In this document: piece after piece, positions 1 through 64,000 of the stretch
How positions within the stretch are numbered: the stretch's first letter is position 1
Layout of the letters: each line of letters starts with the position of its first letter
Origin: a bacterium
GTDB lineage: Bacteria > Patescibacteriota > Minisyncoccia > Moranbacterales > UBA2206
Reading direction: 5' to 3'
Length of the DNA: 64,000 nt
Assembly (NCBI GenBank): GCA_030654225.1
Contig: JAURXY010000026.1
Span: 10,448-74,447 of the forward strand
Made by a program: the position numbers and the translations under genes
Notes under the pieces: generated by a model
The model's input: only the letters and a program-made list of their open reading frames with translations
The model's database searches: none
Told to the model about the DNA's origin: nothing

Positions 1-11
1 TAAATAAACAT

Positions 12-41
12 AAAAAAACCGCCCCTTACGGGACGGTTTAG
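12..41 (-). terminator. rho-independent terminator downstream of csp
   Basis: GC hairpin AACCGCCCC-TTAC-GGGACGGTT followed by a T-run on the minus strand. Confidence 0.6.
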
Positions 42-61
42 TGAAAATACTTTTGACAGTA

Positions 62-262
62 TTAGATCTTTGATACGTTGACAGCGCATGGTCCTTTTGG
101 GCTTTCGCTTACTTCGAACTGTACCTTGTCACCTTCTCGCAGTTCTTCAAAGGTTACACCTTGAAGTTCTTTTGAATGAAAGAAAAGATCTTTGTCATTT
201 CCTTCTCGGGAAATGAATCCAAATCCTCGATCAGTCAATTTTTTGATTGTTCCTTGTTCCAT
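62..262 (-). CDS. cspA: cold-shock protein, CspA family
   Basis: 66 aa; RNP motifs KGFGFI and FFH in the translation. Confidence 0.9.
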   Translation of the reverse strand: MEQGTIKKLTDRGFGFISREGNDKDLFFHSKELQGVTFEELREGDKVQFEVSESPKGPCAVNVSKI

Positions 263-385
263 TGTGATAGAGATATAGGTTATTTAAATTGTTCCACTAG
301 AGGCTTTGCAAAAAAGTTCGACGATTCTTCTAACTGCAGGCTTATTGGGACTTGTAGACTAGTATACGCCTCTTTTTTGATTTTG

Positions 386-1645
386 TCAATGGCTTTGGGC
401 GCTGGATTTTCCAGCTGAATATCCCGTAGTCCAGGCGATTTGGAGGTTGTATCCGCCGGTTGGTCCGTCGAGATCCAATACTTCGCCAGCTAGATATAGA
501 TTGGAAATAATTTTGGAGCGCATAGTTTTGTTTTCTACTTCTTTCAAACTCACTCCGCCGGAAGTTATCATAGCTGATTCAAAATCCAAAAGTGAATCGA
601 CACTCAGACGAATATTTTTGAGAAGCTTGGCTAAGTTATTGCGATGATTTTTGCCGAGAGAATAAATTTTTCGGTCGGTTTCAAGTTTAGAAAGTTCTAA
701 AATTGTGAGAGCTAATTTTTGCGAAAAATATTCAGCCAGATAATTTTTCAAATCTTTTTTCTTATATTCTTCAAAATCTATTTTCAATTTTTCTTCTAGT
801 GCATTTTGTGTGAGAGTAGGGAAGAGGTCAAGTTTCAAAAAGATTTCACCCCTAGTAAGATTAGTACTTACATATTTACTGGCGTTAATTATCGCTGGTC
901 CGGAAAGGCCAAAATGAGTGAAAAGAATTTCTCCGGTTATTTCGAATATTTTTTTGTCCTGTTGTAATATTTTTATCCCGACATTTGGAAGGCTCACTCC
1001 CGGCAACTCTTTGACCCAGCGCTCTTTTATTTTTATCGGTGCAAGCGCCGGCATTGGAGAAATGATAGTGTGTCCCATTTTTTCAAGCCATGCATATCCA
1101 TCGCCAATCGAACCAGTGGTTGGAAAAGATTTTCCGCCAGTAGAAAGAATGAAATTTTTGGCATAGATTTTTCGCTCGGCTGTTTTGACGCAGACTATTT
1201 TTGCATCTTTTATTTCAAAAGCCAAAACATTTTGATTGAGTTTCACTACTACCCCATTTTTTTTCAAACTTTTTTTCAAAGTATCTAGTACGTCTTGCGC
1301 TTTGTCGCTCTCGGGGAAAACCCGGCCATCTTTTTCAGTTTTTAGTTTGAGTCCTAATTTCTCAAAAAATTCTTGGGTTTCGCGCGGACCAAAAACGGAG
1401 AGTCCAGAAAAAAGGAACTTACCACTTTTGCCAAGTTTTTCCACAAACTCCCGATTGGAAAAATTAGCTTGGGTAATGTTGCACCGCCCATTGCCAGTCA
1501 AAAGTAATTTCTTTCCCAGGGTAGAATTTTTTTCAATGATGGCTACTTTTTCATTATTTTCGCTCGCCAAAATCCCCGCCATCATTCCAGACGCTCCGCC
1601 TCCCACAATCACTGTATCAAATTTTTCTTCTTTTAGATTGTTCAT
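386..1645 (-). CDS. NAD(P)/FAD-dependent oxidoreductase, HI0933/BaiN-like flavoprotein
   Basis: N-terminal Rossmann GxGxxG (VIVGGGASG); family-typical length 419 aa. Confidence 0.75.
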   Translation of the reverse strand: MNNLKEEKFDTVIVGGGASGMMAGILASENNEKVAIIEKNSTLGKKLLLTGNGRCNITQANFSNREFVEKLGKSGKFLFSGLSVFGPRETQEFFEKLGLKLKTEKDGRVFPESDKAQDVLDTLKKSLKKNGVVVKLNQNVLAFEIKDAKIVCVKTAERKIYAKNFILSTGGKSFPTTGSIGDGYAWLEKMGHTIISPMPALAPIKIKERWVKELPGVSLPNVGIKILQQDKKIFEITGEILFTHFGLSGPAIINASKYVSTNLTRGEIFLKLDLFPTLTQNALEEKLKIDFEEYKKKDLKNYLAEYFSQKLALTILELSKLETDRKIYSLGKNHRNNLAKLLKNIRLSVDSLLDFESAMITSGGVSLKEVENKTMRSKIISNLYLAGEVLDLDGPTGGYNLQIAWTTGYSAGKSSAQSH

Positions 1646-1775
1646 AATAATTTTATCCTAGCATTGTTTGTAATTTTTTCCTATACAAGCTATTGATTTA
1701 TTGGGGAAAAAGGGGTAAAATGGAAGTGTCCAGTAACACTTTTTTAAAAGAATAATTGCCTATAAATATAATTTT

Positions 1776-2330
1776 ATGAATATAAAAAATAAAAATGCGA
1801 TAATACTCCATGGAACGGCTGACAAGCCGACTGATTTTTGGTTTCCGTCTTTGAAAAAAGATTTGGAAGCGAAGGGTTATGAAGTTTGGCTTCCTGAGCT
1901 TCCAAATGCCAAGTTTCCTAATCGAAAAGATTGGCTACCGTTTATTTTGGAAAATGGAAAGTTTACTGAAAAGACAGTTATCATTGGTCACTCAGCCGGC
2001 GCGCAAATAATTTTGAGTCTTTTGGAAAAGATTGAGGTGAAAATCAAACAAGCTATTATGGTGTCTGGTTATGCTAAGGCGCTACGAAGAGAGGAAAGTA
2101 GTGAAAAAAATGTTGATGATTATGATTGGGAGGCAATCAAACCAAAATGTGAAAAATTTGTTTTCATTAATTCCGACAATGATCCTTGGACTTGCGATGA
2201 TACACAAGGAAGGATTATGTTTGATAAGCTTGGTGGAATGCAAATAATTTTGCACGAAGGACACATGGGTTCAAATTATTATAATCAACCCTACAAAGAA
2301 TTCCCTTTAATTTCGAAACTGATTGATTGA
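1776..2330 (+). CDS. alpha/beta hydrolase, YdeN/RBBP9-type serine hydrolase
   Basis: GHSAG nucleophile elbow; about 180 aa single domain. Confidence 0.65.
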   Translation: MNIKNKNAIILHGTADKPTDFWFPSLKKDLEAKGYEVWLPELPNAKFPNRKDWLPFILENGKFTEKTVIIGHSAGAQIILSLLEKIEVKIKQAIMVSGYAKALRREESSEKNVDDYDWEAIKPKCEKFVFINSDNDPWTCDDTQGRIMFDKLGGMQIILHEGHMGSNYYNQPYKEFPLISKLID

Positions 2331-2492
2331 TGTTGTATGAATAATTTTTGTTCAGTAACTTGTTAAGTAACACTTTTCGAAGTAACAATTACATAATTAA
2401 TTACTTACATAAAAAATGAAAAGTAAAATAAAAACTAGTGCAGTCGTGGCGGCGGAATAAAAATTTCCCCAAACCTAAAACCGACATTGATT

Positions 2493-2526
2493 GACTATCC
2501 GACATTCTGCAGAAAGCCAGAATATT
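2493..2526. repeat. 34-bp direct repeat copy 1 (GACTATCCGACATTCTGCAGAAAGCCAGAATATT); candidate ArsR operator
   Basis: exact second copy at 2870-2903; overlaps an extended -10 TGGTATAAT upstream of arsR-like gene. Confidence 0.6.
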
Positions 2527-2567
2527 GTGGTATAATATTATTATCATAAAAAATAATAAAAATAAAA

Positions 2568-2867
2568 ATGTTAGCGAAAAAAAGACAAATTGAGAAAAAG
2601 CAAAAAACTCCATTGCAAATGGAGCGACACTTGAAGGGCGTAGCTAATCATCGGCGGATTGAAATTTTGTTTATTATCTCCGAAGAAGATGGAATTACAC
2701 TAGATGGAATATGCGAAGCGCTCAAAGGTAATACAAAGACAATTTCCGAACACACCAAAAAATTGGTTGGATCTGGCTTGGTGAATAAGAATCGTCGAGG
2801 CAGGAGAATGAGTCACTCACTTTCTCCCTATGGCAAACGCTTTTTGAAATTCATAAAAACATTCTAA
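2568..2867 (+). CDS. ArsR/SmtB-family transcriptional regulator
   Basis: HTH_ArsR signature (NHRRIEIL ... ISEHTKKLVGSGLV). Confidence 0.75.
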   Translation: MLAKKRQIEKKQKTPLQMERHLKGVANHRRIEILFIISEEDGITLDGICEALKGNTKTISEHTKKLVGSGLVNKNRRGRRMSHSLSPYGKRFLKFIKTF

Positions 2868-2869
2868 AT

Positions 2870-2903
2870 GACTATCCGACATTCTGCAGAAAGCCAGAAT
2901 ATT
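2870..2903. repeat. 34-bp direct repeat copy 2, upstream of nitroreductase gene
   Basis: identical to 2493-2526. Confidence 0.6.
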
Positions 2904-2994
2904 AATTGCGCAATTCATTACTTATATAGAATATTTTTTTGTTCCCTAATATGTTAAGTAACACTCTATTAAATAATTAATTAGATATTAAATT

Positions 2995-3498
2995 ATGCTT
3001 ATCGAATCAATTAGAAAGCGTCGGAGCATTCGGGTTTATAAATCTGACCCGATCTCGGATGAAATGGTCGAAGAGGTGATAAGAGCGGGAAAAATTGCCC
3101 CATCAGCTCATGGCGCAGATGCCTTAGAATTCATTGTGGTCAAAAAACAAGAAATGAAGGAGGCTATTTTTGTCATCGTCGGACAAGAAGTCGAGCAAGA
3201 TTTTGTCAAAGAAGCGCCAGTCATCATCATCCCGGTCGCCACTCACGAAGCAAAACTTCCGGTGCAGGATATTGCGGTTGCTTCTGAAAATATGTTTTTG
3301 CAAGCGACGGCGCTGGGGCTAGGCAGTGTCTGGAAAAATATCTCACCCGAGTTTGAAGGAAAGATAAAAACCTTGCTGGGCATTCCGGATAATGCCAAGG
3401 TGATCAATTTAATCCCATTGGGCTTTTCAGGCGAAGAAAAAGAGGAACACACCGAAGATGTGTCAGTGACGGAAAAAATTCACATGGAAAAGTGGTGA
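2995..3498 (+). CDS. nitroreductase family protein
   Basis: N-terminal RRSIRxY motif, about 165 aa. Confidence 0.7.
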   Translation: MLIESIRKRRSIRVYKSDPISDEMVEEVIRAGKIAPSAHGADALEFIVVKKQEMKEAIFVIVGQEVEQDFVKEAPVIIIPVATHEAKLPVQDIAVASENMFLQATALGLGSVWKNISPEFEGKIKTLLGIPDNAKVINLIPLGFSGEEKEEHTEDVSVTEKIHMEKW

Positions 3499-3554
3499 TA
3501 TTTGTTAGATAATATGTTAAGTAACATTTTATAAATAATTAATTATATAAAAAT

Positions 3555-4115
3555 ATGAAAAAAATCACTCTCGTCCCATTGCTATTTTTGGGTGTAATAA
3601 TTTTTTCTGGTTGTGGTGAAAAAACAGAACAAGTAAACAATGGAGAAAAAGCCACGGAGGTGGTGGCGGATAACAATTCTCCAGTAACTGCAAAAACCGC
3701 GGAAGGAATCTGCGGAATTTTTTCCAAGGAGTTTGTCGCTTCGGCCACGGGTCTAAATGTCACAACCGCCGAAACATATGCCACGGAAGGCGTGGAAAGT
3801 TCCAATTGTCGCTATTATATTGATGGCAAAAAAATCGCGCCAGTGATCACTATTGGGAAATTCAAAAATGATTTGGAAAAAGAAAAAAAGAAATATACGG
3901 AGCATCCACTTTTCAAGGGCTGGAGGATATTAAAGAATGACACAATACCTATGGATAATCTGGTCACCTATAATGAGGTCGGGCAATTGAATGACATTTT
4001 TTTGATCACAGGCACAAATGAATATTATCGCCTAACACTCTATTCTTTCAAAACTATTGGTAGTAACGAGATGATCACGTTGGCCTTGAAAGCGCAGAAA
4101 GAGATTGGAAAGTAA
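3555..4115 (+). CDS. lipoprotein, function unknown
   Basis: signal peptide ending with lipobox FSGC. Confidence 0.5.
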   Translation: MKKITLVPLLFLGVIIFSGCGEKTEQVNNGEKATEVVADNNSPVTAKTAEGICGIFSKEFVASATGLNVTTAETYATEGVESSNCRYYIDGKKIAPVITIGKFKNDLEKEKKKYTEHPLFKGWRILKNDTIPMDNLVTYNEVGQLNDIFLITGTNEYYRLTLYSFKTIGSNEMITLALKAQKEIGK

Positions 4116-4130
4116 TTATCTATCAAGCTT

Positions 4131-4159
4131 GACAAAACGAAAAAGAAAGGGTATACTTA
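4131..4159 (+). promoter_or_regulatory. sigma70-like promoter TTGACA-17-TATACT upstream of helicase gene
   Basis: hexamers read directly from the sequence. Confidence 0.4.
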
Positions 4160-4227
4160 CTTTTTATGTTAATACATCTTCACACGTATCTAAACATAAA
4201 ATAATTAATTTTTTATGTTAGATAACA

Positions 4228-5442
4228 ATGTATAACAAAACAAACGCGCGAAGTTCTCGCGCAGACAGTTCTTATGGTGGCAAAAGAGGCGGATCGCGTG
4301 GCGGTTCTCGTCCAAGTGGTCGAAAAAGATTTACTGGCAATGTAATTGATGTTAGTCGTTTCATTTGTAAGGCCAAAGAAATTGTGCCAACGGAAGTTTT
4401 CAAGCCTCGCTATGAATTTTGCGATCTTGAAATTCATACATTGCTCAAGCGCGCTATTGAAAGTCGTGGTTTTGCTGTGCCAACTCCGATTCAAGATCAA
4501 GCTATTCCGGCCATTCTTGCAGGAAAAGATGTGATTGGCTTGGCTAACACTGGCACTGGGAAAACGGGGGCTTTTCTCATTCCAATGATCAATAAAATTC
4601 TTTTGAATCCGCGTGAAAAAGTTTTGATTGTGACGCCGACTCGTGAGCTAGCCATTCAAATTCAAGATGAATTTATGGCGCTGGCTAAAAGACTAAATAT
4701 TTTTTCTGTGGTAGTAGTGGGAGGGGCGGATATTCGAAGACAAATAAAAGAATTGCATAGACGACATAATTTAGTCGTGGGTACTCCAGGGAGACTCAAA
4801 GACTTGATCACCCGAAAAGTTTTGGATCTATCGCAATTTAGTAGTGTGGTGCTCGACGAAGCTGATCGCATGCTCGACATGGGATTTATCAATGATGTAA
4901 ATTGGCTGTTGTCTCTCGTGGCAAAACAAAGACAGATTATGCTTTTCTCAGCAACATTCGGCGCTGAGATTGAAAGTTTAACCAGAAAATTTTTGGTTAA
5001 TCCTGTGAAAATTTCTGTTAAAAGTGGAGAGTCAGCTGGGCAAATTGATCAAAATATTGTGCGCATGGAAAAAGGCAAGGACAAGACAGACACACTGCAT
5101 GATTTGCTCATTCAAGCTAAATTTGAAAAAGTTTTGATTTTTACCCGCACCAAGCATGGCGCCGACAAGCTAACCAAGAGTTTGCTTCAGCGAGGTTTCA
5201 AGACTGAATCTATTCACGGCGACAAACCACACAGCAAAAGACAACGGGCACTCAAAATGTTCAAAGAAAATATTGTGGAAATTTTGGTCGCCACTGATGT
5301 GGCTGCTCGCGGACTCGACATTCCAAATGTGAGTCACGTCATTAATTTTGATCTTCCTGCAACTTATGAAGATTATGTCCACCGCATTGGTCGCACCGGT
5401 CGCGCCGACAAAAAAGGCATCGCGCTGACTTTTGTGGAATAA
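4228..5442 (+). CDS. DEAD-box ATP-dependent RNA helicase (RhlE/DeaD-like), Arg/Gly-rich N-terminus
   Basis: Q-motif, Walker A GTGKTGAF, DEAD, SAT, HRIGRTGR. Confidence 0.9.
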   Translation: MYNKTNARSSRADSSYGGKRGGSRGGSRPSGRKRFTGNVIDVSRFICKAKEIVPTEVFKPRYEFCDLEIHTLLKRAIESRGFAVPTPIQDQAIPAILAGKDVIGLANTGTGKTGAFLIPMINKILLNPREKVLIVTPTRELAIQIQDEFMALAKRLNIFSVVVVGGADIRRQIKELHRRHNLVVGTPGRLKDLITRKVLDLSQFSSVVLDEADRMLDMGFINDVNWLLSLVAKQRQIMLFSATFGAEIESLTRKFLVNPVKISVKSGESAGQIDQNIVRMEKGKDKTDTLHDLLIQAKFEKVLIFTRTKHGADKLTKSLLQRGFKTESIHGDKPHSKRQRALKMFKENIVEILVATDVAARGLDIPNVSHVINFDLPATYEDYVHRIGRTGRADKKGIALTFVE

Positions 5443-5462
5443 AAATTTTGTGAATAAAAAAA

Positions 5463-5500
5463 CAGAGCCGATGGTGGTGTTCACCAGTCGGCTCTTTTTT
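5463..5500 (+). terminator. rho-independent terminator
   Basis: hairpin AGAGCCGATGGTG / CACCAGTCGGCTCT + T6. Confidence 0.7.
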
Positions 5501-5526
5501 GGAATTAAATTTGATGTGTAGCGCTT

Positions 5527-6132
5527 TTATTCAAGCGCCAAAGGGATGCAGGCCGGAACATCAAGGCAGGTATTTTTATCGAGAAAAATTCTTACCCAGC
5601 CGACATCTGTTAGGGAGATAGAATTCCGAATAACATTACATCCGGTGGTCAATTTGTCATTTTCTGAAAGTTCAATAGGAAATTTGAAATTGACATTTCC
5701 TCGAAGAGCGATTGGTAATCTGGGAGCAACTTCAACCCAGTTATAATTGCTTAACTTAATAAGAACTGAACTGTTACATCCTATACGAGGATTTTCCAAA
5801 ACTTTTTCTCCATTTGCAATTTCATCTTGAGCTCGCAATGCTTGTGGTTGAGCGATATCGGTTGTGCGAAGCATATTTACGCCCGCTCCTTTGTGATGAC
5901 GAAAATACTCCCTTAGCCCATAGGAAACACCTCTATTTATTTCAGGCCAACCCGGGGTTTCCAATTTGGCTAACCTGCCTTTTCTTATGTATACGAGTTG
6001 CATTGGATTACTTAGATCCATAAACATAATTCCAACGGAACGATTCTTTTCCTTTCCGCGAATTACGCACAATTTTCCTTCGTATTTCCCAGAGAGAACT
6101 TTATAGATATTACTTTCTGGCTTTATAATCAT
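5527..6132 (-). CDS. hypothetical protein; locally elevated GC
   Basis: long ORF; no recognisable motif; composition differs from neighbours. Confidence 0.4.
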   Translation of the reverse strand: MIIKPESNIYKVLSGKYEGKLCVIRGKEKNRSVGIMFMDLSNPMQLVYIRKGRLAKLETPGWPEINRGVSYGLREYFRHHKGAGVNMLRTTDIAQPQALRAQDEIANGEKVLENPRIGCNSSVLIKLSNYNWVEVAPRLPIALRGNVNFKFPIELSENDKLTTGCNVIRNSISLTDVGWVRIFLDKNTCLDVPACIPLALE

Positions 6133-6248
6133 GGCACGCCCTCCTTAAAAGTGTGAGTTAATTACAGAAAAATAATAAAATATGTAAATTTTTAGTTGTC
6201 AAAAAACTAAGTTTTTAATTTAAGCATTAAATCCAAAAAAATGCAAGT

Positions 6249-7700
6249 CTATCTCTCCAAATCCAACACTTCATCAATCCTAATTTGCGAAACGAATTCG
6301 GGGACGTGGCTCACGAGAATCATAGCGCCTTCGAAGGAATTCAAGGCTTTGGCGATGATGGGCAGATGGCGAAAGTTGATGTGGTTGGTTGGTTCGTCTA
6401 GGATCAAAAGCCCCGGTTCTTCGAGCATAAGACGAGCAAAAGCCACCAGACCTTTTTGTCCTTCAGAAAGTGAACCGATTTTGGCGTCGATAATGGTTTT
6501 GTCGATGAGAAAACCGGAAGCCACAGAGCGCATTCGTTCTTCATCTTCATTTCGCATAACAGCAAAAAGGGAATTGCGCACGGTATCTTCAAAATTGAGA
6601 GTGGAAAAATCCTGGCGGTAATATCCCACGCGAATGCCTTCGGTAATTTTTGCGCCCTTAGCAGATCCTGTGGCGAGAGATTCAAGTAGGGTGCTTTTGC
6701 CAATGCCGTTTGGTCCGGCGAGGAGTAGATGAGTTTTTTTCTTGAGAGAAATTTTGACTTTCTTTATTTCCGGTTCATGATTTTTCATCACCGTGAGTGA
6801 AGAAATGTTTATTATCTCTCCAATTAATCCATCCTGGACTGGAATTTCAAAATCACGAATAGCTTTGTCTTCACGCCTAACATCCACTTTCGCTTCTTCC
6901 ATCTCTTCAGCTTTGTCGCGCATCTTTCGGGCCACGAGTCGCATCTTGCCACCCTTGTTAGCAAAGAAGTTGGCTTTTTCTTTATTAGCAATGATTTCTT
7001 TTTCATATTGGGCGTTTTTCATTTTTTCTTTTTCAATTCGATCGGCAATTTCCGCTACCACGACATAATAGTCGCCGAGATATTGTTCAACTTTGTGGGT
7101 GAAGATGTCGAGATAGAGCACGCCGTCGGTAAAAGAATTTAAAAAGTCCGCATCATGAGAAATCACGATGCAAGTTTTGTTGTAGCTCATCAAAAATTGC
7201 GTGAGATGTTCAATGCCGGCTTTGTCTAAATTATTCGTTGGTTCATCTAGAATCAAAAGATCCGGATCTTGAATCAACGCCGAAGCTAAAAGCAGGCGGG
7301 CTTGTTGTCCGCCGGAAAAAGATTTGACTATTTTGTCATGTGGAGCTTTCAAGTTTACAAGGTCTAGTACCTTGTCAATTTTTGGATCAAGATTATATAA
7401 TTTCTCAGTGAAACATTTAGCAAAAAATTCTTTGACAGTAAGTGTCATTTGTTCGGCCGGAATAACTTGTTTGGCATAAGCAATTTTGAGAGTGGGATTG
7501 ACATAGATGGAACCATCTTCTTCTTTCAAGGATCCTGTAATCAAATTCAAAATAGTCGATTTTCCAGCGCCATTTTGTCCCATAATAGTGATTTTAGTGC
7601 CTTGCCTGAGCGAAAAAGAAGCCTCATCGAGGATGGGTTTTTTGTGTCCGTATTCAAAAGAAACTTTGTTAAATCTAACTGCAACGTCGTCTTTGGCCAT
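6249..7700 (-). CDS. ABC-F family ATPase (translation factor-type; two ABC domains, no TMD)
   Basis: two Walker A (GQNGAGKST, GPNGIGKST), two LSGGQ-like signatures, two Walker B LILDEPTN. Confidence 0.85.
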   Translation of the reverse strand: MAKDDVAVRFNKVSFEYGHKKPILDEASFSLRQGTKITIMGQNGAGKSTILNLITGSLKEEDGSIYVNPTLKIAYAKQVIPAEQMTLTVKEFFAKCFTEKLYNLDPKIDKVLDLVNLKAPHDKIVKSFSGGQQARLLLASALIQDPDLLILDEPTNNLDKAGIEHLTQFLMSYNKTCIVISHDADFLNSFTDGVLYLDIFTHKVEQYLGDYYVVVAEIADRIEKEKMKNAQYEKEIIANKEKANFFANKGGKMRLVARKMRDKAEEMEEAKVDVRREDKAIRDFEIPVQDGLIGEIINISSLTVMKNHEPEIKKVKISLKKKTHLLLAGPNGIGKSTLLESLATGSAKGAKITEGIRVGYYRQDFSTLNFEDTVRNSLFAVMRNEDEERMRSVASGFLIDKTIIDAKIGSLSEGQKGLVAFARLMLEEPGLLILDEPTNHINFRHLPIIAKALNSFEGAMILVSHVPEFVSQIRIDEVLDLER

Positions 7701-7864
7701 AGTGTTTCGAAAAAAATTAAACTAATAAAAAAGCATTGAGTTTTCATTCTAGCGCATTTTTGAAAATTTGGGAAGAGCACTGACACTAAAAACATCCTTT
7801 TGAAATATAATTCTATTGTTGTTGTACTATATCAAGTAGTTCAGTAAGCACTAATATATCAACT

Positions 7865-8062
7865 ATGACAACTAAAGAAAATCAAAGATTAACAATCTTC
7901 ATCAACCCTTATCTGGCTAAACAAGCGAAAGCGCAAGCTATTGTTGAGGAAATAAGTCTCACTAGCCTAATAGAGAAGGCTCTGATTGAATATTTGCCCA
8001 AAGAAACAATAATTAAAAAGATCGAAATTAGTAAAAATAGAAAGGTGGTGAAAACAATATGA
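7865..8062 (+). CDS. small ribbon-helix-helix-like protein
   Basis: 65 aa; N-terminal beta-strand then two helices; 4-nt overlap (ATGA) with next gene. Confidence 0.35.
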   Translation: MTTKENQRLTIFINPYLAKQAKAQAIVEEISLTSLIEKALIEYLPKETIIKKIEISKNRKVVKTI

Positions 8063-8460
8063 CAGAAATTATAAAAGAAACTACAACTGCGAAAGAAGAT
8101 GGCAAAACTCCAGTTGCAGTGACTTCAATCGAAAGCGAAGCGACTGGTTTTCAGACGATTGAATATTTAGTTTATTTCTTTGCCGGACTTTTGGAAATAC
8201 TCTTAGTTTTTCGTCTCGTGCTCAAATTGATGGGAGCTAGCCTCGCAAGTTCATTTGTAGGATTGATTTATGGGATAACAGGAATTTTCATCACTCCCTT
8301 TGAAGGAATATTCCGCAGAGGCTTTGCTCAAGGAGTGGAAACAACTTCAGTTTTGGAGCCATCAACGCTCGTGGCAATTATCGTGTATGCTGTTTTAGCT
8401 TGGGGAATCGTCAAATTAGTACGAATATTCTCGGGCGAAAAACAAAAATCTAGTATGTAA
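8059..8460 (+). CDS. YggT-family membrane protein
   Basis: YGGT-like TM pattern (LLEILLVFRLVLKLM). Confidence 0.5.
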   Translation: MTEIIKETTTAKEDGKTPVAVTSIESEATGFQTIEYLVYFFAGLLEILLVFRLVLKLMGASLASSFVGLIYGITGIFITPFEGIFRRGFAQGVETTSVLEPSTLVAIIVYAVLAWGIVKLVRIFSGEKQKSSM

Positions 8461-8477
8461 TTAAATTTTCAAAAAAT

Positions 8478-8624
8478 ATGTGGACAATAATTATAATCCT
8501 GGTAATCCTATGGTTTCTGGGATTCATCACCTCGTATACTCTTGGTGGACTGCTTCACATCCTACTTGTAATTGCTGTTATTTTAGTTATAATAAGATTA
8601 CTACAAGGTCGAAACATTATTTAA
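8478..8624 (+). CDS. lmo0937-family small membrane protein (48 aa; absent from ORF track)
   Basis: MWTIIIILVILWFLGFITSYTLGGLLHILLVIAVILVIIRLLQGRNII matches the lmo0937/DUF5670 signature. Confidence 0.6.
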   Translation: MWTIIIILVILWFLGFITSYTLGGLLHILLVIAVILVIIRLLQGRNII

Positions 8625-8643
8625 TCTAAAATAGATATTATAT

Positions 8644-8922
8644 ATGGAAACAGTGATGAAAGCAGACATTTTCTTTTTTATCTCTTCTGTGGCGACAGTT
8701 GTGCTCTCGGTATTATTTTCTATCGGCTTGTTTTATCTTATCAAAGCCGGTAGAAATTTATATCTAATTTCAGAAAAGTTGCAAGATAATTTTGAGGATT
8801 CAAAAGAGTTTATTCTAGAACTCAAAGAAAGGTTGGAAGACAACATTATCTTTCGAATGTTTTTTCCACCAGCACGAAAAAGGAAGCGCTCAGAAACGAG
8901 AGATCAAAAAAAAGCTAATTAA
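8644..8922 (+). CDS. DUF948-like small membrane stress protein
   Basis: single N-terminal TM helix followed by a coiled-coil region. Confidence 0.4.
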   Translation: METVMKADIFFFISSVATVVLSVLFSIGLFYLIKAGRNLYLISEKLQDNFEDSKEFILELKERLEDNIIFRMFFPPARKRKRSETRDQKKAN

Positions 8923-8939
8923 TTTTTAAAATAAATATT

Positions 8940-9329
8940 ATGAAAAAGAAGACAGACAAGGTGATCAAGCTGGCAGTCATAGGCGCAAGCTTGGCTGGTG
9001 TAGCAGCGACCGCCTATTTTTTCTTCGGGCCAAAAGGGAAGAAACATCGCGATCATGCCAAATCTTGGGCGATCAAAATGAAGGGGGATGTCATTGAAAG
9101 ATTGGAGAAAGCTAAGGAAATCACTGAACCAATCTATCTTGAAATTATCGATGCAGTGTCCAAGGATTATGCCAAAGAAAAAGTGGCAACAAAAGAGGAA
9201 ATTGGAGCAATTGCTAATGATCTCAAAAAACATTGGAAATCGATAAGTAAATTGGCAATTTCTGCCAAGCAAGATGTCGCCAAAGACGCTTCTCGTGTTA
9301 TGAAAGTAGTTAAGAAAATCAAAAAATAG
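8940..9329 (+). CDS. YtxH-like general stress protein
   Basis: GASLAGVAATAYFFFGPKGKKHRD matches the YtxH motif. Confidence 0.55.
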   Translation: MKKKTDKVIKLAVIGASLAGVAATAYFFFGPKGKKHRDHAKSWAIKMKGDVIERLEKAKEITEPIYLEIIDAVSKDYAKEKVATKEEIGAIANDLKKHWKSISKLAISAKQDVAKDASRVMKVVKKIKK

Positions 9330-9396
9330 GCATTGACGGAATGTGAAGACAGGACTATTATTGAGATATGAAAATTCAATCAAAAAATTTTTATAG

Positions 9397-9425
9397 AAAG
9401 CCACTTTAATCGGTGGCTTTTTTTG
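9397..9425 (+). terminator. rho-independent terminator
   Basis: AAAGCCAC-TTTAATC-GGTGGCTTTTTTT. Confidence 0.7.
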
Positions 9426-9492
9426 TCCTTTAAAAATAATTTCTTTCTGTCTGTGTAAGGTTTAAATAAACTTTTGCAAAAGGAGGCAGAGT

Positions 9493-9597
9493 ATGAAAGA
9501 AAAAATGAGAGCATTGGCAATGGCGGTTATTTTTGAAAGTTATTTTTTCTTAAAAAAACTTTATAACTTTGTGGAGGGCAAAAAAAATATTTTGTGA
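9493..9597 (+). CDS. small ORF (34 aa) with strong Shine-Dalgarno
   Basis: AAAGGAGG 6 nt upstream of ATG; SD sites are otherwise rare in this window. Confidence 0.3.
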   Translation: MKEKMRALAMAVIFESYFFLKKLYNFVEGKKNIL

Positions 9598-9698
9598 TAA
9601 GTGTGGTGCAAAAACTAATCATTGGAGTATAAAGAAAAGTCACGGAAAGATTTGCATTGTAGGCAATTATTGCTCAACTTATAAGTGGAGGAAAAATC

Positions 9699-9887
9699 AT
9701 GGAAAAAGGAAAAATACTGGAGTGTTTTATTTGCGGAAGTAAAAGAAATTTAGTGCTTTCGCCGATAAAAATCAACGGAAAATGGGAAGTGATTTGCTGG
9801 CCACATGAGAACGAAATGATCATAAATATCATTGGATATCGGTCTCAAATCAACATCGAAATATTCGATCGTTGCGGATTGGCCTAA
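9699..9887 (+). CDS. small Cys/His protein (zinc-ribbon-like)
   Basis: CxxC ... CWPH; strong SD GGAGG. Confidence 0.4.
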   Translation: MEKGKILECFICGSKRNLVLSPIKINGKWEVICWPHENEMIINIIGYRSQINIEIFDRCGLA

Positions 9888-9910
9888 ACCCTAAAATTTT
9901 GGAGGTGCTT

Positions 9911-10246
9911 ATGACTAGATCGGAACGTAAGAGGGAAAGTAATGGCACCGACAGAAGAAGTCAAAGTCAAAAAAAGAAAGACCGAAAGCGTGACAAAAAC
10001 GCTCTCGAAGAGTTGGTCAAGGCTGTTATTGATAGGCTTCCCAGAAAGGATATGACGCATGTCAATAAAGAATTTGTTTGCAATTGCTGCCACTTGCACT
10101 ACTGCGTAGCTTTTGACGGAAATGATGTTTTCTGTCGTGAATGTTTTTTCGTAGAAGGATGTCTCAAAAAAATGAGTGGCAATACTAAAACTTGCAACTA
10201 TTGCGAAGGAAAGGAGATGGGCAGTGAAAGCCATGTTATGCACTAA
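9911..10246 (+). CDS. basic N-terminus + Cys-rich C-terminal zinc-binding-like protein
   Basis: start moved to ATG preceded by GGAGG; 12 Cys in the last 60 aa. Confidence 0.4.
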   Translation: MTRSERKRESNGTDRRSQSQKKKDRKRDKNALEELVKAVIDRLPRKDMTHVNKEFVCNCCHLHYCVAFDGNDVFCRECFFVEGCLKKMSGNTKTCNYCEGKEMGSESHVMH

Positions 10247-10260
10247 GATTAGTGCAAAAA

Positions 10261-10297
10261 AAGGGGAGGCTCGAAATTATTTCAACCTTCCCTTTAA
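10261..10297. terminator. bidirectional terminator hairpin
   Basis: AAGGGGAGG ... CCTTCCCTT between convergent genes. Confidence 0.5.
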
Positions 10298-10312
10298 ATT
10301 TCTAAAATTTTT

Positions 10313-11725
10313 TTAGTATCGGTAATTTTCCGACTTATATGGACCATCAATTGGAGTGTTGATATAATTGGCTTGTTTTTTGGTGAGCTTAGTCAAAGAC
10401 ACACCAAGTTTTTCCAAATGCAAGCGGGCTACTTCTTCATCTAGTTTTTTTGGCAAAGTATAAACTCCAATGGCATGTTTATTTTCCCAAAGTTCCAGTT
10501 GCGCCAAGACTTGATTGGTGAAAGAGGTACTCATCACAAAACTTGGATGCCCCGTAGCATTGCCAAGATTGACTAGTCGACCTTGTGAAAGAAGCACAAT
10601 GGCGTGTCCGTCAGGGAAGACATATTTGTCCACTTGCGGTTTGATGTTTATTTTTTCAATTCCATTATATTTTTCCAATTTCTCAACTTGAATTTCATTG
10701 TCAAAATGTCCAATATTGCAAACAATCGCTTCATCTTTCATTTTTTCCATATGAGAAATTGTGATGATATCTTGATTGCCCGTAGCGGTCACATAAATAT
10801 TGCCTTCGCCAAGTGTTTCTTCGACAGTCTTAATTTCAAAACCTTCCATCGAAGCTTGCAAAGCGCAAATTGGATCAATTTCCGTGATGATGACTCGCGC
10901 GCCAAGACCTTTCATGCTTTGGGCGCAACCTTTGCCAACATCGCCATAGCCACAAACAACGACAACTTTTCCGGCCACCATCACATCTGTTCCGCGCTTG
11001 ATGCCATCGGCCAAACTTTCTCGACAACCATAAAGATTGTCAAATTTGCTTTTGGTCACACTGTCATTAACATTAATCGCGGGGAAGAGTAATCTCTTTT
11101 TTTCAAACATTTGATAGAGTCGATGCACGCCTGTGGTAGTTTCTTCGGAAACTCCTTTGATATCTCGAATCATCTTGCTCCAAAAATTTTTGTTTTCGCT
11201 ATAAATTTTAGAGAGAATTTTCATGAGTTCTTTTTCATCTTCAGTTTTTCCGGAATAATTTTGTTTGAGTATTTTTGGATCTTTTTCAATCTCTGCGCCA
11301 AGATGAAGCATGAGCGTGGCATCGCCTCCATCATCCACAATTAAATTTGGTCCAAGATTTTTACCAAACTTGAAAGCTTGCTCAGTACACCACCAATATT
11401 CTTCCAATGTTTCACCTTTCCAAGCAAAAACCGGAACGCCGGCTTTGGCAATGGCGGCTGCGGCGTGATCTTGAGTGGAATAGATATTACAAGAAACCCA
11501 CCGTACTTCGGCGCCCAACTCAACCAAAGTTTCAATGAGTACCGCCGTTTGAATAGTCATATGCAGACTCCCCAAAATACGCGCGCCTCGGAGAGGCTTC
11601 TTTTTGCCAAATTTTTTTCGCAGAGCCATAAGCCCCGGCATTTCTTTCTCGGCGATAATAATTTCATTGCGCCCATACTCTGCCAAGCTAATGTCTTTGA
11701 TTTTGTAATCTTGTATTTTGTCCAT
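10313..11725 (-). CDS. ahcY: adenosylhomocysteinase
   Basis: full-length SAHH; NAD-binding GYGDVGKG; start placed at [11 protein letters not shown]. Confidence 0.9.
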
Positions 11726-11768
11726 TTTCCTTGTTAAATAAGATTTGAATCTTGTGATAAGACACAAC

Positions 11769-12773
11769 TTATTTTTTAATTAAATTATGATGTTTTTTGT
11801 TAAGTCGTGCGCCAGAACTCGCAACGACTAGAGCTGAGACACGACTGGCTATTTTGCCAGCTTCTCCTAAGTCTAAATTATTTATCAATCCATGTAAAAT
11901 TCCGGCAGCGTACATATCGCCTGCGCCATTGGTGTTTATCACCTTAGCTGGGCAAGGTGAAATTTCAAAAATTTTCCCGTCTTCCTCTATTAGACTGCCG
12001 TTTTCTCCTAATTTTACTATTGCGATGCGACAATTTTTGGCAATTTCGTGCAAAGCTTTGCGAGAATTTTTCTTGCCACTAAATGCGGTGGCTTCTTCTT
12101 CGTTGGCAAAAACAATGTCAATATGTTCTTTGACAATACTGGCGAAAAGTTTTTTGTTGCGCCTTATAAGCTGGGTGTCTGAAAGATCCAGTGAAACCAA
12201 AACATCATTTTTCTTGGCAATTTCCACGGCATGAAAAATTGCTTGGCGACTGACAGAATTTTCCAGTTGATAGGCTTCGATGTGAAGGATTTTTGCGCGT
12301 TTAATTTCTTTTTCTTGGATATGATTTTTATTGAAATTAACTGACGCGCCCAGATGGGTAGCCATTGTGCGTTCTCCGTCTGGAGTGACAAACACAATGG
12401 CGTGTCCAGTCATTCCATTGTCATGAAAACAAAGATGAGAAGCGACACCTTCCGCTTCTATTTTTTCTTGATATTTTTTGCCATGTTCATCTTGGCCAAC
12501 AAGTCCCAAAAATGACACGCGACTGCCCAAAAGATTAGCCCCAGAAAGAGTGTTGGAAACACTGCCACCGGGAGTGAGCTCTAGCTTGATGTTTTTGAAT
12601 TGCTGGAAAATATTTTCACTTTCCGCCTTTGAAATCAAATTCATCGATCCTTTTTTGAAATTTAGCTTAACTAGCATTTCTTCACTAATATTAATCACAA
12701 TATCAAACAGGGGACTGCCAATCCCCAAAATATCCCAGTGTTTTTTCTTCGCTGATTTTTTATTAGTTTTCAT
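11769..12773 (-). CDS. PfkB-family carbohydrate/adenosine kinase
   Basis: PfkB signature [12 protein letters not shown]; adjacency to ahcY suggests adenosine kinase. Confidence 0.75.
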
Positions 12774-12779
12774 GTTTTT

Positions 12780-13835
12780 CTATCCGAAATAATTTTCCAC
12801 CGCGAATTCGAATTGTTTGACGAAGATTTCTTTTAGAAAATAAAGACTATTTTGTTCATAAAAAAGTAGAGTCGCTTTTTTGTAGTCATTTTTATCAACA
12901 TCCCTATAAGATAGTGGGCAATATCCCTCCGCTAATAAAATAGCATTGCCTAAAATTCTAGCAGTTCTTTTGTTTCCATCTTCAAAGGGTTGAATATAGG
13001 AAATTAAGGCGATCGCAGAAAGCGCTTTTAGCAGGGGATGTATATTTTTGGCATTAATAATCGAAAGCACTTCATGCAAAGCTTCTTTTATTTGAAATTG
13101 ATTATCCAGCGGTTTGTAATTAGTTCCAGTTATCCCGACTGATGTTTTTCTGACATTTTTTTCAACTCCAAGGTCGAAGGTAAGTAGCTGGTGCAGGTCT
13201 TCGATTTTAGAAAGAGTTAATTCTTTGAAAATTTTAGGATTCTTAATAATATAGTCCAGAGCTTTTTTATGATTTAGAATCATTTGAGTTTCTGATTTTG
13301 TGTGACCGGAAGCCTCTTGATTTTCTGTTATTAGAATTTCTGTTTCTATTAAGGAATACGTGTTTCCTTCTATTTGAGATGATTTCCAACTTAATTCTAT
13401 AGTTAGTCTTTCAAACTCTTTTTTTAGAATAGTAGGGGAGAGTTTCTTTACTCTTTTCTGATAGTTGTCATTTAGTTTATCAAGATTAGCCAATTCTTCT
13501 TTTGAGAATATTGAGTTATCAAAATTTTTGAAGATATCGAAGTTGAAGTTTTTTTGAGAATTTCTCTTCTCTACAGATTGTTCAAAATATTTCTCGATAT
13601 CATAAAAAGACATCAGGGGATTCTCAATCATTACACCATAAGAAACGCTTCTTCCCCGCCCTGTTTTTTTGATTAGTTTTTTTGTTATTAAAACATCGAG
13701 ATCTCTTATGATTGTGATTCTATTCAAAGCCCCGGTTTTTAGTTCTTGGTATTCCTTAATTTCTCTGGTGCTAGCTTGCCCTTGATTTTGTATGAATTCC
13801 AGGATTGAGTTTTGACGAGTAGTTAATTTTTCCAT
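12780..13835 (-). CDS. Fic/Doc-family protein with N-terminal wHTH; catalytic His replaced by Gln (QPFEDGNKRTAR)
   Basis: Fic core motif present except H->Q; codon is CAA (plus-strand TTG at 12990-12992). Confidence 0.75.
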   Translation of the reverse strand: MEKLTTRQNSILEFIQNQGQASTREIKEYQELKTGALNRITIIRDLDVLITKKLIKKTGRGRSVSYGVMIENPLMSFYDIEKYFEQSVEKRNSQKNFNFDIFKNFDNSIFSKEELANLDKLNDNYQKRVKKLSPTILKKEFERLTIELSWKSSQIEGNTYSLIETEILITENQEASGHTKSETQMILNHKKALDYIIKNPKIFKELTLSKIEDLHQLLTFDLGVEKNVRKTSVGITGTNYKPLDNQFQIKEALHEVLSIINAKNIHPLLKALSAIALISYIQPFEDGNKRTARILGNAILLAEGYCPLSYRDVDKNDYKKATLLFYEQNSLYFLKEIFVKQFEFAVENYFG

Positions 13836-13964
13836 AAGCTTATTCTAATTGTTACATTAATTTACTCTAATTGTAACATTTTGATACAATTAATGCAACA
13901 ATTAAATTTACAAAAAAAGACGCAATTTAAATTAGGTATTCTTTACGGGCGACGCTGTGAGATG

Positions 13965-13996
13965 AAAAAAAGACTGTTTCTAAAAACAGTCTTTTT
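13965..13996. terminator. bidirectional terminator hairpin
   Basis: AAAAAAGACTGTTT-CTAA-AAACAGTCTTTTTT. Confidence 0.65.
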
Positions 13997-14010
13997 TGAA
14001 TTTTTCGCAG

Positions 14011-14082
14011 CTCCGCGACCAGGACTCGAACCTGGAACCAATTGATTAACAGTCAACTGCTCTACCATTGAGCTATCGCGGA
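14011..14082 (-). tRNA. tRNA-Asn (GTT)
   Basis: cloverleaf read from reverse complement; anticodon loop CTGTTAA; T-arm GGTTCGAGTCC; CCA not encoded. Confidence 0.85.
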
Positions 14083-14220
14083 ATAAATATTCAATTTTTA
14101 AAACAAATTGATTATAACAAGATGTTTCAGATAAATCAAGGAATGAACAATTATGAATAATTCTGGCGAGTTTTTTGTTTTTGGATTATAATTATATTAG
14201 AAATAATTTAAAAAAACAAA

Positions 14221-14961
14221 ATGGAGAAAAAAATTATAAAAGTTAGAAAAATCAACAAAACTAAAAAACCCATTATCAAAAAAGAAGCGATAAAAAAGGC
14301 GATAGGGGATATAACGGAGAAAATAAAAACGATTAGAGTCACTAATCCTTTCAAAAACATAAATATACTCCAAAAATTCAGAAAACCGAAGGTGGTGATG
14401 CGAAAAACATATCAGAAAAAAACTTGGAAAAAAGTGGCGAGTATGATTTTAGTTGCAATTATTATCCTAGCTATAATTGTCGGGATAATATTTTTGGTGA
14501 AAAAAATAAAAAACTCTCCGCGTCCATTGCCGAAAAATTCGATTAACACTAATTCGCAAGAGCCGGGCAATGTGATAGAGATAGATAATCTAGACGAAAA
14601 TTTTCCGGATAACGGAGAGATTATTTCTCAAGGGAGATTCAATAATGTCGAGCAGATTTTGAAAGGCAAAGCCCTTTTTGTCAAAAGTGGCGGGGATGTC
14701 TTTTTGCGATTAGAGGGTTTTGAAACGGTCAATGGTCAAGATATGCACATTTATCTTTCACCAATTTTGAATCTCAATCCAGAAGATGCAATTGACTTGG
14801 GAATCATGAAATCGACCACTGGAAATGTTAATTATAAAGTAGAAAAGTCAGTTGATTTGGAAAAATATTTCAATGTCTTGATTTGGTCTAACCGTTTCAA
14901 CGCTTTCTTTGGATACGCCACATTGCAAAAAGGGGAATTACTACCAGAAAATCCAATTTGA
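14221..14961 (+). CDS. DM13-domain protein with basic N-terminus and one TM helix
   Basis: C-terminal pattern (GKALFVKSGGDVFLRLEGFETVNGQDMHIYL) typical of DM13. Confidence 0.5.
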   Translation: MEKKIIKVRKINKTKKPIIKKEAIKKAIGDITEKIKTIRVTNPFKNINILQKFRKPKVVMRKTYQKKTWKKVASMILVAIIILAIIVGIIFLVKKIKNSPRPLPKNSINTNSQEPGNVIEIDNLDENFPDNGEIISQGRFNNVEQILKGKALFVKSGGDVFLRLEGFETVNGQDMHIYLSPILNLNPEDAIDLGIMKSTTGNVNYKVEKSVDLEKYFNVLIWSNRFNAFFGYATLQKGELLPENPI

Positions 14962-15133
14962 CCTTTTTTAATTTTTAAGCTACAATCTTTTTAGTTGTAA
15001 GTCTTCTCAGTAAGTTTTGCCTTATCTAAAAAAGTAAGGAACAAGCGATATGAGAGAGGTCGCCTTGCAATATTAAATTTAATAAGGCAACCCCGCAAAA
15101 TTCTGTAAACAGAATAGCGGGGCAAGTAAGAAA

Positions 15134-15463
15134 ATGGCACAAAAACTATATGTAGGAAATTTATCCTACAATGTGAATGATGAAGCATTGAAAGAAATGT
15201 TTTCCGCAGCGGGAACAGTATCTTCAGCAATGATCATCACCGACAGAATGTCTGGACGATCCAAAGGTTTTGGATTCGTTGAGATGAGTTCTGATGCAGA
15301 AGCAATAGCTGCAATTGACATGTTCAATGGAAAAGAAGTTGAAGGACGAGCATTGACTGTTAACGAAGCTCGACCAAAAGAAGATCGACCTCGAAGCACA
15401 GGTGGCTTTGGAGGCGGAAATGGCCGTGGCCGAGATTTCGGTGGACGAAGAGACCGATTCTAG
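15134..15463 (+). CDS. glycine-rich RNA-binding protein (RRM)
   Basis: RNP-2 LYVGNL, RNP-1 KGFGFVEM, RGG tail. Confidence 0.9.
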   Translation: MAQKLYVGNLSYNVNDEALKEMFSAAGTVSSAMIITDRMSGRSKGFGFVEMSSDAEAIAAIDMFNGKEVEGRALTVNEARPKEDRPRSTGGFGGGNGRGRDFGGRRDRF

Positions 15464-15583
15464 TATGCGAATCAATCAAACAGTTCCGAGTAATCGGGGC
15501 TGTTTTTTTGTGCAAATTGGAATAAATTTGGCTTTATGCTAGTATACTTAGTGTATGGTGTAATAATTTAAAATTAACAAACG

Positions 15584-15955
15584 ATGAATAAATATCTTTT
15601 AGTCGCAATTTTATTGAGTGTGGGGCTTGTTTTGTCCGGTTGTGGTCAAAAAAATGGGGACACCCCTCTGGTGGATAAAAACGCGAAAATTATTTTGTTT
15701 TATGGACAAGAATGTCCGCATTGCAAAATCGTAGAAAAATATATCAAAGATAATAAGATTTCAGAAAAAGTTAATTTTGCGCAGGGGGAAGTCTACCATA
15801 ACAAAACCAATTCTGCCTTGCTCGCAGAAAAAGCCGGCAAATGCGGAATTGATACAAAAGCAATTGGAGTGCCTTTTCTTTGGGAGAATGACAAATGTTA
15901 TGTTGGTCAAGAAGAAGTCATTCAATTTTTCAAGGACAAAGTAAACAGCAAATAA
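15584..15955 (+). CDS. thioredoxin-fold lipoprotein (CPHC)
   Basis: signal peptide + lipobox LSGC; CPHC active-site-like motif. Confidence 0.6.
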   Translation: MNKYLLVAILLSVGLVLSGCGQKNGDTPLVDKNAKIILFYGQECPHCKIVEKYIKDNKISEKVNFAQGEVYHNKTNSALLAEKAGKCGIDTKAIGVPFLWENDKCYVGQEEVIQFFKDKVNSK

Positions 15956-15968
15956 TAATCAAAGAACA

Positions 15969-16484
15969 ATGAACAATAAATTTAAAAAATATCTAAGAAT
16001 TTTGTTGCCAACTGTAATTTTTCTTTTTGCACGCAGTGCGCAAGCCGTTTGTCCGGTGTGCGTGGTAGCAGTGAGTGCTTGTGTGGGACTTTCGGAATAT
16101 TTGGGAATAGATGACACGGTTTCCGGTCTTTGGATTGGGGGACTTTTGGTTTCAATGACGATCTGGACAATCGATTGGCTAAAGCGAAAAAACATTAGAT
16201 TTTATGGCCGAAAAATTCTAACAGCCATGCTTTTCTATGTTTTTACTATCGGACCGCTTTACAAAAATGAAATGATTGGGCAACCACTGAATAAATTTTG
16301 GGGAGTGGACAAATTACTCCTGGGGATAATTTTGGGCAGTATTTTTTTCCTCGTAGCGGTATTTTTAAACGCGTATTTCAAAAAGAAAAATGGTGGCAAA
16401 GTTTTTTTCCCATTTCAAAAAGTTGTTGTGCCGATTGTGATACTGGGAATTTTAAGTGGTATTTTTTATTTTCTAACCTGTTGA
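15969..16484 (+). CDS. polytopic membrane protein with CPVC ... C motif
   Basis: signal/TM + 4 TM helices; CxxC right after the first TM. Confidence 0.4.
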   Translation: MNNKFKKYLRILLPTVIFLFARSAQAVCPVCVVAVSACVGLSEYLGIDDTVSGLWIGGLLVSMTIWTIDWLKRKNIRFYGRKILTAMLFYVFTIGPLYKNEMIGQPLNKFWGVDKLLLGIILGSIFFLVAVFLNAYFKKKNGGKVFFPFQKVVVPIVILGILSGIFYFLTC

Positions 16485-16488
16485 AATC

Positions 16489-16575
16489 TTTACTAATTAC
16501 GAATTAAGTACGAATATACTAATAAAAAATTCGTACATTCGTATATTAGTAAATGATTAATAATTCGTAAAGACA
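16489..16575. repeat. TACGAAT/ATTCGTA palindromic intergenic repeat, copy a
   Basis: about 85 percent identical to 48968-49047; imperfect palindrome. Confidence 0.7.
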
Positions 16576-16580
16576 AACTT

Positions 16581-17111
16581 ATGGAAAACACAATCAAAAA
16601 TCTCAATGAACTAATTGAAAAAGTCGACACAATGAAAAAGCAGGATAAGCTTGATCTCTCGTCTGATCAAGATTTGTCAATTGCCATTATGAATCTAGTG
16701 AGCATTGAAGAGCATTTCTTTTTCACTGGATCAAAACTTGGCAAGCCCGAATATTTTGATCTTTTGCAAGAAGTGAGAAAAATGCGAGGGGACTTGCTTC
16801 GAAAAATCGTCAAAAATCCTGAGGGTGAGGAGTGGTGCATCTCTAAACACCTGTTGGCAGCTTCAATGCGTCTAATGGAAGTTGGCACCAAACAGCAAGG
16901 GATGGGTAAAAAAGAAGAAGCTCAAAATCTTTTTCAAAAAGCCTATGATCTCTATTCTCTTTTTTGGGGAATAAACATGAAAGTAATCGGCACGGACGAT
17001 GTGAAAAAAATTGACAGCGAAGCTTTGCATAAAAACGATCAAGTGAAAGCGGGCTTTATGGGCAAACTTGGAGAATTAGTGCGGAAGGCGGTTGATTGTT
17101 GTATAGAATAA
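16581..17111 (+). CDS. hypothetical protein
   Basis: ORF directly preceded by the conserved repeat. Confidence 0.4.
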   Translation: MENTIKNLNELIEKVDTMKKQDKLDLSSDQDLSIAIMNLVSIEEHFFFTGSKLGKPEYFDLLQEVRKMRGDLLRKIVKNPEGEEWCISKHLLAASMRLMEVGTKQQGMGKKEEAQNLFQKAYDLYSLFWGINMKVIGTDDVKKIDSEALHKNDQVKAGFMGKLGELVRKAVDCCIE

Positions 17112-17280
17112 TAATAGAACTTACGCATTTCTCTTCAAATCTATTGTTCGCTGAAATTACAAATAAATTAACTAAGATTATAGATAGCGATTATAGATTT
17201 TAATCCTGCCATTGTCATGGCTACATAAATAGATTTTCAGAAAAATGCGTAAGTCCTAATAATTTAATTGATAAATTAAT

Positions 17281-18369
17281 ATGAACAAAAAAATCAATGT
17301 AGCTGTAATTTTTGGGGGAAAATCTGGTGAGCATGAAATTTCTTTGAAATCAGCCAAGCAAGCGATGGATGCTTTGGATAAAGAAAAATATAATATTATT
17401 CCGATTGCGATAACAAAAGGCGGACAGTGGTTGATTGGAAAAATTGGAAATAAATATATGGAGACAAATTTTCCCAATGCTCAAAAAGAAGGAGGCATAA
17501 CTTTGGAACAGTCGCAACGGCTCGTAATCGAAAAAGAAGGAGGAAAAAATATAAACAATTTCTATCAAGGAGGAGAAGAAGAAAATGAAATTGATATAGT
17601 TTTGCCAATTGGGCACGGAACATATTTGGAAGATGGAAAATTGCAAGGCATGCTGGATATGCTTGGGATTCCATATGTTTTTTCGGGAGCATTAGCCAGT
17701 GCCTTGGCAATGAACAAGAAGAAAACAAAAATCATTGCTAAATCAGTAGGACTTAAGATTGCGAAAGATGTGATTGTTTTGAGAAACAAGAAATTTAATT
17801 TAGAAAAAATTATCGCTAAGCTAAATTTGCCAATAGTGGTGAAACCCGCAGAGCTTGGTTCATCAGTTGGAACGAGTTTAGCTAGTACCAAAGAAGAATT
17901 AGCAGAAGGGATAAAAACAGCTTTGGAATATGGCGAAGAAGTTTTGCTAGAGCAATTTATTCAAGGACGAGAGTTGACCGTGGCTGTGATGGGAGACAAA
18001 TCACCTAAAGCTTTGCCAGTAATTGAAATTATCCCACAGGTGTCCGGCTGGTTTGATTATCGTGCTAAATATGAGAAGGGTGGTTCGAAAGAAGTTTGTC
18101 CAGCGGAAATTCCAGAAGAAATCAGAAAAAAAATTCAAAAATATGCCGTGAAAATTTTCAAAGCTATTGGCTGTTTGGATTTGGCGCGCGCAGATTTTAT
18201 CTGGGACAAGAATGATGGAAAATTATATTTTCTAGAAATCAATACTATCCCTGGTATGACGGGAACGAGTCTGGCGCCACAAGCCGCTGCGGCCACGGGT
18301 ATAAATTTTTCAAAATATCTAGATAAATTAATTTCTGGCGCACTAAAAAGAGCTAAAGACCTAATTTAA
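17281..18369 (+). CDS. ddl: D-alanine--D-alanine ligase
   Basis: N-terminal VAVIFGGKSGEHEISL; ATP-grasp. Confidence 0.9.
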   Translation: MNKKINVAVIFGGKSGEHEISLKSAKQAMDALDKEKYNIIPIAITKGGQWLIGKIGNKYMETNFPNAQKEGGITLEQSQRLVIEKEGGKNINNFYQGGEEENEIDIVLPIGHGTYLEDGKLQGMLDMLGIPYVFSGALASALAMNKKKTKIIAKSVGLKIAKDVIVLRNKKFNLEKIIAKLNLPIVVKPAELGSSVGTSLASTKEELAEGIKTALEYGEEVLLEQFIQGRELTVAVMGDKSPKALPVIEIIPQVSGWFDYRAKYEKGGSKEVCPAEIPEEIRKKIQKYAVKIFKAIGCLDLARADFIWDKNDGKLYFLEINTIPGMTGTSLAPQAAAATGINFSKYLDKLISGALKRAKDLI

Positions 18370-18375
18370 TTTTCA

Positions 18376-19557
18376 ATGTTTGAACGCACAAAAGATCTTC
18401 GACTTTCAGTGATAAAACAGATGGAACTTCGGGCTTCTAAATTTCCCGATGTCATTTCTTTGGCGCAAGGAGTGCCAAGTTTTGATACGCCGTCAGGGAT
18501 AAAAAGGCGAGTGGAGTTGGCGCTGCAAAATGGTGTTGTTTCCAAATATTCTCTTTCGCCAGGACTTTCGGAACTGCGAGAATTGATTGAGGTAAAATTG
18601 GCTGAGGATAATATGTTTTATGATTTCGAAAAAGAAATCATTGTGACGGCTGGTTCGATTGAAGGAATCACAGCGACACTTTTAGCGATTACCAATTCAG
18701 GAGATGAGATAATCATTCCTGAGCCAACCTATACCTCATATCGCGAAGTGATTGTGCTTTGCGGTTGCACTCCAGTTTTTGTAGGACTCAATGAAGAAAA
18801 AGATTGGAGTTTTGAATTGGAAAAATTTGAAAAAGCCATCACGCCCAAAACTAAAGCCATCTTCTATTGCAATCCTAATAATCCAACTGGCACTATTTAT
18901 TCCAAAGAGCAACTTTTGGGTTTGGCGGAATTAGCCAAAAAACATAATTTGTTTTTAATTTCAGATGAAGTTTATAAGGATTTTACTTTTGCGAGAAAAG
19001 AAAAAATTTTTAGTCTGGCGGAAATTCCCGAGCTTCGAAAAAGAGTCATTCGACTGTTTAGTTTTTCCAAATCATATGCCATGACGGGGTACCGTGTGGG
19101 ATATCTCCACTGCGACGAAAGTGTCGCTCAAGAAATTTTGAAAGTGCATGACTCGCTGGTCACTTGCGCGCCAGTTATCTCTCAATACGCAGCTATGGGA
19201 GCATTGGAAATGGCGGAAAAAGATGTGATTTTTTTCAATGGCGAATATCTGAAACGGCGGGATTTGATTTGCGTACGCCTCGAAAAATTAAAACATATTT
19301 TTAGCTATGTCAGACCGGAAAGCGCCTATTATGTTTTTCCAAAAATAATTAAAAATGATTTTGATTTTGGTTCGCTTGAAGCGCCGGAAAGTTTTTCGTT
19401 CAAATTTGCCTTTTGGCTTCTGGAAAAAGCTCAAGTAGCAGTTGTCCCAGGAGTGGCTTTCGGTCCAAGTGGCGAAGACCATGTTCGTTTTAGTTTTGGT
19501 CGAACAGAGCGTGACATCAACCGAGCGTTTGATAGGATGGAGAAAATATTTTTATAA
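18376..19557 (+). CDS. PLP-dependent aminotransferase class I/II
   Basis: SFSKSYAMTGYRVGY PLP-lysine region. Confidence 0.85.
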   Translation: MFERTKDLRLSVIKQMELRASKFPDVISLAQGVPSFDTPSGIKRRVELALQNGVVSKYSLSPGLSELRELIEVKLAEDNMFYDFEKEIIVTAGSIEGITATLLAITNSGDEIIIPEPTYTSYREVIVLCGCTPVFVGLNEEKDWSFELEKFEKAITPKTKAIFYCNPNNPTGTIYSKEQLLGLAELAKKHNLFLISDEVYKDFTFARKEKIFSLAEIPELRKRVIRLFSFSKSYAMTGYRVGYLHCDESVAQEILKVHDSLVTCAPVISQYAAMGALEMAEKDVIFFNGEYLKRRDLICVRLEKLKHIFSYVRPESAYYVFPKIIKNDFDFGSLEAPESFSFKFAFWLLEKAQVAVVPGVAFGPSGEDHVRFSFGRTERDINRAFDRMEKIFL

Positions 19558-19561
19558 AAAT

Positions 19562-20302
19562 ATGAAATTTTTTTGCAAAACAATTCTAAAATATTATCTG
19601 AAATATGTGACAAAAATAGTCTTGGCTGTTCATCGTCCAACAGTTATCGCAATTTCCGGCAGTTCAAACAAAACTTTCATTCGAGATGAGGTTCGAAAAA
19701 TTTTAGAGGAAAAAGGAAAAACTGTACGAGCTAATCCAAAAAATTTCAACACCGAGATTGGTTTGCCTTTGGCAATTCTTAATGTCCAGAGCGGGTATAA
19801 TTCTTATCGCGCGTGGCTTCCGATTATTTTCCAAACATTTTTGGCAATTTTTCAAAAAAACTTCCCAGAGTATTTAGTGCTGGAACTGGGTGTTTCCGAG
19901 AGAGGGGATATGCGTTATCTGCTTTCAATCGTGAGACCAAAAATTTCCATAATTTCCGAAATCAATCAGCGATATATTGAATCTTTTTCTGGAATGGACA
20001 ATTTGTTTTTGGAATACAAATATCTAGCACGACATATCAAAAAAGACGATGTACTAATTTTGAATTATGATAATGCGCGAGTAAGAAGCTTGTCTAAAAA
20101 AACCAAGGCAAGAGTGGAATTTTTTGGCAAAACTGAAAAAACAGGAATTTTTCAAATTGAAAAAATTGAAAAGCAAGTCGCGGGGCAAAAATTTTGGTTG
20201 AAACATAATAATAAAACACAAGAATTTTTTATGCCTCGCTTTGGTGAGCACAATATTTATACCTCGGCGGCGGGAAAAGTTTTTGAGTATATATTAAAAT
20301 AA
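19562..20302 (+). CDS. murF: MurF-like Mur ligase, short form (246 aa; lacks C-terminal domain)
   Basis: Mur ligase ATP-binding VIAISGSSNKT; ddl-murF synteny; stops after central domain. Confidence 0.55.
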   Translation: MKFFCKTILKYYLKYVTKIVLAVHRPTVIAISGSSNKTFIRDEVRKILEEKGKTVRANPKNFNTEIGLPLAILNVQSGYNSYRAWLPIIFQTFLAIFQKNFPEYLVLELGVSERGDMRYLLSIVRPKISIISEINQRYIESFSGMDNLFLEYKYLARHIKKDDVLILNYDNARVRSLSKKTKARVEFFGKTEKTGIFQIEKIEKQVAGQKFWLKHNNKTQEFFMPRFGEHNIYTSAAGKVFEYILK

Positions 20303-20319
20303 ATATTTAAGCTAATAAA

Positions 20320-20580
20320 ATGAAAAAAATTCGCGAACGAGTGTCAGAAGTTAATCGAGAAGTAAGAAACAAAATTGCTGGCTATGTTACGGCCGGCCTG
20401 GGGCTGGTAGCCGGCTTTGCGTGGAACGACGCTATCAGATCTTCTATTGAATATTTTTTCCCACTAGAACAAAATAGCCTGTGGGCTAAGTTTATCTATG
20501 CGGTCGTTATCACTTTGGGAGTAGTTATTGTGAGTTTGTATCTAGTGAGTATTTTGAAGGAAAAGCCGGAAGAGAAATAG
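20320..20580 (+). CDS. DUF5654-like small membrane protein
   Basis: MKKIRE ... VTAGLGLVAGFAWNDAI pattern. Confidence 0.45.
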   Translation: MKKIRERVSEVNREVRNKIAGYVTAGLGLVAGFAWNDAIRSSIEYFFPLEQNSLWAKFIYAVVITLGVVIVSLYLVSILKEKPEEK

Positions 20581-20664
20581 ATGGGAAAAAGTTATCCACA
20601 GCTCAAAAGTTGCCGGAAATATCACAGAGTGATATAATATCATCATAACAAACTAAATAAAGTT

Positions 20665-21663
20665 ATGAAAAACAAAAAAGAACAAAAAGAAATAATTATT
20701 TATCAGGCTAAGGATGGCGCCATCGAACTGCGTGGTGATTTTAAGCATGAAAATATTTGGGCTTCGCAAAAACAAATCGCTGATATCTTTGGAATTGATA
20801 GAACAGTAGTAACGAAGCACATTAAGAAAATTTTAACAGACAAAGAGCTTGATAAAAAAGTGGTATGTGCAAATTTTGCACAGACCACTAAGCACGGAGC
20901 AATCAAGGGTAAAACTCAAACAAAAGAAGTTGAATTTTATTCTCTCGATATGATTTTGTCTGTGGGGTATCGGACAAGTTCTTTCAAGGCTATTGAATTT
21001 AGAAAATGGGCGAATAAGATTTTGAAAGAGCATTTAATTCAAGGCTACACAATCAACAAAAAACAAATTGCCAAAAATTATGAGGCTTTTATGCAGACAG
21101 TATCTAGTATTCAAAATCTTTTGCCTGAGCATATCACGCTTGATCCAAAACTAGTTTTGGAACTAATCAAGGAATTTGCTAGCACATGGGTAGCGCTGGA
21201 TGCTTATGACAAAGAAACTCTTCGCGCAATTGGCACAACTAAAAAAGCAATCAAATTGTCAGGCAAAGAGCTAGTTGAAGCAATTATTGAGCTTCGAGGC
21301 GAACTTATGAAAAAAGGTGAGGCTTCTGATCTTTTTGCGCGAGAAAAAAGAGCTGGTAGTGTTGAGGGAATAGTGGGAAATGTAATGCAATCATTTGGTG
21401 GCAAAAATCTATATCCTACCGCTGAAGAAAAGGCGACCCATCTTTTGTATTTTATGGTGAAGAATCACCCATTCGACGACGGAAACAAACGCTCTGGTGC
21501 GTTTGCTTTTGTGTGGTTCTTGCGAAAAACAAAAATCCAAGGCGCTAAAAACATCAACCCAAGCGCGCTTACCGCCCTCACACTTTTGATTGCGGAAAGT
21601 AATCCAAAAAAGATGAATCAAATGACAGCGCTTGTCACGACACTTCTGTCAGTGAAAAAATAA
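20665..21663 (+). CDS. RhuM-family N-terminal domain fused to Fic/Doc domain (HPFDDGNKRSGA)
   Basis: RhuM-like N-terminal 120 aa; Doc-type motif HxFxDGNKR. Confidence 0.8.
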   Translation: MKNKKEQKEIIIYQAKDGAIELRGDFKHENIWASQKQIADIFGIDRTVVTKHIKKILTDKELDKKVVCANFAQTTKHGAIKGKTQTKEVEFYSLDMILSVGYRTSSFKAIEFRKWANKILKEHLIQGYTINKKQIAKNYEAFMQTVSSIQNLLPEHITLDPKLVLELIKEFASTWVALDAYDKETLRAIGTTKKAIKLSGKELVEAIIELRGELMKKGEASDLFAREKRAGSVEGIVGNVMQSFGGKNLYPTAEEKATHLLYFMVKNHPFDDGNKRSGAFAFVWFLRKTKIQGAKNINPSALTALTLLIAESNPKKMNQMTALVTTLLSVKK

Positions 21664-21670
21664 AATTCAC

Positions 21671-21695
21671 AAAACCGCTATCACTGGCGGTTTTT
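21671..21695 (+). terminator. rho-independent terminator
   Basis: AAAACCGC-TATCACTG-GCGGTTTTT. Confidence 0.7.
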
Positions 21696-21777
21696 GATTT
21701 ATTGGGGGAAAGGGGGGTAGAATGGAAGTGTTAAGTAAAGTGTTAAGTAACAAGTTCAGTAACATAAATATAAACAT

Positions 21778-21960
21778 ATGTCTATGCGAAAAATTGAGGA
21801 AAAAAATGTGAGGAAGTTAACGAGGATGGGGAGAGAGGGAAGCAGTCTCGGGATGACCATCCCAAAGGAACTCATCGGCGAACTCGGCTGGCGCGAGCGT
21901 CAGAAAGTGGTGGTGAAAAAAGTTGGGAAAAATCTTGTAATTAGTGATTGGAAAAAATAA
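21778..21960 (+). CDS. AbrB/MazE/SpoVT-family small DNA-binding protein
   Basis: SSLGMTIPKELIGELGW ... KNLVI swapped-hairpin motif. Confidence 0.6.
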   Translation: MSMRKIEEKNVRKLTRMGREGSSLGMTIPKELIGELGWRERQKVVVKKVGKNLVISDWKK

Positions 21961-21971
21961 AAAATAATTTT

Positions 21972-22943
21972 ATGAAAAATAAATTAACTTTTATTGAAGA
22001 AGAAAATAAACTAATTCCGAATAGAATAATTGAAGAGCTAGGAATTAAGAATAATCAACAAATATATTTTGAAAAGGAATCAGAATCATTAAAAGTTTTT
22101 GAAATTGTTAATAAATTGCTCGGACCTCGTGGGTTTGAGGAATTTTCCGCCGGCCAGTTTAAAGCAATAGCGGGAGGATCATTAAACTGCTCAAATAAAA
22201 TTAAAAACTATGCAACTGGGAAAGGGGCTATCTCTAAGGGTTTTACTTATATCGCAGACATTATCAAATATTGCCAGATTTGTATTGATAATTCAGTCTT
22301 GATTCCTTTGGAAAGTATAATAGAAGAATTCGAGTGGGCGAAAAAAGCTATAAATGAGGGATATATTACATTACATTCGAATGGGAAGATGAGATATGAT
22401 ATTGAAGCAATTATGGATATAACAAAAGGTTTATTGGTGGAAGTTGCATTTAAAATTGATAGTGAGAGAAAAAATATAGAAATCGAATTGAATAGAGATT
22501 TTTTTACTGGGACAAGTAATACTGATGAGGGTCAAGATATCAAGCGGATAAAATTTACTGGTGATGTTTTTATATCTCCTCGGATAAAAGTACAAATTAA
22601 GGATACTCAATATTTTATACTTATTTCAGAAAATGAATTTAATGGGCCAAGAAAAGCAGAACTTTTTATTTCATATAAAGTACATTGGAAAAAAGCCAAT
22701 ACGGGGCAAAGATTTTTTAGAAGTCTTGGTGGAAGGGGCGAGCATATATTTTCCGATTTTCCAGTTCTTAAGGGAATACGAGCCGAAAGGAGAGGATGGG
22801 CGTTAAGAGAAGATTTTAAGGAATTAAAAAAGTTTAATAAATATAAAGGAAAATCTTTTAATAATGATAATATGTATGTTTATTGGGATGATTTGCGCGA
22901 TTTGAATGATCTTTTTTCAAAATTAAAAAATCTTATTGCTTAA
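21972..22943 (+). CDS. hypothetical protein; candidate restriction endonuclease/effector partner of the LexA-MTase
   Basis: no known motif; 3-prime end overlaps the convergent MTase gene by 11 nt. Confidence 0.45.
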   Translation: MKNKLTFIEEENKLIPNRIIEELGIKNNQQIYFEKESESLKVFEIVNKLLGPRGFEEFSAGQFKAIAGGSLNCSNKIKNYATGKGAISKGFTYIADIIKYCQICIDNSVLIPLESIIEEFEWAKKAINEGYITLHSNGKMRYDIEAIMDITKGLLVEVAFKIDSERKNIEIELNRDFFTGTSNTDEGQDIKRIKFTGDVFISPRIKVQIKDTQYFILISENEFNGPRKAELFISYKVHWKKANTGQRFFRSLGGRGEHIFSDFPVLKGIRAERRGWALREDFKELKKFNKYKGKSFNNDNMYVYWDDLRDLNDLFSKLKNLIA

Positions 22944-24507
22944 TCGCTTTCATAATTTGTTTTGCTACGGCCGTAACCACAGGGACACTCACAGAATTTC
23001 CAGCTTGCTTGTATAGTGAAGAGTCAGCCAAGTTTTTTGGCAGGATAAATGTTTTTGGAAATCCTTGTAGCCTAAAACATTCAAGAGGAGTCAGTTTTCT
23101 GATTCCTTTTTTGTCTTTTATAATTGGAACATTATGTCCACCCGTTCCCATATTAGCAGTGAGAGTTGGACACACGCCTTTTTTGTTTTCCCTCACATAT
23201 TGTCTTCTCCATTGATAAACTTTTCCTCCTTCATTTACAAAATCCTTAAGTTTTTCAAAGAGTGGTTTGTCGTTATAATAATATTTTTTGTCCACATTTT
23301 TTTCCAAAAGGTCAGTGACTCTTAGTTTCAATTCTTGTGGCTCTGGAAATTCAAATTTATCTGAATAATCTTTATTCTTAAATCCGACTATATAAATTCT
23401 TTCTCGGTTTTGTGGAACATTACCATACTCCATAGTGTTTAAAACTTTAGTTTTCACATGATAGCCCAAATCTTCTAGTGTCTGGATGATTATACTAAAA
23501 GTTTTCCCGTTGTCATGACCTTTGAGATTTTTTACATTTTCCAAAAGAAATCCTTCGGGCTTTCTAGCTTCCAAAATTCTTGCAACATCAAAAAACAAAT
23601 TTCCCCGATCTTTTTCATCATTAAATCCTTTGCGATATCCTGCGATTGAAAATGCTTGGCAAGGAAAACCGCCCAAGAGAAAATCAAATTTTGGTAAATC
23701 ATCAATTTCAATTTTTCTCATATCTTCCACGATAAGTTTTGATTTTTTGAAATTCAAATCATAAGTGTTCTTGCAATATTTATCAAAATCATTTGCAAAA
23801 ACTGTTTCAAATCCTGCATTTTCAAAACCTAATCTTATACCTCCAACTCCGGCAAATAAATCTAAGGTTCTAAATAATTTTTGTTTTGAGTCGCTAGGGG
23901 TATTCTCTAAATTTCTTTTTATCTCAATAACCACCCCTCTAATCTCAACTTCTTTCCTATATATCGGCAACATTGTTTGATTGGCTGGTTGAAGTCGGAA
24001 TCTATTTTTCTCTCGGTATATTTTTTTCAAAGTGGCTTCATTGTCATCAATTATCGCGACCACTGTCTGGCCATTTTCTGCCGAAGATTGTTTTTTTATA
24101 ACCACAATGTCACCATCGAAAATTCCTTCATCAATCATGCTCGTACCCCTAACTTCGAGAGCATAATATTGTTCATCTTTTTTTATATTACCCGAAGCAA
24201 TCATCACGCTTTCTCCTATTGTTTCTATGGCTTCGATTGGCTGACCGGCAACTATTACTCCAACTAATGGAATTTTTATAAGGCTATATGGATTTTTCTT
24301 TTTCAATTCGATCCCTCTAGCTGAACTTCCATTTCTTTCGATGAATTCTTTTTTCTCCAATGCTTCTAAGTGTTGGTGAATAGTTGAAGGAGCGGAGAGT
24401 TTGAAATGTTTTCTAATTTCTTCGATAGTAGGGGATAGCCTTTTTTTATTTATATAAGATTTGATAAAATCTAGTATTTGTTTTTGTTTTTTTGTGAGAG
24501 TGGACAT
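22933..24507 (-). CDS. fusion of full LexA-like repressor (wHTH + S24 peptidase) and DNA (cytosine-5)-methyltransferase
   Basis: N-term wHTH; VAG-Q cleavage site; S24 Ser (GTSM) and Lys (ATLKK) 38 aa apart; then MTase motifs I DLFAGVGG, IV GFPCQAFS, VI ENV, VIII QNRERIYIVG, X GNSVSVPV. Confidence 0.85.
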   Translation of the reverse strand: MSTLTKKQKQILDFIKSYINKKRLSPTIEEIRKHFKLSAPSTIHQHLEALEKKEFIERNGSSARGIELKKKNPYSLIKIPLVGVIVAGQPIEAIETIGESVMIASGNIKKDEQYYALEVRGTSMIDEGIFDGDIVVIKKQSSAENGQTVVAIIDDNEATLKKIYREKNRFRLQPANQTMLPIYRKEVEIRGVVIEIKRNLENTPSDSKQKLFRTLDLFAGVGGIRLGFENAGFETVFANDFDKYCKNTYDLNFKKSKLIVEDMRKIEIDDLPKFDFLLGGFPCQAFSIAGYRKGFNDEKDRGNLFFDVARILEARKPEGFLLENVKNLKGHDNGKTFSIIIQTLEDLGYHVKTKVLNTMEYGNVPQNRERIYIVGFKNKDYSDKFEFPEPQELKLRVTDLLEKNVDKKYYYNDKPLFEKLKDFVNEGGKVYQWRRQYVRENKKGVCPTLTANMGTGGHNVPIIKDKKGIRKLTPLECFRLQGFPKTFILPKNLADSSLYKQAGNSVSVPVVTAVAKQIMKAIKQ

Positions 24508-24810
24508 ATAATTGACGCAGGATATTATTTTGTTATAATTCTATTATACCGAAAAAAAACCGAACTAGCAAAAGCGAGTTATCCACAGCACGACCCTTTG
24601 AATATTTTAAGTAAAACTAATTTTTTGTTCAGCGACATGCTAAGTAACACTTTTTTTATTAGAACTGGTTCTTGGAAAGCTTGTCGGGAATAGGGTATAG
24701 AATAAGCAACAGCTATTGACATAATAAACTCAATCAATTAAGATTATTTTACTGGGTAATTTCGAAACCCTAGTCGTTTCGTTTTTTTAATTTAATGATT
24801 TTTATTTTAT

Positions 24811-25230
24811 ATGCCAACGATAAATCAACTCAAGAGAAAACCAAGAAAAACTACCGAGAATAAAAGCAAAACGCCAGCTTTTAAATATGTCTTTAACACT
24901 ATTCAAAACAGACCAACAGATACGGCTGGTCCATTTAAGCGGGGAGTGTGCATCAAGGTTTCCACTACTACTCCAAAAAAACCAAACTCAGCTCTGCGAA
25001 AAATTGCCCGAGTTCGTCTCACAAACGGAATGGAAGTAACGGCCTATATCCCTGGAATCGGACATAACTTGCAAGAGCATTCTATTGTGATGATTCGCGG
25101 AGGTCGCGTTAAGGATCTTCCAGGAGTGCGTTATCATATAGTGAGAGGTGTGCTGGACACTGCCGGAGCAGCTAACCGAAAACAAGGCCGATCAAAATAT
25201 GGAGCAAAAAGAGAAAAAGCTAAAGAATAA
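24811..25230 (+). CDS. rpsL: 30S ribosomal protein S12
   Basis: MPTINQL ... strong family match. Confidence 0.95.
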
Positions 25231-25354
25231 TTGAAAATCTTTACGAATTACTAATCAAATACTAATATACGAATAATATTTATAAGTTGAGAGAATTTTT
25301 TTAGTTTACATTAGTATATTCGTACTTAATTCGTAATTAGTAAAGAATAAGTTT

Positions 25355-25822
25355 ATGGCAAGAAGAAAAAGAATTTATCAAAAAAATACTAAACCTGATC
25401 CAAAGTATAACAACATACTAGTTGGAAAATTTATGGTGAGCATCATGGAAAGCGGAAAGAAAACTATTGCAGAAAAAATAATGTATGATTCTTTTGATAT
25501 CATTCACGAAAGAACAAAAAAGGGTGGTTTGAATATTTTTGAACAAGCTATTAAGAATGTTTCTCCTTTGGTGGAATTGAAATCCCGCCGAGTTGGAGGT
25601 GCTAACTATCAGGTGCCTGTTCCCGTAGCAGGAGACAGAAGAACAACTTTGGCTATTCGTTGGTTAAAAGTAGCTATTAATGCGAAAAAAGGCAAGAAAA
25701 TGGCAGAAAAATTGGCTGATGAACTAATTGATGCTTCCAACAAAATTGGCGGAGCTATGAAAAAACGAGAAGATGTTCATCGAATGGCTGATGCTAATAA
25801 GGCTTTTGCGCACTTCGCTTAA
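25355..25822 (+). CDS. rpsG: 30S ribosomal protein S7
   Basis: family match, 155 aa. Confidence 0.95.
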   Translation: MARRKRIYQKNTKPDPKYNNILVGKFMVSIMESGKKTIAEKIMYDSFDIIHERTKKGGLNIFEQAIKNVSPLVELKSRRVGGANYQVPVPVAGDRRTTLAIRWLKVAINAKKGKKMAEKLADELIDASNKIGGAMKKREDVHRMADANKAFAHFA

Positions 25823-25924
25823 TTTACGAAAGTACGAATCTGGCGAAATTACGAATTCGTATTTTCGTTTAATTCGTATATTCGTAAATTATAAATAAAA
25901 TTAAGAAAGTAAAAATCAAATTAT

Positions 25925-28015
25925 ATGGCTCGAGAATACCCAATCGAAAAATATCGCAATATCGGAATTATCGCTCATATTGATGCTGGAAAAACCACCA
26001 CCACGGAGCGTGTTTTGTTTTATACCGGTATCACTCACAAAATTGGTGAAGTGCATGAAGGCGCTGCAACGATGGACTGGATGGAACAAGAAAAAGAACG
26101 AGGAATTACCATCACTTCAGCCGCGACAACTTGTTTTTGGAAAGATCATCAAATTAATATTATCGATACTCCGGGACATGTGGACTTTACCGTGGAAGTG
26201 GAAAGATCGCTTCGTGTTTTGGACGGTGGTGTGGTAGTTTTTGATGGCAAGGAAGGTGTGGAACCACAATCAGAAACAGTTTGGCGACAAGCAGAAAAAT
26301 ATAAGGTGCCGAGAATTTGTTTTATCAATAAAATTGACAAAGAAGGTGCTGATTTTTATTACGCTCTAAAAACTATTTGGGACAGACTTACTCCAAACGC
26401 GGTAGCTGTGCAACTTCCGATTGGAGAGCGAGGAGATTTTTCTGGCGTGGTGGATTTGATTAAAATGAAAGCTTATACTTTTTCTGGAGAGATGGGAGAA
26501 ATTGTCAATGAAGAAGAAGTTCCAGCTGACATGCTCGAAAAATCCAAAGAGTGGCGAGAAAAAATGGTAGAAAAAATTTCTGAAACTGATGACGCGCTCA
26601 CAGAAAAATTTTTAAACGGTGAAGAAATTTCGCAAGCGGAACTAAAATCGGCTCTTCGCAAAGGAGTCAACGCCGTGACGCTCGTTCCAGTTTTCACAGG
26701 CACTGCTCTTCGAAACAAGGGAGTGCAATTAGTGCTAGATGCGGTAGTGGATTATCTGCCATCCCCAATTGATGTTCCAGCAATCAAAGCAACGGAAGTT
26801 GATGATGAAACTAAAGAAGTAGCCATTAAATATGATGACAGCGCTCCTTTTTCTGCTTTGGCTTTCAAAGTAGCTACTGATCCATTTGTCGGTCAACTAA
26901 CTTTCTTTAGAGTCTATAGCGGAATGCTCAAAGCCGGTTCTTATGTTTTGAATTCTTCTAAAGGAGAAAAAGAAAGAGTGGGCCGAATTCTGCGAATGCA
27001 TGCTAATCATCGAGAAGAAATTGACGAAATTTATACTGGAGGAATCGGAGCGCTTGTTGGAATGAAAAATACTACTACAGGAGACACTTTGTGTGATCCA
27101 GAAAATCCAGTTTTACTGGAAAAAATAACTTTTCCAGAACCAGTTATCTCAATCGCCGTGGAACCAAAAACTAAAGCTGATCAAGAAAAGATGGGAATGG
27201 CTCTTAGAAAATTAGCCGAAGAAGATCCAACTTTCAAAATTAGAACTGATGAAGAAACGGCTCAGACTATTATCTCCGGAATGGGCGAATTACATCTCGA
27301 TATTATCGTGGATCGAATGAAAAGAGAATTCAAAGTTGAAGCTAATATCGGTCAGCCACAAGTAGCTTATCGAGAAACAATTAAATCCAACGCCCAAGCG
27401 GAAGGAAAATATATCAAACAATCAGGTGGACGCGGACAATATGGCCACTGTTGGATCAAAGTGGAACCGCAAGAAGCTGGCAAAGGATTTGAATTCGTGG
27501 ATGAAATCAAGGGTGGCTCTATCCCGCAAGAATATATTGCTCCGATTGGCAAAGGAATCAAAGAGGCGATGGACAACGGAGTTTTGGCGGGGTATCCAAT
27601 GGTGGACATCAAGGCCACTGTATATGACGGATCTTTTCATGATGTTGACTCCTCAGAGGCAGCCTTTAGAATCGCTGGTTCAATGGCTTTCAAAGAAGCT
27701 TCTCGTCGGGCCAACCCAATTATCATGGAACCGATTATGAAAGTAGTGGTGACGACCCCAGAGAATTTTATGGGGGATGTGGTGGGAGATTTGAACTCCA
27801 AGCGAGGTATCATCAAAGAAATGAATGATCGCGGAGAAGGCAATGCGCGAGTAAAAGAAATTGACGCCGAAGCCCCACTTTCTTCAATGTTTGGTTATGC
27901 CACTCAACTTCGCTCAATGACCCAAGGTCGCGCCAACTATGTGATGGAATTTTCCCACTACGCCGAAGTGCCGAAGAATGTGGCGGAAGGAATTATTAGT
28001 GGGGATAAGAAATAA
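25925..28015 (+). CDS. fusA: elongation factor G
   Basis: G-domain [17 protein letters not shown]; 696 aa. Confidence 0.95.
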
Positions 28016-28024
28016 AATATAGGA

Positions 28025-28070
28025 AACAAATTTAAATTCAGTAGAGACGAGGCACTGCCTCGTCTTTTTC
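28025..28070 (+). terminator. fusA terminator / REP-like hairpin (copy 1 of 46-bp direct repeat)
   Basis: GTAGAGACGAGGCACTGCCTCGTCTTTTT; near-identical at 29026-29072. Confidence 0.75.
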
Positions 28071-28133
28071 TTATGGCAATATGTTTTTTAATTTGGCTTG
28101 CAAATTGGGCTAAAATATGATATAATGTAAGAT

Positions 28134-28364
28134 ATGATAAAGTTTCGTCAGGCATTATTTTGGGATACTAATCCAAAGAATATAGATACAGAGAAAAACG
28201 CTCAATATATCATTGAACGCGTTTTGGATTTTGGCAATGATAGAGAGGTAAAATGGCTTTATAATTTCTACGATAAATCGTTGTTAAAAAAAGTTGTCGC
28301 TAAGTCTCGTTCGCTAATGCCAGAAACAAAAAATTTATGGATAATGCTTCTAGAAAGCAAATAG
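28134..28364 (+). CDS. small protein upstream of AbiEii-family toxin (putative antitoxin partner)
   Basis: 76 aa; overlaps toxin start; recalled similarity to partners of DUF1814 toxins. Confidence 0.4.
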   Translation: MIKFRQALFWDTNPKNIDTEKNAQYIIERVLDFGNDREVKWLYNFYDKSLLKKVVAKSRSLMPETKNLWIMLLESK

Positions 28365-29014
28365 AATATAATTTTAGTATTATACCTGCAAAAACAAAAA
28401 AAGCGTTTGTTTTTTTGTCTGGACAAAATTGGCTTAGCGAAAGCGGATGGTATTTGGCTGGTGGAACTGCGCTGGCATTGCAAACAGGGAATCGCAAGTC
28501 AGTGGATTTGGATTTTTTTACCGTAGAAAAAGATTTTGATAAATCAGAATTGCTTGAAAATTTTTCAGAAAATAAAGAATGGAAAACTACCCTAAATAGA
28601 AAAAATACCGTTTATGGCGAACTGTCTAAGGCCAAAATAAGTTTTATCGCTTATCCTTTTTTTGTTCCTAAACAAGAATTTATCCAATATGGTTCGATTA
28701 AAATTTTGCAACCGCGCGATATTGCCGTAATGAAAATTATCGCCATTTCACAACGCGGACGCAAGCGTGATTTTTTTGATCTGTATTGGTGTGCAAAAAA
28801 TGTGGAATCATTAGAAGATTTGATAATAAGATTGAAAGTGCAATATCCTTTTGTGGCACACGATTATCATCATATTTTGAAAAGTTTAGTTTATTTTCAA
28901 GACGCAGAAAATGATCCACTGCCAGATATCACTTTTAAGGCGGATTGGAAAGAAATTAAGGATTATTTTAAAAAAGAAATTTTACGCATTACCAAAAAAA
29001 TAATCTTAAAATAG
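28337..29014 (+). CDS. nucleotidyltransferase AbiEii/AbiGii-family toxin (DUF1814)
   Basis: LAGGTALALQTGNRKSVDLDFF signature. Confidence 0.75.
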   Translation: MDNASRKQIEYNFSIIPAKTKKAFVFLSGQNWLSESGWYLAGGTALALQTGNRKSVDLDFFTVEKDFDKSELLENFSENKEWKTTLNRKNTVYGELSKAKISFIAYPFFVPKQEFIQYGSIKILQPRDIAVMKIIAISQRGRKRDFFDLYWCAKNVESLEDLIIRLKVQYPFVAHDYHHILKSLVYFQDAENDPLPDITFKADWKEIKDYFKKEILRITKKIILK

Positions 29015-29025
29015 AAAAAGCATTA

Positions 29026-29072
29026 AACAAATTTAAATTCCGTAGAGACGAGGCACTGCCTCGTCTTTTTTG
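29026..29072 (+). terminator. REP-like terminator hairpin (copy 2 of direct repeat)
   Basis: same hairpin and flanks as 28025-28070. Confidence 0.7.
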
Positions 29073-29171
29073 TGGCAAGGATTGCTTTTTTGATTGGGAT
29101 GTGCTTGTATGATGATAAGTTATTTTAACAAAAATTTTATCAACGCATAAAATATATATAAGGGGGAAATT

Positions 29172-29477
29172 ATGAAAAAATTCACGGTTAACATGATAAG
29201 AAAAACTCCCGACTTTTCGGAGGTTATAAATTGTTTTTCAAGCCAAGAGCGAAAATATTATTGTCATGAAATAGATAAATTAAGAGTGACATTTTTCGAC
29301 TATGGTTTGATTGAAGTCTTTATCATGAAAGTAAATCCAGCAGGGCCGGATGTAGCTAGAATAAGCTTGATTGGTTATGACGGATATGATGGGCTCCCAA
29401 TTTGGGATGTGAGAGGAGTGTTCAGAATGATTATGAAAGAGGTAATCGAAAAAATTTCGATGCCAAACTTACTATAA
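29172..29477 (+). CDS. hypothetical protein (strong SD)
   Basis: AAGGGGGAAATT-ATG. Confidence 0.4.
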   Translation: MKKFTVNMIRKTPDFSEVINCFSSQERKYYCHEIDKLRVTFFDYGLIEVFIMKVNPAGPDVARISLIGYDGYDGLPIWDVRGVFRMIMKEVIEKISMPNLL

Positions 29478-29493
29478 TTTTAAGGAGGTAGCC

Positions 29494-29691
29494 ATGAAAA
29501 AAAAGGGAATAAATCCAGAAATTGAAGCGGAAGAAAAAGTAACTACTGAAATTAAGCAGTTTCTTGAAGAAAAAGGAATTTTTGAGAAAATCAACCTGCG
29601 TGTAAAAAAACATATCGCACATCTCGGATTGACTGATTTTGAGGAAGACAATTTTATTCGCAAATGCTTCCACGAAGCATTGCATTATTAA
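29494..29691 (+). CDS. hypothetical small protein (strong SD)
   Basis: TAAGGAGGTAGCC-ATG. Confidence 0.4.
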   Translation: MKKKGINPEIEAEEKVTTEIKQFLEEKGIFEKINLRVKKHIAHLGLTDFEEDNFIRKCFHEALHY

Positions 29692-29805
29692 CTGTGTTAC
29701 CAGGCATTCCCCTTCTCTCATTTACGCATTGGCGTGATAGAGAGGCGGGGATTTTTTATTTGTCGCAAAAATTGTGGTAAAATATTTTATATAAAATTGT
29801 AGGCG

Positions 29806-29833
29806 GTAGAGACGCAAAATTTTGCGTCTCTAC
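29806..29833. repeat. 28-bp perfect palindrome GTAGAGACGCAAAATTTTGCGTCTCTAC (REP-like), copy 1, 25 bp upstream of RAYT gene
   Basis: exact copies at 30147-30174 and 54579-54606. Confidence 0.9.
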
Positions 29834-29858
29834 GATGTGATATAATACAAAAATAAAA

Positions 29859-30416
29859 ATGTCAGAATTATTCAAAAACAAATACACAATTAAATCATCC
29901 AGATTATCAAATTATGATTATTCTCAAAATGGAATGTACTTCGTTACGATTTGCACGAAAGACAAGGAATATTTTTTTGGGGAGGTGAAAAATGGGGGAA
30001 TGGTGTTGAATGATGTGGGGAAAATGGCAGATAAATATTGGCGCGAAATTCCAGCGCATTTTCCATTTGTAAGATTAGATGAATTTGTTGTAATGCCCAA
30101 TCATGTGCATGGGATTGTGGAAATTGCAAAAAACATTGATGCTAGCGTAGAGACGCAAAATTTTGCGTCTCTACAGGGCGAAAGGGGAAATAAATTTGGT
30201 CCACAATCAAAAAATTTAGCCTCTATAATTCGTGGTTTTAAGGTGGGGGTAAAAAAATATACAACAAAAAATGAAATTTATTTCCAATGGCAACCCCGTT
30301 ATTACGACCAAATAATTCGAAACGAAATTTCCCTAAACAAAATTCGTGAATATATCCAAATTAATCCGCAGATGTGGGAAAGAGATAAAAACAGTTTAGA
30401 AAATATATTTATGTAA
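29859..30416 (+). CDS. REP-associated tyrosine transposase (RAYT) / IS200-like HuH transposase
   Basis: HuH motif MPNHVHGIV; C-terminal EYIQINP and RYYDQ Tyr region; contains in-frame REP copy 2. Confidence 0.7.
   Translation: MSELFKNKYTIKSSRLSNYDYSQNGMYFVTICTKDKEYFFGEVKNGGMVLNDVGKMADKYWREIPAHFPFVRLDEFVVMPNHVHGIVEIAKNIDASVETQNFASLQGERGNKFGPQSKNLASIIRGFKVGVKKYTTKNEIYFQWQPRYYDQIIRNEISLNKIREYIQINPQMWERDKNSLENIFM
30147..30174. repeat. REP-like 28-bp palindrome copy 2, in-frame inside RAYT ORF (encodes SVETQNFASLQ)
   Basis: exact palindrome. Confidence 0.9.
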
Positions 30417-30478
30417 TTTTCCATTGACATCCAATTTTAAATAAGTTAGCATTAATTTATCAAGTTAAAATAAAATTT

Positions 30479-30757
30479 ATGTTAGACAAAAAACTCAAAG
30501 AAGCGCTTGATCTCTTGGGAGGAAAAGCGGTGATAAAAGACCAAGAACAATATTATGTGATTCTCAGCCTTTTGGAATTTAAGAAAATAAAGAAAGAAGG
30601 CATAGAAGGCTTGACAAAACAAGAATTGGTTGATAAAATCAATAATGATATAGCAAGCTGGAAAGTGATCCAAGAAGAGGAAAAAATTGAAGATATGGAT
30701 CTTAGCGAAATGAGTGAAGCGAAAAGTGAGGAAATACGCTATGAAAAGACGCAGTAG
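30479..30757 (+). CDS. hypothetical protein
   Basis: 92 aa ORF; acidic C-terminus. Confidence 0.35.
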   Translation: MLDKKLKEALDLLGGKAVIKDQEQYYVILSLLEFKKIKKEGIEGLTKQELVDKINNDIASWKVIQEEEKIEDMDLSEMSEAKSEEIRYEKTQ

Positions 30758-30931
30758 GTCTTATCCACAGCAATAAATATACGGGGGACTTGCCAAAATA
30801 ATAAAAGTGTATTAAACTAAATTTTGTAATATATAACTTAATAAAAAATCGCGACTAATTGCGAATCCGGTATTTATTCCGGAATTTTCCGCTCTGGCGG
30901 GGAATGCAAAAATCGCGCCAAAATTAAAACT

Positions 30932-32125
30932 ATGGCAGCAGAAAAATTTGAAAGAACTAAACCTCATGTTAACGTCGGAACTATCGGCCACGTTGATCAT
31001 GGCAAAACCACTTTGACAGCGGCTATTCTTCATGTCTTGGCTTTCAAGGGACAAGCTAAGGAAAAAGGAATTGATGAAATTGACAAAGCTCCAGAAGAGA
31101 AAGAACGAGGGATTACCATCGCTACTGCTCATTGTGAATATGAAACTGAAAAGAGACATTATGCTCATGTTGACTGCCCAGGACATGCTGACTATATCAA
31201 AAATATGATCACAGGTGCAGCTCAAATGGATGGCGCGATTATCGTTGTAGCAGCTACTGATGGTCCTATGCCTCAGACTCGAGAACACATTCTTCTTGCT
31301 AATCAGGTGGGTGTTTCTGAAATAGTAGTATTTTTGAACAAAGTTGATATGGTGGACGATCCAGAATTGGTTGATCTAGTTGAAGCAGAAATCCGAGAAC
31401 TTCTCACTAAGTATGAATTTGATGGAGAAAATGCCAAGGTTATTCGTGGATCAGCTTTGAAAGCCCTTGAATCAAAATCAGCTGACGACGAAGCTGCTAA
31501 ACCAATCTTTGAACTTATGGCCGCATTGGATGAAAAAATTCCTGAGCCAGTGAGAGAAACAGAAAAAGATTTCCTTATGCCAATTGAAGATATTTTCTCC
31601 ATTGAAGGCCGAGGAACAGTAGTGACCGGAAGAATTGAAAGAGGTACAATCAACATCAATACTGAAGTTGAAATTGTGGGAATTCGTCCAACGCAAAAAA
31701 CTATTGTTACAGGAATTGAAATGTTCAACAAATCTCTTGATAGCGGACAAGCGGGAGATAATGCCGGAGTATTGCTTCGTGGAACTAAAAAGGAAGATGT
31801 AGAGCGAGGCCAAGTTTTGGCAAAACCAGGATCAATTACCCCACACACTGAATTTAACGGCGAAGTTTACATTTTGACCAAAGAAGAAGGCGGAAGACAC
31901 ACTCCATTTTTCAAAGGCTACAAACCTCAATTCTATATCCGAACAACTGATGTGACTGGAGAAGTGGTGCTACCGGAAGGAACTGAAATGGTTATGCCGG
32001 GAGACACAGTGAGTTTTGAAGTTAAATTAGGAGCACCCGTAGCTATGGAAGAAGGAATGCGATTTGCTATTCGAGAAGGCGGAAAGACTGTTGGTGCTGG
32101 AGTGGTGACAAAAATTATAAAATAA
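30932..32125 (+). CDS. tuf: elongation factor Tu
   Basis: [21 protein letters not shown]. Confidence 0.95.
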
Positions 32126-32230
32126 AGTATGCGAATAGCGCGCTACGAATGCGCACATGCGAATTGCTCCGAATTTTTTCGTAGATTCGTGTTCATTCGT
32201 AGTTTCGCATCGGATATTATTAAAAACTAA

Positions 32231-32557
32231 ATGTTGAAGGTAGTAGACGAAGTAAAACCAAGAATTAGGATTAAGATTAAGGCGTATGATCATAAGATTA
32301 TTGATCAATCAGCTAAACTTATCGTTGAAACAGCCCAGAGATCAGGCGCAAGTATTGCCGGACCAGTGCCTTTGCCTACCGAAATAAGAAGGTACACTGT
32401 TAACAAATCAACATTTGTTCATAAAGATTCTCGTGATCAATATGAAATGAGAATTCACAAAAGATTAATTGATATAATTAGCCCAACTCCAAAAACGATT
32501 GATAGTCTCACTAATCTAGATTTGCCAGCAGGAGTAGATGTGGAGATAAAAATGTAA
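32231..32557 (+). CDS. rpsJ: 30S ribosomal protein S10
   Basis: family match. Confidence 0.9.
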
Positions 32558-32771
32558 AATATTTCTAGTTAAAGTCTGTACCTGCCAAATTTTCTTACTT
32601 TGTTATATTATTCTCCAACTAAGGATAATGATTATCTGACCCAAACAGTTGAGGATATATAATAAGATAGGAAAATTAGGCAGGCGAGATACTCAACTAG
32701 CCAAGAAAGAAATTTCTATAAACTCGAAAGAGTTTCGGCTGGTAATGACCAGTTTTTATTTTTATAAAAAA

Positions 32772-33332
32772 ATGACAAAGTTTATTCTAGGAAAAAAAAT
32801 AGGAATGACAACGCTTTACAGCGAAGAAGGTGCACAGAATGTGACGCTAGTTGAATGTGGCGCCAAAGTTAGTTTGATTAGAGATGAAAAAAAGAATGGT
32901 TACAATGCTATTCAATTGGAAATAGATAAGACTAAAAATAAAAAGTATAAAAAAGAATTTAGAGTCAATGAAATAAAATTGGAGCAAGATGCTACCTTAG
33001 ATGTTTCTATTTTTGAAATTGGAGAAAAGGTGAAAGTCAGTGGAATTTCCAAGGCTAAAGGTTTCCAAGGTGTAGTTAAGAGGCATGGCTTTGCTGGTGG
33101 ACCAGCAAGTCATGGAGGAAAGCATAATCTTCGCCAACCAGGATCAATTGGTTCTGGATTTCCTGAACATGTTATGAAAGGCAAAAGAATGGCCGGTAGA
33201 ATGGGTGGAAAAAGAACAACTAGTAAAAATTTGAAAATTGTTTTTATTGATAAAGAAAAAAATATTTTAGGACTCGAAGGGGCTGTGCCAGGCGTAGCCG
33301 GTAGAGTTGTTGAAATTGTAAGTGTTAAATAA
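32772..33332 (+). CDS. rplC: 50S ribosomal protein L3
   Basis: start trimmed to MTKFILGKKIGMTT. Confidence 0.85.
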   Translation: MTKFILGKKIGMTTLYSEEGAQNVTLVECGAKVSLIRDEKKNGYNAIQLEIDKTKNKKYKKEFRVNEIKLEQDATLDVSIFEIGEKVKVSGISKAKGFQGVVKRHGFAGGPASHGGKHNLRQPGSIGSGFPEHVMKGKRMAGRMGGKRTTSKNLKIVFIDKEKNILGLEGAVPGVAGRVVEIVSVK

Positions 33333-33337
33333 CTATC

Positions 33338-33964
33338 ATGAAAATTGCTGTTTATAATATAGCCGGAGAAGAAGTTGAAAAAATGGAATTATCCGAAACT
33401 GTTTTTGGAGTGGAAAAAAACAATACCCTCATTCATCAAGCGATGGTAGCAATTCAATCCAATCAAAGACAAGTTCTAGCTCACACAAAAAACAGAGGGG
33501 ACAGAGCTGGCTCCGGGATCAAGCCATGGAAACAAAAAGGAACAGGCCGAGCGCGAGTAGGATCAGTTAGAAATCCTGCTTGGAAAAAAGGTGGAGTGGC
33601 TTTTGGACCAAGAAACGATCGAAATTTTACCAAGAAAATAAATAAGAAGATGAACGCCAAGGCAATTTTAATGGTTTTGAGCGCAAAACTCAAAGATAAG
33701 GAAATTGTTATTTTAGATAAATTTGATTTGAAAGACAAGAAAACTAAATCAATGGCCGATGTTTTGAAAAACCTGAAAATCAGTGCTAAAACTTTGATAT
33801 CTTTCTCAACTTCGGAAAAAGATCTTAGAATTGTTAGTCGAAATCTCAAAAAAACAGAAAATATCCTGACTAGTCAATTGAATGTTTTGGAAATGCTCAA
33901 AAATAAATTTTTGTTAATGTCAAAAGACTCAGTTAAATATTTGGAAGAAAAGTATAATAAATAA
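33338..33964 (+). CDS. rplD: 50S ribosomal protein L4
   Basis: family match. Confidence 0.9.
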   Translation: MKIAVYNIAGEEVEKMELSETVFGVEKNNTLIHQAMVAIQSNQRQVLAHTKNRGDRAGSGIKPWKQKGTGRARVGSVRNPAWKKGGVAFGPRNDRNFTKKINKKMNAKAILMVLSAKLKDKEIVILDKFDLKDKKTKSMADVLKNLKISAKTLISFSTSEKDLRIVSRNLKKTENILTSQLNVLEMLKNKFLLMSKDSVKYLEEKYNK

Positions 33965-33973
33965 TAGAAAAAA

Positions 33974-34288
33974 ATGGTTGAAGATAAAAAAGTAGAAAAT
34001 TCAAATATCGCTTCAAAAATACTTATTGAACCTTGGATAACTGAAGCGGCGACAATGGCTGGAGAACAGAATAAATATATTTTCAAAGTGGCTAAAAAAG
34101 CGACTAAGATTCAAATTAAAAAAGCAATCGAAGAATTATACAAAGTAAAAGTGATAACTGTCAGAACAATCAACATTCCAAGTAAAAAGAGAACAAGGGG
34201 AAGAGTAGTTGGAACAAAATCAGGCTACCGAAAAGCGATAGTGAAAATAAAAAAAGGAGAAAGCATTGATGTATTTGGAGGAAAATAA
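33974..34288 (+). CDS. rplW: 50S ribosomal protein L23
   Basis: family match. Confidence 0.9.
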   Translation: MVEDKKVENSNIASKILIEPWITEAATMAGEQNKYIFKVAKKATKIQIKKAIEELYKVKVITVRTINIPSKKRTRGRVVGTKSGYRKAIVKIKKGESIDVFGGK

Positions 34289-34311
34289 TTTAGAGAGTTA
34301 ACTAAACCAAA

Positions 34312-35145
34312 ATGGCGATTAAAATTTATAAACGAAATACAGCTGGTAGAAGAAACATGTCAATCGTGAAATCTTCTATGATAACCGACCAAAAACCGGA
34401 GAAATCTCTTTTGGCGAAAATGACTAAGAAAGCTGGAAGATCCGGTGGAAAAATTTCTGTTCGTCATCAAGGTGGTGGAGCAAAGCAAAGATATCGAAAG
34501 GTTGATTTTATGCAAGATAAATTTGGTATCTGGGGACGCGTGGCCTCAATTGAAAAAGATCCAGTCAGAAGTGCTTTTATCGCTCTTATAAACTACGTTG
34601 ATGGAGAAAAGAGATATGTTTTGGCTCCAGAAGGTTTGGCAGTTGATCAAAAAATAATCACCCAAGAAGATGCTCCGATAAAATTAGGTAATCGCGCCAA
34701 GGTGAAAAATATTCCTATCGGAACAATTGTTTCCAATTTGGAACTTTTCCCTAGCCGTGGAGGGCAAATTGCAAGAAGCGCTGGCTCAGGGGCAACTCTT
34801 ACCGCCATAGATCAAAAAACTGCTCAAGTAAAAATGTCTTCCGGAGAAATTCGCTTGATAAGTAGTGAATGCTATGCTACTATCGGTCAAGTAAGTAATT
34901 TTGAACATAGTTCTGTTACGATTGGAAAAGCTGGTAGAAAAAGACATATGGGAGTGCGACCAGGAGTGCGAGGCTCAGCTATGAATCCAGTTGATCATCC
35001 ACACGGTGGAGGTGAAGGCCGACAAGGAATTGGACTTAAACATCCAAAAACTCCATGGGGAAAGATAGCTCTTGGTAAGAAAACCAGAAAGAAGAAAAAA
35101 TATAGTAATAAATTCATAATCAAAAGAAGAACTAAGAGAAAATAA
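34312..35145 (+). CDS. rplB: 50S ribosomal protein L2 (basic C-terminal tail)
   Basis: family match. Confidence 0.95.
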   Translation: MAIKIYKRNTAGRRNMSIVKSSMITDQKPEKSLLAKMTKKAGRSGGKISVRHQGGGAKQRYRKVDFMQDKFGIWGRVASIEKDPVRSAFIALINYVDGEKRYVLAPEGLAVDQKIITQEDAPIKLGNRAKVKNIPIGTIVSNLELFPSRGGQIARSAGSGATLTAIDQKTAQVKMSSGEIRLISSECYATIGQVSNFEHSSVTIGKAGRKRHMGVRPGVRGSAMNPVDHPHGGGEGRQGIGLKHPKTPWGKIALGKKTRKKKKYSNKFIIKRRTKRK

Positions 35146-35487
35146 ATGACAAGAAGTCTAAAAAAAGGTCTTTACGTTGACGAAAGACTTATCAAGAAAA
35201 TTAAAGATAAAAAACCGGGGGATCGAACTCCAATTAAGACTTGGTCTCGCGCCTCGGTAATTTCTCCAGAAATGGTTGGTTTCACTTTTGGTGTGCACAA
35301 TGGCAAGGATCATATTCCAGTTTTGGTTTCTGAAGAAATGGTGGGACATAAATTAGGAGAATTTTCTCCAACCAAGAAGTTTGTCCGTCACGGAGGAAAG
35401 ATGCAAAAAGAATTAGAAACAGCCGCTAAACAAAAAGAATTAGATGCTTCAAAAGCAGCTAAAGCCTCAACAGACACCAAGAAATAA
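35146..35487 (+). CDS. rpsS: 30S ribosomal protein S19 (C-terminal K/A-rich extension)
   Basis: family match. Confidence 0.9.
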
Positions 35488-35499
35488 TATTCAACAATT

Positions 35500-36039
35500 A
35501 TGAAAGTTAATGCAAAATTAAACAATTTGAGAATCGCTCCAAGAAAGTCAAAATTAGTGGCTGATTTGATAAAGGGTCTAGATGTTTTGGAAGCACTTGA
35601 TCAACTTGAAGCACATGTCAAAAGAACTAGTCCGCACATGAAAAAATTGCTTCTAAGCGCAATTGCTAATGCGGAAAATAATTTTGGATTAGACAAGAAT
35701 AACCTATATGTATATGAAGCTAGAATCGGAGCAGGACCAACCATGAAACGCTGGATGCCAAAAGCTTTCGGAAGAGCGGGTGAGATTTTGAAAAGAACAT
35801 CAAAAATAGAAATTATCCTAGAAGAGAGAGTAGAAGGAAAGAATAGAAAAACTAAGGAAGAAATGGAAGCGGAAATGAAAAAAAGAGAAAAAGAAAGAAG
35901 GAAGGAAGAAAAAGAACAAAAAGAAACACAGGAAAAATCAGGTAAGGATTCAGATAAAAAAGGTGGAGAAGAACATGCCAAAAAAGAAACTCCTAATAAG
36001 GGTTGGGCAAAAAAAATATTCCAAAGAAAATCAATGTAA
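35500..36039 (+). CDS. rplV: 50S ribosomal protein L22 with about 70-aa K/E-rich C-terminal extension
   Basis: family match over first 110 aa. Confidence 0.9.
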   Translation: MKVNAKLNNLRIAPRKSKLVADLIKGLDVLEALDQLEAHVKRTSPHMKKLLLSAIANAENNFGLDKNNLYVYEARIGAGPTMKRWMPKAFGRAGEILKRTSKIEIILEERVEGKNRKTKEEMEAEMKKREKERRKEEKEQKETQEKSGKDSDKKGGEEHAKKETPNKGWAKKIFQRKSM

Positions 36040-36060
36040 TTTAGTATAAATTAGCAAATT

Positions 36061-36717
36061 ATGGGACATAAAGTAAATCCAATTGGATTCCGCATGGGGA
36101 TAACTCAAGACTGGAAATCTAAATGGTTTAGTAAAAGAGAATATACAAAAAACCTCAAGCAAGATATTGAAATTAGAGGTGGTGTTTCTAAAAAATGGAA
36201 AGCGGCTTTTATCGCTGAAGTAGAAATAGAAAGATCAGCTAAAATGATTCGAGTAATCATAAAAACTGCTAGACCAGGAGTGCTAATAGGACGCGGTGGC
36301 AGTGGCATTGAAGATATCAAAAGCTATATTCAAAAGAATTTTTTCAAAGGTAACAAGAATATGAATTTGAAAGTGGATATTCAGGAAGTTAAGAATATGG
36401 AAGAGAGCGCTGCAATTATGGCGCAAAATATCGCCGATCAACTAGAAAAAAGATTACCTTTCCGAAAAGCTATGAAATCAGCATTGGAACAAGTAATGAA
36501 GAATAAAAATATCAAAGGAGTGAAAATAGAAATGTCTGGAAGATTAGGTGGCGCTGAAATGAGTCGCAGAGAATGGTCAGCCAAAGGAACATTGCCCCTT
36601 CACACTATGCGATGTGATATCGATTTTTCTAGAGCAACGGCCTATACGACATATGGAACACTGGGAGTGAAAGTTTGGTTATATAAAGGTGAAGTTTTTG
36701 AAAAGAGTGTAAATTAA
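36061..36717 (+). CDS. rpsC: 30S ribosomal protein S3
   Basis: KH domain, family match. Confidence 0.95.
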   Translation: MGHKVNPIGFRMGITQDWKSKWFSKREYTKNLKQDIEIRGGVSKKWKAAFIAEVEIERSAKMIRVIIKTARPGVLIGRGGSGIEDIKSYIQKNFFKGNKNMNLKVDIQEVKNMEESAAIMAQNIADQLEKRLPFRKAMKSALEQVMKNKNIKGVKIEMSGRLGGAEMSRREWSAKGTLPLHTMRCDIDFSRATAYTTYGTLGVKVWLYKGEVFEKSVN

Positions 36718-36747
36718 TTATAAAGAAAATAGAATTTTGCAAATATT

Positions 36748-37158
36748 ATGTTGATGCCAAAAAAAGTAAAACACAGAAAGATCCAACGTGGAGGGAAAAT
36801 CCGCGGAACAGCTCATCGCGGTAATGAGATTAGTTTTGGCAGTTTTGGTTTGAAATCTATGGGTGCGAGCTTAGTTACTGCTCGTCAGATAGAAGCCTCC
36901 AGACGCGCAATGACTAGATATGTTCAACGTGGAGGAAAAATTTGGATTAGAATTTTCCCTGACAAGCCAATGACGAAAAAAGGAGATGAAACTCCGATGG
37001 GTAAAGGAAAAGGTGCAGTGGATCATTTTGTAGCAGTGGTGAAACCAGGAACAATGTTATTTGAAATGGATGGCGTGAAGAGAGAAATTGCTAAGGAAGC
37101 GATGCGACTTGCAGCTTATAAATTAAATGTAAAGACTAAATTTGTTGAAAAAGAATAA
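36748..37158 (+). CDS. rplP: 50S ribosomal protein L16
   Basis: family match. Confidence 0.95.
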
Positions 37159-37220
37159 GATGACCGATGCGAAACTACGAATGATATGCGAATCTACGAA
37201 TAATAAGATATGAAAAAATT

Positions 37221-37406
37221 ATGAAGATAAAAGAATTACGAGAAAAAAATACTGAAGAGCTGAAAAAAATGCTTTTGGAAAAACAAGAAAAAGTCCGAAA
37301 GCTTAGATTTGATATTGCTGTAAAGCAAGTGAAAAATACTCGAGAGCTGAGAGGTGAAAAAAAAGATATTGCTCGAATAAATACTTTAATTAATGAAAAA
37401 CAATAA
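37221..37406 (+). CDS. rpmC: 50S ribosomal protein L29
   Basis: family match. Confidence 0.85.
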   Translation: MKIKELREKNTEELKKMLLEKQEKVRKLRFDIAVKQVKNTRELRGEKKDIARINTLINEKQ

Positions 37407-37411
37407 AGAAA

Positions 37412-37660
37412 ATGGAAAATAATTCAAATAGCAATAAAATACTCGCGAAAAAGAAAGGTACGGTAGTTAGTGACAAGGGCAATAAGACCGCTATTATTGC
37501 TGTGGATATATTCAAAACTCATAAAAAATATCAGAAAAGATATAAATCAACCAAAAGATATAAGGCTCATGATGAAGAAAACAAATGTAAAATTGGCGAT
37601 ACAGTAGAGATAGTGGCTTGTCGACCAATGAGTAAGGATAAAAAATATAAAGTAGTTTAG
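37412..37660 (+). CDS. rpsQ: 30S ribosomal protein S17
   Basis: family match. Confidence 0.9.
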   Translation: MENNSNSNKILAKKKGTVVSDKGNKTAIIAVDIFKTHKKYQKRYKSTKRYKAHDEENKCKIGDTVEIVACRPMSKDKKYKVV

Positions 37661-37666
37661 AAATAT

Positions 37667-38032
37667 ATGATACAAGCTCAGACAAAATTAAAGGTAGCTG
37701 ATAACAGTGGAGCAAAAATGATTCAATGCTTCAAGGTTTTAGGTGGATCAAAAAGACGCTTTGCCAGTATTGGTGATATTGTTGTGGCTTCAGTAAAAAC
37801 AGCTGAGCCTCGTGGAATAGTGAAAAAAGGAGATAAGGTACGAGCCGTGATCGTTAGACAAAGAAAAGAATTTAGAAGAAAAGATGGATCATATATTCGA
37901 TTTGATGAAAATGCCGCAGTAATTTTGGAAAACAAAGAACCAAAAGGGACTAGAATTTTTGGACCGATTGCTAGAGAAATCAGAGATAAGGGATTTAGCA
38001 AGATAATTTCTCTCGCGCCAGAAGTTCTATAA
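37667..38032 (+). CDS. rplN: 50S ribosomal protein L14
   Basis: family match. Confidence 0.95.
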
Positions 38033-38053
38033 TTTAAAGTTATAAGAAATATT

Positions 38054-38359
38054 ATGAAGATAAAGAAAAATGATTTAGTGAAAATGCTAGCAGGCAAGGA
38101 CTCCGGAAAAACTGGGAAAGTTTTGCAAGCGGTTCCGCAGGATGGCAAAGTTGTTGTGGAAGGTTTGAATATCATGAAAAAACATTCTAAGCCGAGGAAA
38201 CAGGGAGAAAAAGGACAACGAATTGAAGTGCCGAGAAAAGTTCAGATTTCTAATGTAATGTTGATTTGTCCAAAATGCGCAAAACCTACTAGAGTGGGAT
38301 ACAAACTATTAGATGGAAAGAAACAAAGAATTTGTAAAAAATGCCAAGGAGAAATATAA
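38054..38359 (+). CDS. rplX: 50S ribosomal protein L24 (C-terminal zinc-ribbon-like CxxC ... CxxC)
   Basis: KOW motif + Cys pairs. Confidence 0.9.
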   Translation: MKIKKNDLVKMLAGKDSGKTGKVLQAVPQDGKVVVEGLNIMKKHSKPRKQGEKGQRIEVPRKVQISNVMLICPKCAKPTRVGYKLLDGKKQRICKKCQGEI

Positions 38360-38379
38360 TAAATATTTAAAGAAAGATC

Positions 38380-38925
38380 ATGGCTAGTATTAGAGAAAAA
38401 TATAATAAAGAGGTAGTTGAAAAAATGAAGAAAGAACTCAATCTTTCCAATAATTTTGAAGTGCCTAAGATAAAAAAAGTTGTGGTCAATATCGGAATAG
38501 GAAAATTTTTGAAAGATTCTGCTCAGGTTGAAGATATCACCAAATCTCTTACCGTTATCACAGGACAAAAACCATTACCAACTAAAGCAAAAAAATCAAT
38601 TGCTGGATTCAAAACAAGAGAGGGATTGGAAATTGGAATGAAAGTGACGCTACGCGGAAAAAGAATGTGGAGTTTTATCGAAAGACTAGTCAAAGCTGCT
38701 CTGCCTCGCGTGAAAGATTTTCATGGTCTAAAAGAATCAGCAGTGGACGCAAGTGGAAATTTGAATATTGGGATAAAAGAACAATTGATTTTTCCGGAAA
38801 TTTTGCCGGAACAAGTCAAGAATACTTTCAGTCTAGAAGTGACAGTAGTTACGGATGCGCAGGATCATGCGAAAGGTTTGGCACTAGTTAAGTTATTAGG
38901 ATTTCCAATGGAAATTAAAAGTTAA
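38380..38925 (+). CDS. rplE: 50S ribosomal protein L5
   Basis: family match. Confidence 0.95.
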   Translation: MASIREKYNKEVVEKMKKELNLSNNFEVPKIKKVVVNIGIGKFLKDSAQVEDITKSLTVITGQKPLPTKAKKSIAGFKTREGLEIGMKVTLRGKRMWSFIERLVKAALPRVKDFHGLKESAVDASGNLNIGIKEQLIFPEILPEQVKNTFSLEVTVVTDAQDHAKGLALVKLLGFPMEIKS

Positions 38926-38958
38926 TTTGTAAAAGTTTATTAATTGTAGATAAAGAAT

Positions 38959-39144
38959 ATGGCGAAGAAATCAACTGAAGCAAGAGCCCGCAAAAAACCT
39001 AAATTTTCGACGAGAATAGTCAGACGTTGTTGGAAGTGCGGAAGAAAGCATGGATATATGAGACAATTTGATATTTGCCGAATATGTTTTAGAGAGTTAG
39101 CTATTACTGGGCAAATTCCTGGAGTTAAAAAAGCAAGTTGGTAA
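38959..39144 (+). CDS. rpsZ: 30S ribosomal protein S14 type Z (zinc-binding)
   Basis: 61 aa, CxxC ... CxxC. Confidence 0.9.
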
Positions 39145-39159
39145 TTAATTTTATAAATT

Positions 39160-39552
39160 ATGGACAAAATTTCTGAAATGTTAACTAAAATAAGAAATGC
39201 TCAGATGGCTGGGCACCAAGAAGTGATGATAAAACCATCTAAGCTTAGAATTGCCTTGGCGGGAATTCTAGAAAAAGAAGGTTTTATAGAAAAAACTTCT
39301 ATGGACGCGCAAGGCTTGATAAAGATAATTTTGAAATATTATCAAATTACTCCAACCAGAAAAATTCCTGCAATTAAGGGAATCAAAAAAATCTCTAAAT
39401 CTGGCCAAAGAATTTATATCAAAAACAAAGATATTAAGAATGTTAAAAATAATTATGGCACAGCTATTATCTCTACTTCCAAAGGCGTGATGACCGGAGT
39501 GCAGTCAAGAAAACTTGGATTAGGAGGAGAATATATTTGTGAAGTTTGGTAA
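39160..39552 (+). CDS. rpsH: 30S ribosomal protein S8
   Basis: family match. Confidence 0.95.
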   Translation: MDKISEMLTKIRNAQMAGHQEVMIKPSKLRIALAGILEKEGFIEKTSMDAQGLIKIILKYYQITPTRKIPAIKGIKKISKSGQRIYIKNKDIKNVKNNYGTAIISTSKGVMTGVQSRKLGLGGEYICEVW

Positions 39553-39569
39553 AAATAATATAAACTAAT

Positions 39570-40115
39570 ATGTCAAAGATTGGAAAAAAAATAATAGCTA
39601 TACCACAAGGAATCGAGGTCAAGCTCGACGGTGAAAAATTGGAAGTCAAGGGACCAAAAGGTACTTTGAATTTGGAAATTAATCGACAAATCAAAGTAGA
39701 GGTCACTGACGGAGAAATGAAATTTTCCCGCACAAGGAACACGAAAGAAGCTAATGCTCTTTGGGGGCTCACGCGAGCACTAGTGAATAATATGATTATT
39801 GGTGCTAAAGATGGATATGAAAAGAAACTGGAACTGCAAGGAGTGGGCTTTCGAATGGCTTTGCAAGGAAAGAAATTGGTAATGGCACTGGGTTTTTCAC
39901 ATCCAGTGGAAGCCGAGATTCCAGAAGGACTAACGGTTAAAATTGAAGATAATAATGTCCTCTCAATTTCTGGATTTGATAAACAAAAAGTTGGGCAATT
40001 TGCAGCTAATATCAGAGCCCTAAAAGAAGTCGAACCATATAAGGGTAAGGGTTTTAGATATCAAGGAGAAAAAGTTAGAAGAAAAGTCGGCAAGAAAGCC
40101 GGCGCCGTAAAGTAA
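39570..40115 (+). CDS. rplF: 50S ribosomal protein L6
   Basis: family match. Confidence 0.95.
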   Translation: MSKIGKKIIAIPQGIEVKLDGEKLEVKGPKGTLNLEINRQIKVEVTDGEMKFSRTRNTKEANALWGLTRALVNNMIIGAKDGYEKKLELQGVGFRMALQGKKLVMALGFSHPVEAEIPEGLTVKIEDNNVLSISGFDKQKVGQFAANIRALKEVEPYKGKGFRYQGEKVRRKVGKKAGAVK

Positions 40116-40192
40116 AATTTACGAAAGTACGAATTAAACTAAATTACGAATTCGTATTTTCGCTCGATTAGTAATTTCGTAAATGAAAAACA

Positions 40193-40540
40193 ATGAAAAA
40201 TAGTAGAAACAATTTAAGATTACATCGAAAAAAGCGAATAAAAGCTAAGATTAAGGGTGACGCAAAAAGACCACGCTTAGCAGTTTTCAAAAGTCTCACG
40301 GGCATATCTGCTCAGGTTATTGATGATGAGAAATCAACTACAATAGTTTCGGCGTATCTCAAAGAAATAAAGCAAGCTAAAAATGATATCGAAGGCGCAA
40401 AAAATATTGGAATTTTGATAGCTAAAAAATGCTTAGAGAAAAAGATTAGCGAAATTGTATATGACAGAAGTGGTTATAAATATCATGGAAAAATAAAAGC
40501 GCTAGCGCAGGGAGCTAGAGAGGGCGGACTAAAATTCTAA
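40193..40540 (+). CDS. rplR: 50S ribosomal protein L18
   Basis: family match. Confidence 0.9.
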   Translation: MKNSRNNLRLHRKKRIKAKIKGDAKRPRLAVFKSLTGISAQVIDDEKSTTIVSAYLKEIKQAKNDIEGAKNIGILIAKKCLEKKISEIVYDRSGYKYHGKIKALAQGAREGGLKF

Positions 40541-40613
40541 AACGCGATGCGAATCTACGAATAGCATGCGAATCTACGAACATGCATTTGTAAATTAGCA
40601 AAATTATAATTTT

Positions 40614-41105
40614 ATGGGCAGAGACAAACGAACAAGAACTAAAAAAGAAAAACCTGAATACGAACAGAAGCTTTTGGATTTGGCCAGAGTGACGCGCGTG
40701 GTTAAGGGCGGTAGAAGATTTCGTTTTCGCGCTACCTTAGTTATCGGCAACAGAAAAGGAAAAGTTGGCGTGGGTGTCGGCAAAGGAGCAGATGTGACGG
40801 ATGCAATCAAAAAAGCTTTTGATGACGGCAAGAAAAATATGATCAATGTTGATGTCAACAAAAACACCATTCCGCATGACATGTTCATAAAATCAGGTAG
40901 TGCTAAAATTATGCTCAAACCTGCTCCAGAAGGTCGTGGAATTGTGGCGGGTGGAGCCGTGCGCGCCGTTGTTGATTTAGCTGGAATAAAAGATATCGTT
41001 TCAAAATCATTGGGAACTGCCAATAAATTAAATGTAGCTAGAGCTACTATCGAAGCTTTGAGAACATTCCAAGATTCGAAAAAAAGAGCAGAGAGAGACA
41101 AATAA
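40614..41105 (+). CDS. rpsE: 30S ribosomal protein S5 (followed directly by L15; no L30 gene)
   Basis: family match. Confidence 0.95.
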   Translation: MGRDKRTRTKKEKPEYEQKLLDLARVTRVVKGGRRFRFRATLVIGNRKGKVGVGVGKGADVTDAIKKAFDDGKKNMINVDVNKNTIPHDMFIKSGSAKIMLKPAPEGRGIVAGGAVRAVVDLAGIKDIVSKSLGTANKLNVARATIEALRTFQDSKKRAERDK

Positions 41106-41124
41106 TTTTTACTTAAATAAAACA

Positions 41125-41592
41125 ATGCAAGTTAACACTCTAAAACTTAATAGCAAAAAGAAGAAAAGAAAGACTATCGGACGAGGTGGAAAAAAAGGCA
41201 CCTATTGTGGCAAAGGTAATAAGGGACAAAAAGCTCGAAGTGGAGCGCATGTCGATCCTTTGTTTGAAGGTGGTCGCTCAACTCTCATTGATCACATGAA
41301 AAAGAAAAAAGGATTCAAATCAAGAGAAACTAAAGCAACTGTTCTGTCCCTAGATCAAATAGAAAAAGAATTTAAGGATGGCGAAATAGTAAATGTTGAA
41401 TCTTTGGTTAAAACGAAATTACTCGGCAAGGTTATAAAACGAGAAAAGATCAAAATTCTTGGCGCAGGTAAATTTTCCAAAAAACTTTCTTTTAGCAAAG
41501 ATATTCTTCTCTCAGAATCAGCCAAAGAGGCAATTAAAAAAGCCGGTGGTAAAGTAATCAATGATCAAGGAACAAAAGACAAGGAGCAATAA
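41125..41592 (+). CDS. rplO: 50S ribosomal protein L15
   Basis: family match. Confidence 0.9.
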   Translation: MQVNTLKLNSKKKKRKTIGRGGKKGTYCGKGNKGQKARSGAHVDPLFEGGRSTLIDHMKKKKGFKSRETKATVLSLDQIEKEFKDGEIVNVESLVKTKLLGKVIKREKIKILGAGKFSKKLSFSKDILLSESAKEAIKKAGGKVINDQGTKDKEQ

Positions 41593-41645
41593 AAAAAGTA
41601 TAGTTTTTATTGTTCATTGTTCACTGGTCATTGTTCGTTGAACTT

Positions 41646-42917
41646 ATGTTTCAAAAAATAATTCAAATCTTCAAAGTCAAAGAACTTAGAAATAAGATAT
41701 TTTTTATCTTGGCACTTTTGGTAATTTTTCGCCTAGCAGCTAACATTCCTATTCCTGGTATTGATCAAGAAAGACTCAAGATGTTTTTTGAGGGCAATCA
41801 ATTTTTCGGGCTACTAAATCTTTTTTCTGGTGGAGGCCTTTCTAGCATTTCCATTGTGATGCTTGGAGTTGGCCCATATATTACTTCTTCAATTATCATG
41901 CAACTTATGACCATGATTGTTCCACGACTCGAACAAATCTACAAAGAAGAAGGAGAAGCAGGACGCGAAAAATTCAATCAATGGACGAGGTGGCTCACTG
42001 TGCCATTTGCCGCTTTGCAAACAATTGGTATGATTTCACTTTTTCGCTCACAACAAATTATGGCGCCAAGCGGAGCGTACGGATTGTTTTCTATAGTGAT
42101 TGTTGCCACTGCAGGAACAATCTTTTTGATGTGGCTGGGAGAATTGATCACTGAAAAAAAGATTGGCAATGGTGTGTCGCTTTTAATTTTTGCTGGAATA
42201 GTTTCTAGCTTACCTTCGGCAATTTCTCGTATCATATCCACTTGGGATCCAACTCAATTTTTCGCTTATGTTTTTCTATTAGTAGCAGTGATTGGCGCAG
42301 TTGGCGCGGTAGTCTTTATGACTGAAGGACAAAGGAACATCCCCATTGCTTATGCCAAGAGAATTAGTGGCAACAAAATGTTCGGAGGAACGAACACTCA
42401 TTTGCCACTTCGTATCAATCAAGCGGGTGTAATTCCAATTATCTTTGCGATGTCCATTATGCTTTTTCCAGGAATGATTGCTAATTTTTTAGCCAGTTCA
42501 TCTAATGGAACGGTAGCTAGCGTAGCGCGCTCAGTCGGAAGCTTTTTTCAAAATCAATTTTTTTATGGTTCGCTATATTTTCTTCTGGTAGTAGCGTTCA
42601 CGTATTTTTATACTGCTGTAGTTTTTGATCCTAATAAGATTGCAGAAAATTTGCAAAAACAAGGCGGATATATTCCTGGAATTCGTCCCGGCAAAAACAC
42701 TTCTGAATATCTATACAAAATTATGAATCGCGTGACGCTCACAGGTGCAACATTCTTGGGGCTTATCGCGGTACTGCCTTTTATCGTGCAGGGCTTCACT
42801 AAAGTCGGTTCAGTTTCAATCGGAGGCACCGGACTTTTGATTGTGGTTTCTGTGGTTATTGAGCTTATTCAACAAATTGAAGGGCAATTGGTAATGAGGG
42901 ATTACGAAGGCTTTTAA
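41646..42917 (+). CDS. secY: preprotein translocase subunit SecY
   Basis: 10 TM topology, SecY signature; start placed at MFQKIIQIF. Confidence 0.9.
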   Translation: MFQKIIQIFKVKELRNKIFFILALLVIFRLAANIPIPGIDQERLKMFFEGNQFFGLLNLFSGGGLSSISIVMLGVGPYITSSIIMQLMTMIVPRLEQIYKEEGEAGREKFNQWTRWLTVPFAALQTIGMISLFRSQQIMAPSGAYGLFSIVIVATAGTIFLMWLGELITEKKIGNGVSLLIFAGIVSSLPSAISRIISTWDPTQFFAYVFLLVAVIGAVGAVVFMTEGQRNIPIAYAKRISGNKMFGGTNTHLPLRINQAGVIPIIFAMSIMLFPGMIANFLASSSNGTVASVARSVGSFFQNQFFYGSLYFLLVVAFTYFYTAVVFDPNKIAENLQKQGGYIPGIRPGKNTSEYLYKIMNRVTLTGATFLGLIAVLPFIVQGFTKVGSVSIGGTGLLIVVSVVIELIQQIEGQLVMRDYEGF

Positions 42918-42918
42918 T

Positions 42919-43581
42919 ATGAATATTGTTATCCTTGGTCCGCAAGGTTCTGGCAAAGGAACGCAAGCGGAAAAATTAGCGCAGAAATTTGATTTAGAAC
43001 ATATTGATATGGGAAAGTTTTTGCGTGAAGTTGCCAAGCTTGATACACCACTGGGAAAAGAAGTTTATAACATTCAAAATGTGACAAAAACTTTGGTGCC
43101 AGCCAGAATCTTAGAAGAAGTTTTTACTATAAAACTTAATGGTATCGCTAGAGAAAAAGGCATTGCTTTTGATGGTTTTCCAAGAAATATTGATCAAGCC
43201 AAGTATTTTGAAAAAGCTATGAAAGAATTCGGTCGGCAAACTGACAAAGTAATTCATATTAAACTTTCCGAAAAAGAATCGCTTGAGAGAATTTCAAAAA
43301 GAAGAGTTTGTGAAAAATGCAAAAAAGTTTTTATTTTAGGCAAGGATATTCAAAATGCCTGCCTGCCGGTAGGCAGGGAAAACGAAAAATGCGATGTGTG
43401 TGAAGGAAGAATAATTCAAAGAATAGATGATAGTGTTGAGGGCGTGAAAAAAAGATTGGAAATATTCAATGAAGAAACAATGCCAGTAATTGAATATTAT
43501 AAAAAACAAGGTAAGTTTATCGAAATTGACGGCGACAAAGAAATTGAAAAAGTGTTTGAAGATATTTTAGAAAAATTATGA
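42919..43581 (+). CDS. adk: adenylate kinase (zinc-lid type)
   Basis: P-loop GPQGSGKGT; CxxC ... CxxC lid. Confidence 0.95.
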   Translation: MNIVILGPQGSGKGTQAEKLAQKFDLEHIDMGKFLREVAKLDTPLGKEVYNIQNVTKTLVPARILEEVFTIKLNGIAREKGIAFDGFPRNIDQAKYFEKAMKEFGRQTDKVIHIKLSEKESLERISKRRVCEKCKKVFILGKDIQNACLPVGRENEKCDVCEGRIIQRIDDSVEGVKKRLEIFNEETMPVIEYYKKQGKFIEIDGDKEIEKVFEDILEKL

Positions 43582-44336
43582 TAGTGATAAAAAACGAAAA
43601 AGAAATAGCGTCGATGCGTCGTGGCGGAAAAATACTTTCGATGATTATGAGTGAAATTGGAAAAATGATTGCTCAAGGCGTAAATACACAGGAGTTAGAC
43701 AAGCTGGCCGAAAGGCTCGTTTTTGATAATGGAGGAACACCAGCTTTCAAAGGTTATGGTGACAAAACTAATCCCTATCCAGCTACAATCTGCGCTTCGA
43801 TTAACAATGAAATTGTGCATAGTATTCCAAGTATTGAAAAAACAATAAAGGAAGGGGATTTGGTAAAGATTGACATCGGAATGGAATTTGAAGGGATGAT
43901 CACTGATATGGCGCGTACATTTTCAGTTGGCGCGGTGAGCCATGAGGCGCATACGATAATGAAGGTAACTAGAGAAGCATTGAATCATGGAATTGCCAAG
44001 ATTAAGGCGGGGGCAAAACTCAGTGAATATTCCATAGCAGTGGAAAGTTATGCCCGCTCATATGGATTTTCAGTCATCCGGGATTTAGTCGGACATGGTG
44101 TGGGGAAAATTTTGCACGAAGATCCAATTGTGCCAAACTATCACTGGAGTGCCAAAGATATAATTTTGAAAGAGGGGATGACGCTGGCACTTGAGCCAAT
44201 GATAAATGTCGGAACGCATAAGATAAAATTAGGAAGCGACGGCTGGACATATCTGACGGATGACGAAAAACTCTCCGCGCACTTTGAAGATACGGTTTTA
44301 GTGAAAAAAGGTGGGTGTGAGATTTTGACGAGGTAA
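43578..44336 (+). CDS. map: methionine aminopeptidase type I
   Basis: family match; metal ligands D, D, H, E, E. Confidence 0.9.
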   Translation: MIVIKNEKEIASMRRGGKILSMIMSEIGKMIAQGVNTQELDKLAERLVFDNGGTPAFKGYGDKTNPYPATICASINNEIVHSIPSIEKTIKEGDLVKIDIGMEFEGMITDMARTFSVGAVSHEAHTIMKVTREALNHGIAKIKAGAKLSEYSIAVESYARSYGFSVIRDLVGHGVGKILHEDPIVPNYHWSAKDIILKEGMTLALEPMINVGTHKIKLGSDGWTYLTDDEKLSAHFEDTVLVKKGGCEILTR

Positions 44337-44342
44337 AAAATT

Positions 44343-44462
44343 GTCATTCCCGCGAAGGCGGGAATCTAGTGTAGAAGCTAAATAAAAAAGAATAGATTAT
44401 ATAAAAAGATTGGTTATTTTAAAATAAACTTAAGACTAGATCCCCGCATCCGCGGGGATGAC
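44343..44462. mobile_element. MITE-like element A1 (28-bp TIRs GTCATTCCCGCGAAGGCGGGAATCTAGT / ACTAGATCCCCGCATCCGCGGGGATGAC)
   Basis: imperfect terminal inverted repeats, each itself a hairpin; AT-rich core; second copy at 54342-54435. Confidence 0.65.
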
Positions 44463-44541
44463 AGAGAAAAAAGAAATAAAAAAAACCGGAGATATGTCAG
44501 ATGTTACTAGACACATGCCCCGGTTCGGCCAATTGCAAGCC

Positions 44542-44862
44542 CTAGGTTTTTTTCAGACGCATATTCGTCTGGATGTTGCATCGCTCTTTCAGGTCATTTT
44601 CGATCCGTGGAGATTCTGAAGATTGGAAGGTGGCGGTGATTCTCGATCGGAAAAAAAATGCTACCACTATAAAAGCTAAAAGCGAGCCTATAATGGCGAA
44701 TTTTATGAGATCGGTTTCGTCGTATATGACGAAGCCATTCTTATAAAGATCTATTCCGATATTTCCGCAGAAACACACGGGTATTATACCGCCGGTCACA
44801 ACCACGAGTAAGAATAATTTTATTGCATTTACAACTTTCGGATTCAATGATCTTTTTTTCAT
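44542..44862 (-). CDS. hypothetical membrane protein
   Basis: two TM helices; minus-strand hairpin + T8 terminator at 44478-44525. Confidence 0.4.
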   Translation of the reverse strand: MKKRSLNPKVVNAIKLFLLVVVTGGIIPVCFCGNIGIDLYKNGFVIYDETDLIKFAIIGSLLAFIVVAFFFRSRITATFQSSESPRIENDLKERCNIQTNMRLKKT

Positions 44863-44979
44863 TTTTTTTATCTCCTAACAAGGGTTTAAAAAATGATTTA
44901 TATGAATGACCGTTAGATTCAACGGCCGGTTAGAATGTAAATGTTCTATTAACCACTAACTTGTAATTATACTATTAAA

Positions 44980-45414
44980 ATGAATAATTGTCAAGCGCAA
45001 AAACCTAATATCCCTCAAATAAGCCATATTTTAGGAATCGACTATGGGAAATCCAAGGTTGGTTTGGCGTTGGCGGACTTGGAGACCAGAATTGCTTTCG
45101 TTTATACTACACTTCCAAATGACAAAAATTTTCTGGATAATCTAGTCAAAATTATTGGGAAAGAAGGCGTCGGTAAGATTATAATTGGAATTCCTACACA
45201 CGTCAATCATGGCGAAGTGCTTTACGAAGGCGAAAAACTGGGCGCAAGGATTGCTAAAGTCTTGCCGGAGATTTCAATTGAATACCAAGACGAAATGTTT
45301 TCCACGAAAATGGCGCAAGCAAATCTTTTGGAAAAGGGGATGAAAAATGTGGGAAAATTTGATGACGGCGAATCAGCCAAGATAATTTTGCAAAGCTGGT
45401 TGGATAGGATGTAA
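44980..45414 (+). CDS. ruvX: Holliday junction resolvase-like RuvX/YqgF
   Basis: ILGIDYGKSKVGLALAD N-terminus. Confidence 0.85.
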   Translation: MNNCQAQKPNIPQISHILGIDYGKSKVGLALADLETRIAFVYTTLPNDKNFLDNLVKIIGKEGVGKIIIGIPTHVNHGEVLYEGEKLGARIAKVLPEISIEYQDEMFSTKMAQANLLEKGMKNVGKFDDGESAKIILQSWLDRM

Positions 45415-45546
45415 ATTTATGCTATAATTAAAATGTAAATTATGTCATGCTGAACTTGTTTCAGCATCTCTATTAATAGCAAAAATTATAATAAGATCCC
45501 GAAATAAATTCGGGATGACAATTAGTAATCATTAAATTTAAGAGAA

Positions 45547-46314
45547 ATGGAACAAAAACCTTTTATATCAGTGATTATCCCGACTTATAACGAAGCTGTA
45601 AAAGAAAAAGAAATGGGGGAGCATCTAAATTCTATCAAGGAATATTTTGAAAAAATAGGCAAAAGCTATGAAGTGGTGATAGTGCTCGATGGTCCGACGG
45701 ATAACACTCCGGAAATTGTCAAAGAAAAAATCAAAGACAAGCCAAATTTTTGGATAATGGATCGAAAAGTTAATCACGGCAAAGGCTATAGTATTCGTGA
45801 AGGATTTTCAGCAGCACACGGTGAATGGCGACTTTGGACTGATATGGATGGTGCCACACCGATTGATAATTTAGACAAGTTTATTCCAGAATTCAAAAAA
45901 GCTGATGTGGTGATTGGATCTCGCGATCTAAAAACTTCCAATATTGAAAAGCATCAGCCGAAATGGAAAGAATGGCTGGGAAATGCTGGAAATATTTTGA
46001 TTCAAGTTCTGATGGGTCTTCGAGGAATTTATGATACTCAATGTGGATTCAAAGCTTTTAGTGAAGAGGTCGTGAAGGAAGTTTTCCCTCGCACGAAAGT
46101 TGATCGTTGGGGAATTGATTTTGAAATTTTGATGATAGCGAAAAAACTCGGATATCGAATTTCTGAAGTGCCAGTAGTTTGGTTGGATATGGGATACAGC
46201 TTAGTTGGAATGAAAGGATATTTCATCACGCTTCGCGAATTGTTCAAAGTTTGGTGGAATAATGTGCGAGGGGTATATCAACTCAAAAAAAAGATGAGTG
46301 AAATTGAAAAGTAG
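45547..46314 (+). CDS. family 2 glycosyltransferase (polyprenol-phosphate sugar synthase-like)
   Basis: ISVIIPTYNE; DxD (TDMDG). Confidence 0.8.
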   Translation: MEQKPFISVIIPTYNEAVKEKEMGEHLNSIKEYFEKIGKSYEVVIVLDGPTDNTPEIVKEKIKDKPNFWIMDRKVNHGKGYSIREGFSAAHGEWRLWTDMDGATPIDNLDKFIPEFKKADVVIGSRDLKTSNIEKHQPKWKEWLGNAGNILIQVLMGLRGIYDTQCGFKAFSEEVVKEVFPRTKVDRWGIDFEILMIAKKLGYRISEVPVVWLDMGYSLVGMKGYFITLRELFKVWWNNVRGVYQLKKKMSEIEK

Positions 46315-46512
46315 ACCCCGCACAAAATTCCAATATAGATTAGTGATAATAAAAATTTTAGTGTGCGTGGTCGCCTACGGCTTAGATTGCAAAAACAAAA
46401 ATATTTTTTGAGCGAATTTATGCGGGGTTCTCATTTTTACCCGCCTCGACTCGCCGGAGACGGCTTGTCGATGGCGAGGCTGGGTGGCTACTCGCTTCGC
46501 TCATAGACAAAA

Positions 46513-47523
46513 ATGGAAAAAACAAATAAAAATAAAACTAGCGAACTTAGGCAGGATTTGGTGACGGGGGATTGGGTGGTGGTTTCCAAGATTCGTGCGC
46601 GTCGTCCAGATGAGTTTGCTAAAAAAGAACAAGATTTAACGCAGGATAACCTCAGCGAATGTTTGTTTTGTAATCCCGAGGAAAGTGGACAAGAAAAAGA
46701 TGTTTTGATATATAGCACAACAGATGGAGATTGGTCACTGCGAGTTTTTCCCAATAAATTTCCAGCTTTTTCTCGACCGAGTGGCGGACAAATGAAACAC
46801 AAGGAAGAGGGTCCATATTTTTGGATGGATAGCGTGGGGTATCATGAAGTAATCGTCACCAAAGATCATTGTAATCATATTGGGGAAATGGAACCTCTTT
46901 TGGTGGCAGAAATTTTGGATGCCTATCAATCGAGATATATTGATTTGATGAACAAAAAGTCCGTGAGTTACATCGACATTTTTCACAATCACGGTGCCTC
47001 AGCTGGCGCATCAATTCCTCATCCACATTCACAACTAATGGCTATTCCCGTGATCTCCCCGTATGTCAAAAGTGAATTGGATGGTGCGGAAGAATATCAC
47101 AAACAAAACAAGCATTGCGTCTATTGCGCAATGGTTGAGTGGGAAATTGAACAGAAAAAAAGAATAGTTTTTGAAAATGATGATTTTTTGCTGTTTTGTC
47201 CTTTTGCCTCGCGGGCTAATTTTGAAATGTGGCTCATTCCCAAAAAACACAAACCATATTTTGAAAGAATAACCCAAGATGAAAAAATTTCAGCCGGAGA
47301 GGTTCTTCATGAAGCAATCAAAAGACTAAGTGAAAAACTCAACAACCCTGATTTCAATTTCTATATTCACACTTCACCTTGCGATGGAAAAGATTATCCA
47401 CATTTCCATTGGCACATTGAGATTTTGCCAAAAACAAACATCTGGGCGGGATTTGAAATTTCAACGGGAGTAGAAATAATCACAATCAGTCCGGAAGACG
47501 CAGCGCAGTATTTAAAAAACTAA
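46513..47523 (+). CDS. GalT-family HIT nucleotidyltransferase (galactose-1-phosphate uridylyltransferase-like)
   Basis: Zn site CLFC; HPHSQ active-site motif; tandem HIT-like halves. Confidence 0.75.
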   Translation: MEKTNKNKTSELRQDLVTGDWVVVSKIRARRPDEFAKKEQDLTQDNLSECLFCNPEESGQEKDVLIYSTTDGDWSLRVFPNKFPAFSRPSGGQMKHKEEGPYFWMDSVGYHEVIVTKDHCNHIGEMEPLLVAEILDAYQSRYIDLMNKKSVSYIDIFHNHGASAGASIPHPHSQLMAIPVISPYVKSELDGAEEYHKQNKHCVYCAMVEWEIEQKKRIVFENDDFLLFCPFASRANFEMWLIPKKHKPYFERITQDEKISAGEVLHEAIKRLSEKLNNPDFNFYIHTSPCDGKDYPHFHWHIEILPKTNIWAGFEISTGVEIITISPEDAAQYLKN

Positions 47524-47541
47524 TAAATCAGAATTACTTTT

Positions 47542-48180
47542 ATGCTAATTATAGATTTTATCCTCAATATAGATGTTCATTTAGGAGAAATTATTGCCAA
47601 TTATGGTAGAATGACTTATGCTATTTTATTTCTAATTATTTTTGCAGAAACCGGATTTGTTTTCACGCCGTTTCTTCCGGGAGATTCATTGCTTTTTGCT
47701 GCGGGGATGTTTTCTGCTACAGGCTCGTTTAATATAATATTTTTAGCAATGCTTCTTTGGTCAGCTGCTTTTTTGGGAGATAATATAAATTATTGGGTGG
47801 GATATTATTTTGGACAAAAAATAGTGAATAATAAGTATGTACCAGTCAACCAAAAGCACATAGATAGTACTCAAGAATTCTATAGTCGTCACGGTGGAAA
47901 AACTATTTTTCTAGCTCGTTTTATGCCAATTATAAGAACTTTTGCACCATTTGTAGCAGGAATTGGAAAAATGCATTATCGCAAATTTATATCCTACAGT
48001 ATTATTGGTGGGTTTACTTGGGTAGGACTTTTTGTTTTTGCGGGATATTTTTTCGGAAATATTCCAATAATAAAAGATAATTTTTCCATAGTCATTATGG
48101 GAATAATTGCGATATCAGTTTTTCCAGGAATATTCAAACTAATCAAAAGTAAACTAAAAAAAAACAATTATAAAATATGA
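47542..48180 (+). CDS. DedA-family membrane protein
   Basis: DedA motif FTPFLPGDSLLFAAG. Confidence 0.8.
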   Translation: MLIIDFILNIDVHLGEIIANYGRMTYAILFLIIFAETGFVFTPFLPGDSLLFAAGMFSATGSFNIIFLAMLLWSAAFLGDNINYWVGYYFGQKIVNNKYVPVNQKHIDSTQEFYSRHGGKTIFLARFMPIIRTFAPFVAGIGKMHYRKFISYSIIGGFTWVGLFVFAGYFFGNIPIIKDNFSIVIMGIIAISVFPGIFKLIKSKLKKNNYKI

Positions 48181-48938
48181 GCAAACTAATTATAGGAAAT
48201 TTAAAGATGAATATTTTGTCTCCTGCCCAGCAGGAACAATATTTAAGTTTGTTCAAAAAAGAATTGACTGGCAAAAAGATAAATAACTGTGAGCTTATTC
48301 TTTGCCCGCCAGCTATTCATTTGCCGGGATTCCAAAAAGCTAAGATAAAAAAAATAATTCTCGGAGCGCAAAATATGTTTTGGGAAGAAAAAGGTTCTTA
48401 TACCGGAGAAATTTCTCCAGCAATGCTCAAAAATTTTGATTGCGCTTATGTGATTTTGGGACACAGCGAAAGAAGGAGATATTTTTGTGAGCGAGATGAG
48501 GAAGTGAATTTGAAAGTTATTTCAGCTCTCAAAAATGGCCTGAAGCCAGTCCTTTGTGTGGGAGAAAATGGAGAGCAAAAAAAAGAAGGATCGAAAGTTG
48601 TTTTGCAACAGTTGGAAAATTGTCTTGCGAATATTAGTCGAGGAAAAATTGAAAATGTGGTTATCTGTTATGAACCAGTGTGGGCAATAAGTTCTAATAA
48701 TCCAGATCATTTGCCTTCGGCTAATGATATAATGAGTGCTAAACTTTTAATTAGAAAATTTTTAGTAGGAAAATATGGAGTCAAACTTGCTGAAAAAGTG
48801 AAGATAATTTATGGTGGTTCAGTCTCAGCTAGTATTACTAAGGAAGTTTGTTTGGAACCAGGAATGGACGGAGTCTTGATTGGCAGAGAAAGTTTGGCGC
48901 CACATGAGTTTGTTAAGATAGCAAGCTTGCTAAATTAG
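48177..48938 (+). CDS. tpiA: triose-phosphate isomerase
   Basis: GHSERR, catalytic region YEPVWAI. Confidence 0.9.
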   Translation: MSKLIIGNLKMNILSPAQQEQYLSLFKKELTGKKINNCELILCPPAIHLPGFQKAKIKKIILGAQNMFWEEKGSYTGEISPAMLKNFDCAYVILGHSERRRYFCERDEEVNLKVISALKNGLKPVLCVGENGEQKKEGSKVVLQQLENCLANISRGKIENVVICYEPVWAISSNNPDHLPSANDIMSAKLLIRKFLVGKYGVKLAEKVKIIYGGSVSASITKEVCLEPGMDGVLIGRESLAPHEFVKIASLLN

Positions 48939-48967
48939 TTTGAAGATATAAATATAAATTAATTTTT

Positions 48968-49047
48968 ACTAATTACTAATTTTATACGAATATACTAATA
49001 AAAAATTTGTACATTCGTATATTAGTAAGTGATTAGTAATTCGTAAA
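48968..49047. repeat. TACGAAT/ATTCGTA palindromic intergenic repeat, copy h
   Basis: about 85 percent identical to 16489-16575. Confidence 0.7.
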
Positions 49048-49050
49048 GTT

Positions 49051-49911
49051 ATGATTACATCAGTCAAAGAAATTCTAACTAAAGCCAGAGAAGGGGGATA
49101 TGCCGTGGGAGCGTTTAATACGGTTAATTTAGAAACTACCCGAGCGATTGTGGATGCTGCCAAAGAAATGCGTTCACCAGTGATCATTCAAATTACAGAA
49201 AAAACGATGGAATATGCTGGAGGTCGGATGATTTATAATATCGTAAAAAATGATGTTGAATTTTATGCGCCGGAAATTCCCGTGGGAATTCATCTCGATC
49301 ATGGCAAAAGTTTTGAGGCTGTTGAGCGTTGTGAGGAAATTGGTTTTGGTTCAGTAATGTATGATGGTTCCAGAGCAAAATTTGAAGATAATGTGAGAAA
49401 CACTAAAAAAGTGGTAGAATATTGCCACGAAAAAGGTGTGGATGTCCAAGGGGAACTTGGTAGCGTTCTTTATATCGGAGAAACAGAAGGAGGGACAATC
49501 GATTGGGATAAAAACATGACTGATCCTCAAAAAGCAGTGGAATTTGTAAAAAGTACTGGAGTAGATGCGTTAGCAGTAGCCATCGGTAATTCTCATGGTT
49601 TCCTTAAGGAAAGGTCAGAACCAGATTTTGAAAGATTGAAAAAAATAAATGAACTTTGTAATATCCCGCTCATTCTTCACGGTGCTTCAGATTGGGAGGA
49701 TGGAAAAGTTGTCGAAGCTATTAAAAATGGCATATCTTGTTTTAATGTTGATACTGCTATTCGAGTAGCGTTTGTTAGTAGTCTGATTAATTCTTTGAAG
49801 GGTGGTAGCACCAATTTTGATGTTAGAAAAATTCTAGAAGGAGCCAGAGAATCAGTCAAGGAAACGGTGAAACAAAAAATAAAATATTTCGGAAGTGAGG
49901 GTAAGGCCTAA
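49051..49911 (+). CDS. fba: class II fructose-bisphosphate aldolase
   Basis: VGAFN; IHLDHG; Zn ligands. Confidence 0.9.
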   Translation: MITSVKEILTKAREGGYAVGAFNTVNLETTRAIVDAAKEMRSPVIIQITEKTMEYAGGRMIYNIVKNDVEFYAPEIPVGIHLDHGKSFEAVERCEEIGFGSVMYDGSRAKFEDNVRNTKKVVEYCHEKGVDVQGELGSVLYIGETEGGTIDWDKNMTDPQKAVEFVKSTGVDALAVAIGNSHGFLKERSEPDFERLKKINELCNIPLILHGASDWEDGKVVEAIKNGISCFNVDTAIRVAFVSSLINSLKGGSTNFDVRKILEGARESVKETVKQKIKYFGSEGKA

Positions 49912-49948
49912 TCACTAATTTACACTAATATAACACCAATTTTCACGA

Positions 49949-50398
49949 ATGATTAAGAAAACAATACAGAATATAATTTTAGAGTTTGAACCTGAGGCTA
50001 AGAATATTTTACCGGCGCTGAAAAAAATTAGCGCCGTTTTTGGTTATGTGAGCGAAGAAGATGTCAAAATAATGGCTGAATATTTTGGTGTGTCGGAAAG
50101 TAAGATTTTTGAAACCGCTAGTTTTTATGATGAAATTAAAACTGAAAAACAGCCGGAGATTCTAATTCAAATCTGCAATTCAGCTAACTGCACAGTAAAC
50201 AATTCTTTTTCAATAATTTCTGAGGTTGAAAATTTTCTAAAAATAAAAGCAGGAAGCTCGGCCAGTTCGAAATTTAAGCTGGAAGAAATTAGCTGTCTTG
50301 GGCGTTGCGCTGACGGTCCGGTGATGGTGGTAAATGGAAAAATATTTGAGCGAGTGACGAAGAGTTCATTACATGGGATATTGGGAGAGTATTTATAA
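49949..50398 (+). CDS. NuoE/HoxE-like [2Fe-2S] subunit
   Basis: Cx4C ... CxxxC (ICNSANC ... CLGRCADGP). Confidence 0.8.
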   Translation: MIKKTIQNIILEFEPEAKNILPALKKISAVFGYVSEEDVKIMAEYFGVSESKIFETASFYDEIKTEKQPEILIQICNSANCTVNNSFSIISEVENFLKIKAGSSASSKFKLEEISCLGRCADGPVMVVNGKIFERVTKSSLHGILGEYL

Positions 50399-50419
50399 AA
50401 TTACAAAATTAAAAATTCT

Positions 50420-51643
50420 GTGAAGGATATAAAAATTATAACTGAATACTGGGGCAAAATAAATCCTTTGAAAATAGAGGACTATATTAATGTTGGAGGA
50501 TACACGGCCTTGGAAAAATTTGTTTCGAAAATGAATCCAGAAAAGGCAATTGAGGAGATTCAAAAGTCTGGTCTTTGTGGGCGCGGTGGTGCGGGTTTTC
50601 CAATGGGAGATAAATTGGGAATGGTAGCAAAACAAACTGGAGAGAAATATTTCATCTGCAACCTTGAAGAATCAGAACCGGGGACATATAAGGATAGATT
50701 GGTTGTGGATAATAATCCGCATTTGCTTTTGGAAGGAATTATAATTTCTGCACTTTCGATTGGTGCTCAAAAAGCCTATATCTACATCAATGGGAATTAT
50801 GAAAAGCAAAAAGAAATTTTGGAGATTGTAATTTTGCAAGCGAAAGAAAAAAAATATTGGGGAGAAAATATTTTGGGTTCGAAATTTAGTTTAGAAATAG
50901 AAATTTTTTCTGGCGCCGGTGCATATATTTGTGGAGAAGAAACGGCGCTCATAAATTCTATTGAGGGTAATCGCGGAGAGCCAAAAATTCGTCCACCATT
51001 TCCAACTTCGGCTGGACTTTTCGGTTGTCCAACCGCCGTGAGTAATGCAGAAACAATTTCTAATATTCCCTGGATAATTTCTAATGGTGGGAAGAAGTAT
51101 TCAATTATTGGCTCAAAAAATTCCCCTGGGACAAAGCTTTTTCTTTTGAATGGTGCTGTAGCAAAGCCAGGGTGCTATGAAGCACCAACCGGAATAACAG
51201 TTAAAAAATTAATTGACGATTACGCTGGCGGAATAAAAAGAGGTAAAGAATTTTGGTTTGCGCAAATTGGTGGCGCTTGTGGAAAATTACTTTTAGAAAA
51301 AGAACTAAAAGCTAAAATGGAATTTGGCAAAGAATGTGAATGTTCGCTAGGCTCCGGATCAATTTTAGTGGTGGATAAAAGTGTCAATATTCATGACCTC
51401 CTTATTTCTTGGACAGATTTTTTTCGTCGAGAATCTTGTGGAAAATGTGTACCTTGTCGAGAAGGAACTTTTCGGCTGTGGGAAATAGCTAAAAGATTTC
51501 GTGACGGTGAAATTTCCGATCGCGACAAAGAAGCGATTCAAGATATTTTATGGACACTGGACAATACGACTTTTTGCCCATTGGGAAAATTCGCCGGAAC
51601 CGCGTTTCGGGATGCAGTGGGAAAAGGTATAGTGAAATTTTAA
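50420..51643 (+). CDS. NuoF/HoxF-like NAD(H)/FMN-binding subunit
   Basis: GRGGAGFPMG; 4Fe-4S ESCGKCVPCREG. Confidence 0.85.
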   Translation: MKDIKIITEYWGKINPLKIEDYINVGGYTALEKFVSKMNPEKAIEEIQKSGLCGRGGAGFPMGDKLGMVAKQTGEKYFICNLEESEPGTYKDRLVVDNNPHLLLEGIIISALSIGAQKAYIYINGNYEKQKEILEIVILQAKEKKYWGENILGSKFSLEIEIFSGAGAYICGEETALINSIEGNRGEPKIRPPFPTSAGLFGCPTAVSNAETISNIPWIISNGGKKYSIIGSKNSPGTKLFLLNGAVAKPGCYEAPTGITVKKLIDDYAGGIKRGKEFWFAQIGGACGKLLLEKELKAKMEFGKECECSLGSGSILVVDKSVNIHDLLISWTDFFRRESCGKCVPCREGTFRLWEIAKRFRDGEISDRDKEAIQDILWTLDNTTFCPLGKFAGTAFRDAVGKGIVKF

Positions 51644-51803
51644 TTTTTACAGAATTAACTCGAAGGCTGATTTTGTAGCAAAAAAATTCCCTCAATCGAC
51701 GGCGTCCAATGGAATTTTTTTAACAAAAGCAACCTTCTCAAACAGGAATTCTATAAAAATTAAAAATTTCACTATTAAAAAATAAAAGATAAGGAGTGAA
51801 AAT

Positions 51804-52838
51804 ATGAATATAAAAATAAACGGAAAAATTTACGAGGCAAAAGCAGGTGAAGCAATATTTGCGGTTTGCAAAAAAAATGGGATAAAAGTTCCGACTTTGT
51901 GTTCGACGAAAAAATTTCAAGAAGGGGTATGTCGAATTTGTGTGGTTGAGATAGGCGGAAGATTGGTGACTTCTTGCAATACAAAAGTTTGCGAAGGGAT
52001 GGAAATTGTAACTGAAAGTGAAAAGATTGAAAAAGCACGGCGGATTAATCTGGAACTTTTGTGGGCGGATCACGCTGGGAAATGCGCGACTTGCAAAAAA
52101 AATCAAATGTGCGAATTGCAAAATTTAGCCTTGGAATATAAGATTGAAAATTTTCATTTCATTCCGAGAAAGGGTGAAATAACAGGCGCGGAAGAATTGG
52201 ATTTGATCAAAGATAATTGGTCTCGCGTGGTGGTAGAAAATGAAAATCCCTGCATATCCAGAAATAGCGAGCTTTGTATTGAATGTCGCAGATGTATCAA
52301 TATTTGCCCAGAGAAAAAATTTGGCTTTAACTATCGTGGTAATTCTGTGGTGGTGGGAACTCCTTATGAAAAAGTTTTGGATTGCAGTTTTTGTGGAAAA
52401 TGTGTAGAGGCGTGTCCTACGGGAGCGCTCACGGATCAAAATAATTATTTGAAAATCGTGGAAGATCTGGATAATCTTGAAAAATTTTCAGTGGCTGTTT
52501 TAGATCTCGGAATAGAAGAAAAAATATTAAAGGCGATGGGAAAAATAAGCCCAGAGAAGGATTTGAATAAATTGCTAATCAATTTAGGTTTTGAGAAGAT
52601 TGTAAAATTAGGAAAAGAAAATTTGAAAATTGAATTTGTGAAAAATATTAAAGATGAATATTCCAGAACCAAAAAAATAAATCAGCAAGATATTGTGGTA
52701 TTTTTCATTTCTTCAAGGATTTATGAGAAAGCTAAGCGAGATAAAAATTTGGATTATATTCTAAGTGAAAGGGAAGTGGCGAGATTGGTTAGAGATAAGG
52801 AGAAAATAAAGATAGGAAAAATTCACCCTATTAAATAA
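51804..52838 (+). CDS. NuoG-N-terminal/HoxU-like [2Fe-2S]+[4Fe-4S] subunit with about 110-aa Cys-free C-terminal extension
   Basis: 2Fe-2S Cys; CIECRRC, CSFCGKC clusters; SD GGAG. Confidence 0.75.
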   Translation: MNIKINGKIYEAKAGEAIFAVCKKNGIKVPTLCSTKKFQEGVCRICVVEIGGRLVTSCNTKVCEGMEIVTESEKIEKARRINLELLWADHAGKCATCKKNQMCELQNLALEYKIENFHFIPRKGEITGAEELDLIKDNWSRVVVENENPCISRNSELCIECRRCINICPEKKFGFNYRGNSVVVGTPYEKVLDCSFCGKCVEACPTGALTDQNNYLKIVEDLDNLEKFSVAVLDLGIEEKILKAMGKISPEKDLNKLLINLGFEKIVKLGKENLKIEFVKNIKDEYSRTKKINQQDIVVFFISSRIYEKAKRDKNLDYILSEREVARLVRDKEKIKIGKIHPIK

Positions 52839-52863
52839 ATTTTAAATTTTTAGCCAAATTTAC

Positions 52864-53085
52864 ATGCAGTATGTTTATGTCTTGAAAAGTAAAAAAGATA
52901 ATAAAAATTATGTAGGTTATACTAAAAATTTAAAATTAAGATTTGAGCAACATAACAAAGGACTGGTGCTTTCTACTAAAAATAGAATACCACTAAGTCT
53001 TATATATTATGAAGCTTGCCTAAATCAACAAGATGCTACTAAAAGAGAAAAGTATCTAAAACTATTTACGGCAAGCGATATATAA
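52864..53085 (+). CDS. GIY-YIG nuclease family small protein (YhbQ-like)
   Basis: YVYVLKS ... YVGYT ... RFEQH ... KRE motifs. Confidence 0.7.
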   Translation: MQYVYVLKSKKDNKNYVGYTKNLKLRFEQHNKGLVLSTKNRIPLSLIYYEACLNQQDATKREKYLKLFTASDI

Positions 53086-53117
53086 AAAGTAGGCTCAAAT
53101 CTTATTTAATAGGGTAA

Positions 53118-53324
53118 ATGTGTCTCGCAATTCCAGCAAAAATTATAAAAATCAACGGTCAACTGGCGATAGTTGATTTTCAGGGTGCAAAAAAAGAAAT
53201 AAATATCAGCATTGTGGATGTTAAGGTTGGTGATTATGTGATGGTACACGCTGGTTTTGCGATTGAGAAGATGGAGAAAGATAATGTGAAAGAAATTAAC
53301 GCCTACTTAAAAAATGGAATCTAA
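53118..53324 (+). CDS. hypC: hydrogenase maturation factor HypC
   Basis: MCLAIP N-terminus. Confidence 0.85.
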   Translation: MCLAIPAKIIKINGQLAIVDFQGAKKEINISIVDVKVGDYVMVHAGFAIEKMEKDNVKEINAYLKNGI

Positions 53325-54354
53325 GAAAATCATAAAAAGTATTTGGGAGAAAGCACAAAAAATTAATCGATCACTTCGATTTATGGAACTTTGTGGAACG
53401 CATTCAGAAAGTATTGCTAAACATGGGATAAAAAATATTTTACCAAAAAATATAAAACTCATTACCGGACCTGGCTGTCCGGTTTGCGTCACTGATCAAA
53501 GTGAAATTGATATTGTCACGGGACTAGCGCTCGCTGGAATTCCAATTGCTTGCTATGGAGACGCCACTAACATTCCTGGAAGTTTAGGTAGCTTGGAAAA
53601 TGCTCGGCAAAATGGTGCGCAAGTTTTCATTGTTTATGATGTGGCAGAAGCCATTGAAATTTCCAAAAAAATTTCCAATTTGGTTTTTTGGGGAATTGGT
53701 TTTGAAACAACCACTTCGATGACAGCATGGGGGATTAAAAACAATCTTACAGTTTTTTCTTCCCACAAACTTTTTCCGCCAGCTATGGAAGCGTTGATGG
53801 CAAACAAAAAAATTAGAGTTGATGGCTTTATCAATCCGGGTCATGTGAGTGCTATTATCGGAACGAAAGTTTATGAAAAATTCCAAATACCACAAGTGAT
53901 TGCTGGCTTTGGCGCAGAGGACGTTCTTCTGGCGATTGAAATGCTTTTGGATCAAATAATTTCTGGAGAAAAAAAAGTGGAAAATGAATATGCGAGACTG
54001 GTGAAAAAGGAAGGCAATATAAAAGCGAGAAAATTAATTTCAGAAGTTTTTGAAATCAGAAATGCTTCTTGGCGAGGTTTGGGAGAAATCAAAAATTCCG
54101 GATTGAAAATTCGAAAAAAATATCAGCATCTTGACGCTGAATTTATCCATCGAGATTTGATTGCGAAAATAAAAAAAGAAATTAAACCAAGAAAAAGTAT
54201 CTGTCGTTGTGGAGAAGTTTTGCAAGGATTGATTGAATCAAAGCAATGTAAATTATTTGGAAAATCTTGCACGCCTGACAATCCTCAAGGTGCTTGCATG
54301 GTTTCGAGGGAAGGGAGTTGTAATATTGAGTACAGATTTATGTCATTCCCGTGA
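53314..54354 (+). CDS. hypD: hydrogenase maturation factor HypD
   Basis: CGTHS ... GPGCPVC motifs; last 4 codons and stop lie inside MITE TIR. Confidence 0.85.
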   Translation: MESKKIIKSIWEKAQKINRSLRFMELCGTHSESIAKHGIKNILPKNIKLITGPGCPVCVTDQSEIDIVTGLALAGIPIACYGDATNIPGSLGSLENARQNGAQVFIVYDVAEAIEISKKISNLVFWGIGFETTTSMTAWGIKNNLTVFSSHKLFPPAMEALMANKKIRVDGFINPGHVSAIIGTKVYEKFQIPQVIAGFGAEDVLLAIEMLLDQIISGEKKVENEYARLVKKEGNIKARKLISEVFEIRNASWRGLGEIKNSGLKIRKKYQHLDAEFIHRDLIAKIKKEIKPRKSICRCGEVLQGLIESKQCKLFGKSCTPDNPQGACMVSREGSCNIEYRFMSFP

Positions 54355-54435
54355 AAACGGGAATCTAGTCATAAAAATGTTTTTATCGCGATAAATTTAA
54401 TTTCTACACTAGATCCCCGCATTCGCGAGGATGAC
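54342..54435. mobile_element. MITE-like element A2 (TIRs GTCATTCCCGTGAAAACGGGAATCTAGT / ACTAGATCCCCGCATTCGCGAGGATGAC)
   Basis: same architecture as 44343-44462; lies between hypD and hypE, overlapping the hypD stop. Confidence 0.65.
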
Positions 54436-54442
54436 AAACTTT

Positions 54443-55450
54443 ATGAATAAAATAATTGAATTAGAAATGGGCGGAGGAGGAAAAAAATCGGAAGAACTTA
54501 TTGGAAACATAAGGAAAATTTTGAATGTTCGTGGAAAATGGAAAAACACTAAGGATGATGGGGCGGTTTTTGACTTGAGTAGAGACGCAAAATTTTGCGT
54601 CTCTACGGGGGGTAATAAGTTGGTGTTTACCACCGATGCTTTTATTGTTGACCCACTGTTTTTTCCGGGAGGGGATATTGGAAAAATTGCGATTTGCGGA
54701 ACGTTAAATGATCTTTCGGTTATGGGCGCTAAGCCGATTGGAATTTCACTCAGTATTGTAATCGAAGAAGGATTTTTGCAAAACGATTTGGAAAAAATAA
54801 TTCAGTCTATAAATAAAATTTCGAAAGTTACAGGCGTTCCGATTGTGACGGGGGACACAAAGGTGACAGAAAAAGGCAAGATAGATAAAATTGAAATTAC
54901 CACTTCGGGAGTAGGGCTCGCTTCAAAAATAATTTCTAATGATGGCGCAAAAGTGGGGGATGATATAATCGTTTCTGGCGATCTTGGTGAGCACGCAGTA
55001 GCGCTTTTGGCCAAGAGATTTAACTATCAAACAAAAATAAAAAGCGATTGTCAACCGCTCATTGCCGAAATTCAAAGTGTAGCTAAATATCTTACTTCTT
55101 GCAAGGATCCAACGCGTGGCGGACTGTCCGCTGTGCTAAATGAAATGGCGGAAAAATCCAAAACTAAATTTGTTTTAGATGAAAAAAATTTACCATTTAA
55201 AAAAGAAACTGTGGCAATTTCAGAACTTCTTGGCATTGATTTTTTTTCTTTTCCATCAGAAGGAAGGTTTGTGGCGACAGTGGCGAGAAAAAATTCCAAG
55301 AGAGTTGTTGAAATTTTGAAAAAATATAATAAATCTGCTAGAATAATTGGAGAAGTGCAAAGGGGCAAAGAAGTTTGGCTGAAAACCAAAATTGGATCTG
55401 TCAAAAAAATTGAAGTGCCAAGAGGAAAATTAATTCCACGGATTTGCTAA
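54443..55450 (+). CDS. hypE: hydrogenase maturation factor HypE
   Basis: DPLFFPGGDIGKIAICGTLNDL; contains in-frame REP-like palindrome. Confidence 0.85.
   Translation: MNKIIELEMGGGGKKSEELIGNIRKILNVRGKWKNTKDDGAVFDLSRDAKFCVSTGGNKLVFTTDAFIVDPLFFPGGDIGKIAICGTLNDLSVMGAKPIGISLSIVIEEGFLQNDLEKIIQSINKISKVTGVPIVTGDTKVTEKGKIDKIEITTSGVGLASKIISNDGAKVGDDIIVSGDLGEHAVALLAKRFNYQTKIKSDCQPLIAEIQSVAKYLTSCKDPTRGGLSAVLNEMAEKSKTKFVLDEKNLPFKKETVAISELLGIDFFSFPSEGRFVATVARKNSKRVVEILKKYNKSARIIGEVQRGKEVWLKTKIGSVKKIEVPRGKLIPRIC
54579..54606. repeat. REP-like 28-bp palindrome copy 3, in-frame inside hypE (encodes RDAKFCVST)
   Basis: exact copy of 29806-29833. Confidence 0.9.
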
Positions 55451-55502
55451 GATAGTTGTTCTTTAAAAATTTAACAAACATATTTTGCCACAACATAAAA
55501 AG

Positions 55503-55531
55503 TGTCTTTGATAATCTCAAAGATTTTTTTT
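55503..55531 (+). terminator. rho-independent terminator after hypE
   Basis: TCTTTGA-TAATC-TCAAAGA + T8. Confidence 0.7.
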
Positions 55532-56009
55532 GTGCTGTGGCAAAATTGAAAATAAACAATATGACAATAAATTTAATTTGAGAGGAAGTTGGATTATTAT
55601 GAAAATGATTACGGGAATTACTATGAATCAAACCCACACATTCTTAAGTGCTCTTGGGACTGGTGCAGATTGGGTTTATTTAGAAAAAAAATTCAGTTTA
55701 CAATGTATTTCTGAAAGCATAGAGAAAAACCCAAAAGTTGCAGGGAGTTTATTTACTGAATTTGTGTTAAGAAAAGAAATAAAGCAGGAAAAACAAAAAA
55801 ATAAGGAAAAAGTTTTTTCAAGTAGTGAATCCATAATATTTTCGAATAAAATATTGAGATTGATCGCTGAGAATATTCAATGGGAAAGAATTGATTTTAA
55901 TAGGGATCAAATCCAATACAGGATTATTCGTAATACTGTTGGGTCTGGTAAGGCATTTACCGAATTTTTGATAAGCCTTATGACCAACCCTGATTTAGAA
56001 TTAGTTTAA
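55530..56009 (+). CDS. hypothetical protein
   Basis: ORF only; true start may be at the internal Met near 55602. Confidence 0.35.
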   Translation: MCCGKIENKQYDNKFNLRGSWIIMKMITGITMNQTHTFLSALGTGADWVYLEKKFSLQCISESIEKNPKVAGSLFTEFVLRKEIKQEKQKNKEKVFSSSESIIFSNKILRLIAENIQWERIDFNRDQIQYRIIRNTVGSGKAFTEFLISLMTNPDLELV

Positions 56010-56123
56010 TTCAAAATCAGCCAGTTATTTTTATTTTTTCAACGGAAGTTGGCAAACTCGCCACAACGCTTTCCGGATTGGGCGAAAACAATCCGGAGCC
56101 TCTACGAAATCGCATGGGGCTTT

Positions 56124-57437
56124 TTATTTTCCCAAAAGATAATAAACGATTTGCCCAAAAGAAAGTCCGGCGTCGCCACGGGGTATATTTTTATTGGCAT
56201 AAGCTCCTTTAGAAATAAGATACTCGGAAATTATTTTATTATTGGCAATGCCGCCAGCGATAAAAATATTGTCATGAGCAAATGCAGGTTCAGGTATCTT
56301 GCCTGAACATTTTATTTCTGGAAAAATTTTATTTAAATTGCTAAATTTAAGTTTATCAGAACTTTGCGGTTTAATCGGGACGATTGAACCTGCATTATTA
56401 TAGCATTTTAGTTTTATTATTTTATACAAGCCATTGACTATATAAAGTTGAGCAGTGGCGGCAAGACGATGCTTATCTTTTTTATGTAAGTATTTAATTA
56501 CGTAATTAAATAAATAAGTAGTATCTAAAATATATTCATCTTCCGAAATTGTTATTTTTGGTTTTAAATCAGAATAAGGTTTAGCTGAATTTTTTTCTAG
56601 TAAATCAATGGGTTCATGCTTGTATTTTCGGGCATTCCCACAAAAACCTAAAAGTAAAGAAACAGCATCCAAAACTCTTCCAGCGCTAGAAGTTTCGAGG
56701 CAATTGAAATTTTGTTGAAGCTGATTATATATAAGTTCAAATTCGTTTTTGGTGTAGAATTTTTTGACGAAATTATAAATATTTTTTTTGTGTTGTATCT
56801 CGCCCTTACCCTCTCCTGTCGCGAGTACGCGACATCCTCTCCCAAAGGGAGAGGAGGAATCTGAAAAAAGTTTATATAAAACTCCAATGAGCATTCTGGC
56901 TGGCTCTCGTACAGCCAAATCCCCACCAACCATAACCTGATTTTCCAAATGCCCAATTCGTTTTACGCTTTCTACTTTATTCTTTCTACTTTCTACTTGA
57001 AAGATTTCTCCGCCCCAAATTTTTTCATCTACTCCAAAACCAGTACCATCTATAGCGATTCCATAAAAAGTAGAAGGTAGTAAGTAGGAAGTATTATGCA
57101 AAATTTTGTCTCCAATAGAAGAAAATATGTGAGCGAGGTGATGTTGAATAAAAAGGTGTTTCACTTTATATTTTTTGGCGAGTTTCTCTCCCCAAATAGT
57201 GGTTTTATATAGCGGATGAAGGTCAGTGAGAATTATTTGCGGTTTAATTTTTTGTTTTTTCAAATATTGCAAAACTTCTTTTTGATACCTTTCCCAATTT
57301 TCTTCTTCCAATAAATCCCCAAAATCATCCGAAAAAAATATTTTTCCATCACGAAAAACCGAAAAATTCCCAGCCGATTCAGCGCCGAGAGCTAAAATGG
57401 ATATATTTCTTTTGTATCCAAGGGAAATTGTTTGCAT
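56124..57437 (-). CDS. hypF: HypF C-terminal (Kae1/TsaD-like carbamoyltransferase) domain protein; lacks acylphosphatase, Zn-finger and YrdC domains
   Basis: LALGAESAGNFSV, TDLHP, QHHLAHI, IAIDGTGFGVDEKIWGGE; start trimmed to MQTISLGYK. Confidence 0.75.
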   Translation of the reverse strand: MQTISLGYKRNISILALGAESAGNFSVFRDGKIFFSDDFGDLLEEENWERYQKEVLQYLKKQKIKPQIILTDLHPLYKTTIWGEKLAKKYKVKHLFIQHHLAHIFSSIGDKILHNTSYLLPSTFYGIAIDGTGFGVDEKIWGGEIFQVESRKNKVESVKRIGHLENQVMVGGDLAVREPARMLIGVLYKLFSDSSSPFGRGCRVLATGEGKGEIQHKKNIYNFVKKFYTKNEFELIYNQLQQNFNCLETSSAGRVLDAVSLLLGFCGNARKYKHEPIDLLEKNSAKPYSDLKPKITISEDEYILDTTYLFNYVIKYLHKKDKHRLAATAQLYIVNGLYKIIKLKCYNNAGSIVPIKPQSSDKLKFSNLNKIFPEIKCSGKIPEPAFAHDNIFIAGGIANNKIISEYLISKGAYANKNIPRGDAGLSFGQIVYYLLGK

Positions 57438-57498
57438 ATATGTGATTTCAGTATATAATATTATTAGGATAAAATAAACAATAAAAACAAAATAATAA

Positions 57499-58458
57499 AT
57501 GAATATATTTTCTGTATACAATAACCCAATCCCTTCTATCGCTATAGTAGCAATCGCTATTTTGGGCTATCTATTATTTAGATTTTCAAGAAATAAATCA
57601 GGCAAAATTTTCACGGCCACACCTATCATAAATAGTTTTTCAAAAGACATTACTGATTTAGCTAGGAAAAACCAACTTGATCCAGTCATTGGTCGAGAAA
57701 AAGAAATAAACCATCTCATTATGGTTTTGAGTCGCAGGACTAAAAACAATGCTGTGCTCATCGGGGATGCTGGTGTTGGGAAAACTGCGATCGTAGAAGG
57801 TTTGGCGCATAATGTTTCGCAGAAAAATGTTCCTGCAAGTCTTTTTGGCAAAAGAGTTTTGATGCTTGATCTCAACGCTCTTTTAGCTGGTACGAAATAT
57901 CGGGGCGAGTTCGAAGAAAGAGTAAGGAAGCTCACTGATGAAATATCTAACTCAAAAAGAAAAATAATTCTTTTTATTGATGAAATACATAATCTTATTC
58001 AAGCCGAAAGTTCAGGGGAGTCAGTTTCAGTAGGGGATATTTTCAAACCGGCAATGGCTAGGGGAGAACTGCAAATAGTTGGCGCCACAACCAAGGAAGA
58101 ATATGATCAATATTTTCATACGGACTTAGCTTTCAAAAGAAGAATGCAACCAATTTTTGTGAAAGAGCCGAGCAAAAAAGATACTTTTGAAATTCTTAAG
58201 GGTGTAAAATCAAAATATGAATCTTTTCATAATGTCAGAATTTCCGAAAAAGTCATCAGGGCTTGCATAGAACAATCAGAAAAAATGTTGCCTGGACGAT
58301 CCTTTCCGGATAAGGCGATAGATTTAATGGATGAAGCATCTAGCAAAGCTAGAATGGGATGTATCAACAATAAATCGAAAAAATGTAAAATTATTCCAGA
58401 AGTGAAAATAACAGATGTAGCTCAAATTGCCAAAGAATATCGAGAGGTAAAAAGATAG
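57499..58458 (+). CDS. ClpA/ClpB-type AAA+ NBD1-only protein with N-terminal TM helix
   Basis: DPVIGREKEINHL, Walker A GDAGVGKTAI, Walker B ILFIDEIH; no second NBD. Confidence 0.65.
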   Translation: MNIFSVYNNPIPSIAIVAIAILGYLLFRFSRNKSGKIFTATPIINSFSKDITDLARKNQLDPVIGREKEINHLIMVLSRRTKNNAVLIGDAGVGKTAIVEGLAHNVSQKNVPASLFGKRVLMLDLNALLAGTKYRGEFEERVRKLTDEISNSKRKIILFIDEIHNLIQAESSGESVSVGDIFKPAMARGELQIVGATTKEEYDQYFHTDLAFKRRMQPIFVKEPSKKDTFEILKGVKSKYESFHNVRISEKVIRACIEQSEKMLPGRSFPDKAIDLMDEASSKARMGCINNKSKKCKIIPEVKITDVAQIAKEYREVKR

Positions 58459-58535
58459 CCTGGGGATAAATTTTTAGTAAAGTATGGTATAATTGGTTTA
58501 GTTGTAAATAAGTAAAAATATTTAATTTTAAAAAA

Positions 58536-59078
58536 ATGAAGAAAACAAAAACAAAAACAAAAACAAAAACAAAAATAAAAATTGGGACTGCGGTAGCGAT
58601 TGCTATTGCCGTGATTAGCGTGGGTGGAATAATGGCAGCGGGAGCGATGAGAATAGCTAAAAACAAAACGAATAATTCAAAATTAGAAAATTGTAAAAAT
58701 TATTGGTGGCACAATAGTCAAAGTACCGAATGTTTACATGGTAAATTCTGCGGAAAATATCAATATGAAGGGTTGAAAACTTTTGAAGAAAAAAAGGAAT
58801 GTGAAACTTCTCTGGGAAATAAATGTGGTTTATGCAAACAAATTGCCTCTCCGCCAGCTGATTGGTGCAAAGATGGTCAAATAGTATCAGGAGGAAAAGA
58901 CAATTGTGGATGCGCAAAAGCGCCAACATGCAAATGTGGTTCATGCCCGCAACTTTCTCCGCTACCAATTGATTGGTGCAAAAATGGAAAGATAGTCCCA
59001 GGAGAAAAAAATGAATGTGGATGCTATTCAGCACCAAAATGTATTATTGCTACAACCGCAAATTCAATTTCAAATTAA
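58536..59078 (+). CDS. secreted/membrane-anchored Cys-rich protein with (KT)n N-terminus and tandem about 30-aa Cys repeats
   Basis: (AAAACA)6 at 58546-58581; repeats PPADWCKDGQIV ... / PLPIDWCKNGKIV ... Confidence 0.5.
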   Translation: MKKTKTKTKTKTKIKIGTAVAIAIAVISVGGIMAAGAMRIAKNKTNNSKLENCKNYWWHNSQSTECLHGKFCGKYQYEGLKTFEEKKECETSLGNKCGLCKQIASPPADWCKDGQIVSGGKDNCGCAKAPTCKCGSCPQLSPLPIDWCKNGKIVPGEKNECGCYSAPKCIIATTANSISN

Positions 59079-59176
59079 TAACGCGTTTAAACTACTATTC
59101 AAAATCCTCCACAATGGGGGATTTTTGATTTGGCTAAAATATGCTATTATATAGGCATAAATAGTAAGATATTATT

Positions 59177-60526
59177 ATGGAAAAAACAATAAATCCCAAG
59201 ATTTTTAAGGCGTATGATATTCGGGGGCTCTATCCAGATGAGATTAATAGTGAAACTGCCTATAGCATCGGTCGAACTTTGGTGACGTTTACTAAGGCCA
59301 AAAAAATAGCTGTAGGGTGCGATATGCGAGTATCTTCACCGGAAATGGAAGAGGCGTTATTAAGAGGCATAACTGATCAAGGTGCGGACGTAGTGAAGAT
59401 TGGATTAGCTTCGACGCCAATGACCTATTTTTCCTCTTGGAAATTGGAAGTAGATGTAGCAGTTATTATCACGGCTTCACATAATCCCGCGCAGTATAAT
59501 GGGATGAAGTTTTGCTGGAAAGGTGCTGTGCCAATTGGAGAGGGAAGCGGAATGGAGGAAATAAAAGAACTAGCTGTTAAGGGTGAATTTATTGACGCCG
59601 AAAACAAAGGAAAAATTGAAGAAAATTTTGAAATAGGGAATCAATATATTGATTATGTGGCGGGATTTTTTAACAAAAATTTTGCCAAGAAAAAAATTGT
59701 GGTTGATTTTGGTAATGGTATGGCATCAGTGGAAAAAGGAGTGTTTGAAAAATTTCCGGAAAATTTGGAAGTTGATTATTTATTCGAAGAGCTGGATGGA
59801 AATTTTCCCAATCATGAGGCCAATCCATTGAAAGTTGAAACATTGGAAGCTTTGCAAAAAACAGTTTTGGAGAAAAATGCAGATTTAGGAATTTCCTATG
59901 ATGGCGACGCAGACCGAGTAGGTTTTGTCGACGAAAAAGGCGAGGCAGTGCCGATGGATTATCTGATTGCCCTTTTAGCCAAGGAAGTTCTCAAAAAAAA
60001 TCCTGGAGGTCTTATTCTTATGGATCTTCGTAGTTCTAATGCAGTCAAAGAAGTAATTGAAGAAGCGGGAGGAAAAGTTAATCGTTGTCGAGTGGGGCAT
60101 TCTTTGATCAAAAAACAAATGCGCGCAGAGGGCGCAATTTTTGCTGGTGAACTTTCGGGGCATTATTTTTTCGAAGCTAATTCCAAGGCGGAGATGGCCA
60201 CATTGGCAGTTTTGATGTTGCTAAATCTAATGAACGAAACCGGTCAAAAAATGTCGCAACTTGTAGCTGATCTTAAACGATATTTTCACTCCGGAGAGAT
60301 AAATTCCGAAGTGGCGGATAAGAATGCGGTAATGGAAAAACTCAAAGAAAAATATGCGAATGGAAAATTAGATACATTAGACGGAATTAGAATCGATTTT
60401 CCTGATTGGTGGTTCAGCGTTCGAGCCTCAAACACCGAACCAGTTCTTCGACTTAATCTTGAAGCTAAGACAAAAGAATTGATGGAGGAGAAAAGGGAGG
60501 AAGTTTTGGGACTTGTTCGTGGGTAA
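59177..60526 (+). CDS. phosphoglucomutase/phosphomannomutase
   Basis: active-site TASHNP; Mg loop DGDADR. Confidence 0.9.
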   Translation: MEKTINPKIFKAYDIRGLYPDEINSETAYSIGRTLVTFTKAKKIAVGCDMRVSSPEMEEALLRGITDQGADVVKIGLASTPMTYFSSWKLEVDVAVIITASHNPAQYNGMKFCWKGAVPIGEGSGMEEIKELAVKGEFIDAENKGKIEENFEIGNQYIDYVAGFFNKNFAKKKIVVDFGNGMASVEKGVFEKFPENLEVDYLFEELDGNFPNHEANPLKVETLEALQKTVLEKNADLGISYDGDADRVGFVDEKGEAVPMDYLIALLAKEVLKKNPGGLILMDLRSSNAVKEVIEEAGGKVNRCRVGHSLIKKQMRAEGAIFAGELSGHYFFEANSKAEMATLAVLMLLNLMNETGQKMSQLVADLKRYFHSGEINSEVADKNAVMEKLKEKYANGKLDTLDGIRIDFPDWWFSVRASNTEPVLRLNLEAKTKELMEEKREEVLGLVRG

Positions 60527-60531
60527 CGCTT

Positions 60532-60655
60532 GTCATTCTGAGCGTAGCGGAGCGAAGTCGAAGAATCTGCCTTATATTTTAACTATTTATAGTATTTAGT
60601 AGATCCTTCGACTACGCAAAATTACTTTTCGTAATTTTACTTCGCTCAGGATGAC
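60532..60655. mobile_element. MITE-like element A3 (variant; TIRs GTCATTCTGAGCG / CGCTCAGGATGAC)
   Basis: same terminal heptamer as A1/A2; internal complementary arms. Confidence 0.5.
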
Positions 60656-60894
60656 ATTATTTCAAAGTGAGTTGGTCACAAAATGTGACAAGCTAAAAAT
60701 ACAGTTTTCCAAATAAAGTGGTTATAAATTGTAACCGATTGAAAATACTAATTTGAAGCGACAAGATTGCCAGGGATGCTAGAATTGCGCTGGAAGAAAA
60801 AACTGGAAAGTCAGTCGTTACCAAAGAAAATTATTTATTGAAAGATGAATCGAAAAAAAGTTTGAAATAAAAAATTTATAAATCCGTTCCTGCA

Positions 60895-61176
60895 TTAGAA
60901 TTCTTTAGGATTTTGAATTCCGAATTTTTTAAGAAATGATGGGCTTAAACTGCATCCCAAATAAACACCATAGCATTGTCCGCTACAGCTAAGGCAATTT
61001 TTAGAGAACTTGGAACATTTTCTATTTAGCGTAAAACCGATGCAAGTGTTTGAACACCCAGTGGGAGCACATCCCATTTCAACAATATTATTCCAATAGC
61101 TGTATTTCACAGGAAGTAGAAATAATACAATCAATATAATAATGATTACTATTATTATATATTTTTTTGTTTTCAT
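60895..61176 (-). CDS. small secreted Cys-rich peptide (8 Cys) with N-terminal TM/signal
   Basis: 93-aa ORF; hydrophobic N-terminus. Confidence 0.35.
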   Translation of the reverse strand: MKTKKYIIIVIIIILIVLFLLPVKYSYWNNIVEMGCAPTGCSNTCIGFTLNRKCSKFSKNCLSCSGQCYGVYLGCSLSPSFLKKFGIQNPKEF

Positions 61177-61194
61177 AACAATTAATTTATTAAA

Positions 61195-62310
61195 TTAACT
61201 TATAAACCCAATCTTTTTCTTCACTTCTTCTAGTTTTTTCTTCGCAATCGGGCGGACTTTTTTGGCGCCGTCTTCCAAAATTTGCAAAACTTTTTCGTCG
61301 GATAATTCTTTTATTTTTTCTTGGAGAGGTTTCATAAATGAAACCACTACATTCGCCAAATCAGTTTTAAATTCGGCGTATCCCTTGCCGATGTATTTTT
61401 TTTCAATTTCTTTTGGCGAAATTTCAGAAAGCAGGGAATAGATATTTATCAAATTATTAAGCGCTGGCTTGTCGTCTCTGTAGATAATTTCACTGCCTGA
61501 ATCAGTCACGGCTTTTTTGATTTTTCTTCGAACAGTTTCTTCATCATCGCTCAGGGCTATATAGTTATATTCAGACTTGGCGGATTTTGACATTTTTTTG
61601 CTTGGGTCGTCGAGTCCCATGATGTTTTCACTCGTCTCGGTTGTGTAGGCTTTTGGAATGACAAAAGTTTCGCCAAATTTCTTGTTGAATCTTTCCGCCA
61701 GGGTTCTTGTGAGTTCGACATGCTGTTTTTGATCTTTACCGACTGGAACGAGATTTGTGTCATAAAGTAAAATATCAGATGCCATTAAAACCGGATATGT
61801 CATTAAGCCTGCATCTACGCCAATTTGAGATCCAGCAGATTTAAGAAATGCATTAACCCATCGATTAATGTCCTCTTCTTTGCCAGCACCCATTTTTATT
61901 ATCCCATTATTATTCTCTGATTCTTTTAATAAGGCTACTCTCAATGAATATTCAAAATATCTAATGCCAGCCTTGTCTTTAAACTGCGTCATTCTCTCCA
62001 ATTCTGAAATTTTTGTAATTGTGTTTAATATCCAAGCTAACTCTGCGTGTTCGCTCACTTGTGATTGAATGAAAAGCGTGGATTTTTTTGGGTCGATACC
62101 AGAAGCCAAATAAACCTTGGCGACTTCGATGGTTCTTCGACGAAGCTCGGCGGGATCTTGGGGGACTGTGATGGCGTGCATGTCCACAACGCAAAAAATT
62201 GAATCGTATTGATCCTGTAATTTAACCCAATTGCTAATGGCACCCAAATAGTTGCCCAAATGAAGATTGCCTGACGGCTGAATGCCGGAAAATATGCGTG
62301 GTTTATTCAT
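61195..62310 (-). CDS. trpS: tryptophan--tRNA ligase
   Basis: HLGNYLG (HIGH) and KMSKS motifs. Confidence 0.9.
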   Translation of the reverse strand: MNKPRIFSGIQPSGNLHLGNYLGAISNWVKLQDQYDSIFCVVDMHAITVPQDPAELRRRTIEVAKVYLASGIDPKKSTLFIQSQVSEHAELAWILNTITKISELERMTQFKDKAGIRYFEYSLRVALLKESENNNGIIKMGAGKEEDINRWVNAFLKSAGSQIGVDAGLMTYPVLMASDILLYDTNLVPVGKDQKQHVELTRTLAERFNKKFGETFVIPKAYTTETSENIMGLDDPSKKMSKSAKSEYNYIALSDDEETVRRKIKKAVTDSGSEIIYRDDKPALNNLINIYSLLSEISPKEIEKKYIGKGYAEFKTDLANVVVSFMKPLQEKIKELSDEKVLQILEDGAKKVRPIAKKKLEEVKKKIGFIS

Positions 62311-62578
62311 AATCTAAGTATAAAATATTATATATCTAGTATATAAAAAAAGACACAATGTGTCCACTTCGCCTTACTCTTTGCAAAACTTCGCTTTTCT
62401 TTTTCCCGCAAAAAGAAAAGTAACAAAAGAAAAGCTCTCAGCCGAGCTCACGCGCCAATAAATTTTAGCGAAAAAGTTGAAAATTTATCTTTCTATGAGC
62501 CGGATGGCCTTTTTCTTTTTTGCCACTTTTCTTTTGGGAAAAGAAAAATGGCGAGGAGTATGAATTATAATACGTATT

Positions 62579-62601
62579 AAAAAAACGAGCCTTAGGGCTC
62601 G
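62579..62601 (-). terminator. rho-independent terminator of rnj
   Basis: minus-strand CGAGCC-CTAA-GGCTCG + T7. Confidence 0.7.
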
Positions 62602-62641
62602 TTTTCGCTTAATACTTCCTACTTTATACATCCTACTTTTC

Positions 62642-64000
62642 CTATACTTCAATAATCACCGGCAGAACCATCGGCCGTCTTTCGGTTTTTTGAAAGAGGA
62701 AGAGGCCGACGACTTCGCGAATGGCGTTTTCGATGAATTTCTTTTCGGGGGAAGTTTTTTTGGAAGTAGTGTCTTTGATAGCTTTTTTCACTTGATTTTT
62801 AGTTTCATTGACCAAGTCAAAATTATCTTTGACATAAATAAATCCGCGAGAGGTGATTTGAATGTTGCCAACAACATTTTTAGTTTTACTGTCCAAAATT
62901 ACAGTGATTACAAACATTCCGTCTTCACTCAAAACTTGGCGATCACGCAGGACTACTTGTCCGACATCGCCCACGCCGAGTCCGTCCACCATCACATAAC
63001 TAGTATCAACTTTTTTTGGTAAAATTTTGGCAGTATTATTTTTTTGCACTTCCAAAACATTACCATTGTCGAGCACGAAAATATTTTCTTTGCGAAAGCC
63101 AATGCGCACAGCTAATTTTTCTGCTTCTTTGAGCATATAATGATGAGCATAAACTGGCACAAAGAAATCTGGTCGCACTTGGCGAAGCATTTCTTGAATG
63201 TCCACGGCGCTACAGTGTCCGCTGATATGCACATCCATAATGTCATCATGAATCACATTGTCGCATTTTCGGTATAGATTATCCTTGAGTCTTTGCACAG
63301 TTCTTTCGTTGCCTGGGATAACCGAGGAGGAAAAAATAACTGTGTCATTTTTTTTGATTTTGATGAAGCGGTGATTGTCAGTGATAATTCTTGAAAGCAC
63401 GGCATTGCCTTCGCCTTGCGCACCAGTGCAGATGACAATAATTTTGTTTTCTGGATAATTGTGAATATTGGCAATTGGCACCAGCGTATCTTTATGCATT
63501 TTGATGTAGCCCAATTCTTTGGCAATTTCCACATTCATTTTCATGCTATAGCCATCCAAGGCAACTTTCTTGCCAATCTTTTCGGCGTATTCCAAAATGT
63601 GTCCGATGCGTTTGATTTGAGAAGAAAAAGTTCCGATGATAATTTTCCCGCTCGCTTCACTGATGAGTTTTTCCAAATTGAAATACATTTCTTCTTCCGT
63701 GGTACGGCTAGGATTTTTGACAATTGCGCCAAGACTTTCTAGCATCAAAATTCTTGGGCTAGGCAAGCGTGACAAATGCTCGTAGGTGACGAGACTTTTT
63801 CCATTGGCGTTTTTTTCCATTGTCCAGTCCCCTGGGTGAATGACAGTGCCATCTGGAGTTTTAATGATCACTCCGACGGCGTCCATAATCGAATGTTCTA
63901 CATCGAAAAATTCTATTTCAAAACTACCTAAGCGAATTTTGTCTGTGATAGCTTTGACGCGAATAGTTTTGAGATTTTGGGCGGATCCTTTTTCAAAGTC
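62642..64000 (-). CDS. rnj: ribonuclease J (beta-CASP MBL), partial; 5-prime end beyond window
   Basis: C-terminal beta-CASP and RNase J C-domain similarity; ORF open to window edge. Confidence 0.7.
   Translation of the reverse strand, partial: DFEKGSAQNLKTIRVKAITDKIRLGSFEIEFFDVEHSIMDAVGVIIKTPDGTVIHPGDWTMEKNANGKSLVTYEHLSRLPSPRILMLESLGAIVKNPSRTTEEEMYFNLEKLISEASGKIIIGTFSSQIKRIGHILEYAEKIGKKVALDGYSMKMNVEIAKELGYIKMHKDTLVPIANIHNYPENKIIVICTGAQGEGNAVLSRIITDNHRFIKIKKNDTVIFSSSVIPGNERTVQRLKDNLYRKCDNVIHDDIMDVHISGHCSAVDIQEMLRQVRPDFFVPVYAHHYMLKEAEKLAVRIGFRKENIFVLDNGNVLEVQKNNTAKILPKKVDTSYVMVDGLGVGDVGQVVLRDRQVLSEDGMFVITVILDSKTKNVVGNIQITSRGFIYVKDNFDLVNETKNQVKKAIKDTTSKKTSPEKKFIENAIREVVGLFLFQKTERRPMVLPVIIEV

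Follow-up and report, generated by a model that had tools for sequence, protein, structure and literature searches.

A putative NAD(H) diaphorase with a vestigial HydA and a set of Hyp maturation genes as probable parts of a [NiFe]-hydrogenase gene set in Candidatus Moranbacteria

NiFe-HydABCSL of Acetomicrobium mobile contains a HydA subunit that lacks the H-cluster, and HoxU has been called a truncated HydA homolog (PMC8880783). In the flavoprotein subunit of Bfu enzymes, the additional clusters B2–B5 (an N-terminal [2Fe-2S] domain and C-terminal ferredoxin domains) serve as the criterion for BfuB (PMC9304861). They are invariant in Bfu enzymes and missing from the flavoprotein subunits of non-bifurcating homologs (PMC9304861, PMC7311640). 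For Moranbacteria, a group 3b [NiFe] hydrogenase has been reported (PMC5037454, PMC10811913). A precedent for a short form of the maturation protein HypF is the truncated HypF1 of Cupriavidus necator, which was suggested to need carbamoyl-adenylate instead of carbamoyl phosphate and ATP (PMC9100943).

The window analyzed here, a stretch of 64 kb in total, lies on a contig from a member of Candidatus Moranbacteria (Parcubacteria), a tiny uncultured bacterium. All genes that an initial annotation had placed in the region of interest were confirmed together with their positions:

49949..50398, plus strand: nuoE, NuoE/HydC-like thioredoxin-like [2Fe-2S] subunit, 149 aa (Pfam PF01257, 114.9 bits)
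50420..51643, plus strand: nuoF, NuoF/HydB-like NADH- and FMN-binding subunit with one [4Fe-4S] site, 407 aa (Pfam)
51804..52838, plus strand: hydA*, putative vestigial HydA, HoxU/NuoG-N-like, 344 aa (NCBIfam, alignment, Foldseek)
52864..53085, plus strand: GIY-YIG gene between hydA* and hypC, 73 aa (Pfam PF01541)
53118..53324, plus strand: hypC, 68 aa, N-terminal MC motif (TIGR00074, 70.5 bits, cut-off 48)
53314..54354, plus strand: hypD, 346 aa (TIGR00075, 399.8 bits, cut-off 192.8)
54341..54436, no strand: MITE-like element of ~96 bp with terminal inverted repeats, between hypD and hypE
54431..55450, plus strand: hypE, 339 aa, C-terminal PRIC (TIGR02124, 343 bits, cut-off 251.6)
56124..57437, minus strand (convergent): short hypF, 437 aa, Kae1-like carbamoyltransferase domain only (Pfam HypF_C, HypF_C_2)

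Of the cytoplasmic [NiFe]-hydrogenase gene set of Moranbacteria, this region probably represents the half for electron input and maturation. As already stated in the initial annotation, the catalytic genes as well as HypA and HypB were not detected in the window. A tblastn search of the 64 kb with the small-subunit (SSU), large-subunit (LSU), HypA, Dfx and GAPDH proteins of Moranbacteria returned only E > 0.2, fragments included. Pfam scans of the larger remaining ORFs outside a ribosomal-protein/translation block (about 25–43 kb) likewise found none of these proteins and no HypB-type GTPase.

In related loci (L003, L005 and others), the usual gene order is TIM-FBA-NuoE-NuoF-HydA*-HypCDE-HypF-(ClpB-like)-SSU-(M10)-LSU-Dfx-HypA-GAPDH. 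The small and large subunits of the relatives hence follow hypF and not the U-like gene, and the GIY-YIG gene does not occupy the place of hoxYH as had been proposed. Neither the window nor its nearest relatives have the small/large-subunit block next to hypF. Loci L001 and L076 share the layout of the window, with PGM and TrpRS coming after hypF. The same layout was found in RIFOXYA12_FULL_35_19, where HydA* is A2271_00280. The large subunit of this genome, A2271_04480, is encoded on a different contig (MFSE01000021.1), within an SSU-LSU-Dfx-HypA-GAPDH block amid unrelated genes. This split layout supports one of the two options left by the initial annotation, namely that the catalytic genes are located elsewhere.

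The other option, a decaying or repurposed locus undergoing erosion, was not supported, as the genes are intact and under selection. Compared with L001 (88% identical; dS about 0.3–0.7), dN/dS was 0.078 for nuoE, 0.113 for nuoF, 0.066 for hydA*, 0.127 for hypC, 0.116 for hypD, 0.081 for hypE and 0.254 for hypF, at or near the range of 0.057–0.075 for the housekeeping genes map, GT2, galT-like, TIM, FBA and PGM. The constraint on hypF is somewhat relaxed. Reading frames and catalytic motifs are preserved, including CGTH, GPGCPVC, GFETT, PGHVS and the C-terminal Cys cluster in the hypD alignment.

The insertions that had been taken as signs of erosion are real. A perfect, in-frame 28-nt palindrome lies within hypE (54579–54606), hypF carries a GC-rich palindromic in-frame insertion of 24 codons (at about 56790–56866), and the MITE, which has a second copy at 44342–44463 (chance expectation 0), provides both the end of hypD (14 nt) and the start of hypE (6 nt). 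However, the same MITE family also occurs inside intact hydrogenase loci of other Moranbacteria and, in L076, at the same hypD/hypE junction. The GIY-YIG gene is flanked by a 28-nt inverted repeat, is absent from L001 and has copies at other positions in L024, L027, L052 and L059; by this comparison it is a window-specific insertion. MITE, palindromes and the GIY-YIG gene are passengers.

A true orphan would be a locus whose hydrogenase structural genes were lost while the diaphorase and Hyp proteins either have not yet decayed or were kept for another job, such as a redox module (NADH:ferredoxin or another) or Fe(CN)2CO/thiocyanate chemistry directed at some other target. This would fit the lack of small and large subunits, HypA and remnants in the 64 kb, and in L001 the subunits are likewise not within 6 kb downstream of hypF. 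In addition, neither subunit could be linked to this MAG: no protein with its organism label (accessions MDO9231446–MDO9231524) was among the 120 best listed matches of two large-subunit searches, and none of 69 genome loci could be tied to it. We nevertheless regard an orphan locus as unlikely, because in two lineages with this break in gene order purifying selection has acted on all seven genes over a dS of about 0.5, and because a relative of identical layout keeps the SSU-LSU-Dfx-HypA-GAPDH block elsewhere. GAPDH, which travels with this block and which a glycolytic fermenter would be expected to need, is also missing from the window, and its absence together with the block argues for relocation rather than loss. 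We know of no non-hydrogenase client of HypCDEF. Most likely, a rearrangement in this lineage split off the SSU-LSU-Dfx-HypA-GAPDH block, which would now reside elsewhere in the genome.

The third protein of the putative diaphorase had initially been described as a HoxU with a cysteine-free extension. Its last ~135 residues indeed contain no cysteine, but family scores, alignment and structural matches identify this part as a remnant of the H-cluster domain of HydA. The protein scored higher with the NCBIfam model FeFe_hydrog_A6 (178 bits; 309 bits for 467-aa relatives) than with HoxU NF005745 (124.7 bits, cut-off 333) and NuoG (114.2 bits, cut-off 470), and its top Foldseek matches were FeFe HydA chains. 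The HydA-type N-terminal F-domain is retained with four Fe-S sites, a [2Fe-2S] site (C33/C43/C46/C58), a His-ligated [4Fe-4S] site (H90/C94/C97/C103) and two ferredoxin-type [4Fe-4S] sites (C158/C161/C164/C168 and C194/C197/C200/C204), all ligands of which are invariant among 63 sequences. The cysteines end at residue 204, and residues ~210–344 form the stump. None of the group A [FeFe] H-cluster motifs L1 (TSCCPxW), L2 (MPCxxKxxE) and L3 (ExMxCxxGCxxGGGxP) is present. In an alignment with the 466–484-aa HydA forms of related species, which retain the H-cluster cysteines, L1 is gone through a deletion of 61–75 aa, the L2 cysteine is substituted and L3 is lost through C-terminal truncation. Judged by its sequence, the HoxU-like protein is thus a vestigial [FeFe]-hydrogenase HydA (HydA*), whose H-domain has shrunk to a cysteine-free stump.

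The type of hydrogenase served was judged from the subunits of the relatives. Their large subunit reached 232 bits with the NCBIfam sulfhydrogenase models (ShyA/HydA; equivalog cut-offs 700–880) and their delta-like subunit 151 bits (equivalog cut-off 460). Against PDB chains, the partner subunits scored better with the sulfhydrogenase 9e1j (215 bits) than with the group 3d enzyme 5xf9 (130 bits). These scores indicate a 3b-like rather than a 3d/Hox hydrogenase, with the limits that neither the alpha-like nor the delta-like subunit of the related loci reaches its cut-off and that beta and gamma genes are absent, so that the alpha-beta-gamma-delta composition of group 3b is incomplete.

These data also bear on the class of the diaphorase. 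The HoxEFU reading of the initial annotation, a canonical diaphorase of a group 3d bidirectional hydrogenase, would account for the E-F-U gene order, the sizes and the cluster-binding motifs, and the HoxE and HoxU models do match the window proteins. Yet both models remained below their curated scores and were outscored by other families, as described above for HoxU and as found for the NuoE-like protein with HoxE NF005747 (70.1 bits, cut-off 224) in comparison with nuoE_fam (99.9 bits, cut-off 142.4). Furthermore, the U-like protein bears the H-domain remnant, the F subunit has no N-terminal extension, no hoxY/hoxH pair is present in the window and the partner subunits in related loci resemble those of the sulfhydrogenase. 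A HoxEFU identity is therefore very unlikely; what stands of the original assignment is a Hox-like NAD(H) diaphorase, one that would serve a [NiFe] hydrogenase. Nor does the module belong to the complex I N-module (NuoEFG): the NuoF-like protein scored 436.2 bits with nuoF_fam (cut-off 558.65), so that nuoE_fam, nuoF_fam and NuoG all fell short of their equivalog cut-offs, and no NuoB/C/D/H-N genes were found in the window or in related loci.

An electron-bifurcating or confurcating Bfu-type enzyme using NADH and ferredoxin, similar to NiFe-HydABCSL, had also been raised in the initial annotation. It would agree with the architecture, i.e., an H-cluster-less HydA, HydB- and HydC-like proteins and, in relatives, a NiFe small/large pair, and Moranbacteria have been proposed to possess a bifurcating 3b hydrogenase (PMC10811913). 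The 407-aa NuoF-like subunit, however, consists of the FMN/NADH core and one [4Fe-4S] site, with only the Pfam domains Complex1_51K, SLBB and NADH_4Fe-4S, and aligns just to the core of HydB/HoxF-type PDB chains of 584–630 aa. Neither the Pfam nor the PDB matches showed extra ferredoxin domains or an N-terminal extension, and hence the domains for clusters B2–B5 are lacking, which makes a Bfu-type enzyme quite unlikely.

HypC, HypD and HypE scored above their family cut-offs and contain the catalytic motifs (HypC Cys2, HypE PRIC). The confinement of HypF to the Kae1-like domain was borne out by Pfam and by TIGR00143 (194.8 bits, cut-off 466.1; positions 387–684 of 741). The acylphosphatase domain, the two zinc fingers and the YrdC-like domain of canonical HypF are absent, and the motifs HHxAH, DGTGFG and GDAGLSFGQ are intact in the alignment. 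Because only HypF_C and HypF_C_2 were matched and TIGR00143 remained below its cut-off, we assigned the protein to a short, Kae1-only class. This form is not a local reduction, as had been assumed, but the norm in Moranbacteria loci and part of a widespread class. Like HypF1 of C. necator, it comprises one of the three parts of canonical HypF alone and its gene belongs to a hyp operon. C. necator has a full-length HypF copy as well; in contrast, no full-length HypF was found among the related loci, and the short Moranbacteria form is a putative carbamoyltransferase.

In the proposed complex, the NuoE-like and NuoF-like proteins and HydA* would form a non-bifurcating NAD(H) diaphorase. Its ancestor would be a trimeric [FeFe] hydrogenase of the HydABC type, with the H-cluster domain now probably reduced to a structural stump. 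Electrons would pass from NADH via FMN and the NuoF-like [4Fe-4S] cluster to the [2Fe-2S]/[4Fe-4S] chain of HydA*, and from there through the small-subunit clusters to the Ni-Fe site of a 3b-like large subunit. HypC, HypD, HypE and the Kae1-only HypF are predicted to assemble the cofactor's Fe(CN)2CO unit. We infer that the diaphorase binds the small/large pair and that both genes are present in this genome; the catalytic direction is likewise conjectural. If this is true, glycolytic NADH would be re-oxidized as H2, or the reverse. Glycolysis genes flank the locus, with TIM and FBA here and GAPDH in relatives.

Among the 40 species with at least 9 kb of sequence upstream of the large subunit, a diaphorase was located upstream of this gene in 14. 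The other 26 have the hydrogenase locus without an adjacent diaphorase, some passing directly from TIM-FBA to hyp/SSU/LSU, which indicates that the putative coupling of diaphorase and hydrogenase is not obligatory. The independent coming and going of the modules could also mean that NuoE/NuoF/HydA* are an independent NADH dehydrogenase module, a neighbor by chance, and that the hydrogenase is fed by another partner. We consider this highly improbable, since the diaphorase, where present, is always in the same locus and has no other conserved acceptor gene next to it. Moreover, the diaphorase and the small/large pair of L016, L018, L029 and L073 are separated by no detected gene or by a small HypC-like one alone, and the small/large-subunit blocks have no other electron-transfer subunit.

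The proposed diaphorase–hydrogenase system shares features with several known enzymes. It resembles group 3b/sulfhydrogenase (Pyrococcus furiosus SHI) in that alpha and delta subunits are the nearest matches of the large and small subunits in the related loci, but HydB/HydG-type beta and gamma subunits are missing and the NAD(H) module, if present, is NuoE/NuoF/HydA*. With HoxEFU(YH) of group 3d (PDB 5XF9) it has the general layout in common (a subunit for NAD(H)/FMN and one with 2Fe-2S, a multi-cluster connector, and small and large subunits); it differs in its scores, under the Hox cut-offs and below those for Nuo and FeFe families, in a connector that keeps part of the H-domain and in the 3b-like partner large subunit of the relatives. 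Group A6 [FeFe] hydrogenase, the best-scoring family for HydA*, also has a short flavoprotein subunit without extra clusters, and its published chemistry is ferredoxin-free (NADH <-> H2). In the window, however, the H-cluster domain is vestigial and ligand-free, a separate [NiFe] pair must supply the catalytic activity, and the maturases are Hyp instead of HydEFG. In NiFe-HydABCSL of A. mobile (PDB 7T2R/7T30), HydC-, HydB- and HydA-like subunits likewise feed a [NiFe] small/large pair, and the HydA homolog, although without H-cluster motifs, retains the chain of F-domain clusters. The NuoF-like protein matched 7t2r_B with 337 bits and the large subunit of the relatives matched 7t2r_D with 164 bits. 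As recognized from the genes alone, a NiFe-HydABCSL-like set occurs in L003, L005, L015, L018 and others, and the window holds its A, B and C parts only. Unlike the A. mobile enzyme, the flavoprotein of the window has none of the additional Fe-S domains that bifurcation requires, HydA* has 344 instead of 692 aa and, with no cysteine in its C-terminal part, no A5 cluster, the small/large pair of Moranbacteria is 3b-like, and in the lineage of the window the genes are distributed over two loci.

The gene list and coordinates of the initial annotation stood throughout, as each gene was borne out by Pfam and NCBIfam. The genes of the NuoE-like, NuoF-like and HydA* module (the diaphorase or NAD(H) module) and of the adjoining maturation cluster are the following:

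NuoE-like protein, 149 aa, matched by Pfam/NCBIfam
NuoF-like protein, 407 aa, matched by Pfam/NCBIfam
51804–52838 (+), HydA*, 344 aa, similar to HoxU or to the N-terminus of NuoG
GIY-YIG protein, 73 aa, matched by Pfam/NCBIfam
HypC, HypD and HypE, each above the curated cut-off
56124–57437 (−), short HypF, convergent, 437 aa, Kae1-like domain only, covering model positions 387–684 of 741

The window has a low G+C content (~36%) and also carries a block of ribosomal-protein and translation genes with SecY, adenylate kinase and Map, with glycolysis genes next. No match to the small or large [NiFe] hydrogenase subunit (SSU, LSU), desulfoferrodoxin (Dfx), HypA or GAPDH, fragments included, was obtained in the 64 kb by tblastn with related Moranbacteria proteins as queries. 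Among the other larger ORFs outside the ribosomal-protein block at 25–43 kb, Pfam revealed no HypB-type GTPase and assigned housekeeping or unrelated functions. Rfam and tRNA scans of the region yielded nothing relevant. The ORF at 55530–56009 (+), between hypE and hypF, was considered as a possible missing half of HypF and rejected, because it has no family match and shares only 38% identity with its positional counterpart in two related loci (L001, which is 88% identical to the window, and L002). In other species, this position is occupied by unrelated ORFs.

HydA* had been described as a HoxU-like protein with an extension. Family scores, alignment and structural ranking instead identify it as a vestigial [FeFe] hydrogenase. 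Its top NCBIfam match is the NADH-dependent group A6 [FeFe] hydrogenase (178 bits over the N-terminal 265 model positions), compared to 125 bits for HoxU and 114 bits for NuoG. An identical copy of the 344-aa protein is recorded from an NCBI MAG, and its close homologues all belong to Candidatus Moranbacteria/Parcubacteria; within Moranbacteria, forms of ~340–350 aa can be traced to as little as ~55% identity. Beyond these come proteins of 466–484 aa with an Fe_hyd_lg_C domain. One of them aligns to the solved HydA of a HydABC complex (8a6t_A), and the alignment takes in the H-cluster motifs SHCPSF, SPCVAKK and CPGGCVNGGGQ. According to the alignment, the short forms have lost L1 through a deletion of 61–75 residues, the L2 cysteine, and L3 through a C-terminal truncation, whereas the ligands of all four F-domain clusters are invariant (14-sequence alignment; 63 sequences in the larger set). 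The AlphaFold model of HydA* has a mean pLDDT of 65.8 with low confidence in the Fe-S region, and was used for family-level Foldseek ranking and for the confidence of the C-terminal domain only. In this ranking, [FeFe] HydA chains came first (E = 7e-19, alignments of ~400 columns), followed by NiFe-HydA (7t30_A; E ~1e-10, only 223 columns). Homologues of the complex I subunit NuoG ranked next (~1e-9). Residues ~211–332, within the extension for which structure modelling had been suggested, form a compact alpha/beta domain (pLDDT 74–90). Under strong purifying selection (dN/dS 0.066), HydA* is predicted to be a functional connector subunit and not a pseudogene.

The alternative that the locus is a decaying or orphaned remnant, with ongoing erosion by insertions, was not supported. 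In the comparison with L001, at dS values of ~0.3–0.7, dN/dS was 0.078 for nuoE, 0.113 for nuoF, 0.066 for hydA*, 0.127 for hypC, 0.116 for hypD, 0.081 for hypE and 0.254 for hypF, compared to 0.057–0.075 for six housekeeping neighbours. Motifs were intact in HypC (Cys2), HypD (motifs and Fe-S cysteines), HypE (C-terminal PRIC) and HypF (HHxAH, DGTGFG and GDAGLSFGQ). The MITE and palindrome insertions that had been cited for erosion do exist, but they are harmless. The MITE between hypD and hypE (54341–54436; terminal inverted repeats TGTCATTCCCGCGAAGGCGGGAATCTAGT) alters just the extreme ends of both genes, and hypE and hypF retain their reading frames across a 28-nt palindrome and a palindromic 24-codon insertion, respectively. 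In other lineages, different in-frame insertions are carried by these same genes. A second copy of the MITE is located at 44342–44463, and the family occurs in many Moranbacteria genomes (L015, L023, L076 and other loci). At the hypD/hypE junction, the element is present in two lineages (the window and L076) and absent from the closest relative, L001. At its position, the GIY-YIG gene is a passenger specific to the window; copies of it are found in other loci at other positions. One such copy, 56% identical to that of the window, lies between the SSU and LSU genes of a related locus (L024, 9714–9914), and a mobile-looking 133-aa ORF has the same placement in another (L041, 9556–9957). The intergenic sites of the hydrogenase cluster appear to be favoured landing spots for small mobile-looking genes.

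In related species, catalytic genes linked to this region were seen in the order TIM-FBA-NuoE-NuoF-HydA*-HypC-HypD-HypE-(short HypF, convergent)-(ClpB-like fragment)-SSU-(M10 peptidase)-LSU-Dfx-HypA-GAPDH, with an LSU of 419 aa. The M10 (matrixin-like) metallopeptidase gene between SSU and LSU, of secreted or membrane type, is present in many species (e.g., L003 17760–18713). A scan of the genome collection with a Moranbacteria LSU query retrieved 69 loci from 69 species, whose gene order was mapped. In 40 of the 69 loci, the sequence upstream of the LSU gene was 9 kb or longer. Within this stretch, both the diaphorase and hypDEF were found in 10 of the 40 species, the diaphorase only in four, hypDEF only in nine, and neither in 17. 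The hydrogenase cluster is therefore modular and often split.

The window shares with L001 and L076 a layout in which hypF is followed by a ClpB-like gene or another ORF and then by phosphoglucomutase and TrpRS. The HydA* sequence of L076 is one that NCBI also lists for RIFOXYA12_FULL_35_19, a Moranbacteria genome with the hypF-side layout of the window. Both halves of the system are on record for this genome: HydA* is A2271_00280, and the LSU is A2271_04480 on contig MFSE01000021.1, where an SSU-LSU-Dfx-HypA-GAPDH block lies amid unrelated genes. Catalytic genes located elsewhere in the genome are thus documented in a relative. A CG23_combo MAG was dropped as a second case of the split layout, because its locus-tag prefixes differ (COX29, COX30) and a single genome was not established. 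A hoxYH pair just outside the window, named in the initial annotation as a finding that would speak against its reading, was not found. None of the 69 LSU loci could be tied to the source MAG, whose proteins (MDO9231446–MDO9231524) bear the organism label “[bacterium]”, and neither of two LSU homologue searches, the second seeded with the LSU of RIFOXYA12_FULL_35_19, listed a protein with this label among the best 120 matches. The MITE failed as a fingerprint linking an LSU contig to the window genome, because its family is widespread in Moranbacteria. The selection acting on the locus and the precedent of RIFOXYA12_FULL_35_19 nevertheless argue for the presence of an LSU gene in the window's own genome. 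A hyp/diaphorase locus without catalytic genes in such ultra-small bacteria should not be taken as hydrogenase loss.

The NuoF-like subunit consists solely of an NADH/FMN core plus a single [4Fe-4S] site, and its alignment with the longer HydB/HoxF-type chains is confined to their core. Bifurcating Bfu enzymes always contain the clusters B2–B5 (PMC9304861, PMC7311640); by this criterion, the module would be NADH-dependent and non-bifurcating. The LSU and SSU of the relatives are closest to the alpha and delta subunits of sulfhydrogenase (group 3b), and no beta or gamma subunits are encoded in the SSU/LSU loci examined. Where present, NuoE/NuoF/HydA* are the sole candidate NAD(H) module. Electrons would pass from NADH via FMN, the [4Fe-4S] cluster and the HydA* chain to the SSU and the NiFe site, and the enzyme may serve to recycle NADH beside the glycolysis genes. 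Coupling of diaphorase and hydrogenase is suggested by their recurrent adjacency, and many species have no such module beside the hydrogenase. From the HydABC ancestry of the NADH module, an H2 metabolism linked to NADH and independent of ferredoxin is predicted beside the glycolysis genes.

For cofactor maturation, the Fe(CN)2CO unit would be made by HypCDE together with the short HypF, from which the YrdC-like domain is absent. In canonical HypF, this domain forms carbamoyl-adenylate. The same puzzle is posed by HypF1 of C. necator (PMC9100943). Among 1.84 billion representative proteins scanned, Kae1-only HypF formed dozens of distinct clusters of 340–480 aa beside the full-length forms of 700–800 aa. 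As a lineage seemingly reliant on Kae1-only HypF alone, these bacteria are a test case for the formation of cyanide ligands without a YrdC-like domain. Moranbacteria HypA (~90 aa; L003 20479–20751, L041 11800–12081) keeps the N-terminal MHD motif but contains no cysteine, and hence none of the zinc-binding CxxC pairs found in canonical HypA. HypB was not seen in any locus examined. The LSU ends exactly at DPCISCAVH, and a C-terminal processing protease should therefore be unnecessary.

The long HydA forms (L005/L021 10001–11404; also in L023, L026, L030 and L031) keep all four [4Fe-4S]H/bridging cysteines of the H-cluster, have His in place of the proton-relay Cys (SHCPSF), and are ~100 residues short of a normal HydA. 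Their genes adjoin Hyp ([NiFe]) maturases and a NiFe SSU/LSU pair, and no HydE, HydF or HydG was seen in their flanks. Moranbacteria might harbour a graded series from a non-bifurcating HydABC [FeFe] hydrogenase to the diaphorase of a [NiFe] enzyme, a tentative reading that we consider somewhat less probable than its converse. Its stages would be the long HydA with H-cluster cysteines, the Cys-free stump of 340–350 aa (including that of the window), and complete loss of the module, all adjoining the same 3b-like SSU/LSU pair and Hyp maturases. If true, the series would document, in living species, a catalytic-module swap and the origin of HoxU/NuoG-type connectors from hydrogenases, with the shrinking H-cluster domain providing natural intermediates between [FeFe] HydA and HoxU-type connector subunits. 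In species with long forms, the complex may then have two different ends that are H2-active or bear a cluster.

Several other genes of the window were observed. Beside hypF, a gene syntenic in several Moranbacteria (57499–58458, +) encodes a 319-aa protein in which a hydrophobic N-terminal segment precedes one ClpB/ClpA NBD1-like AAA+ domain with lid. Its conservation is very strong (dN/dS 0.032; 88% identical in the related locus L003). It is followed by a gene for a Cys-rich 180-aa protein (58536–59078, +) whose KT-repeat N-terminus has its match in a 314-aa protein encoded at this position in L003. The 180-aa protein also has a transmembrane segment, and its gene contains a 110-nt tandem duplication (58821–59041). 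Synteny with relatives breaks just past this gene, at ~59078–59177. Farther away are a 524-aa ORF (22933–24507, −) with an unusual combination of LexA DNA-binding, S24 peptidase and C-5 cytosine DNA methyltransferase domains, and two Fic/DOC-domain proteins (12780–13835, −; 20665–21663, +), one fused to a RhuM-like domain.

By the defining features tested, the window genes encode neither HoxEFU, NuoEFG or Bfu nor a catalytic HydA or canonical HypF; HypC, HypD and HypE do belong to their respective families. A limited literature search retrieved no published description of a NuoE/NuoF/vestigial-HydA module. Published work places Moranbacteria hydrogenases in group 3b and compares them to sulfhydrogenase (PMC5037454, PMC10811913). 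The Moranbacteria loci analyzed here showed no beta/gamma subunits and have a NADH module of HydABC ancestry instead. HoxU has been described as a truncated HydA, and the HydA of NiFe-HydABCSL as lacking the H-cluster (PMC8880783). The architecture of the window parallels both HoxFUYH and NiFe-HydABCSL, whose HydA is likewise without H-cluster, and by analogy the system probably works like a soluble hydrogenase of the Hox or NiFe-HydABCSL type, its diaphorase being non-bifurcating and of HydABC descent.

Follow-up and report, generated by a model that had tools for sequence, protein, structure and literature searches.

The hydrogenase-maturation genes hypD and hypE of the uncultivated Moranbacterium analysed here meet at a short sequence with inverted ends (A2, Table 1), which raises the question of whether a mobile element has remodelled the ends of two conserved genes, and what exactly it has contributed to each. 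A preliminary description of this DNA (the window, a stretch of 64 kb analysed in full) held that a MITE supplies the stop codon of hypD and the ATG region of hypE while keeping both genes intact. In our view A2 is quite probably a non-autonomous, REPIN-like element that inserted between hypD and hypE, with the consequences set out below. We place its limits at the two arms plus the flanking T/A common to every copy; the span proposed earlier, 54342-54445, does contain the element but its end lies 9 nt too far and takes in the hypE ATG.

Table 1. Positions of the genes, repeat elements and signals within the window
Feature	Position	Strand	Description
Element A1	44342-44463	.	122 bp, same family as A2; between genes, 66-nt spacer
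hypD	53314-54354	+	346 aa; from the ORF list; PF01924 HypD relatives, ≤92% identity
Element A2	54341-54436	.	96 bp; head-to-head dimer of SRM/NTS-type hairpin repeats
A2 left arm	54341-54369	+	TGTCATTCCCGTGAAAACGGGAATCTAGT
hypD stop TGA	54352-54354	+	stem/loop junction of the left-arm hairpin of A2
A2 spacer	54370-54407	.	38 nt, AT-rich, includes TTATCGCGATAAA
A2 right arm	54408-54436	-	reverse complement TGTCATCCTCGCGAATGCGGGGATCTAGT; holds a GAGGA motif and the in-frame ATG
Element-borne ATG	54431-54433	+	within GGATGAC of the right arm; probably unused
hypE	54443-55450	+	335 aa from the ancestral start; ATG aligned with the relatives' ATG

In the three closest relatives (L124, L123 and L002) the hypD-hypE junction carries no element, as HypD ends in RFTE-TAA and hypE starts 4-6 nt downstream. 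At the level of sequence comparison this shows A2 to be an insertion specific to the window's Moranbacterium lineage, placed in the 4-6-nt spacer between the two genes. Where A2 went in, some 6 nt present in the relatives (CTGAAT) appear to have been lost, and with them the native TAA stop, whose first base they include; the hypD frame therefore continues for about 11 nt into the left arm and ends at the arm's own TGA. The size of this loss and the precise sequence before insertion are reconstructed, as the DNA identity to the nearest relatives is only 83-84% in hypD and hypE. Since the sequence derives from a MAG, and repeats of the SRM/NTS family often lie on very short contigs, a misjoin caused by the repeat during metagenome assembly might also have put A2 at this position. 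However, the gene order hypC-hypD-hypE-hypF is the same in the window and in the relatives, neither reading frame is interrupted at the junction, the contig extends over 101 kb, and we regard such an artefact as highly improbable.

The final 14 nt of hypD (54341-54354) lie inside A2 and provide the TG of a Met codon followed by Ser-Phe-Pro-TGA, the C-terminal end of the ORF being ...EYRF-MSFP-TGA. The TGA itself arises from a CGTG (not CGCG) variant of the arm, in which a C>T change at position 12 is accompanied by a compensating G>A change at position 17. Among 120 HypD proteins the tails past the conserved core range from 0 to 10 residues, those of element-free relatives being TE, LS, GK and similar, and the window's HypD alone has MSFP (0/119 relatives). 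Here the variable two-residue tail TE has been replaced by MSFP while the conserved ...CNIEYRF core is unchanged, a protein change that would be close to neutral. As the closest relatives without the element end in RFTE-TAA and none of the 119 has MSFP, both the tail and the stop come from A2. The earlier claim that the last residues and stop of HypD are element-derived is thereby borne out, and so is the claim that both genes remain intact; the check proposed at the time, for relatives that lack the element and yet share this HypD C-terminus, returned none. Across the family, a stop codon is supplied by 9 of 56 elements, compared with 17% under random placement.

At the hypE side the result is mixed. 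An in-frame ATG is indeed present in the right arm, 12 nt upstream of the conserved hypE start, as had been described, but the functional start is not supplied by the element: ATG 54443 lies 6 nt beyond A2, aligns with the start codons of L124, L123 and L002 (with one AAA codon fewer than L124) and is where the NCBI-annotated HypE (P0121, 335 aa) begins. Were ATG 54431 the true start, HypE would carry an element-derived N-terminal extension, MTNF, and its Met-to-GGGG distance would be 13, a value still within the common range of the relatives (10-13, mode 11). Against this reading, the codon is paired inside a predicted RNA stem of -34.3 kcal/mol, the 20 nt upstream of it are GC-rich whereas the gene leaders of this genome are AT-rich, and the downstream ATG is both orthologous and annotated. 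We therefore consider initiation within the element improbable and the element-borne ATG probably an incidental by-product. The GAGGA motif of the right arm was also considered as a new Shine-Dalgarno sequence for hypE and rejected, as such motifs occur at background frequency (upstream of 5/51 window genes, background 9.8%). Nor is GAGGA a local adaptation, since a right arm identical to that of A2 is found in L051.

What kind of element is A2? Its inverted arms of 28-29 nt enclose an AT-rich core, the left arm GTCATTCCCGTGAAAACGGGAATCTAGT occupying 54342-54369 and the right arm ending in ...GCGAGGATGAC, with 54435 as the last base. The left arm contains the dRS3 core ATTCCC-N8-GGGAAT and is predicted to form a single-stranded DNA hairpin with an 8-bp stem and a 4-nt loop; every arm by itself is predicted to form a hairpin as single-stranded DNA, with predicted DNA folding energies of -7.8 kcal/mol for the left and -6.4 kcal/mol for the right arm of A2, which also contains an inverted repeat (I5) spanning 52 nt with 73% complementarity. 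The window holds four occurrences of the arm pattern, arranged in two inverted pairs, and chance is ruled out (expectation 0.00 in 100 shuffles). The second pair is A1, located 5 nt downstream of the map (methionine aminopeptidase) stop codon and with a predicted RNA fold of -45.6 kcal/mol.

All four arms (at 44342, 44436 on the minus strand, 54341, and 54409 on the minus strand) match the SRM pattern HGTCWYN(0-2)YYVSBRHN(0-5)WNVSBRGN(0-2)RNCYNB (Chenal 2025, PMC11893778), and they are its only matches in the 64 kb (shuffle mean 0.1). The strict NTS of the same study, CGTCATTCCCGCGMAVGCGGGAATCYRG with at most one mismatch, is matched less closely, with 1 mismatch in the left arm of A1, 3 in the left and 5 in the right arm of A2, and 5 in the right arm of A1; A2 is therefore an SRM but not a strict NTS. 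Left arms identical to that of A2 are present in other genomes (L017, L018, L021 and L044), and its spacer core recurs in the copy of L051 (Moranbacteria RIFOXYA12_FULL_35_19). Full-length relatives of both A1 and A2, spacer included, occupy non-orthologous sites in other Moranbacteria, that of A1 in L106. More broadly, the arm pattern was found in at least 119 loci from many phyla, about 25 of them CPR. The family is an already described and very widespread one, and the insertion event is real but ordinary.

The label MITE holds for A2 in the loose sense of a small, gene-less element, but not in the classical sense of an IS deletion derivative moved by a DDE transposase that recognises its terminal inverted repeats. 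Small size, several copies, an AT-rich core and terminal inverted repeats (the arms) are all found. However, a survey of 79 unique paired elements showed no target-site duplication, whatever the offset or length: short direct repeats (2-5 nt, offsets 0-3) were no commoner than expected, and A1, A2 and the L123 copy are likewise free of duplications. Around the 119 arm loci no transposase family recurs within 1.5 kb, and a parent IS with the same ends and a transposase was not found there. By length the paired elements form a short class (60-203 bp) and a long one (322-506 bp), the bases adjoining the two ends being Y...R, and the long forms encode a GIY-YIG nuclease of about 95 aa rather than a transposase. 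Each arm is moreover a self-complementary, REP-like hairpin. The classical MITE reading is largely refuted, and we give it very little credence. With no target duplication and no transposase, arms that are NTS/SRM hairpins, and a gene-bearing form with a GIY-YIG single-strand DNA nuclease, A2 is instead best described as a REP dimer, or REPIN-like element.

For their spread, SRM/NTS repeats would rely on a single-strand GIY-YIG nuclease of the Ssn type, which would bind the hairpin of an arm and cleave immediately beyond it. The system as defined comprises an ssn gene (cd10448 GIY-YIG) in the genome that carries the repeats, usually with repeats on either side, and an arm that the cognate Ssn binds as ssDNA and cuts a few nt upstream. 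Binding of single-stranded DNA hairpins and cutting just outside the arm have been described biochemically for the Neisseria and Wolbachia homologues, and mobilisation of the repeat by Ssn is put forward there purely as a hypothesis (Chenal 2025, PMC11893778). We picked 80 metagenomic loci by the GIY-YIG protein only, 74 of which had enough flank to be analysed. An inverted repeat common to both flanks was present in 46/74 of these and in 0/48 control windows, and 46 of the 74 had arms of the family upstream of the gene, 52 had them downstream and 39 had them on both sides (background 0.03 per window). The association between Ssn-type gene and arms is thus recovered independently in metagenomes. 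The catalytic Y, Y, G, R, H and E of the GIY-YIG proteins are 100% conserved; the scan used conserved peptide patterns, which inflates the apparent conservation at E65-W71 and R28-N34. No Ssn-type gene lies within the window, and no CPR-named homologue is among the best 120 listed; the A1 and A2 copies may be orphans. The only GIY-YIG ORF of the window (52864-53085) was rejected as a partner: it belongs to another subfamily (32% identity to the Ssn type), has no flanking arms, is frameshifted and also matches T5orf172. Searches of NCBIfam and PDB sequences with the Ssn-like protein gave nothing specific.

If A2 has a consequence beyond the HypD tail, it is possibly at the RNA level, where a stable predicted hairpin (-34.3 kcal/mol, z = -4.2) would split a formerly tightly coupled gene pair. 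By terminating hypD translation at the stop within the 5' arm, ribosomes would open the stem and expose the region where hypE translation initiates, and such melting could preserve the coupling of hypD and hypE. One could go further and suppose that the hairpin has been retained as a regulator of the hyp operon that sets the HypD:HypE ratio, whether by offering a site for RNase III, by stabilising or attenuating the mRNA, or by acting as an sRNA in the manner of WsnRNA46 of Wolbachia. The strength of the predicted hairpin is in keeping with this idea, and RNase III is known to process the Correia elements found in Neisseria. Many REPs have been argued to act as RNA elements (Di Nocera 2013, PMC3733652). 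A resemblance to Rfam RF02625 (WsnRNA46, E = 8e-6 to 8e-7) also speaks for it, but at 35-39 bits the scores fall far short of the gathering score (65.3), the A2 stem has no U-run behind it, and the operon works without the hairpin, as it is absent at the junction in every relative examined. A regulatory role in any of these forms is accordingly doubtful in our judgement.

The REPIN-like reading of A2 can itself be extended, to SRM dimers as Ssn-driven replicators that are active even in tiny CPR genomes and fit operon junctions of 4-6 nt, the stop in the 5' arm together with melting by ribosomes keeping the downstream gene coupled. On this extension, two outward-facing cut sites would define the mobile unit and so allow dimers to enter such short junctions, and insertions into compact operons would be tolerated for a structural reason rather than by luck. 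We offer it as a speculation with perhaps some chance of being right, rather unlikely as a whole.

On present evidence the effect on the gene end, which insertions of REPs and MITEs are known to have, does not amount to new biology. The locus is nevertheless a clean natural example, complete with empty-site relatives, of a small hairpin repeat that gives a conserved gene new final codons and a new stop, and of an element that fits an operon junction of a few bases with neither gene broken. It further extends the NTS/SRM-Ssn repeat family, described only recently, to bacteria of the Candidate Phyla Radiation, which matters for genome annotation, as spurious tails of the SFPRKRES or VIPAKAGI type and short ORFs originate in these repeats. 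A literature search with peptide and sequence strings (VIPAKAGI and similar), or for GIY-YIG proteins with MITEs or REPs, gave no match; GIY-YIG proteins together with dRS3 are the subject of the Ssn study (Chenal 2025, PMC11893778).

Among known systems, A1 and A2 share with NTS/SRM-Ssn the directional hairpin arms with a 5' (C/T)GTCAT tag and a 3' ATCYRG tail, and in other genomes such inverted arms bracket a cd10448-type GIY-YIG gene of about 95 aa, the NTS-ssnA-NTS architecture described previously (Chenal 2025, PMC11893778). In contrast to that system, the paired arms in the window are separated by a spacer of just 38 or 66 nt that holds no gene, with no ssn gene elsewhere in the 64 kb, the tag of A1 and A2 is TGTC rather than CGTC, and the host belongs to the CPR (Moranbacteria), whereas the published account stresses Pseudomonadati and symbionts (PMC11893778). 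The arms also align with the outer helix of the WsnRNA46 model of Wolbachia sRNA 46 (UGUCAU...GGGAUCcAG / CUgGAUuCC...AUGACA), although the Wolbachia arms form a longer and different hairpin. In Rfam, A1 scores 39.3 and 32 bits and A2 35.2 and 31.9 bits against RF02625; with best scores this far below the gathering score neither is a member, and the remaining Rfam matches were spurious hits to miRNAs.

The SRM motif contains the Neisseria dRS3 (Chenal 2025, PMC11893778), which forms the dRS3-RS-dRS3 units known as NIMEs (Parkhill 2000; Bentley 2007, PMC1797815). Compared with the dRS3 definition (20-mers of ATTCCC-N8-GGGAAT around an RS spacer of 19-214 bp), A1 and A2 have exact left arms and variant right arms, ATCCCC-N8-GGGGAT in A1 and ATCCCC-N8-GAGGAT in A2. 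As in NIMEs, G+C-rich arms surround a low-G+C spacer, but the copies in the window are single and isolated instead of forming long arrays, and have no link to antigen genes or transformation.

The SRM/NTS motif is also a CGTC-type REP (Di Nocera 2013, PMC3733652), and the CGTC REP dimers of that survey are likewise tagged palindromes, found mostly as inverted pairs at or overlapping gene ends and without target duplication; REP ends that supply stop codons and REPs inside ORFs were already reported there, although the list of five phyla given in 2013 has no CPR phylum. REPINs (Bertels and Rainey 2011) resemble A1 and A2 in that two inverted REP hairpins form one mobile unit; for A1 and A2 the dimer is conserved together with its spacer at the non-orthologous sites in other Moranbacteria. 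REPINs proper, however, have a GTAG tag and a RAYT tyrosine transposase, whereas here the tag is (T/C)GTC and the candidate partner a GIY-YIG nuclease, no Y1 transposase being present near the arms at the 119 loci.

Finally, Rickettsia palindromic elements (RPE) and Correia elements are, like A2, small palindromes that add codons, stops or starts to conserved genes, which stay intact. Correia elements create a TA target duplication. Both groups belong to other sequence families, with the exception of RPE-4 and RPE-6, which have been placed in the CGTC class (Di Nocera 2013, PMC3733652).

Four matches to the arm pattern of A2, the two-arm hairpin repeat at the hypD-hypE junction, lie in the window and form two inverted pairs (expected from shuffles, 0.00), and each arm of A2 and of the second copy, A1, is by itself predicted to form a single-stranded DNA hairpin with an 8-bp stem and a 4-nt loop. 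The sequence is thus as the preliminary description had it and the element is present at the site, but A2 ends at 54436, and the ATG at 54443 therefore lies outside it. Because AATTTTTT trails the A1 hairpin on the minus strand (window 44463-44342), A1 could terminate transcription of the convergent gene (44542-44862).

Positions of the elements, gene ends and repeats discussed (window coordinates unless a comparison locus is named)
Feature	Position	Description
A2	54341-54436	TGTCATTCCCGTGAAAACGGGAATCTAGT + 38-nt AT-rich spacer + ACTAGATCCCCGCATTCGCGAGGATGACA
A1	44342-44463	122 bp; 5 nt past methionine aminopeptidase gene stop
hypD ORF	53314-54354	C-terminus ...CMVSREGSCNIEYRF-MSFP-TGA
hypD stop TGA	54352-54354	inside A2 left arm
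First hypE-frame ATG	54431	in GGATGAC of A2 right arm
Second hypE-frame ATG	54443	outside A2
L124 junction		...cgt ttc ACT GAA TAA aatt ATG aaa aat aaa ata atc
L123 junction		...ACT GAA TAA tatt ATG aaa aat aat aaa
L002 junction		...ACT GAA TAA aataat ATG
hypD-hypE insert	L001 4036-5149; L003 4036-5025	
hypE palindrome	54574-54615	palindrome proper 54579-54606; also at 29806-29833 and 30146-30174
Small GIY-YIG ORF	52864-53114	between NuoG-like gene and hypC
ACGAAT/ACTAAT-rich repeats	16485-16572, 25238-25353, 25819-25898, 40113-40193, 48956-49048	
TGTT(A/C)AGTAAC-N-TGTTAAGTAACA motif	2344-2396, 2935-2987, 3498-3550, 21729-21764, 24621-24673	

The DNA comes from a Candidatus Moranbacteria (CPR) MAG, and the window HypD is an NCBI protein on a 101-kb contig. 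Among the best 120 HypD matches the conserved core ends in ...SCN(I/V)(E/N)(Y/F)R(F/Y), and the tail beyond it is a variable 0-10 residues, most commonly TE, LS, GK or NN; the MSFP tail is found in the window alone. Three close relatives have an A2-free junction (loci L124, L123 and L002), at which HypD ends TE-TAA. The most telling is L124, which has two other insertions in common with the window, a GIY-YIG gene in the spacer from the NuoG-like gene to hypC, and an RDAKFCVST palindrome within hypE, yet is without A2. When aligned with these relatives the window junction reads aga ttt A[element]AA CTTT ATG aat aaa ata att, with ∼6 nt (CTGAAT) missing at the A2 site, the T of the native TAA included; as window and L124 DNA are only 83-84% identical in hypD and hypE, the finer features of the ancestral junction are reconstructed. 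These comparisons demonstrate the insertion of A2, the loss of the native hypD stop and, as had been proposed, an element-derived tail and stop. L001 and L003 hold a different insert of ∼1.1 kb at this junction (its ORF, 180 or 207 aa, has no Pfam match), and in both relatives two stop codons come after a HypD terminus of RYLS, so the junction evidently tolerates insertions. The change to HypD is probably near-neutral, since the tail varies in relatives and lies 10 residues past the last conserved Cys.

A2 had also been credited with supplying the ATG region of hypE. The right arm does contain an in-frame ATG (54431), but this role is a mere sequence coincidence, as the ATG at 54443 is both orthologous and annotated: it aligns with the start ATG in the relatives (L124 has one AAA codon more), and the NCBI-annotated HypE (P0121) must begin there given its length of 335 aa. 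N-terminal length cannot separate the two, because the Met-to-GGGG distance is 9 from 54443 and 13 from 54431, while in relatives the most frequent distance is 11 and 10-13 is common. As RNA, A2 is predicted to fold into a hairpin (-34.3 kcal/mol, z = -4.2) in which the left arm pairs with ATG 54431 and GAGGA, and ATG 54443 sits in an AU-rich context 6 nt past the predicted stem base. Leaders in this genome are AT-rich, and SD-like motifs occur 5′ of genes at background frequency (5/51 vs 9.8%), which makes GAGGA an unlikely ribosome-binding site. Orthology, the pairing of ATG 54431 and the AT-rich leaders favour 54443; at the level of sequence the orthologous start is retained, and ATG 54431 is probably unused. 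Ribosomes that reach the 5′-arm TGA and stop there would open the stem, and hypE initiation would therefore stay accessible. The TGA and the ATG/GAGGA are not local adaptations, as arm GTCATTCCCGTGAAAACGGGAATCTAGT occurs unchanged in L017, L018, L021 and L044, and arm GTCATCCTCGCGAATGCGGGGATCTAGT in L051.

Further into hypE lies a perfect 28-nt, GTAG-tagged palindrome, GTAGAGACGCAAAATTTTGCGTCTCTAC, which is in frame and encodes ..SRDAKFCVSTGG.. in a loop between DDGAVFDL and KLVFTTDAF. In relatives this loop is short (GKE) or contains any of numerous distinct repeat-derived peptides (RDAINRVST, VETPRQGVST, LIPNPSPYKGEGG, TPALSLKRRGG, NLWTSNVHNGHSMS, PSTSLGTNFS), which suggests a hotspot at which REPs have inserted in frame on separate occasions, resembling the in-frame mode of Rickettsia RPEs. 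Upstream, the GIY-YIG ORF before hypC belongs to a non-Ssn subfamily (with T5orf172 matches also) and is frameshifted, or carries a sequencing error, given a 1-nt deletion in the A-run 53058-53061 relative to the intact 84-aa gene of L124. This gene is absent from L001, L002, L003 and L123; L123 has an SRM dimer in the spacer instead, its copy of the element ending 5 nt before the hypC ATG, and in L003 a different palindromic MITE-like element (2690-2805; CAGAACCACTGATTA...TAATCAGTGGTTCTG) fills the spacer. The window also holds another repeat family of ACGAAT/ACTAAT-rich units with long palindromes (D4, D5, D7, I1-I3, I7-I9), and the TGTT(A/C)AGTAAC-N-TGTTAAGTAACA motif (D1, D2), which recurs 5′ of several genes, is a possible operator or promoter.

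Scanning for the 28-nt arm in one genome per species gave at least 119 loci, and among the matches listed are Proteobacteria, Dehalococcoidia, Acidobacteria, Nitrospirae, Actinobacteria, Bdellovibrionales, Omnitrophota, Neisseria and at least ∼25 CPR genomes, with at least ∼10 Moranbacteria loci counted within the latter. About 40 of these listed loci have the inverted-pair form. Moraniibacteriota UBA12116 (L106) carries a copy resembling A1 in which both arms and spacer are conserved, and Moranbacteria RIFOXYA12_FULL_35_19 (L051) one resembling A2, its arms identical and the spacer core TTATCGCGATAAA shared; the genes flanking A1 or A2 in the window are absent at both loci. These copies are independent insertions of related dimers, and the unit spreading in Moranbacteria is the whole dimer. 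Exact arm matches on contigs assigned by binning to a Promethearchaeota (Asgard) archaeon (L093) and to Streptomycetaceae (L042, L099) could be real spread or binning contamination. In many genomes (L024, L033, L088, L098, L118, L133) truncated copies run before or after a full arm, as GTCATTCCCGC... every 20-25 nt or as repeated ...GGGAATGACGG, and look like stutter arrays at element ends.

At two loci a ∼95-aa GIY-YIG gene lies exactly between the arms. In 80 metagenomic loci picked by GIY-YIG protein alone, 74 of them with enough flank, the two 140-nt flanks had an inverted repeat in common (score 14 or more) in 46/74, against 0/48 control windows, and a generic "GTCAY plus hairpin" arm lay upstream in 46/74, downstream in 52/74 and on both sides in 39/74 (background 0.03 per window). 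The catalytic residues are invariant and stop codons interrupt only 2/80 copies, a conservation partly imposed by the search patterns. Pooling 79 unique paired elements gave two length classes, 54 short elements of 60-203 bp, which carry no gene, and 25 long ones of 322-506 bp with the GIY-YIG gene inside, the base outside each end being Y...R. Four Ssn-type elements (L134, L149, L155, L203) have a conserved ..CCAGACTATAATTACCTTATAATG.. between left arm and start codon, a possible promoter of their own with TATAAT-like boxes. The original label "MITE" does not hold, as the 79 pairs show no target-site duplication and no transposase recurs near the arms among the matches listed; SRM/NTS hairpin-repeat dimer (REPIN-like) is the better name.

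The hairpin motifs in question are the NTS, CGTCATTCCCGCGMAVGCGGGAATCYRG, and a degenerate pattern, the SRM, which flank ssnA, a cd10448 GIY-YIG gene, across bacteria; SsnA binds the hairpin as ssDNA only and cuts a few nt upstream, and NTS-ssnA-NTS has been likened to IS elements and RAYT/REP systems (Chenal et al. 2025, PMC11893778). All four window arms match the SRM, and the left arm of A1 is the NTS with 1 mismatch, which identifies the elements, on sequence, as SRM family members and makes our GIY-YIG association an independent re-derivation of that work rather than a new one. The spread would have been driven by a putative Ssn nuclease encoded elsewhere, either in this genome or in an ancestral one. 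CGTC-tagged REPs comprise dRS3, Rickettsia RPE-4 and RPE-6 and Wolbachia repeats, are mostly head-to-head dimers and "apparently lack a dedicated transposase"; REP ends often provide stop codons and some REPs lie within ORFs (Di Nocera et al. 2013, PMC3733652). A sub-threshold match to Rfam WsnRNA46 fits with the same superfamily in Wolbachia. A2 is a real and well-supported but ordinary event, involving a known repeat family and an effect known for REPs and MITEs. The Neisseria dRS3 20-mer, ATTCCC-N8-GGGAAT, is present in the arms of the window elements (exact in the left arms), and the whole unit resembles a NIME (dRS3-RS-dRS3; PMC1797815).

Follow-up and report, generated by a model that had tools for sequence, protein, structure and literature searches.

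The window, i.e., the whole 64-kb stretch of DNA that we analysed, carries a perfect 28-nt palindrome within the hydrogenase maturation gene hypE, and we consider it quite likely that this palindrome is a GTAG-tagged mobile hairpin of the REP type that was inserted into a turn of HypE and was most likely moved by a RAYT-like nuclease. The family to which this 28-mer belongs is linked to RAYT-like genes and spreads into many genes and genomes. Intragenic GTAG REPs and the palindromic elements of Rickettsia (RPEs) are already known, and a single insertion is ordinary for such elements. What is unexpected is the insertion hot spot in hypE, the host range across phyla and the presence of the hairpin inside the transposase gene.

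The hypE copy, GTAGAGACGCAAAATTTTGCGTCTCTAC, is located at 54579..54606. A search of the window with up to three mismatches allowed returned three matches to this sequence, all of them perfect, compared to 0.00 expected from 100 dinucleotide-preserving shuffles; the earlier note on this DNA was thus exact in its coordinates and in counting the REP-like palindrome in hypE as a third copy. Copy 1 (29806..29833) is located 25 nt upstream of the ATG of a RAYT-like open reading frame, and copy 2 (30147..30174) lies within that frame, where it is read as VETQNFASL in a variable loop between the HUH motif and NKFGPQS. These two copies are 341 nt apart, whereas the hypE copy is single, and two of the three are intragenic. 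The hypE copy and the RAYT-like gene are separated by 24.2 kb, in agreement with the 24 kb given previously. The 28-mer begins with GTAG and ends with CTAC. Because the GTAG is base-paired within the stem, both strands read identically. Two of the three reading frames are open (VETQNFASL and RDAKFCVST), and the third holds a TAG. Folding of the hypE copy as single-stranded DNA yielded a hairpin with a 12-bp stem (−13.1 kcal/mol, z = −6.5); as RNA, it reached −23.5 kcal/mol (z = −5.3). A related GTAG-tagged hairpin, GTAGAGACGAGGCAcTGCCTCGTCT, occurs twice on the forward strand, at 28041..28065 after fusA, where a T run follows it, and at 29042..29066. The two lie in the left and right copies of a 64-nt direct repeat, between which a DUF6922/AbiEii module is located.

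The hypE gene (54443..55450, forward strand) encodes 335 aa from the ATG at 54443, or 339 aa from an upstream ATG at 54431. The former is probably the start codon because an identical database protein (P0001, 100%) has 335 aa. In a profile search, the reading frame scored 343 bits against TIGR02124 (cutoff 251.6), with both the AIRS and AIRS_C domains present, and its C-terminus is intact (...LIPRIC). The palindrome therefore lies inside a genuine hypE, as had been claimed. It extends from the second base of codon 46 to the second base of codon 55, is read in frame as (S)RDAKFCVS(T), and lies shortly before VDPLFFPGG, consistent with its earlier placement on the N-terminal side of the DPLFFPGG motif. 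The closest HypE homologs carry the names Candidatus Moranbacteria or Patescibacteria, which suggests that the window derives from a member of these bacteria.

We aligned HypE of the window with its 120 closest homologs (68–100% identical). In 51 of these 121 sequences the insert is absent, and the region reads ...DDGAVFDLG-KE-KLVFTTD..., compared to ...FDLS-RDAKFCVSTGGN-KLVFTTD... in the window. Codons 46–58 (SRDAKFCVSTGGN, 54578..54616, forward strand) thus stand in for the three-residue G-K-E turn of the insert-free relatives. The comparison with such relatives, which the earlier note had proposed, was clear at both levels: the short turn DLG-KE-KLVFTTD is found in P0008–P0011 and P0021, whose HypE is 80–88% identical to that of the window, and 42 of 65 hypE DNA loci are without the insert. 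For example, in the insert-free locus L192 (P0010; 85% identity by BLASTP, 88% in the alignment), GATTTGG is followed directly by GAAAAGAAAAATTAGTT, whereas the window reads GACTTGA, the 28-mer and GGGGGGTAATAAGTTGGTG, a difference of +30 nt. Both DNA and protein alignments give a net in-frame gain of 30 nt, or 10 aa, and a length difference from other HypE proteins, on which the idea of an insertion depends, is therefore evident. The residues that follow the palindrome also differ (GGN in the window, KE in the insert-free relatives). Because the net gain is 30 rather than 28 nt and GGN replaces KE, a clean cut-and-paste of the 28-mer alone fails to reproduce the allele, and the exact boundaries of the inserted unit are ambiguous.

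A multiple alignment that included three crystallised HypE proteins placed the same 10-residue gap in HypE of T. kodakarensis (DDGATIPF--GDKHIVFTID); the E. coli loop is 5 residues longer here than that of T. kodakarensis, and the D. vulgaris loop is shorter. A pairwise phmmer alignment had suggested no length difference from the T. kodakarensis protein. We rejected this result because the multiple alignment with the insert-free relatives places the 10-aa gap; the pairwise alignment hid it by mis-registering the loop against the longer N-terminal segment.

Structural mapping, likewise proposed earlier, was performed on an AlphaFold2 model of the window HypE built with 64 homologs (mean pLDDT 82, pTM 0.83). 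The model retains the fold of E. coli HypE (2RB9, TM 0.83) and places the insert between strands 44–48 and 63–67 (339-aa numbering), with a pLDDT below 50 at residues 56–61; this low value is not specific to the insert because the neighbouring DPLFFPGG segment (residues 67–80) is also low. The predicted strand-turn-strand topology and the low model confidence are consistent with a surface-exposed loop rather than a core position. The sibling locus L191 carries the same insert; its protein (P0002) is 92% identical and its DNA 84% identical without gaps, which fits continued purifying selection on hypE. We infer that, for HypE, the insert is neutral or close to neutral. The claim that the element is tolerated in frame in a conserved enzyme is thereby supported, with hypE otherwise intact and its C-terminal PRIC retained.

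The gene next to the other two copies (29859..30416, forward strand) encodes a putative Y1/HUH tyrosine transposase of 185 aa, with HVH at residues 82–84 and Y165 within REYIQINP. The Pfam profile Y1_Tnp was hit with 23.0 bits, which equals the cutoff, and the NCBIfam profile REP_Tyr_transpos (NF047646) with 57.3 bits, below the cutoff of 80. The closest solved structure, E. coli TnpA_REP (4ER8), was matched at only E = 0.17. In this match VVMPNHVHGIV aligns with VVLPEHMHCIW at the HUH motif, and WQPRYYDQIIRN...REYIQINP aligns with WQPRFWEHAIRN...VDYIYINP, so that Y165 is opposite Tyr115. The latter, which we take to be the catalytic residue of TnpA_REP, has reportedly been identified as such in the E. 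coli enzyme. Because the HUH and Tyr motifs are in register with 4ER8 and the family scores are weak, we refer to the protein as RAYT-like; judged by its sequence, it probably works like a RAYT. Source annotations (JGI, NCBI) call several of its homologs RayT or transposase.

Most of the 120 closest homologs of the RAYT-like protein (46–72% identical), which derive from Patescibacteria, Zixibacteria, Bacteroidales, KSB1, Nitrospirae, Ignavibacteriae and others, contain VETQNFASL(Q), or a closely similar peptide, in the variable stretch that separates the HUH strand from NKFGPQS. The other open frame is used in P0213 (RDAKFCVST) and in P0210 and P0219 (RDAKSCVST), and two to four hairpin copies are present within the frames of P0124, P0125, P0209 and P0230. 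Because the hairpin occurs in two reading frames of these genes, it is the DNA palindrome that is conserved and not the peptide. We also inspected the DNA of four homologs (L200–L203) that were picked from the protein list, independently of matches to the 28-mer. L203 repeats the arrangement of the window, with an exact 28-mer inside the RAYT-like frame and an exact copy 116 nt upstream; in L201 the internal copy, likewise exact, is read in the RDAKFCVST frame, and a further exact one lies 85 nt upstream. The arrangement of one copy upstream and one inside the gene hence recurs in both. In L202 the internal copy is decayed and a near-perfect copy lies 36 nt downstream. For L200, whose peptide reads VETHNYASL, a compensated perfect palindrome was predicted from the peptide before the DNA was read, and the DNA contains GTAGAGACGCATAATTATGCGTCTCTAC. 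Flanking copies at RAYT-like genes were found in L106, L110, L111, L149, L159 and L202. Among the matches listed, a RAYT-like gene is present in 9 of 119 8-kb stretches with the 28-mer, which is inside the gene in 6 and beside it in 3. Variant hairpin copies are often located near the RAYT-like genes in those nine stretches.

We scanned a genome collection with one genome per species for exact matches and found the 28-mer in at least 119 genome stretches from approximately 15 phyla, as judged from the record titles. These include Bacteroidota, Ignavibacteriota, Chloroflexota, Cyanobacteria (Nostoc, Fischerella), Acidobacteriota, Elusimicrobiota, Omnitrophota and others, together with Alpha-, Gamma- and Deltaproteobacteria; within the Patescibacteria, it occurs in Moran-, Falkow-, Magasanik- and Peribacteria. 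Cultured strains that carry it include Nibrella viscosa JCM 17925, Marivirga lumbricoides CGMCC 1.10832 and Thiothrix caldifontis DSM 21228. The number of copies per metagenome-assembled genome reaches at least 7 in Bacteroidales RGIG1517 and at least 5 in Tb.RUG.324. Among the matches listed, 40% of 125 copies are located in open reading frames of at least 200 aa, compared to 80% of random windows, and the spanning frames listed read the 28-mer as VETQNFASL or RDAKFCVST. Hosts of in-frame copies that were confirmed by Pfam are a GT1 glycosyltransferase and an O-antigen ligase (Wzy_C) in Moranbacteria, an IleRS-like class I synthetase in Falkowbacteria, ValRS in Peribacteria, a ComF-like phosphoribosyltransferase, and T9SS C-terminal sorting domains in Bacteroidales. 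The earlier view that the element is mobile or copied gains support from the presence of the 28-mer in many genomes, both between genes and within unrelated ones, and from the RAYT-like genes with a 28-mer in or beside them that recur in several genomes.

Carriage by phages was considered as a cause of the spread across phyla and rejected, as only 5 viral contigs of IMG/VR hold the 28-mer. The 15-nt flanks of 128 copies showed no target-site consensus beyond a weakly preferred T (−1) and A (+1). We also rejected, as a general rule, insertion into the apex of hairpins already present, because flank complementarity of at least 5 nt, found in 5 of 126 copies compared to 0.3 expected, is significant but restricted to a small minority.

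The turn of HypE is filled far more often than by the 28-mer alone. An insert of more than 4 residues is present at this position in 70 of the 121 aligned proteins, i.e., 58% occupancy of one codon position, and at least six unrelated palindrome families are represented. The GAGACG family accounts for 23 inserts (RDAKFCVST, RDAINRVST, RDALQNVS, VETPRRGVST and others), followed by the PSPYKGEG type (8), the NVHNGH type (7), the TLSLxRRGG and LGTNFS types (6 each), RRGSINRTPT (2) and others (18). The inserts are 5–26 aa long and unrelated in length and chemistry. Fitch parsimony on a neighbour-joining tree from which the insert region was left out gave at least 29 changes between empty and filled and at least 53 state changes, counts that are rough, given the neighbour-joining method and the classification of inserts by peptide. 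Empty alleles are scattered over the whole tree. In the DNA of the 65 loci, perfect inverted repeats with a stem of 7 or more occur at 19 of the 23 filled hypE sites, compared to 4% of equal-length control segments from the same genes.

Within the GAGACG-type family, copies share the outer arms GTAGAGACG/CGTCTCTAC. Variants of the inner stem on a GTAGAGACGC...GCGTCTCTAC scaffold occupy the hypE site in different lineages (AAAATTTT, GATTAATC and AATTAATT), and these three, as well as ATAATTAT, the variant predicted from VETHNYASL, are all perfect palindromes. A 29-nt variant, GTAGAGACGCCCCGGCAGGGCGTCTCTAC, is also found at the hypE site. Copies at this site are graded from perfect to decayed (e.g., RDEKFCIST, KGAISRIST and L011), the pattern expected of insertion followed by drift. 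Palindromes were also exchanged in place: the window and L193 (HypE 89% identical) have the right flank GGGGGTAATAAG in common and carry unrelated palindromes, and L004, L016 and L204 have the common right flank GCGTCGAATAAATTAGT with different GAGACG variants. In L205, a PSP-type palindrome and an exact 28-mer are arranged in tandem. The window and L191 share an identical 28-mer, yet 12 of the 32 positions immediately around it differ (Fisher p = 1.6 × 10−4), which requires that insertion was recent or independent, that gene conversion took place, or that the hairpin is under selection. Copies of GATTAATC likewise combine an identical palindrome with diverged flanks.

Another G-K-E turn of HypE, near residue 310, is a second but minor insert site, and in HypF two sites carry variable inserts. 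Loops derived from palindromes thus appear to be common in these proteins, but the occupancy of the hypE site is exceptional. Because no RAYT-like gene was found within approximately 10 kb of hypE in loci L001–L071 and L191–L194, a linked transposase does not account for the hot spot. Neither a target motif nor apex insertion as a general rule explains it. The inference that we prefer, on the basis of the tandem and swapped alleles, is that a site once occupied draws in or exchanges further palindromes, in a loop of unusual tolerance.

The arrangement resembles REPtrons, as units of REPs and a RAYT (TnpA_REP) gene are said to have been described, in that a palindrome of 20–40 nt that starts with GTAG flanks a Y1/HUH gene and is dispersed, with some copies in frame. 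It differs in that the 28-mer is a perfect palindrome with the GTAG within the stem, that the exact sequence is common to approximately 15 phyla whereas REPs are species- or genus-specific, that about 40% of the listed copies lie in open reading frames of at least 200 aa whereas REPs are predominantly extragenic, that most of the 120 closest RAYT-like homologs carry a copy inside the gene, and that the RAYT-like protein scores under the NCBIfam cutoff (57.3 versus 80 bits). GTAG REPs with RAYT genes, including intragenic, in-frame copies in genes for known proteins of O. terrae, Thauera and others, were reported by Di Nocera et al. 2013 (PMC3733652), the supplements of which do not list the GAGACG-type family. 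RAYT groups that are common in Cyanobacteria and Chlorobia are known as well, as are low-copy REP associations (PMC5581495). REPINs, non-autonomous replicators derived from REPs and accompanied by a single-copy RAYT (Bertels & Rainey 2011; PMC8049555), are, like the 28-mer, associated with a RAYT-type gene; they consist of two inverted REPs with a short spacer and are extragenic, whereas the copies in the window are single. The TnpA proteins of IS200/IS605, with their subterminal hairpins, share the HUH and Tyr chemistry and the recognition of hairpins on single strands, and may serve as a mechanistic model; in contrast to IS200/IS605, no left- and right-end unit brackets the RAYT-like gene, and the hairpins are located upstream of and inside the reading frame. 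RPEs are similar as selfish palindromic DNA that sits in frame within still-functional genes and adds a peptide at tolerant positions. Classical RPE-1 elements have approximately 100–150 bp and are restricted to Rickettsia, and we know of no dedicated transposase for them; the 28-mer, in contrast, has 28 nt, crosses phyla and is tied to a RAYT-like gene. Descriptions of in-frame RPEs predate that of the intragenic GTAG REPs (Ogata et al. 2000, cited in PMC3733652). Literature searches for the 28-mer or its peptides returned nothing relevant, just unrelated primer matches, and a search for palindrome hot spots in proteins of Patescibacteria returned no description, which in neither case is proof of novelty.

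Taken with these systems, the following sequence of events appears likely. By analogy with E. coli TnpA_REP and the ‘peel and paste’ transposition of IS200/IS605, the RAYT-like HUH/Tyr nuclease encoded 24 kb upstream would mobilise the GTAG-tagged hairpin on single-stranded DNA. The hairpin could land anywhere in the genome, and one copy would have landed in the DNA for the turn of a HypE β-hairpin. Within genes, copies would persist only if they leave the frame open and the protein can accommodate a longer loop; survival in hypE may be owed to a gain of 30 nt, a multiple of three, to the two open frames and to a longer loop that is harmless to the enzyme. Afterwards, the hairpin would decay, or related copies would replace or homogenise it. 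Comparison across genomes demonstrates insertion, tolerance, decay and replacement, and catalysis by the RAYT would follow the analogy. Several points count against this explanation: the NCBIfam score of the RAYT-like frame is 57 against a cutoff of 80, the window holds only 3 copies in 64 kb, the net gain of 30 nt does not match a clean insertion of 28 nt, a target-site consensus is missing, and the window shares its unchanged 28-mer with L191 despite diverged flanks. Random insertion plus tolerance alone leaves the 58% occupancy of a single codon position unexplained. A bolder version, which we regard as possible though tentative, is that of a sequence-invariant, cross-bacterial hairpin replicator accompanied by a distinct RAYT-like clade with the hairpin in its own frame. 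In small-genome Patescibacteria, such hairpins would insert preferentially in or beside existing palindromes and thereby create persistent, cassette-like loop hot spots (HypE, HypF, aminoacyl-tRNA synthetases). If it is true, hairpin elements would be a regular, targeted source of new protein loops and not rare accidents.

The rival explanations account for less than insertion of a mobile hairpin. The hairpin could be functional at this point and be selected there, with any palindrome recruited, e.g., for processing or stability of the hyp mRNA or DNA, as a translational pause, or as a protein-binding site. The recurrence of unrelated palindromes at the same codon, the perfect conservation of the 28-mer between diverging flanks and the strong RNA hairpin (−23.5 kcal/mol, z = −5.3) would all fit; yet 51 of the 121 close homologs lack the insert, as do 42 of the 65 DNA loci and the solved structures of HypE, many copies are decayed, the same 28-mer occurs in unrelated genes and intergenic DNA of approximately 15 phyla, and neither a T run nor another signal was found after the hypE palindrome, which makes such a role quite improbable. 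It is also unlikely that the extended loop is adaptive for HypE (e.g., in contacts with HypF or HypC-HypD), with palindromes as the most available short in-frame DNA. That the inserts share neither length (5–26 aa) nor chemistry, that empty alleles are interspersed throughout the tree and that the insert is modelled as disordered all speak against an adaptation, even though one site is occupied very often with at least 29 gains or losses, the E. coli loop is naturally longer here, and similar variable loops exist at the second G-K-E turn and in HypF. An adaptive loop is compatible with mobile-hairpin insertion as the way in which the DNA arrived.

Spread could also proceed without the RAYT, through host replication and repair (template switching, or gene conversion via the arms GTAGAGACG/CGTCTCTAC) or through another enzyme, with the RAYT-like gene as a frequent target. 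This is what variants swapped in place between unchanged flanks (L004/L016 versus L204; the window versus L193) would suggest, as would the one to four copies that the RAYT-like frame itself carries in different frames, like a target, and the distance of most 28-mer copies, among the matches listed, from any RAYT-like gene. We nevertheless doubt it, given that the 28-mer is enriched in or next to RAYT-like genes, that the arrangement upstream plus inside recurs, that a GTAG tag typifies the REPs that go with RAYTs (PMC3733652) and that the RAYT-like frame keeps its catalytic motifs. Finally, a contaminating oligonucleotide could place an identical 28-mer in metagenome-assembled genomes of many phyla, but a technical artefact (adapter or assembly chimera) is extremely improbable: cultured strains contain the 28-mer as well, frames stay open inside real genes, compensatory variants and graded decay are found, and two independent assemblies share the hypE copy despite their diverged flanks.

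In the usual picture, REPs are extragenic and species-specific, and the 28-mer family departs from both. The same 28 bases are found from Patescibacteria to Bacteroidota, Cyanobacteria and Proteobacteria, are often translated within real enzymes, and sit in the gene of their own presumed transposase. For annotators, the peptides VETQNFASL, RDAKFCVST and RDAINRVST are signatures of the element and not of protein homology. The hypE site constitutes a natural experiment in which close relatives show one and the same codon position either empty or occupied by members of at least six palindrome families, with swaps, doublings and decay, and it opens testable questions on how REP-type elements choose their targets, how they are exchanged, and what share they have in the evolution of protein loops in reduced genomes.

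In the window, hypD and hypE are separated by a MITE-like insertion (54338-54428; about 90 nt) with the terminal inverted repeats GTCATTCCCGTGAAAACGGGAATCTAG ... CTAGATCCCCGCATTCGCGAGGATGAC. This insertion is missing in two syntenic siblings, L191, which carries the same palindrome insert in hypE as the window, and L193, which carries an unrelated palindrome there; in both, the start of hypE adjoins the stop of hypD. The insertion altered the C-terminal residues of HypD, which read ...EYRFMSFP in the window versus ...NFRFTE.

A small GIY-YIG ORF of 73 aa (52864-53085) lies between hypC and the ORF at 51804-52838, the L191 counterpart of which has Fer2_4, NADH-G_4Fe-4S_3 and Fer4 domains. The GIY-YIG ORF was found in L191 and is missing in L193 and in L192, a relative with an insert-free hypE, and it is probably another mobile insertion.

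Within HypE itself, a second, minor insertion hot spot was observed at another G-K-E turn (R-G-K-E near residue 306-309; 55361-55372). This site holds no insert in the window; RPARHASRSD- or RPASSAG-type inserts occupy it in at least 11 relatives. HypF, encoded on the reverse strand at 56124-57521 and comprising the Kae1-like C-terminal domains only, has two insert sites that vary between lineages, notably at 56835-56855. The HypF insert SSSPFGRGCRVLATGEGKGEIQH includes the palindrome TCCTCTCCCAAAGGGAGAGGA; it is missing in L192, and other sequences take its place in L193 and in L204, the hypE locus of a further relative. The second HypF insert, of about 40 aa and close to the C-terminus, is present in the window and L191 only.

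Two 64-nt direct repeats with 86% identity (28006-29070) flank a 1-kb DUF6922/AbiEii toxin-antitoxin-like module that is inserted between fusA and tuf; the GTAG-tagged hairpin GTAGAGACGAGGCAcTGCCTCGTCT and a T run form the end of each repeat. The entire fusA-tuf spacer (28016-30931) makes up an island, in which the RAYT-like transposase gene is also located.

In other genomes, the palindrome reaches well past the 28-mer in a minority of copies (L093, L106, L111, L131, L147, L189 and L200). It extends at least 15 nt further on each side in L093 and is 36 nt long in L200, the locus of a RAYT-like homolog. These extended copies represent larger palindromic elements or, alternatively, elements that inserted into hairpins already in place. 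We also observed two inner-stem variants, which share the outer arms of the 28-mer, on one contig of another relative, L205: GCGATTAATCGC at 3936 (3936-3963) and AAAATTTT in hypE at 10227. Therefore, different variants can coexist in one genome.
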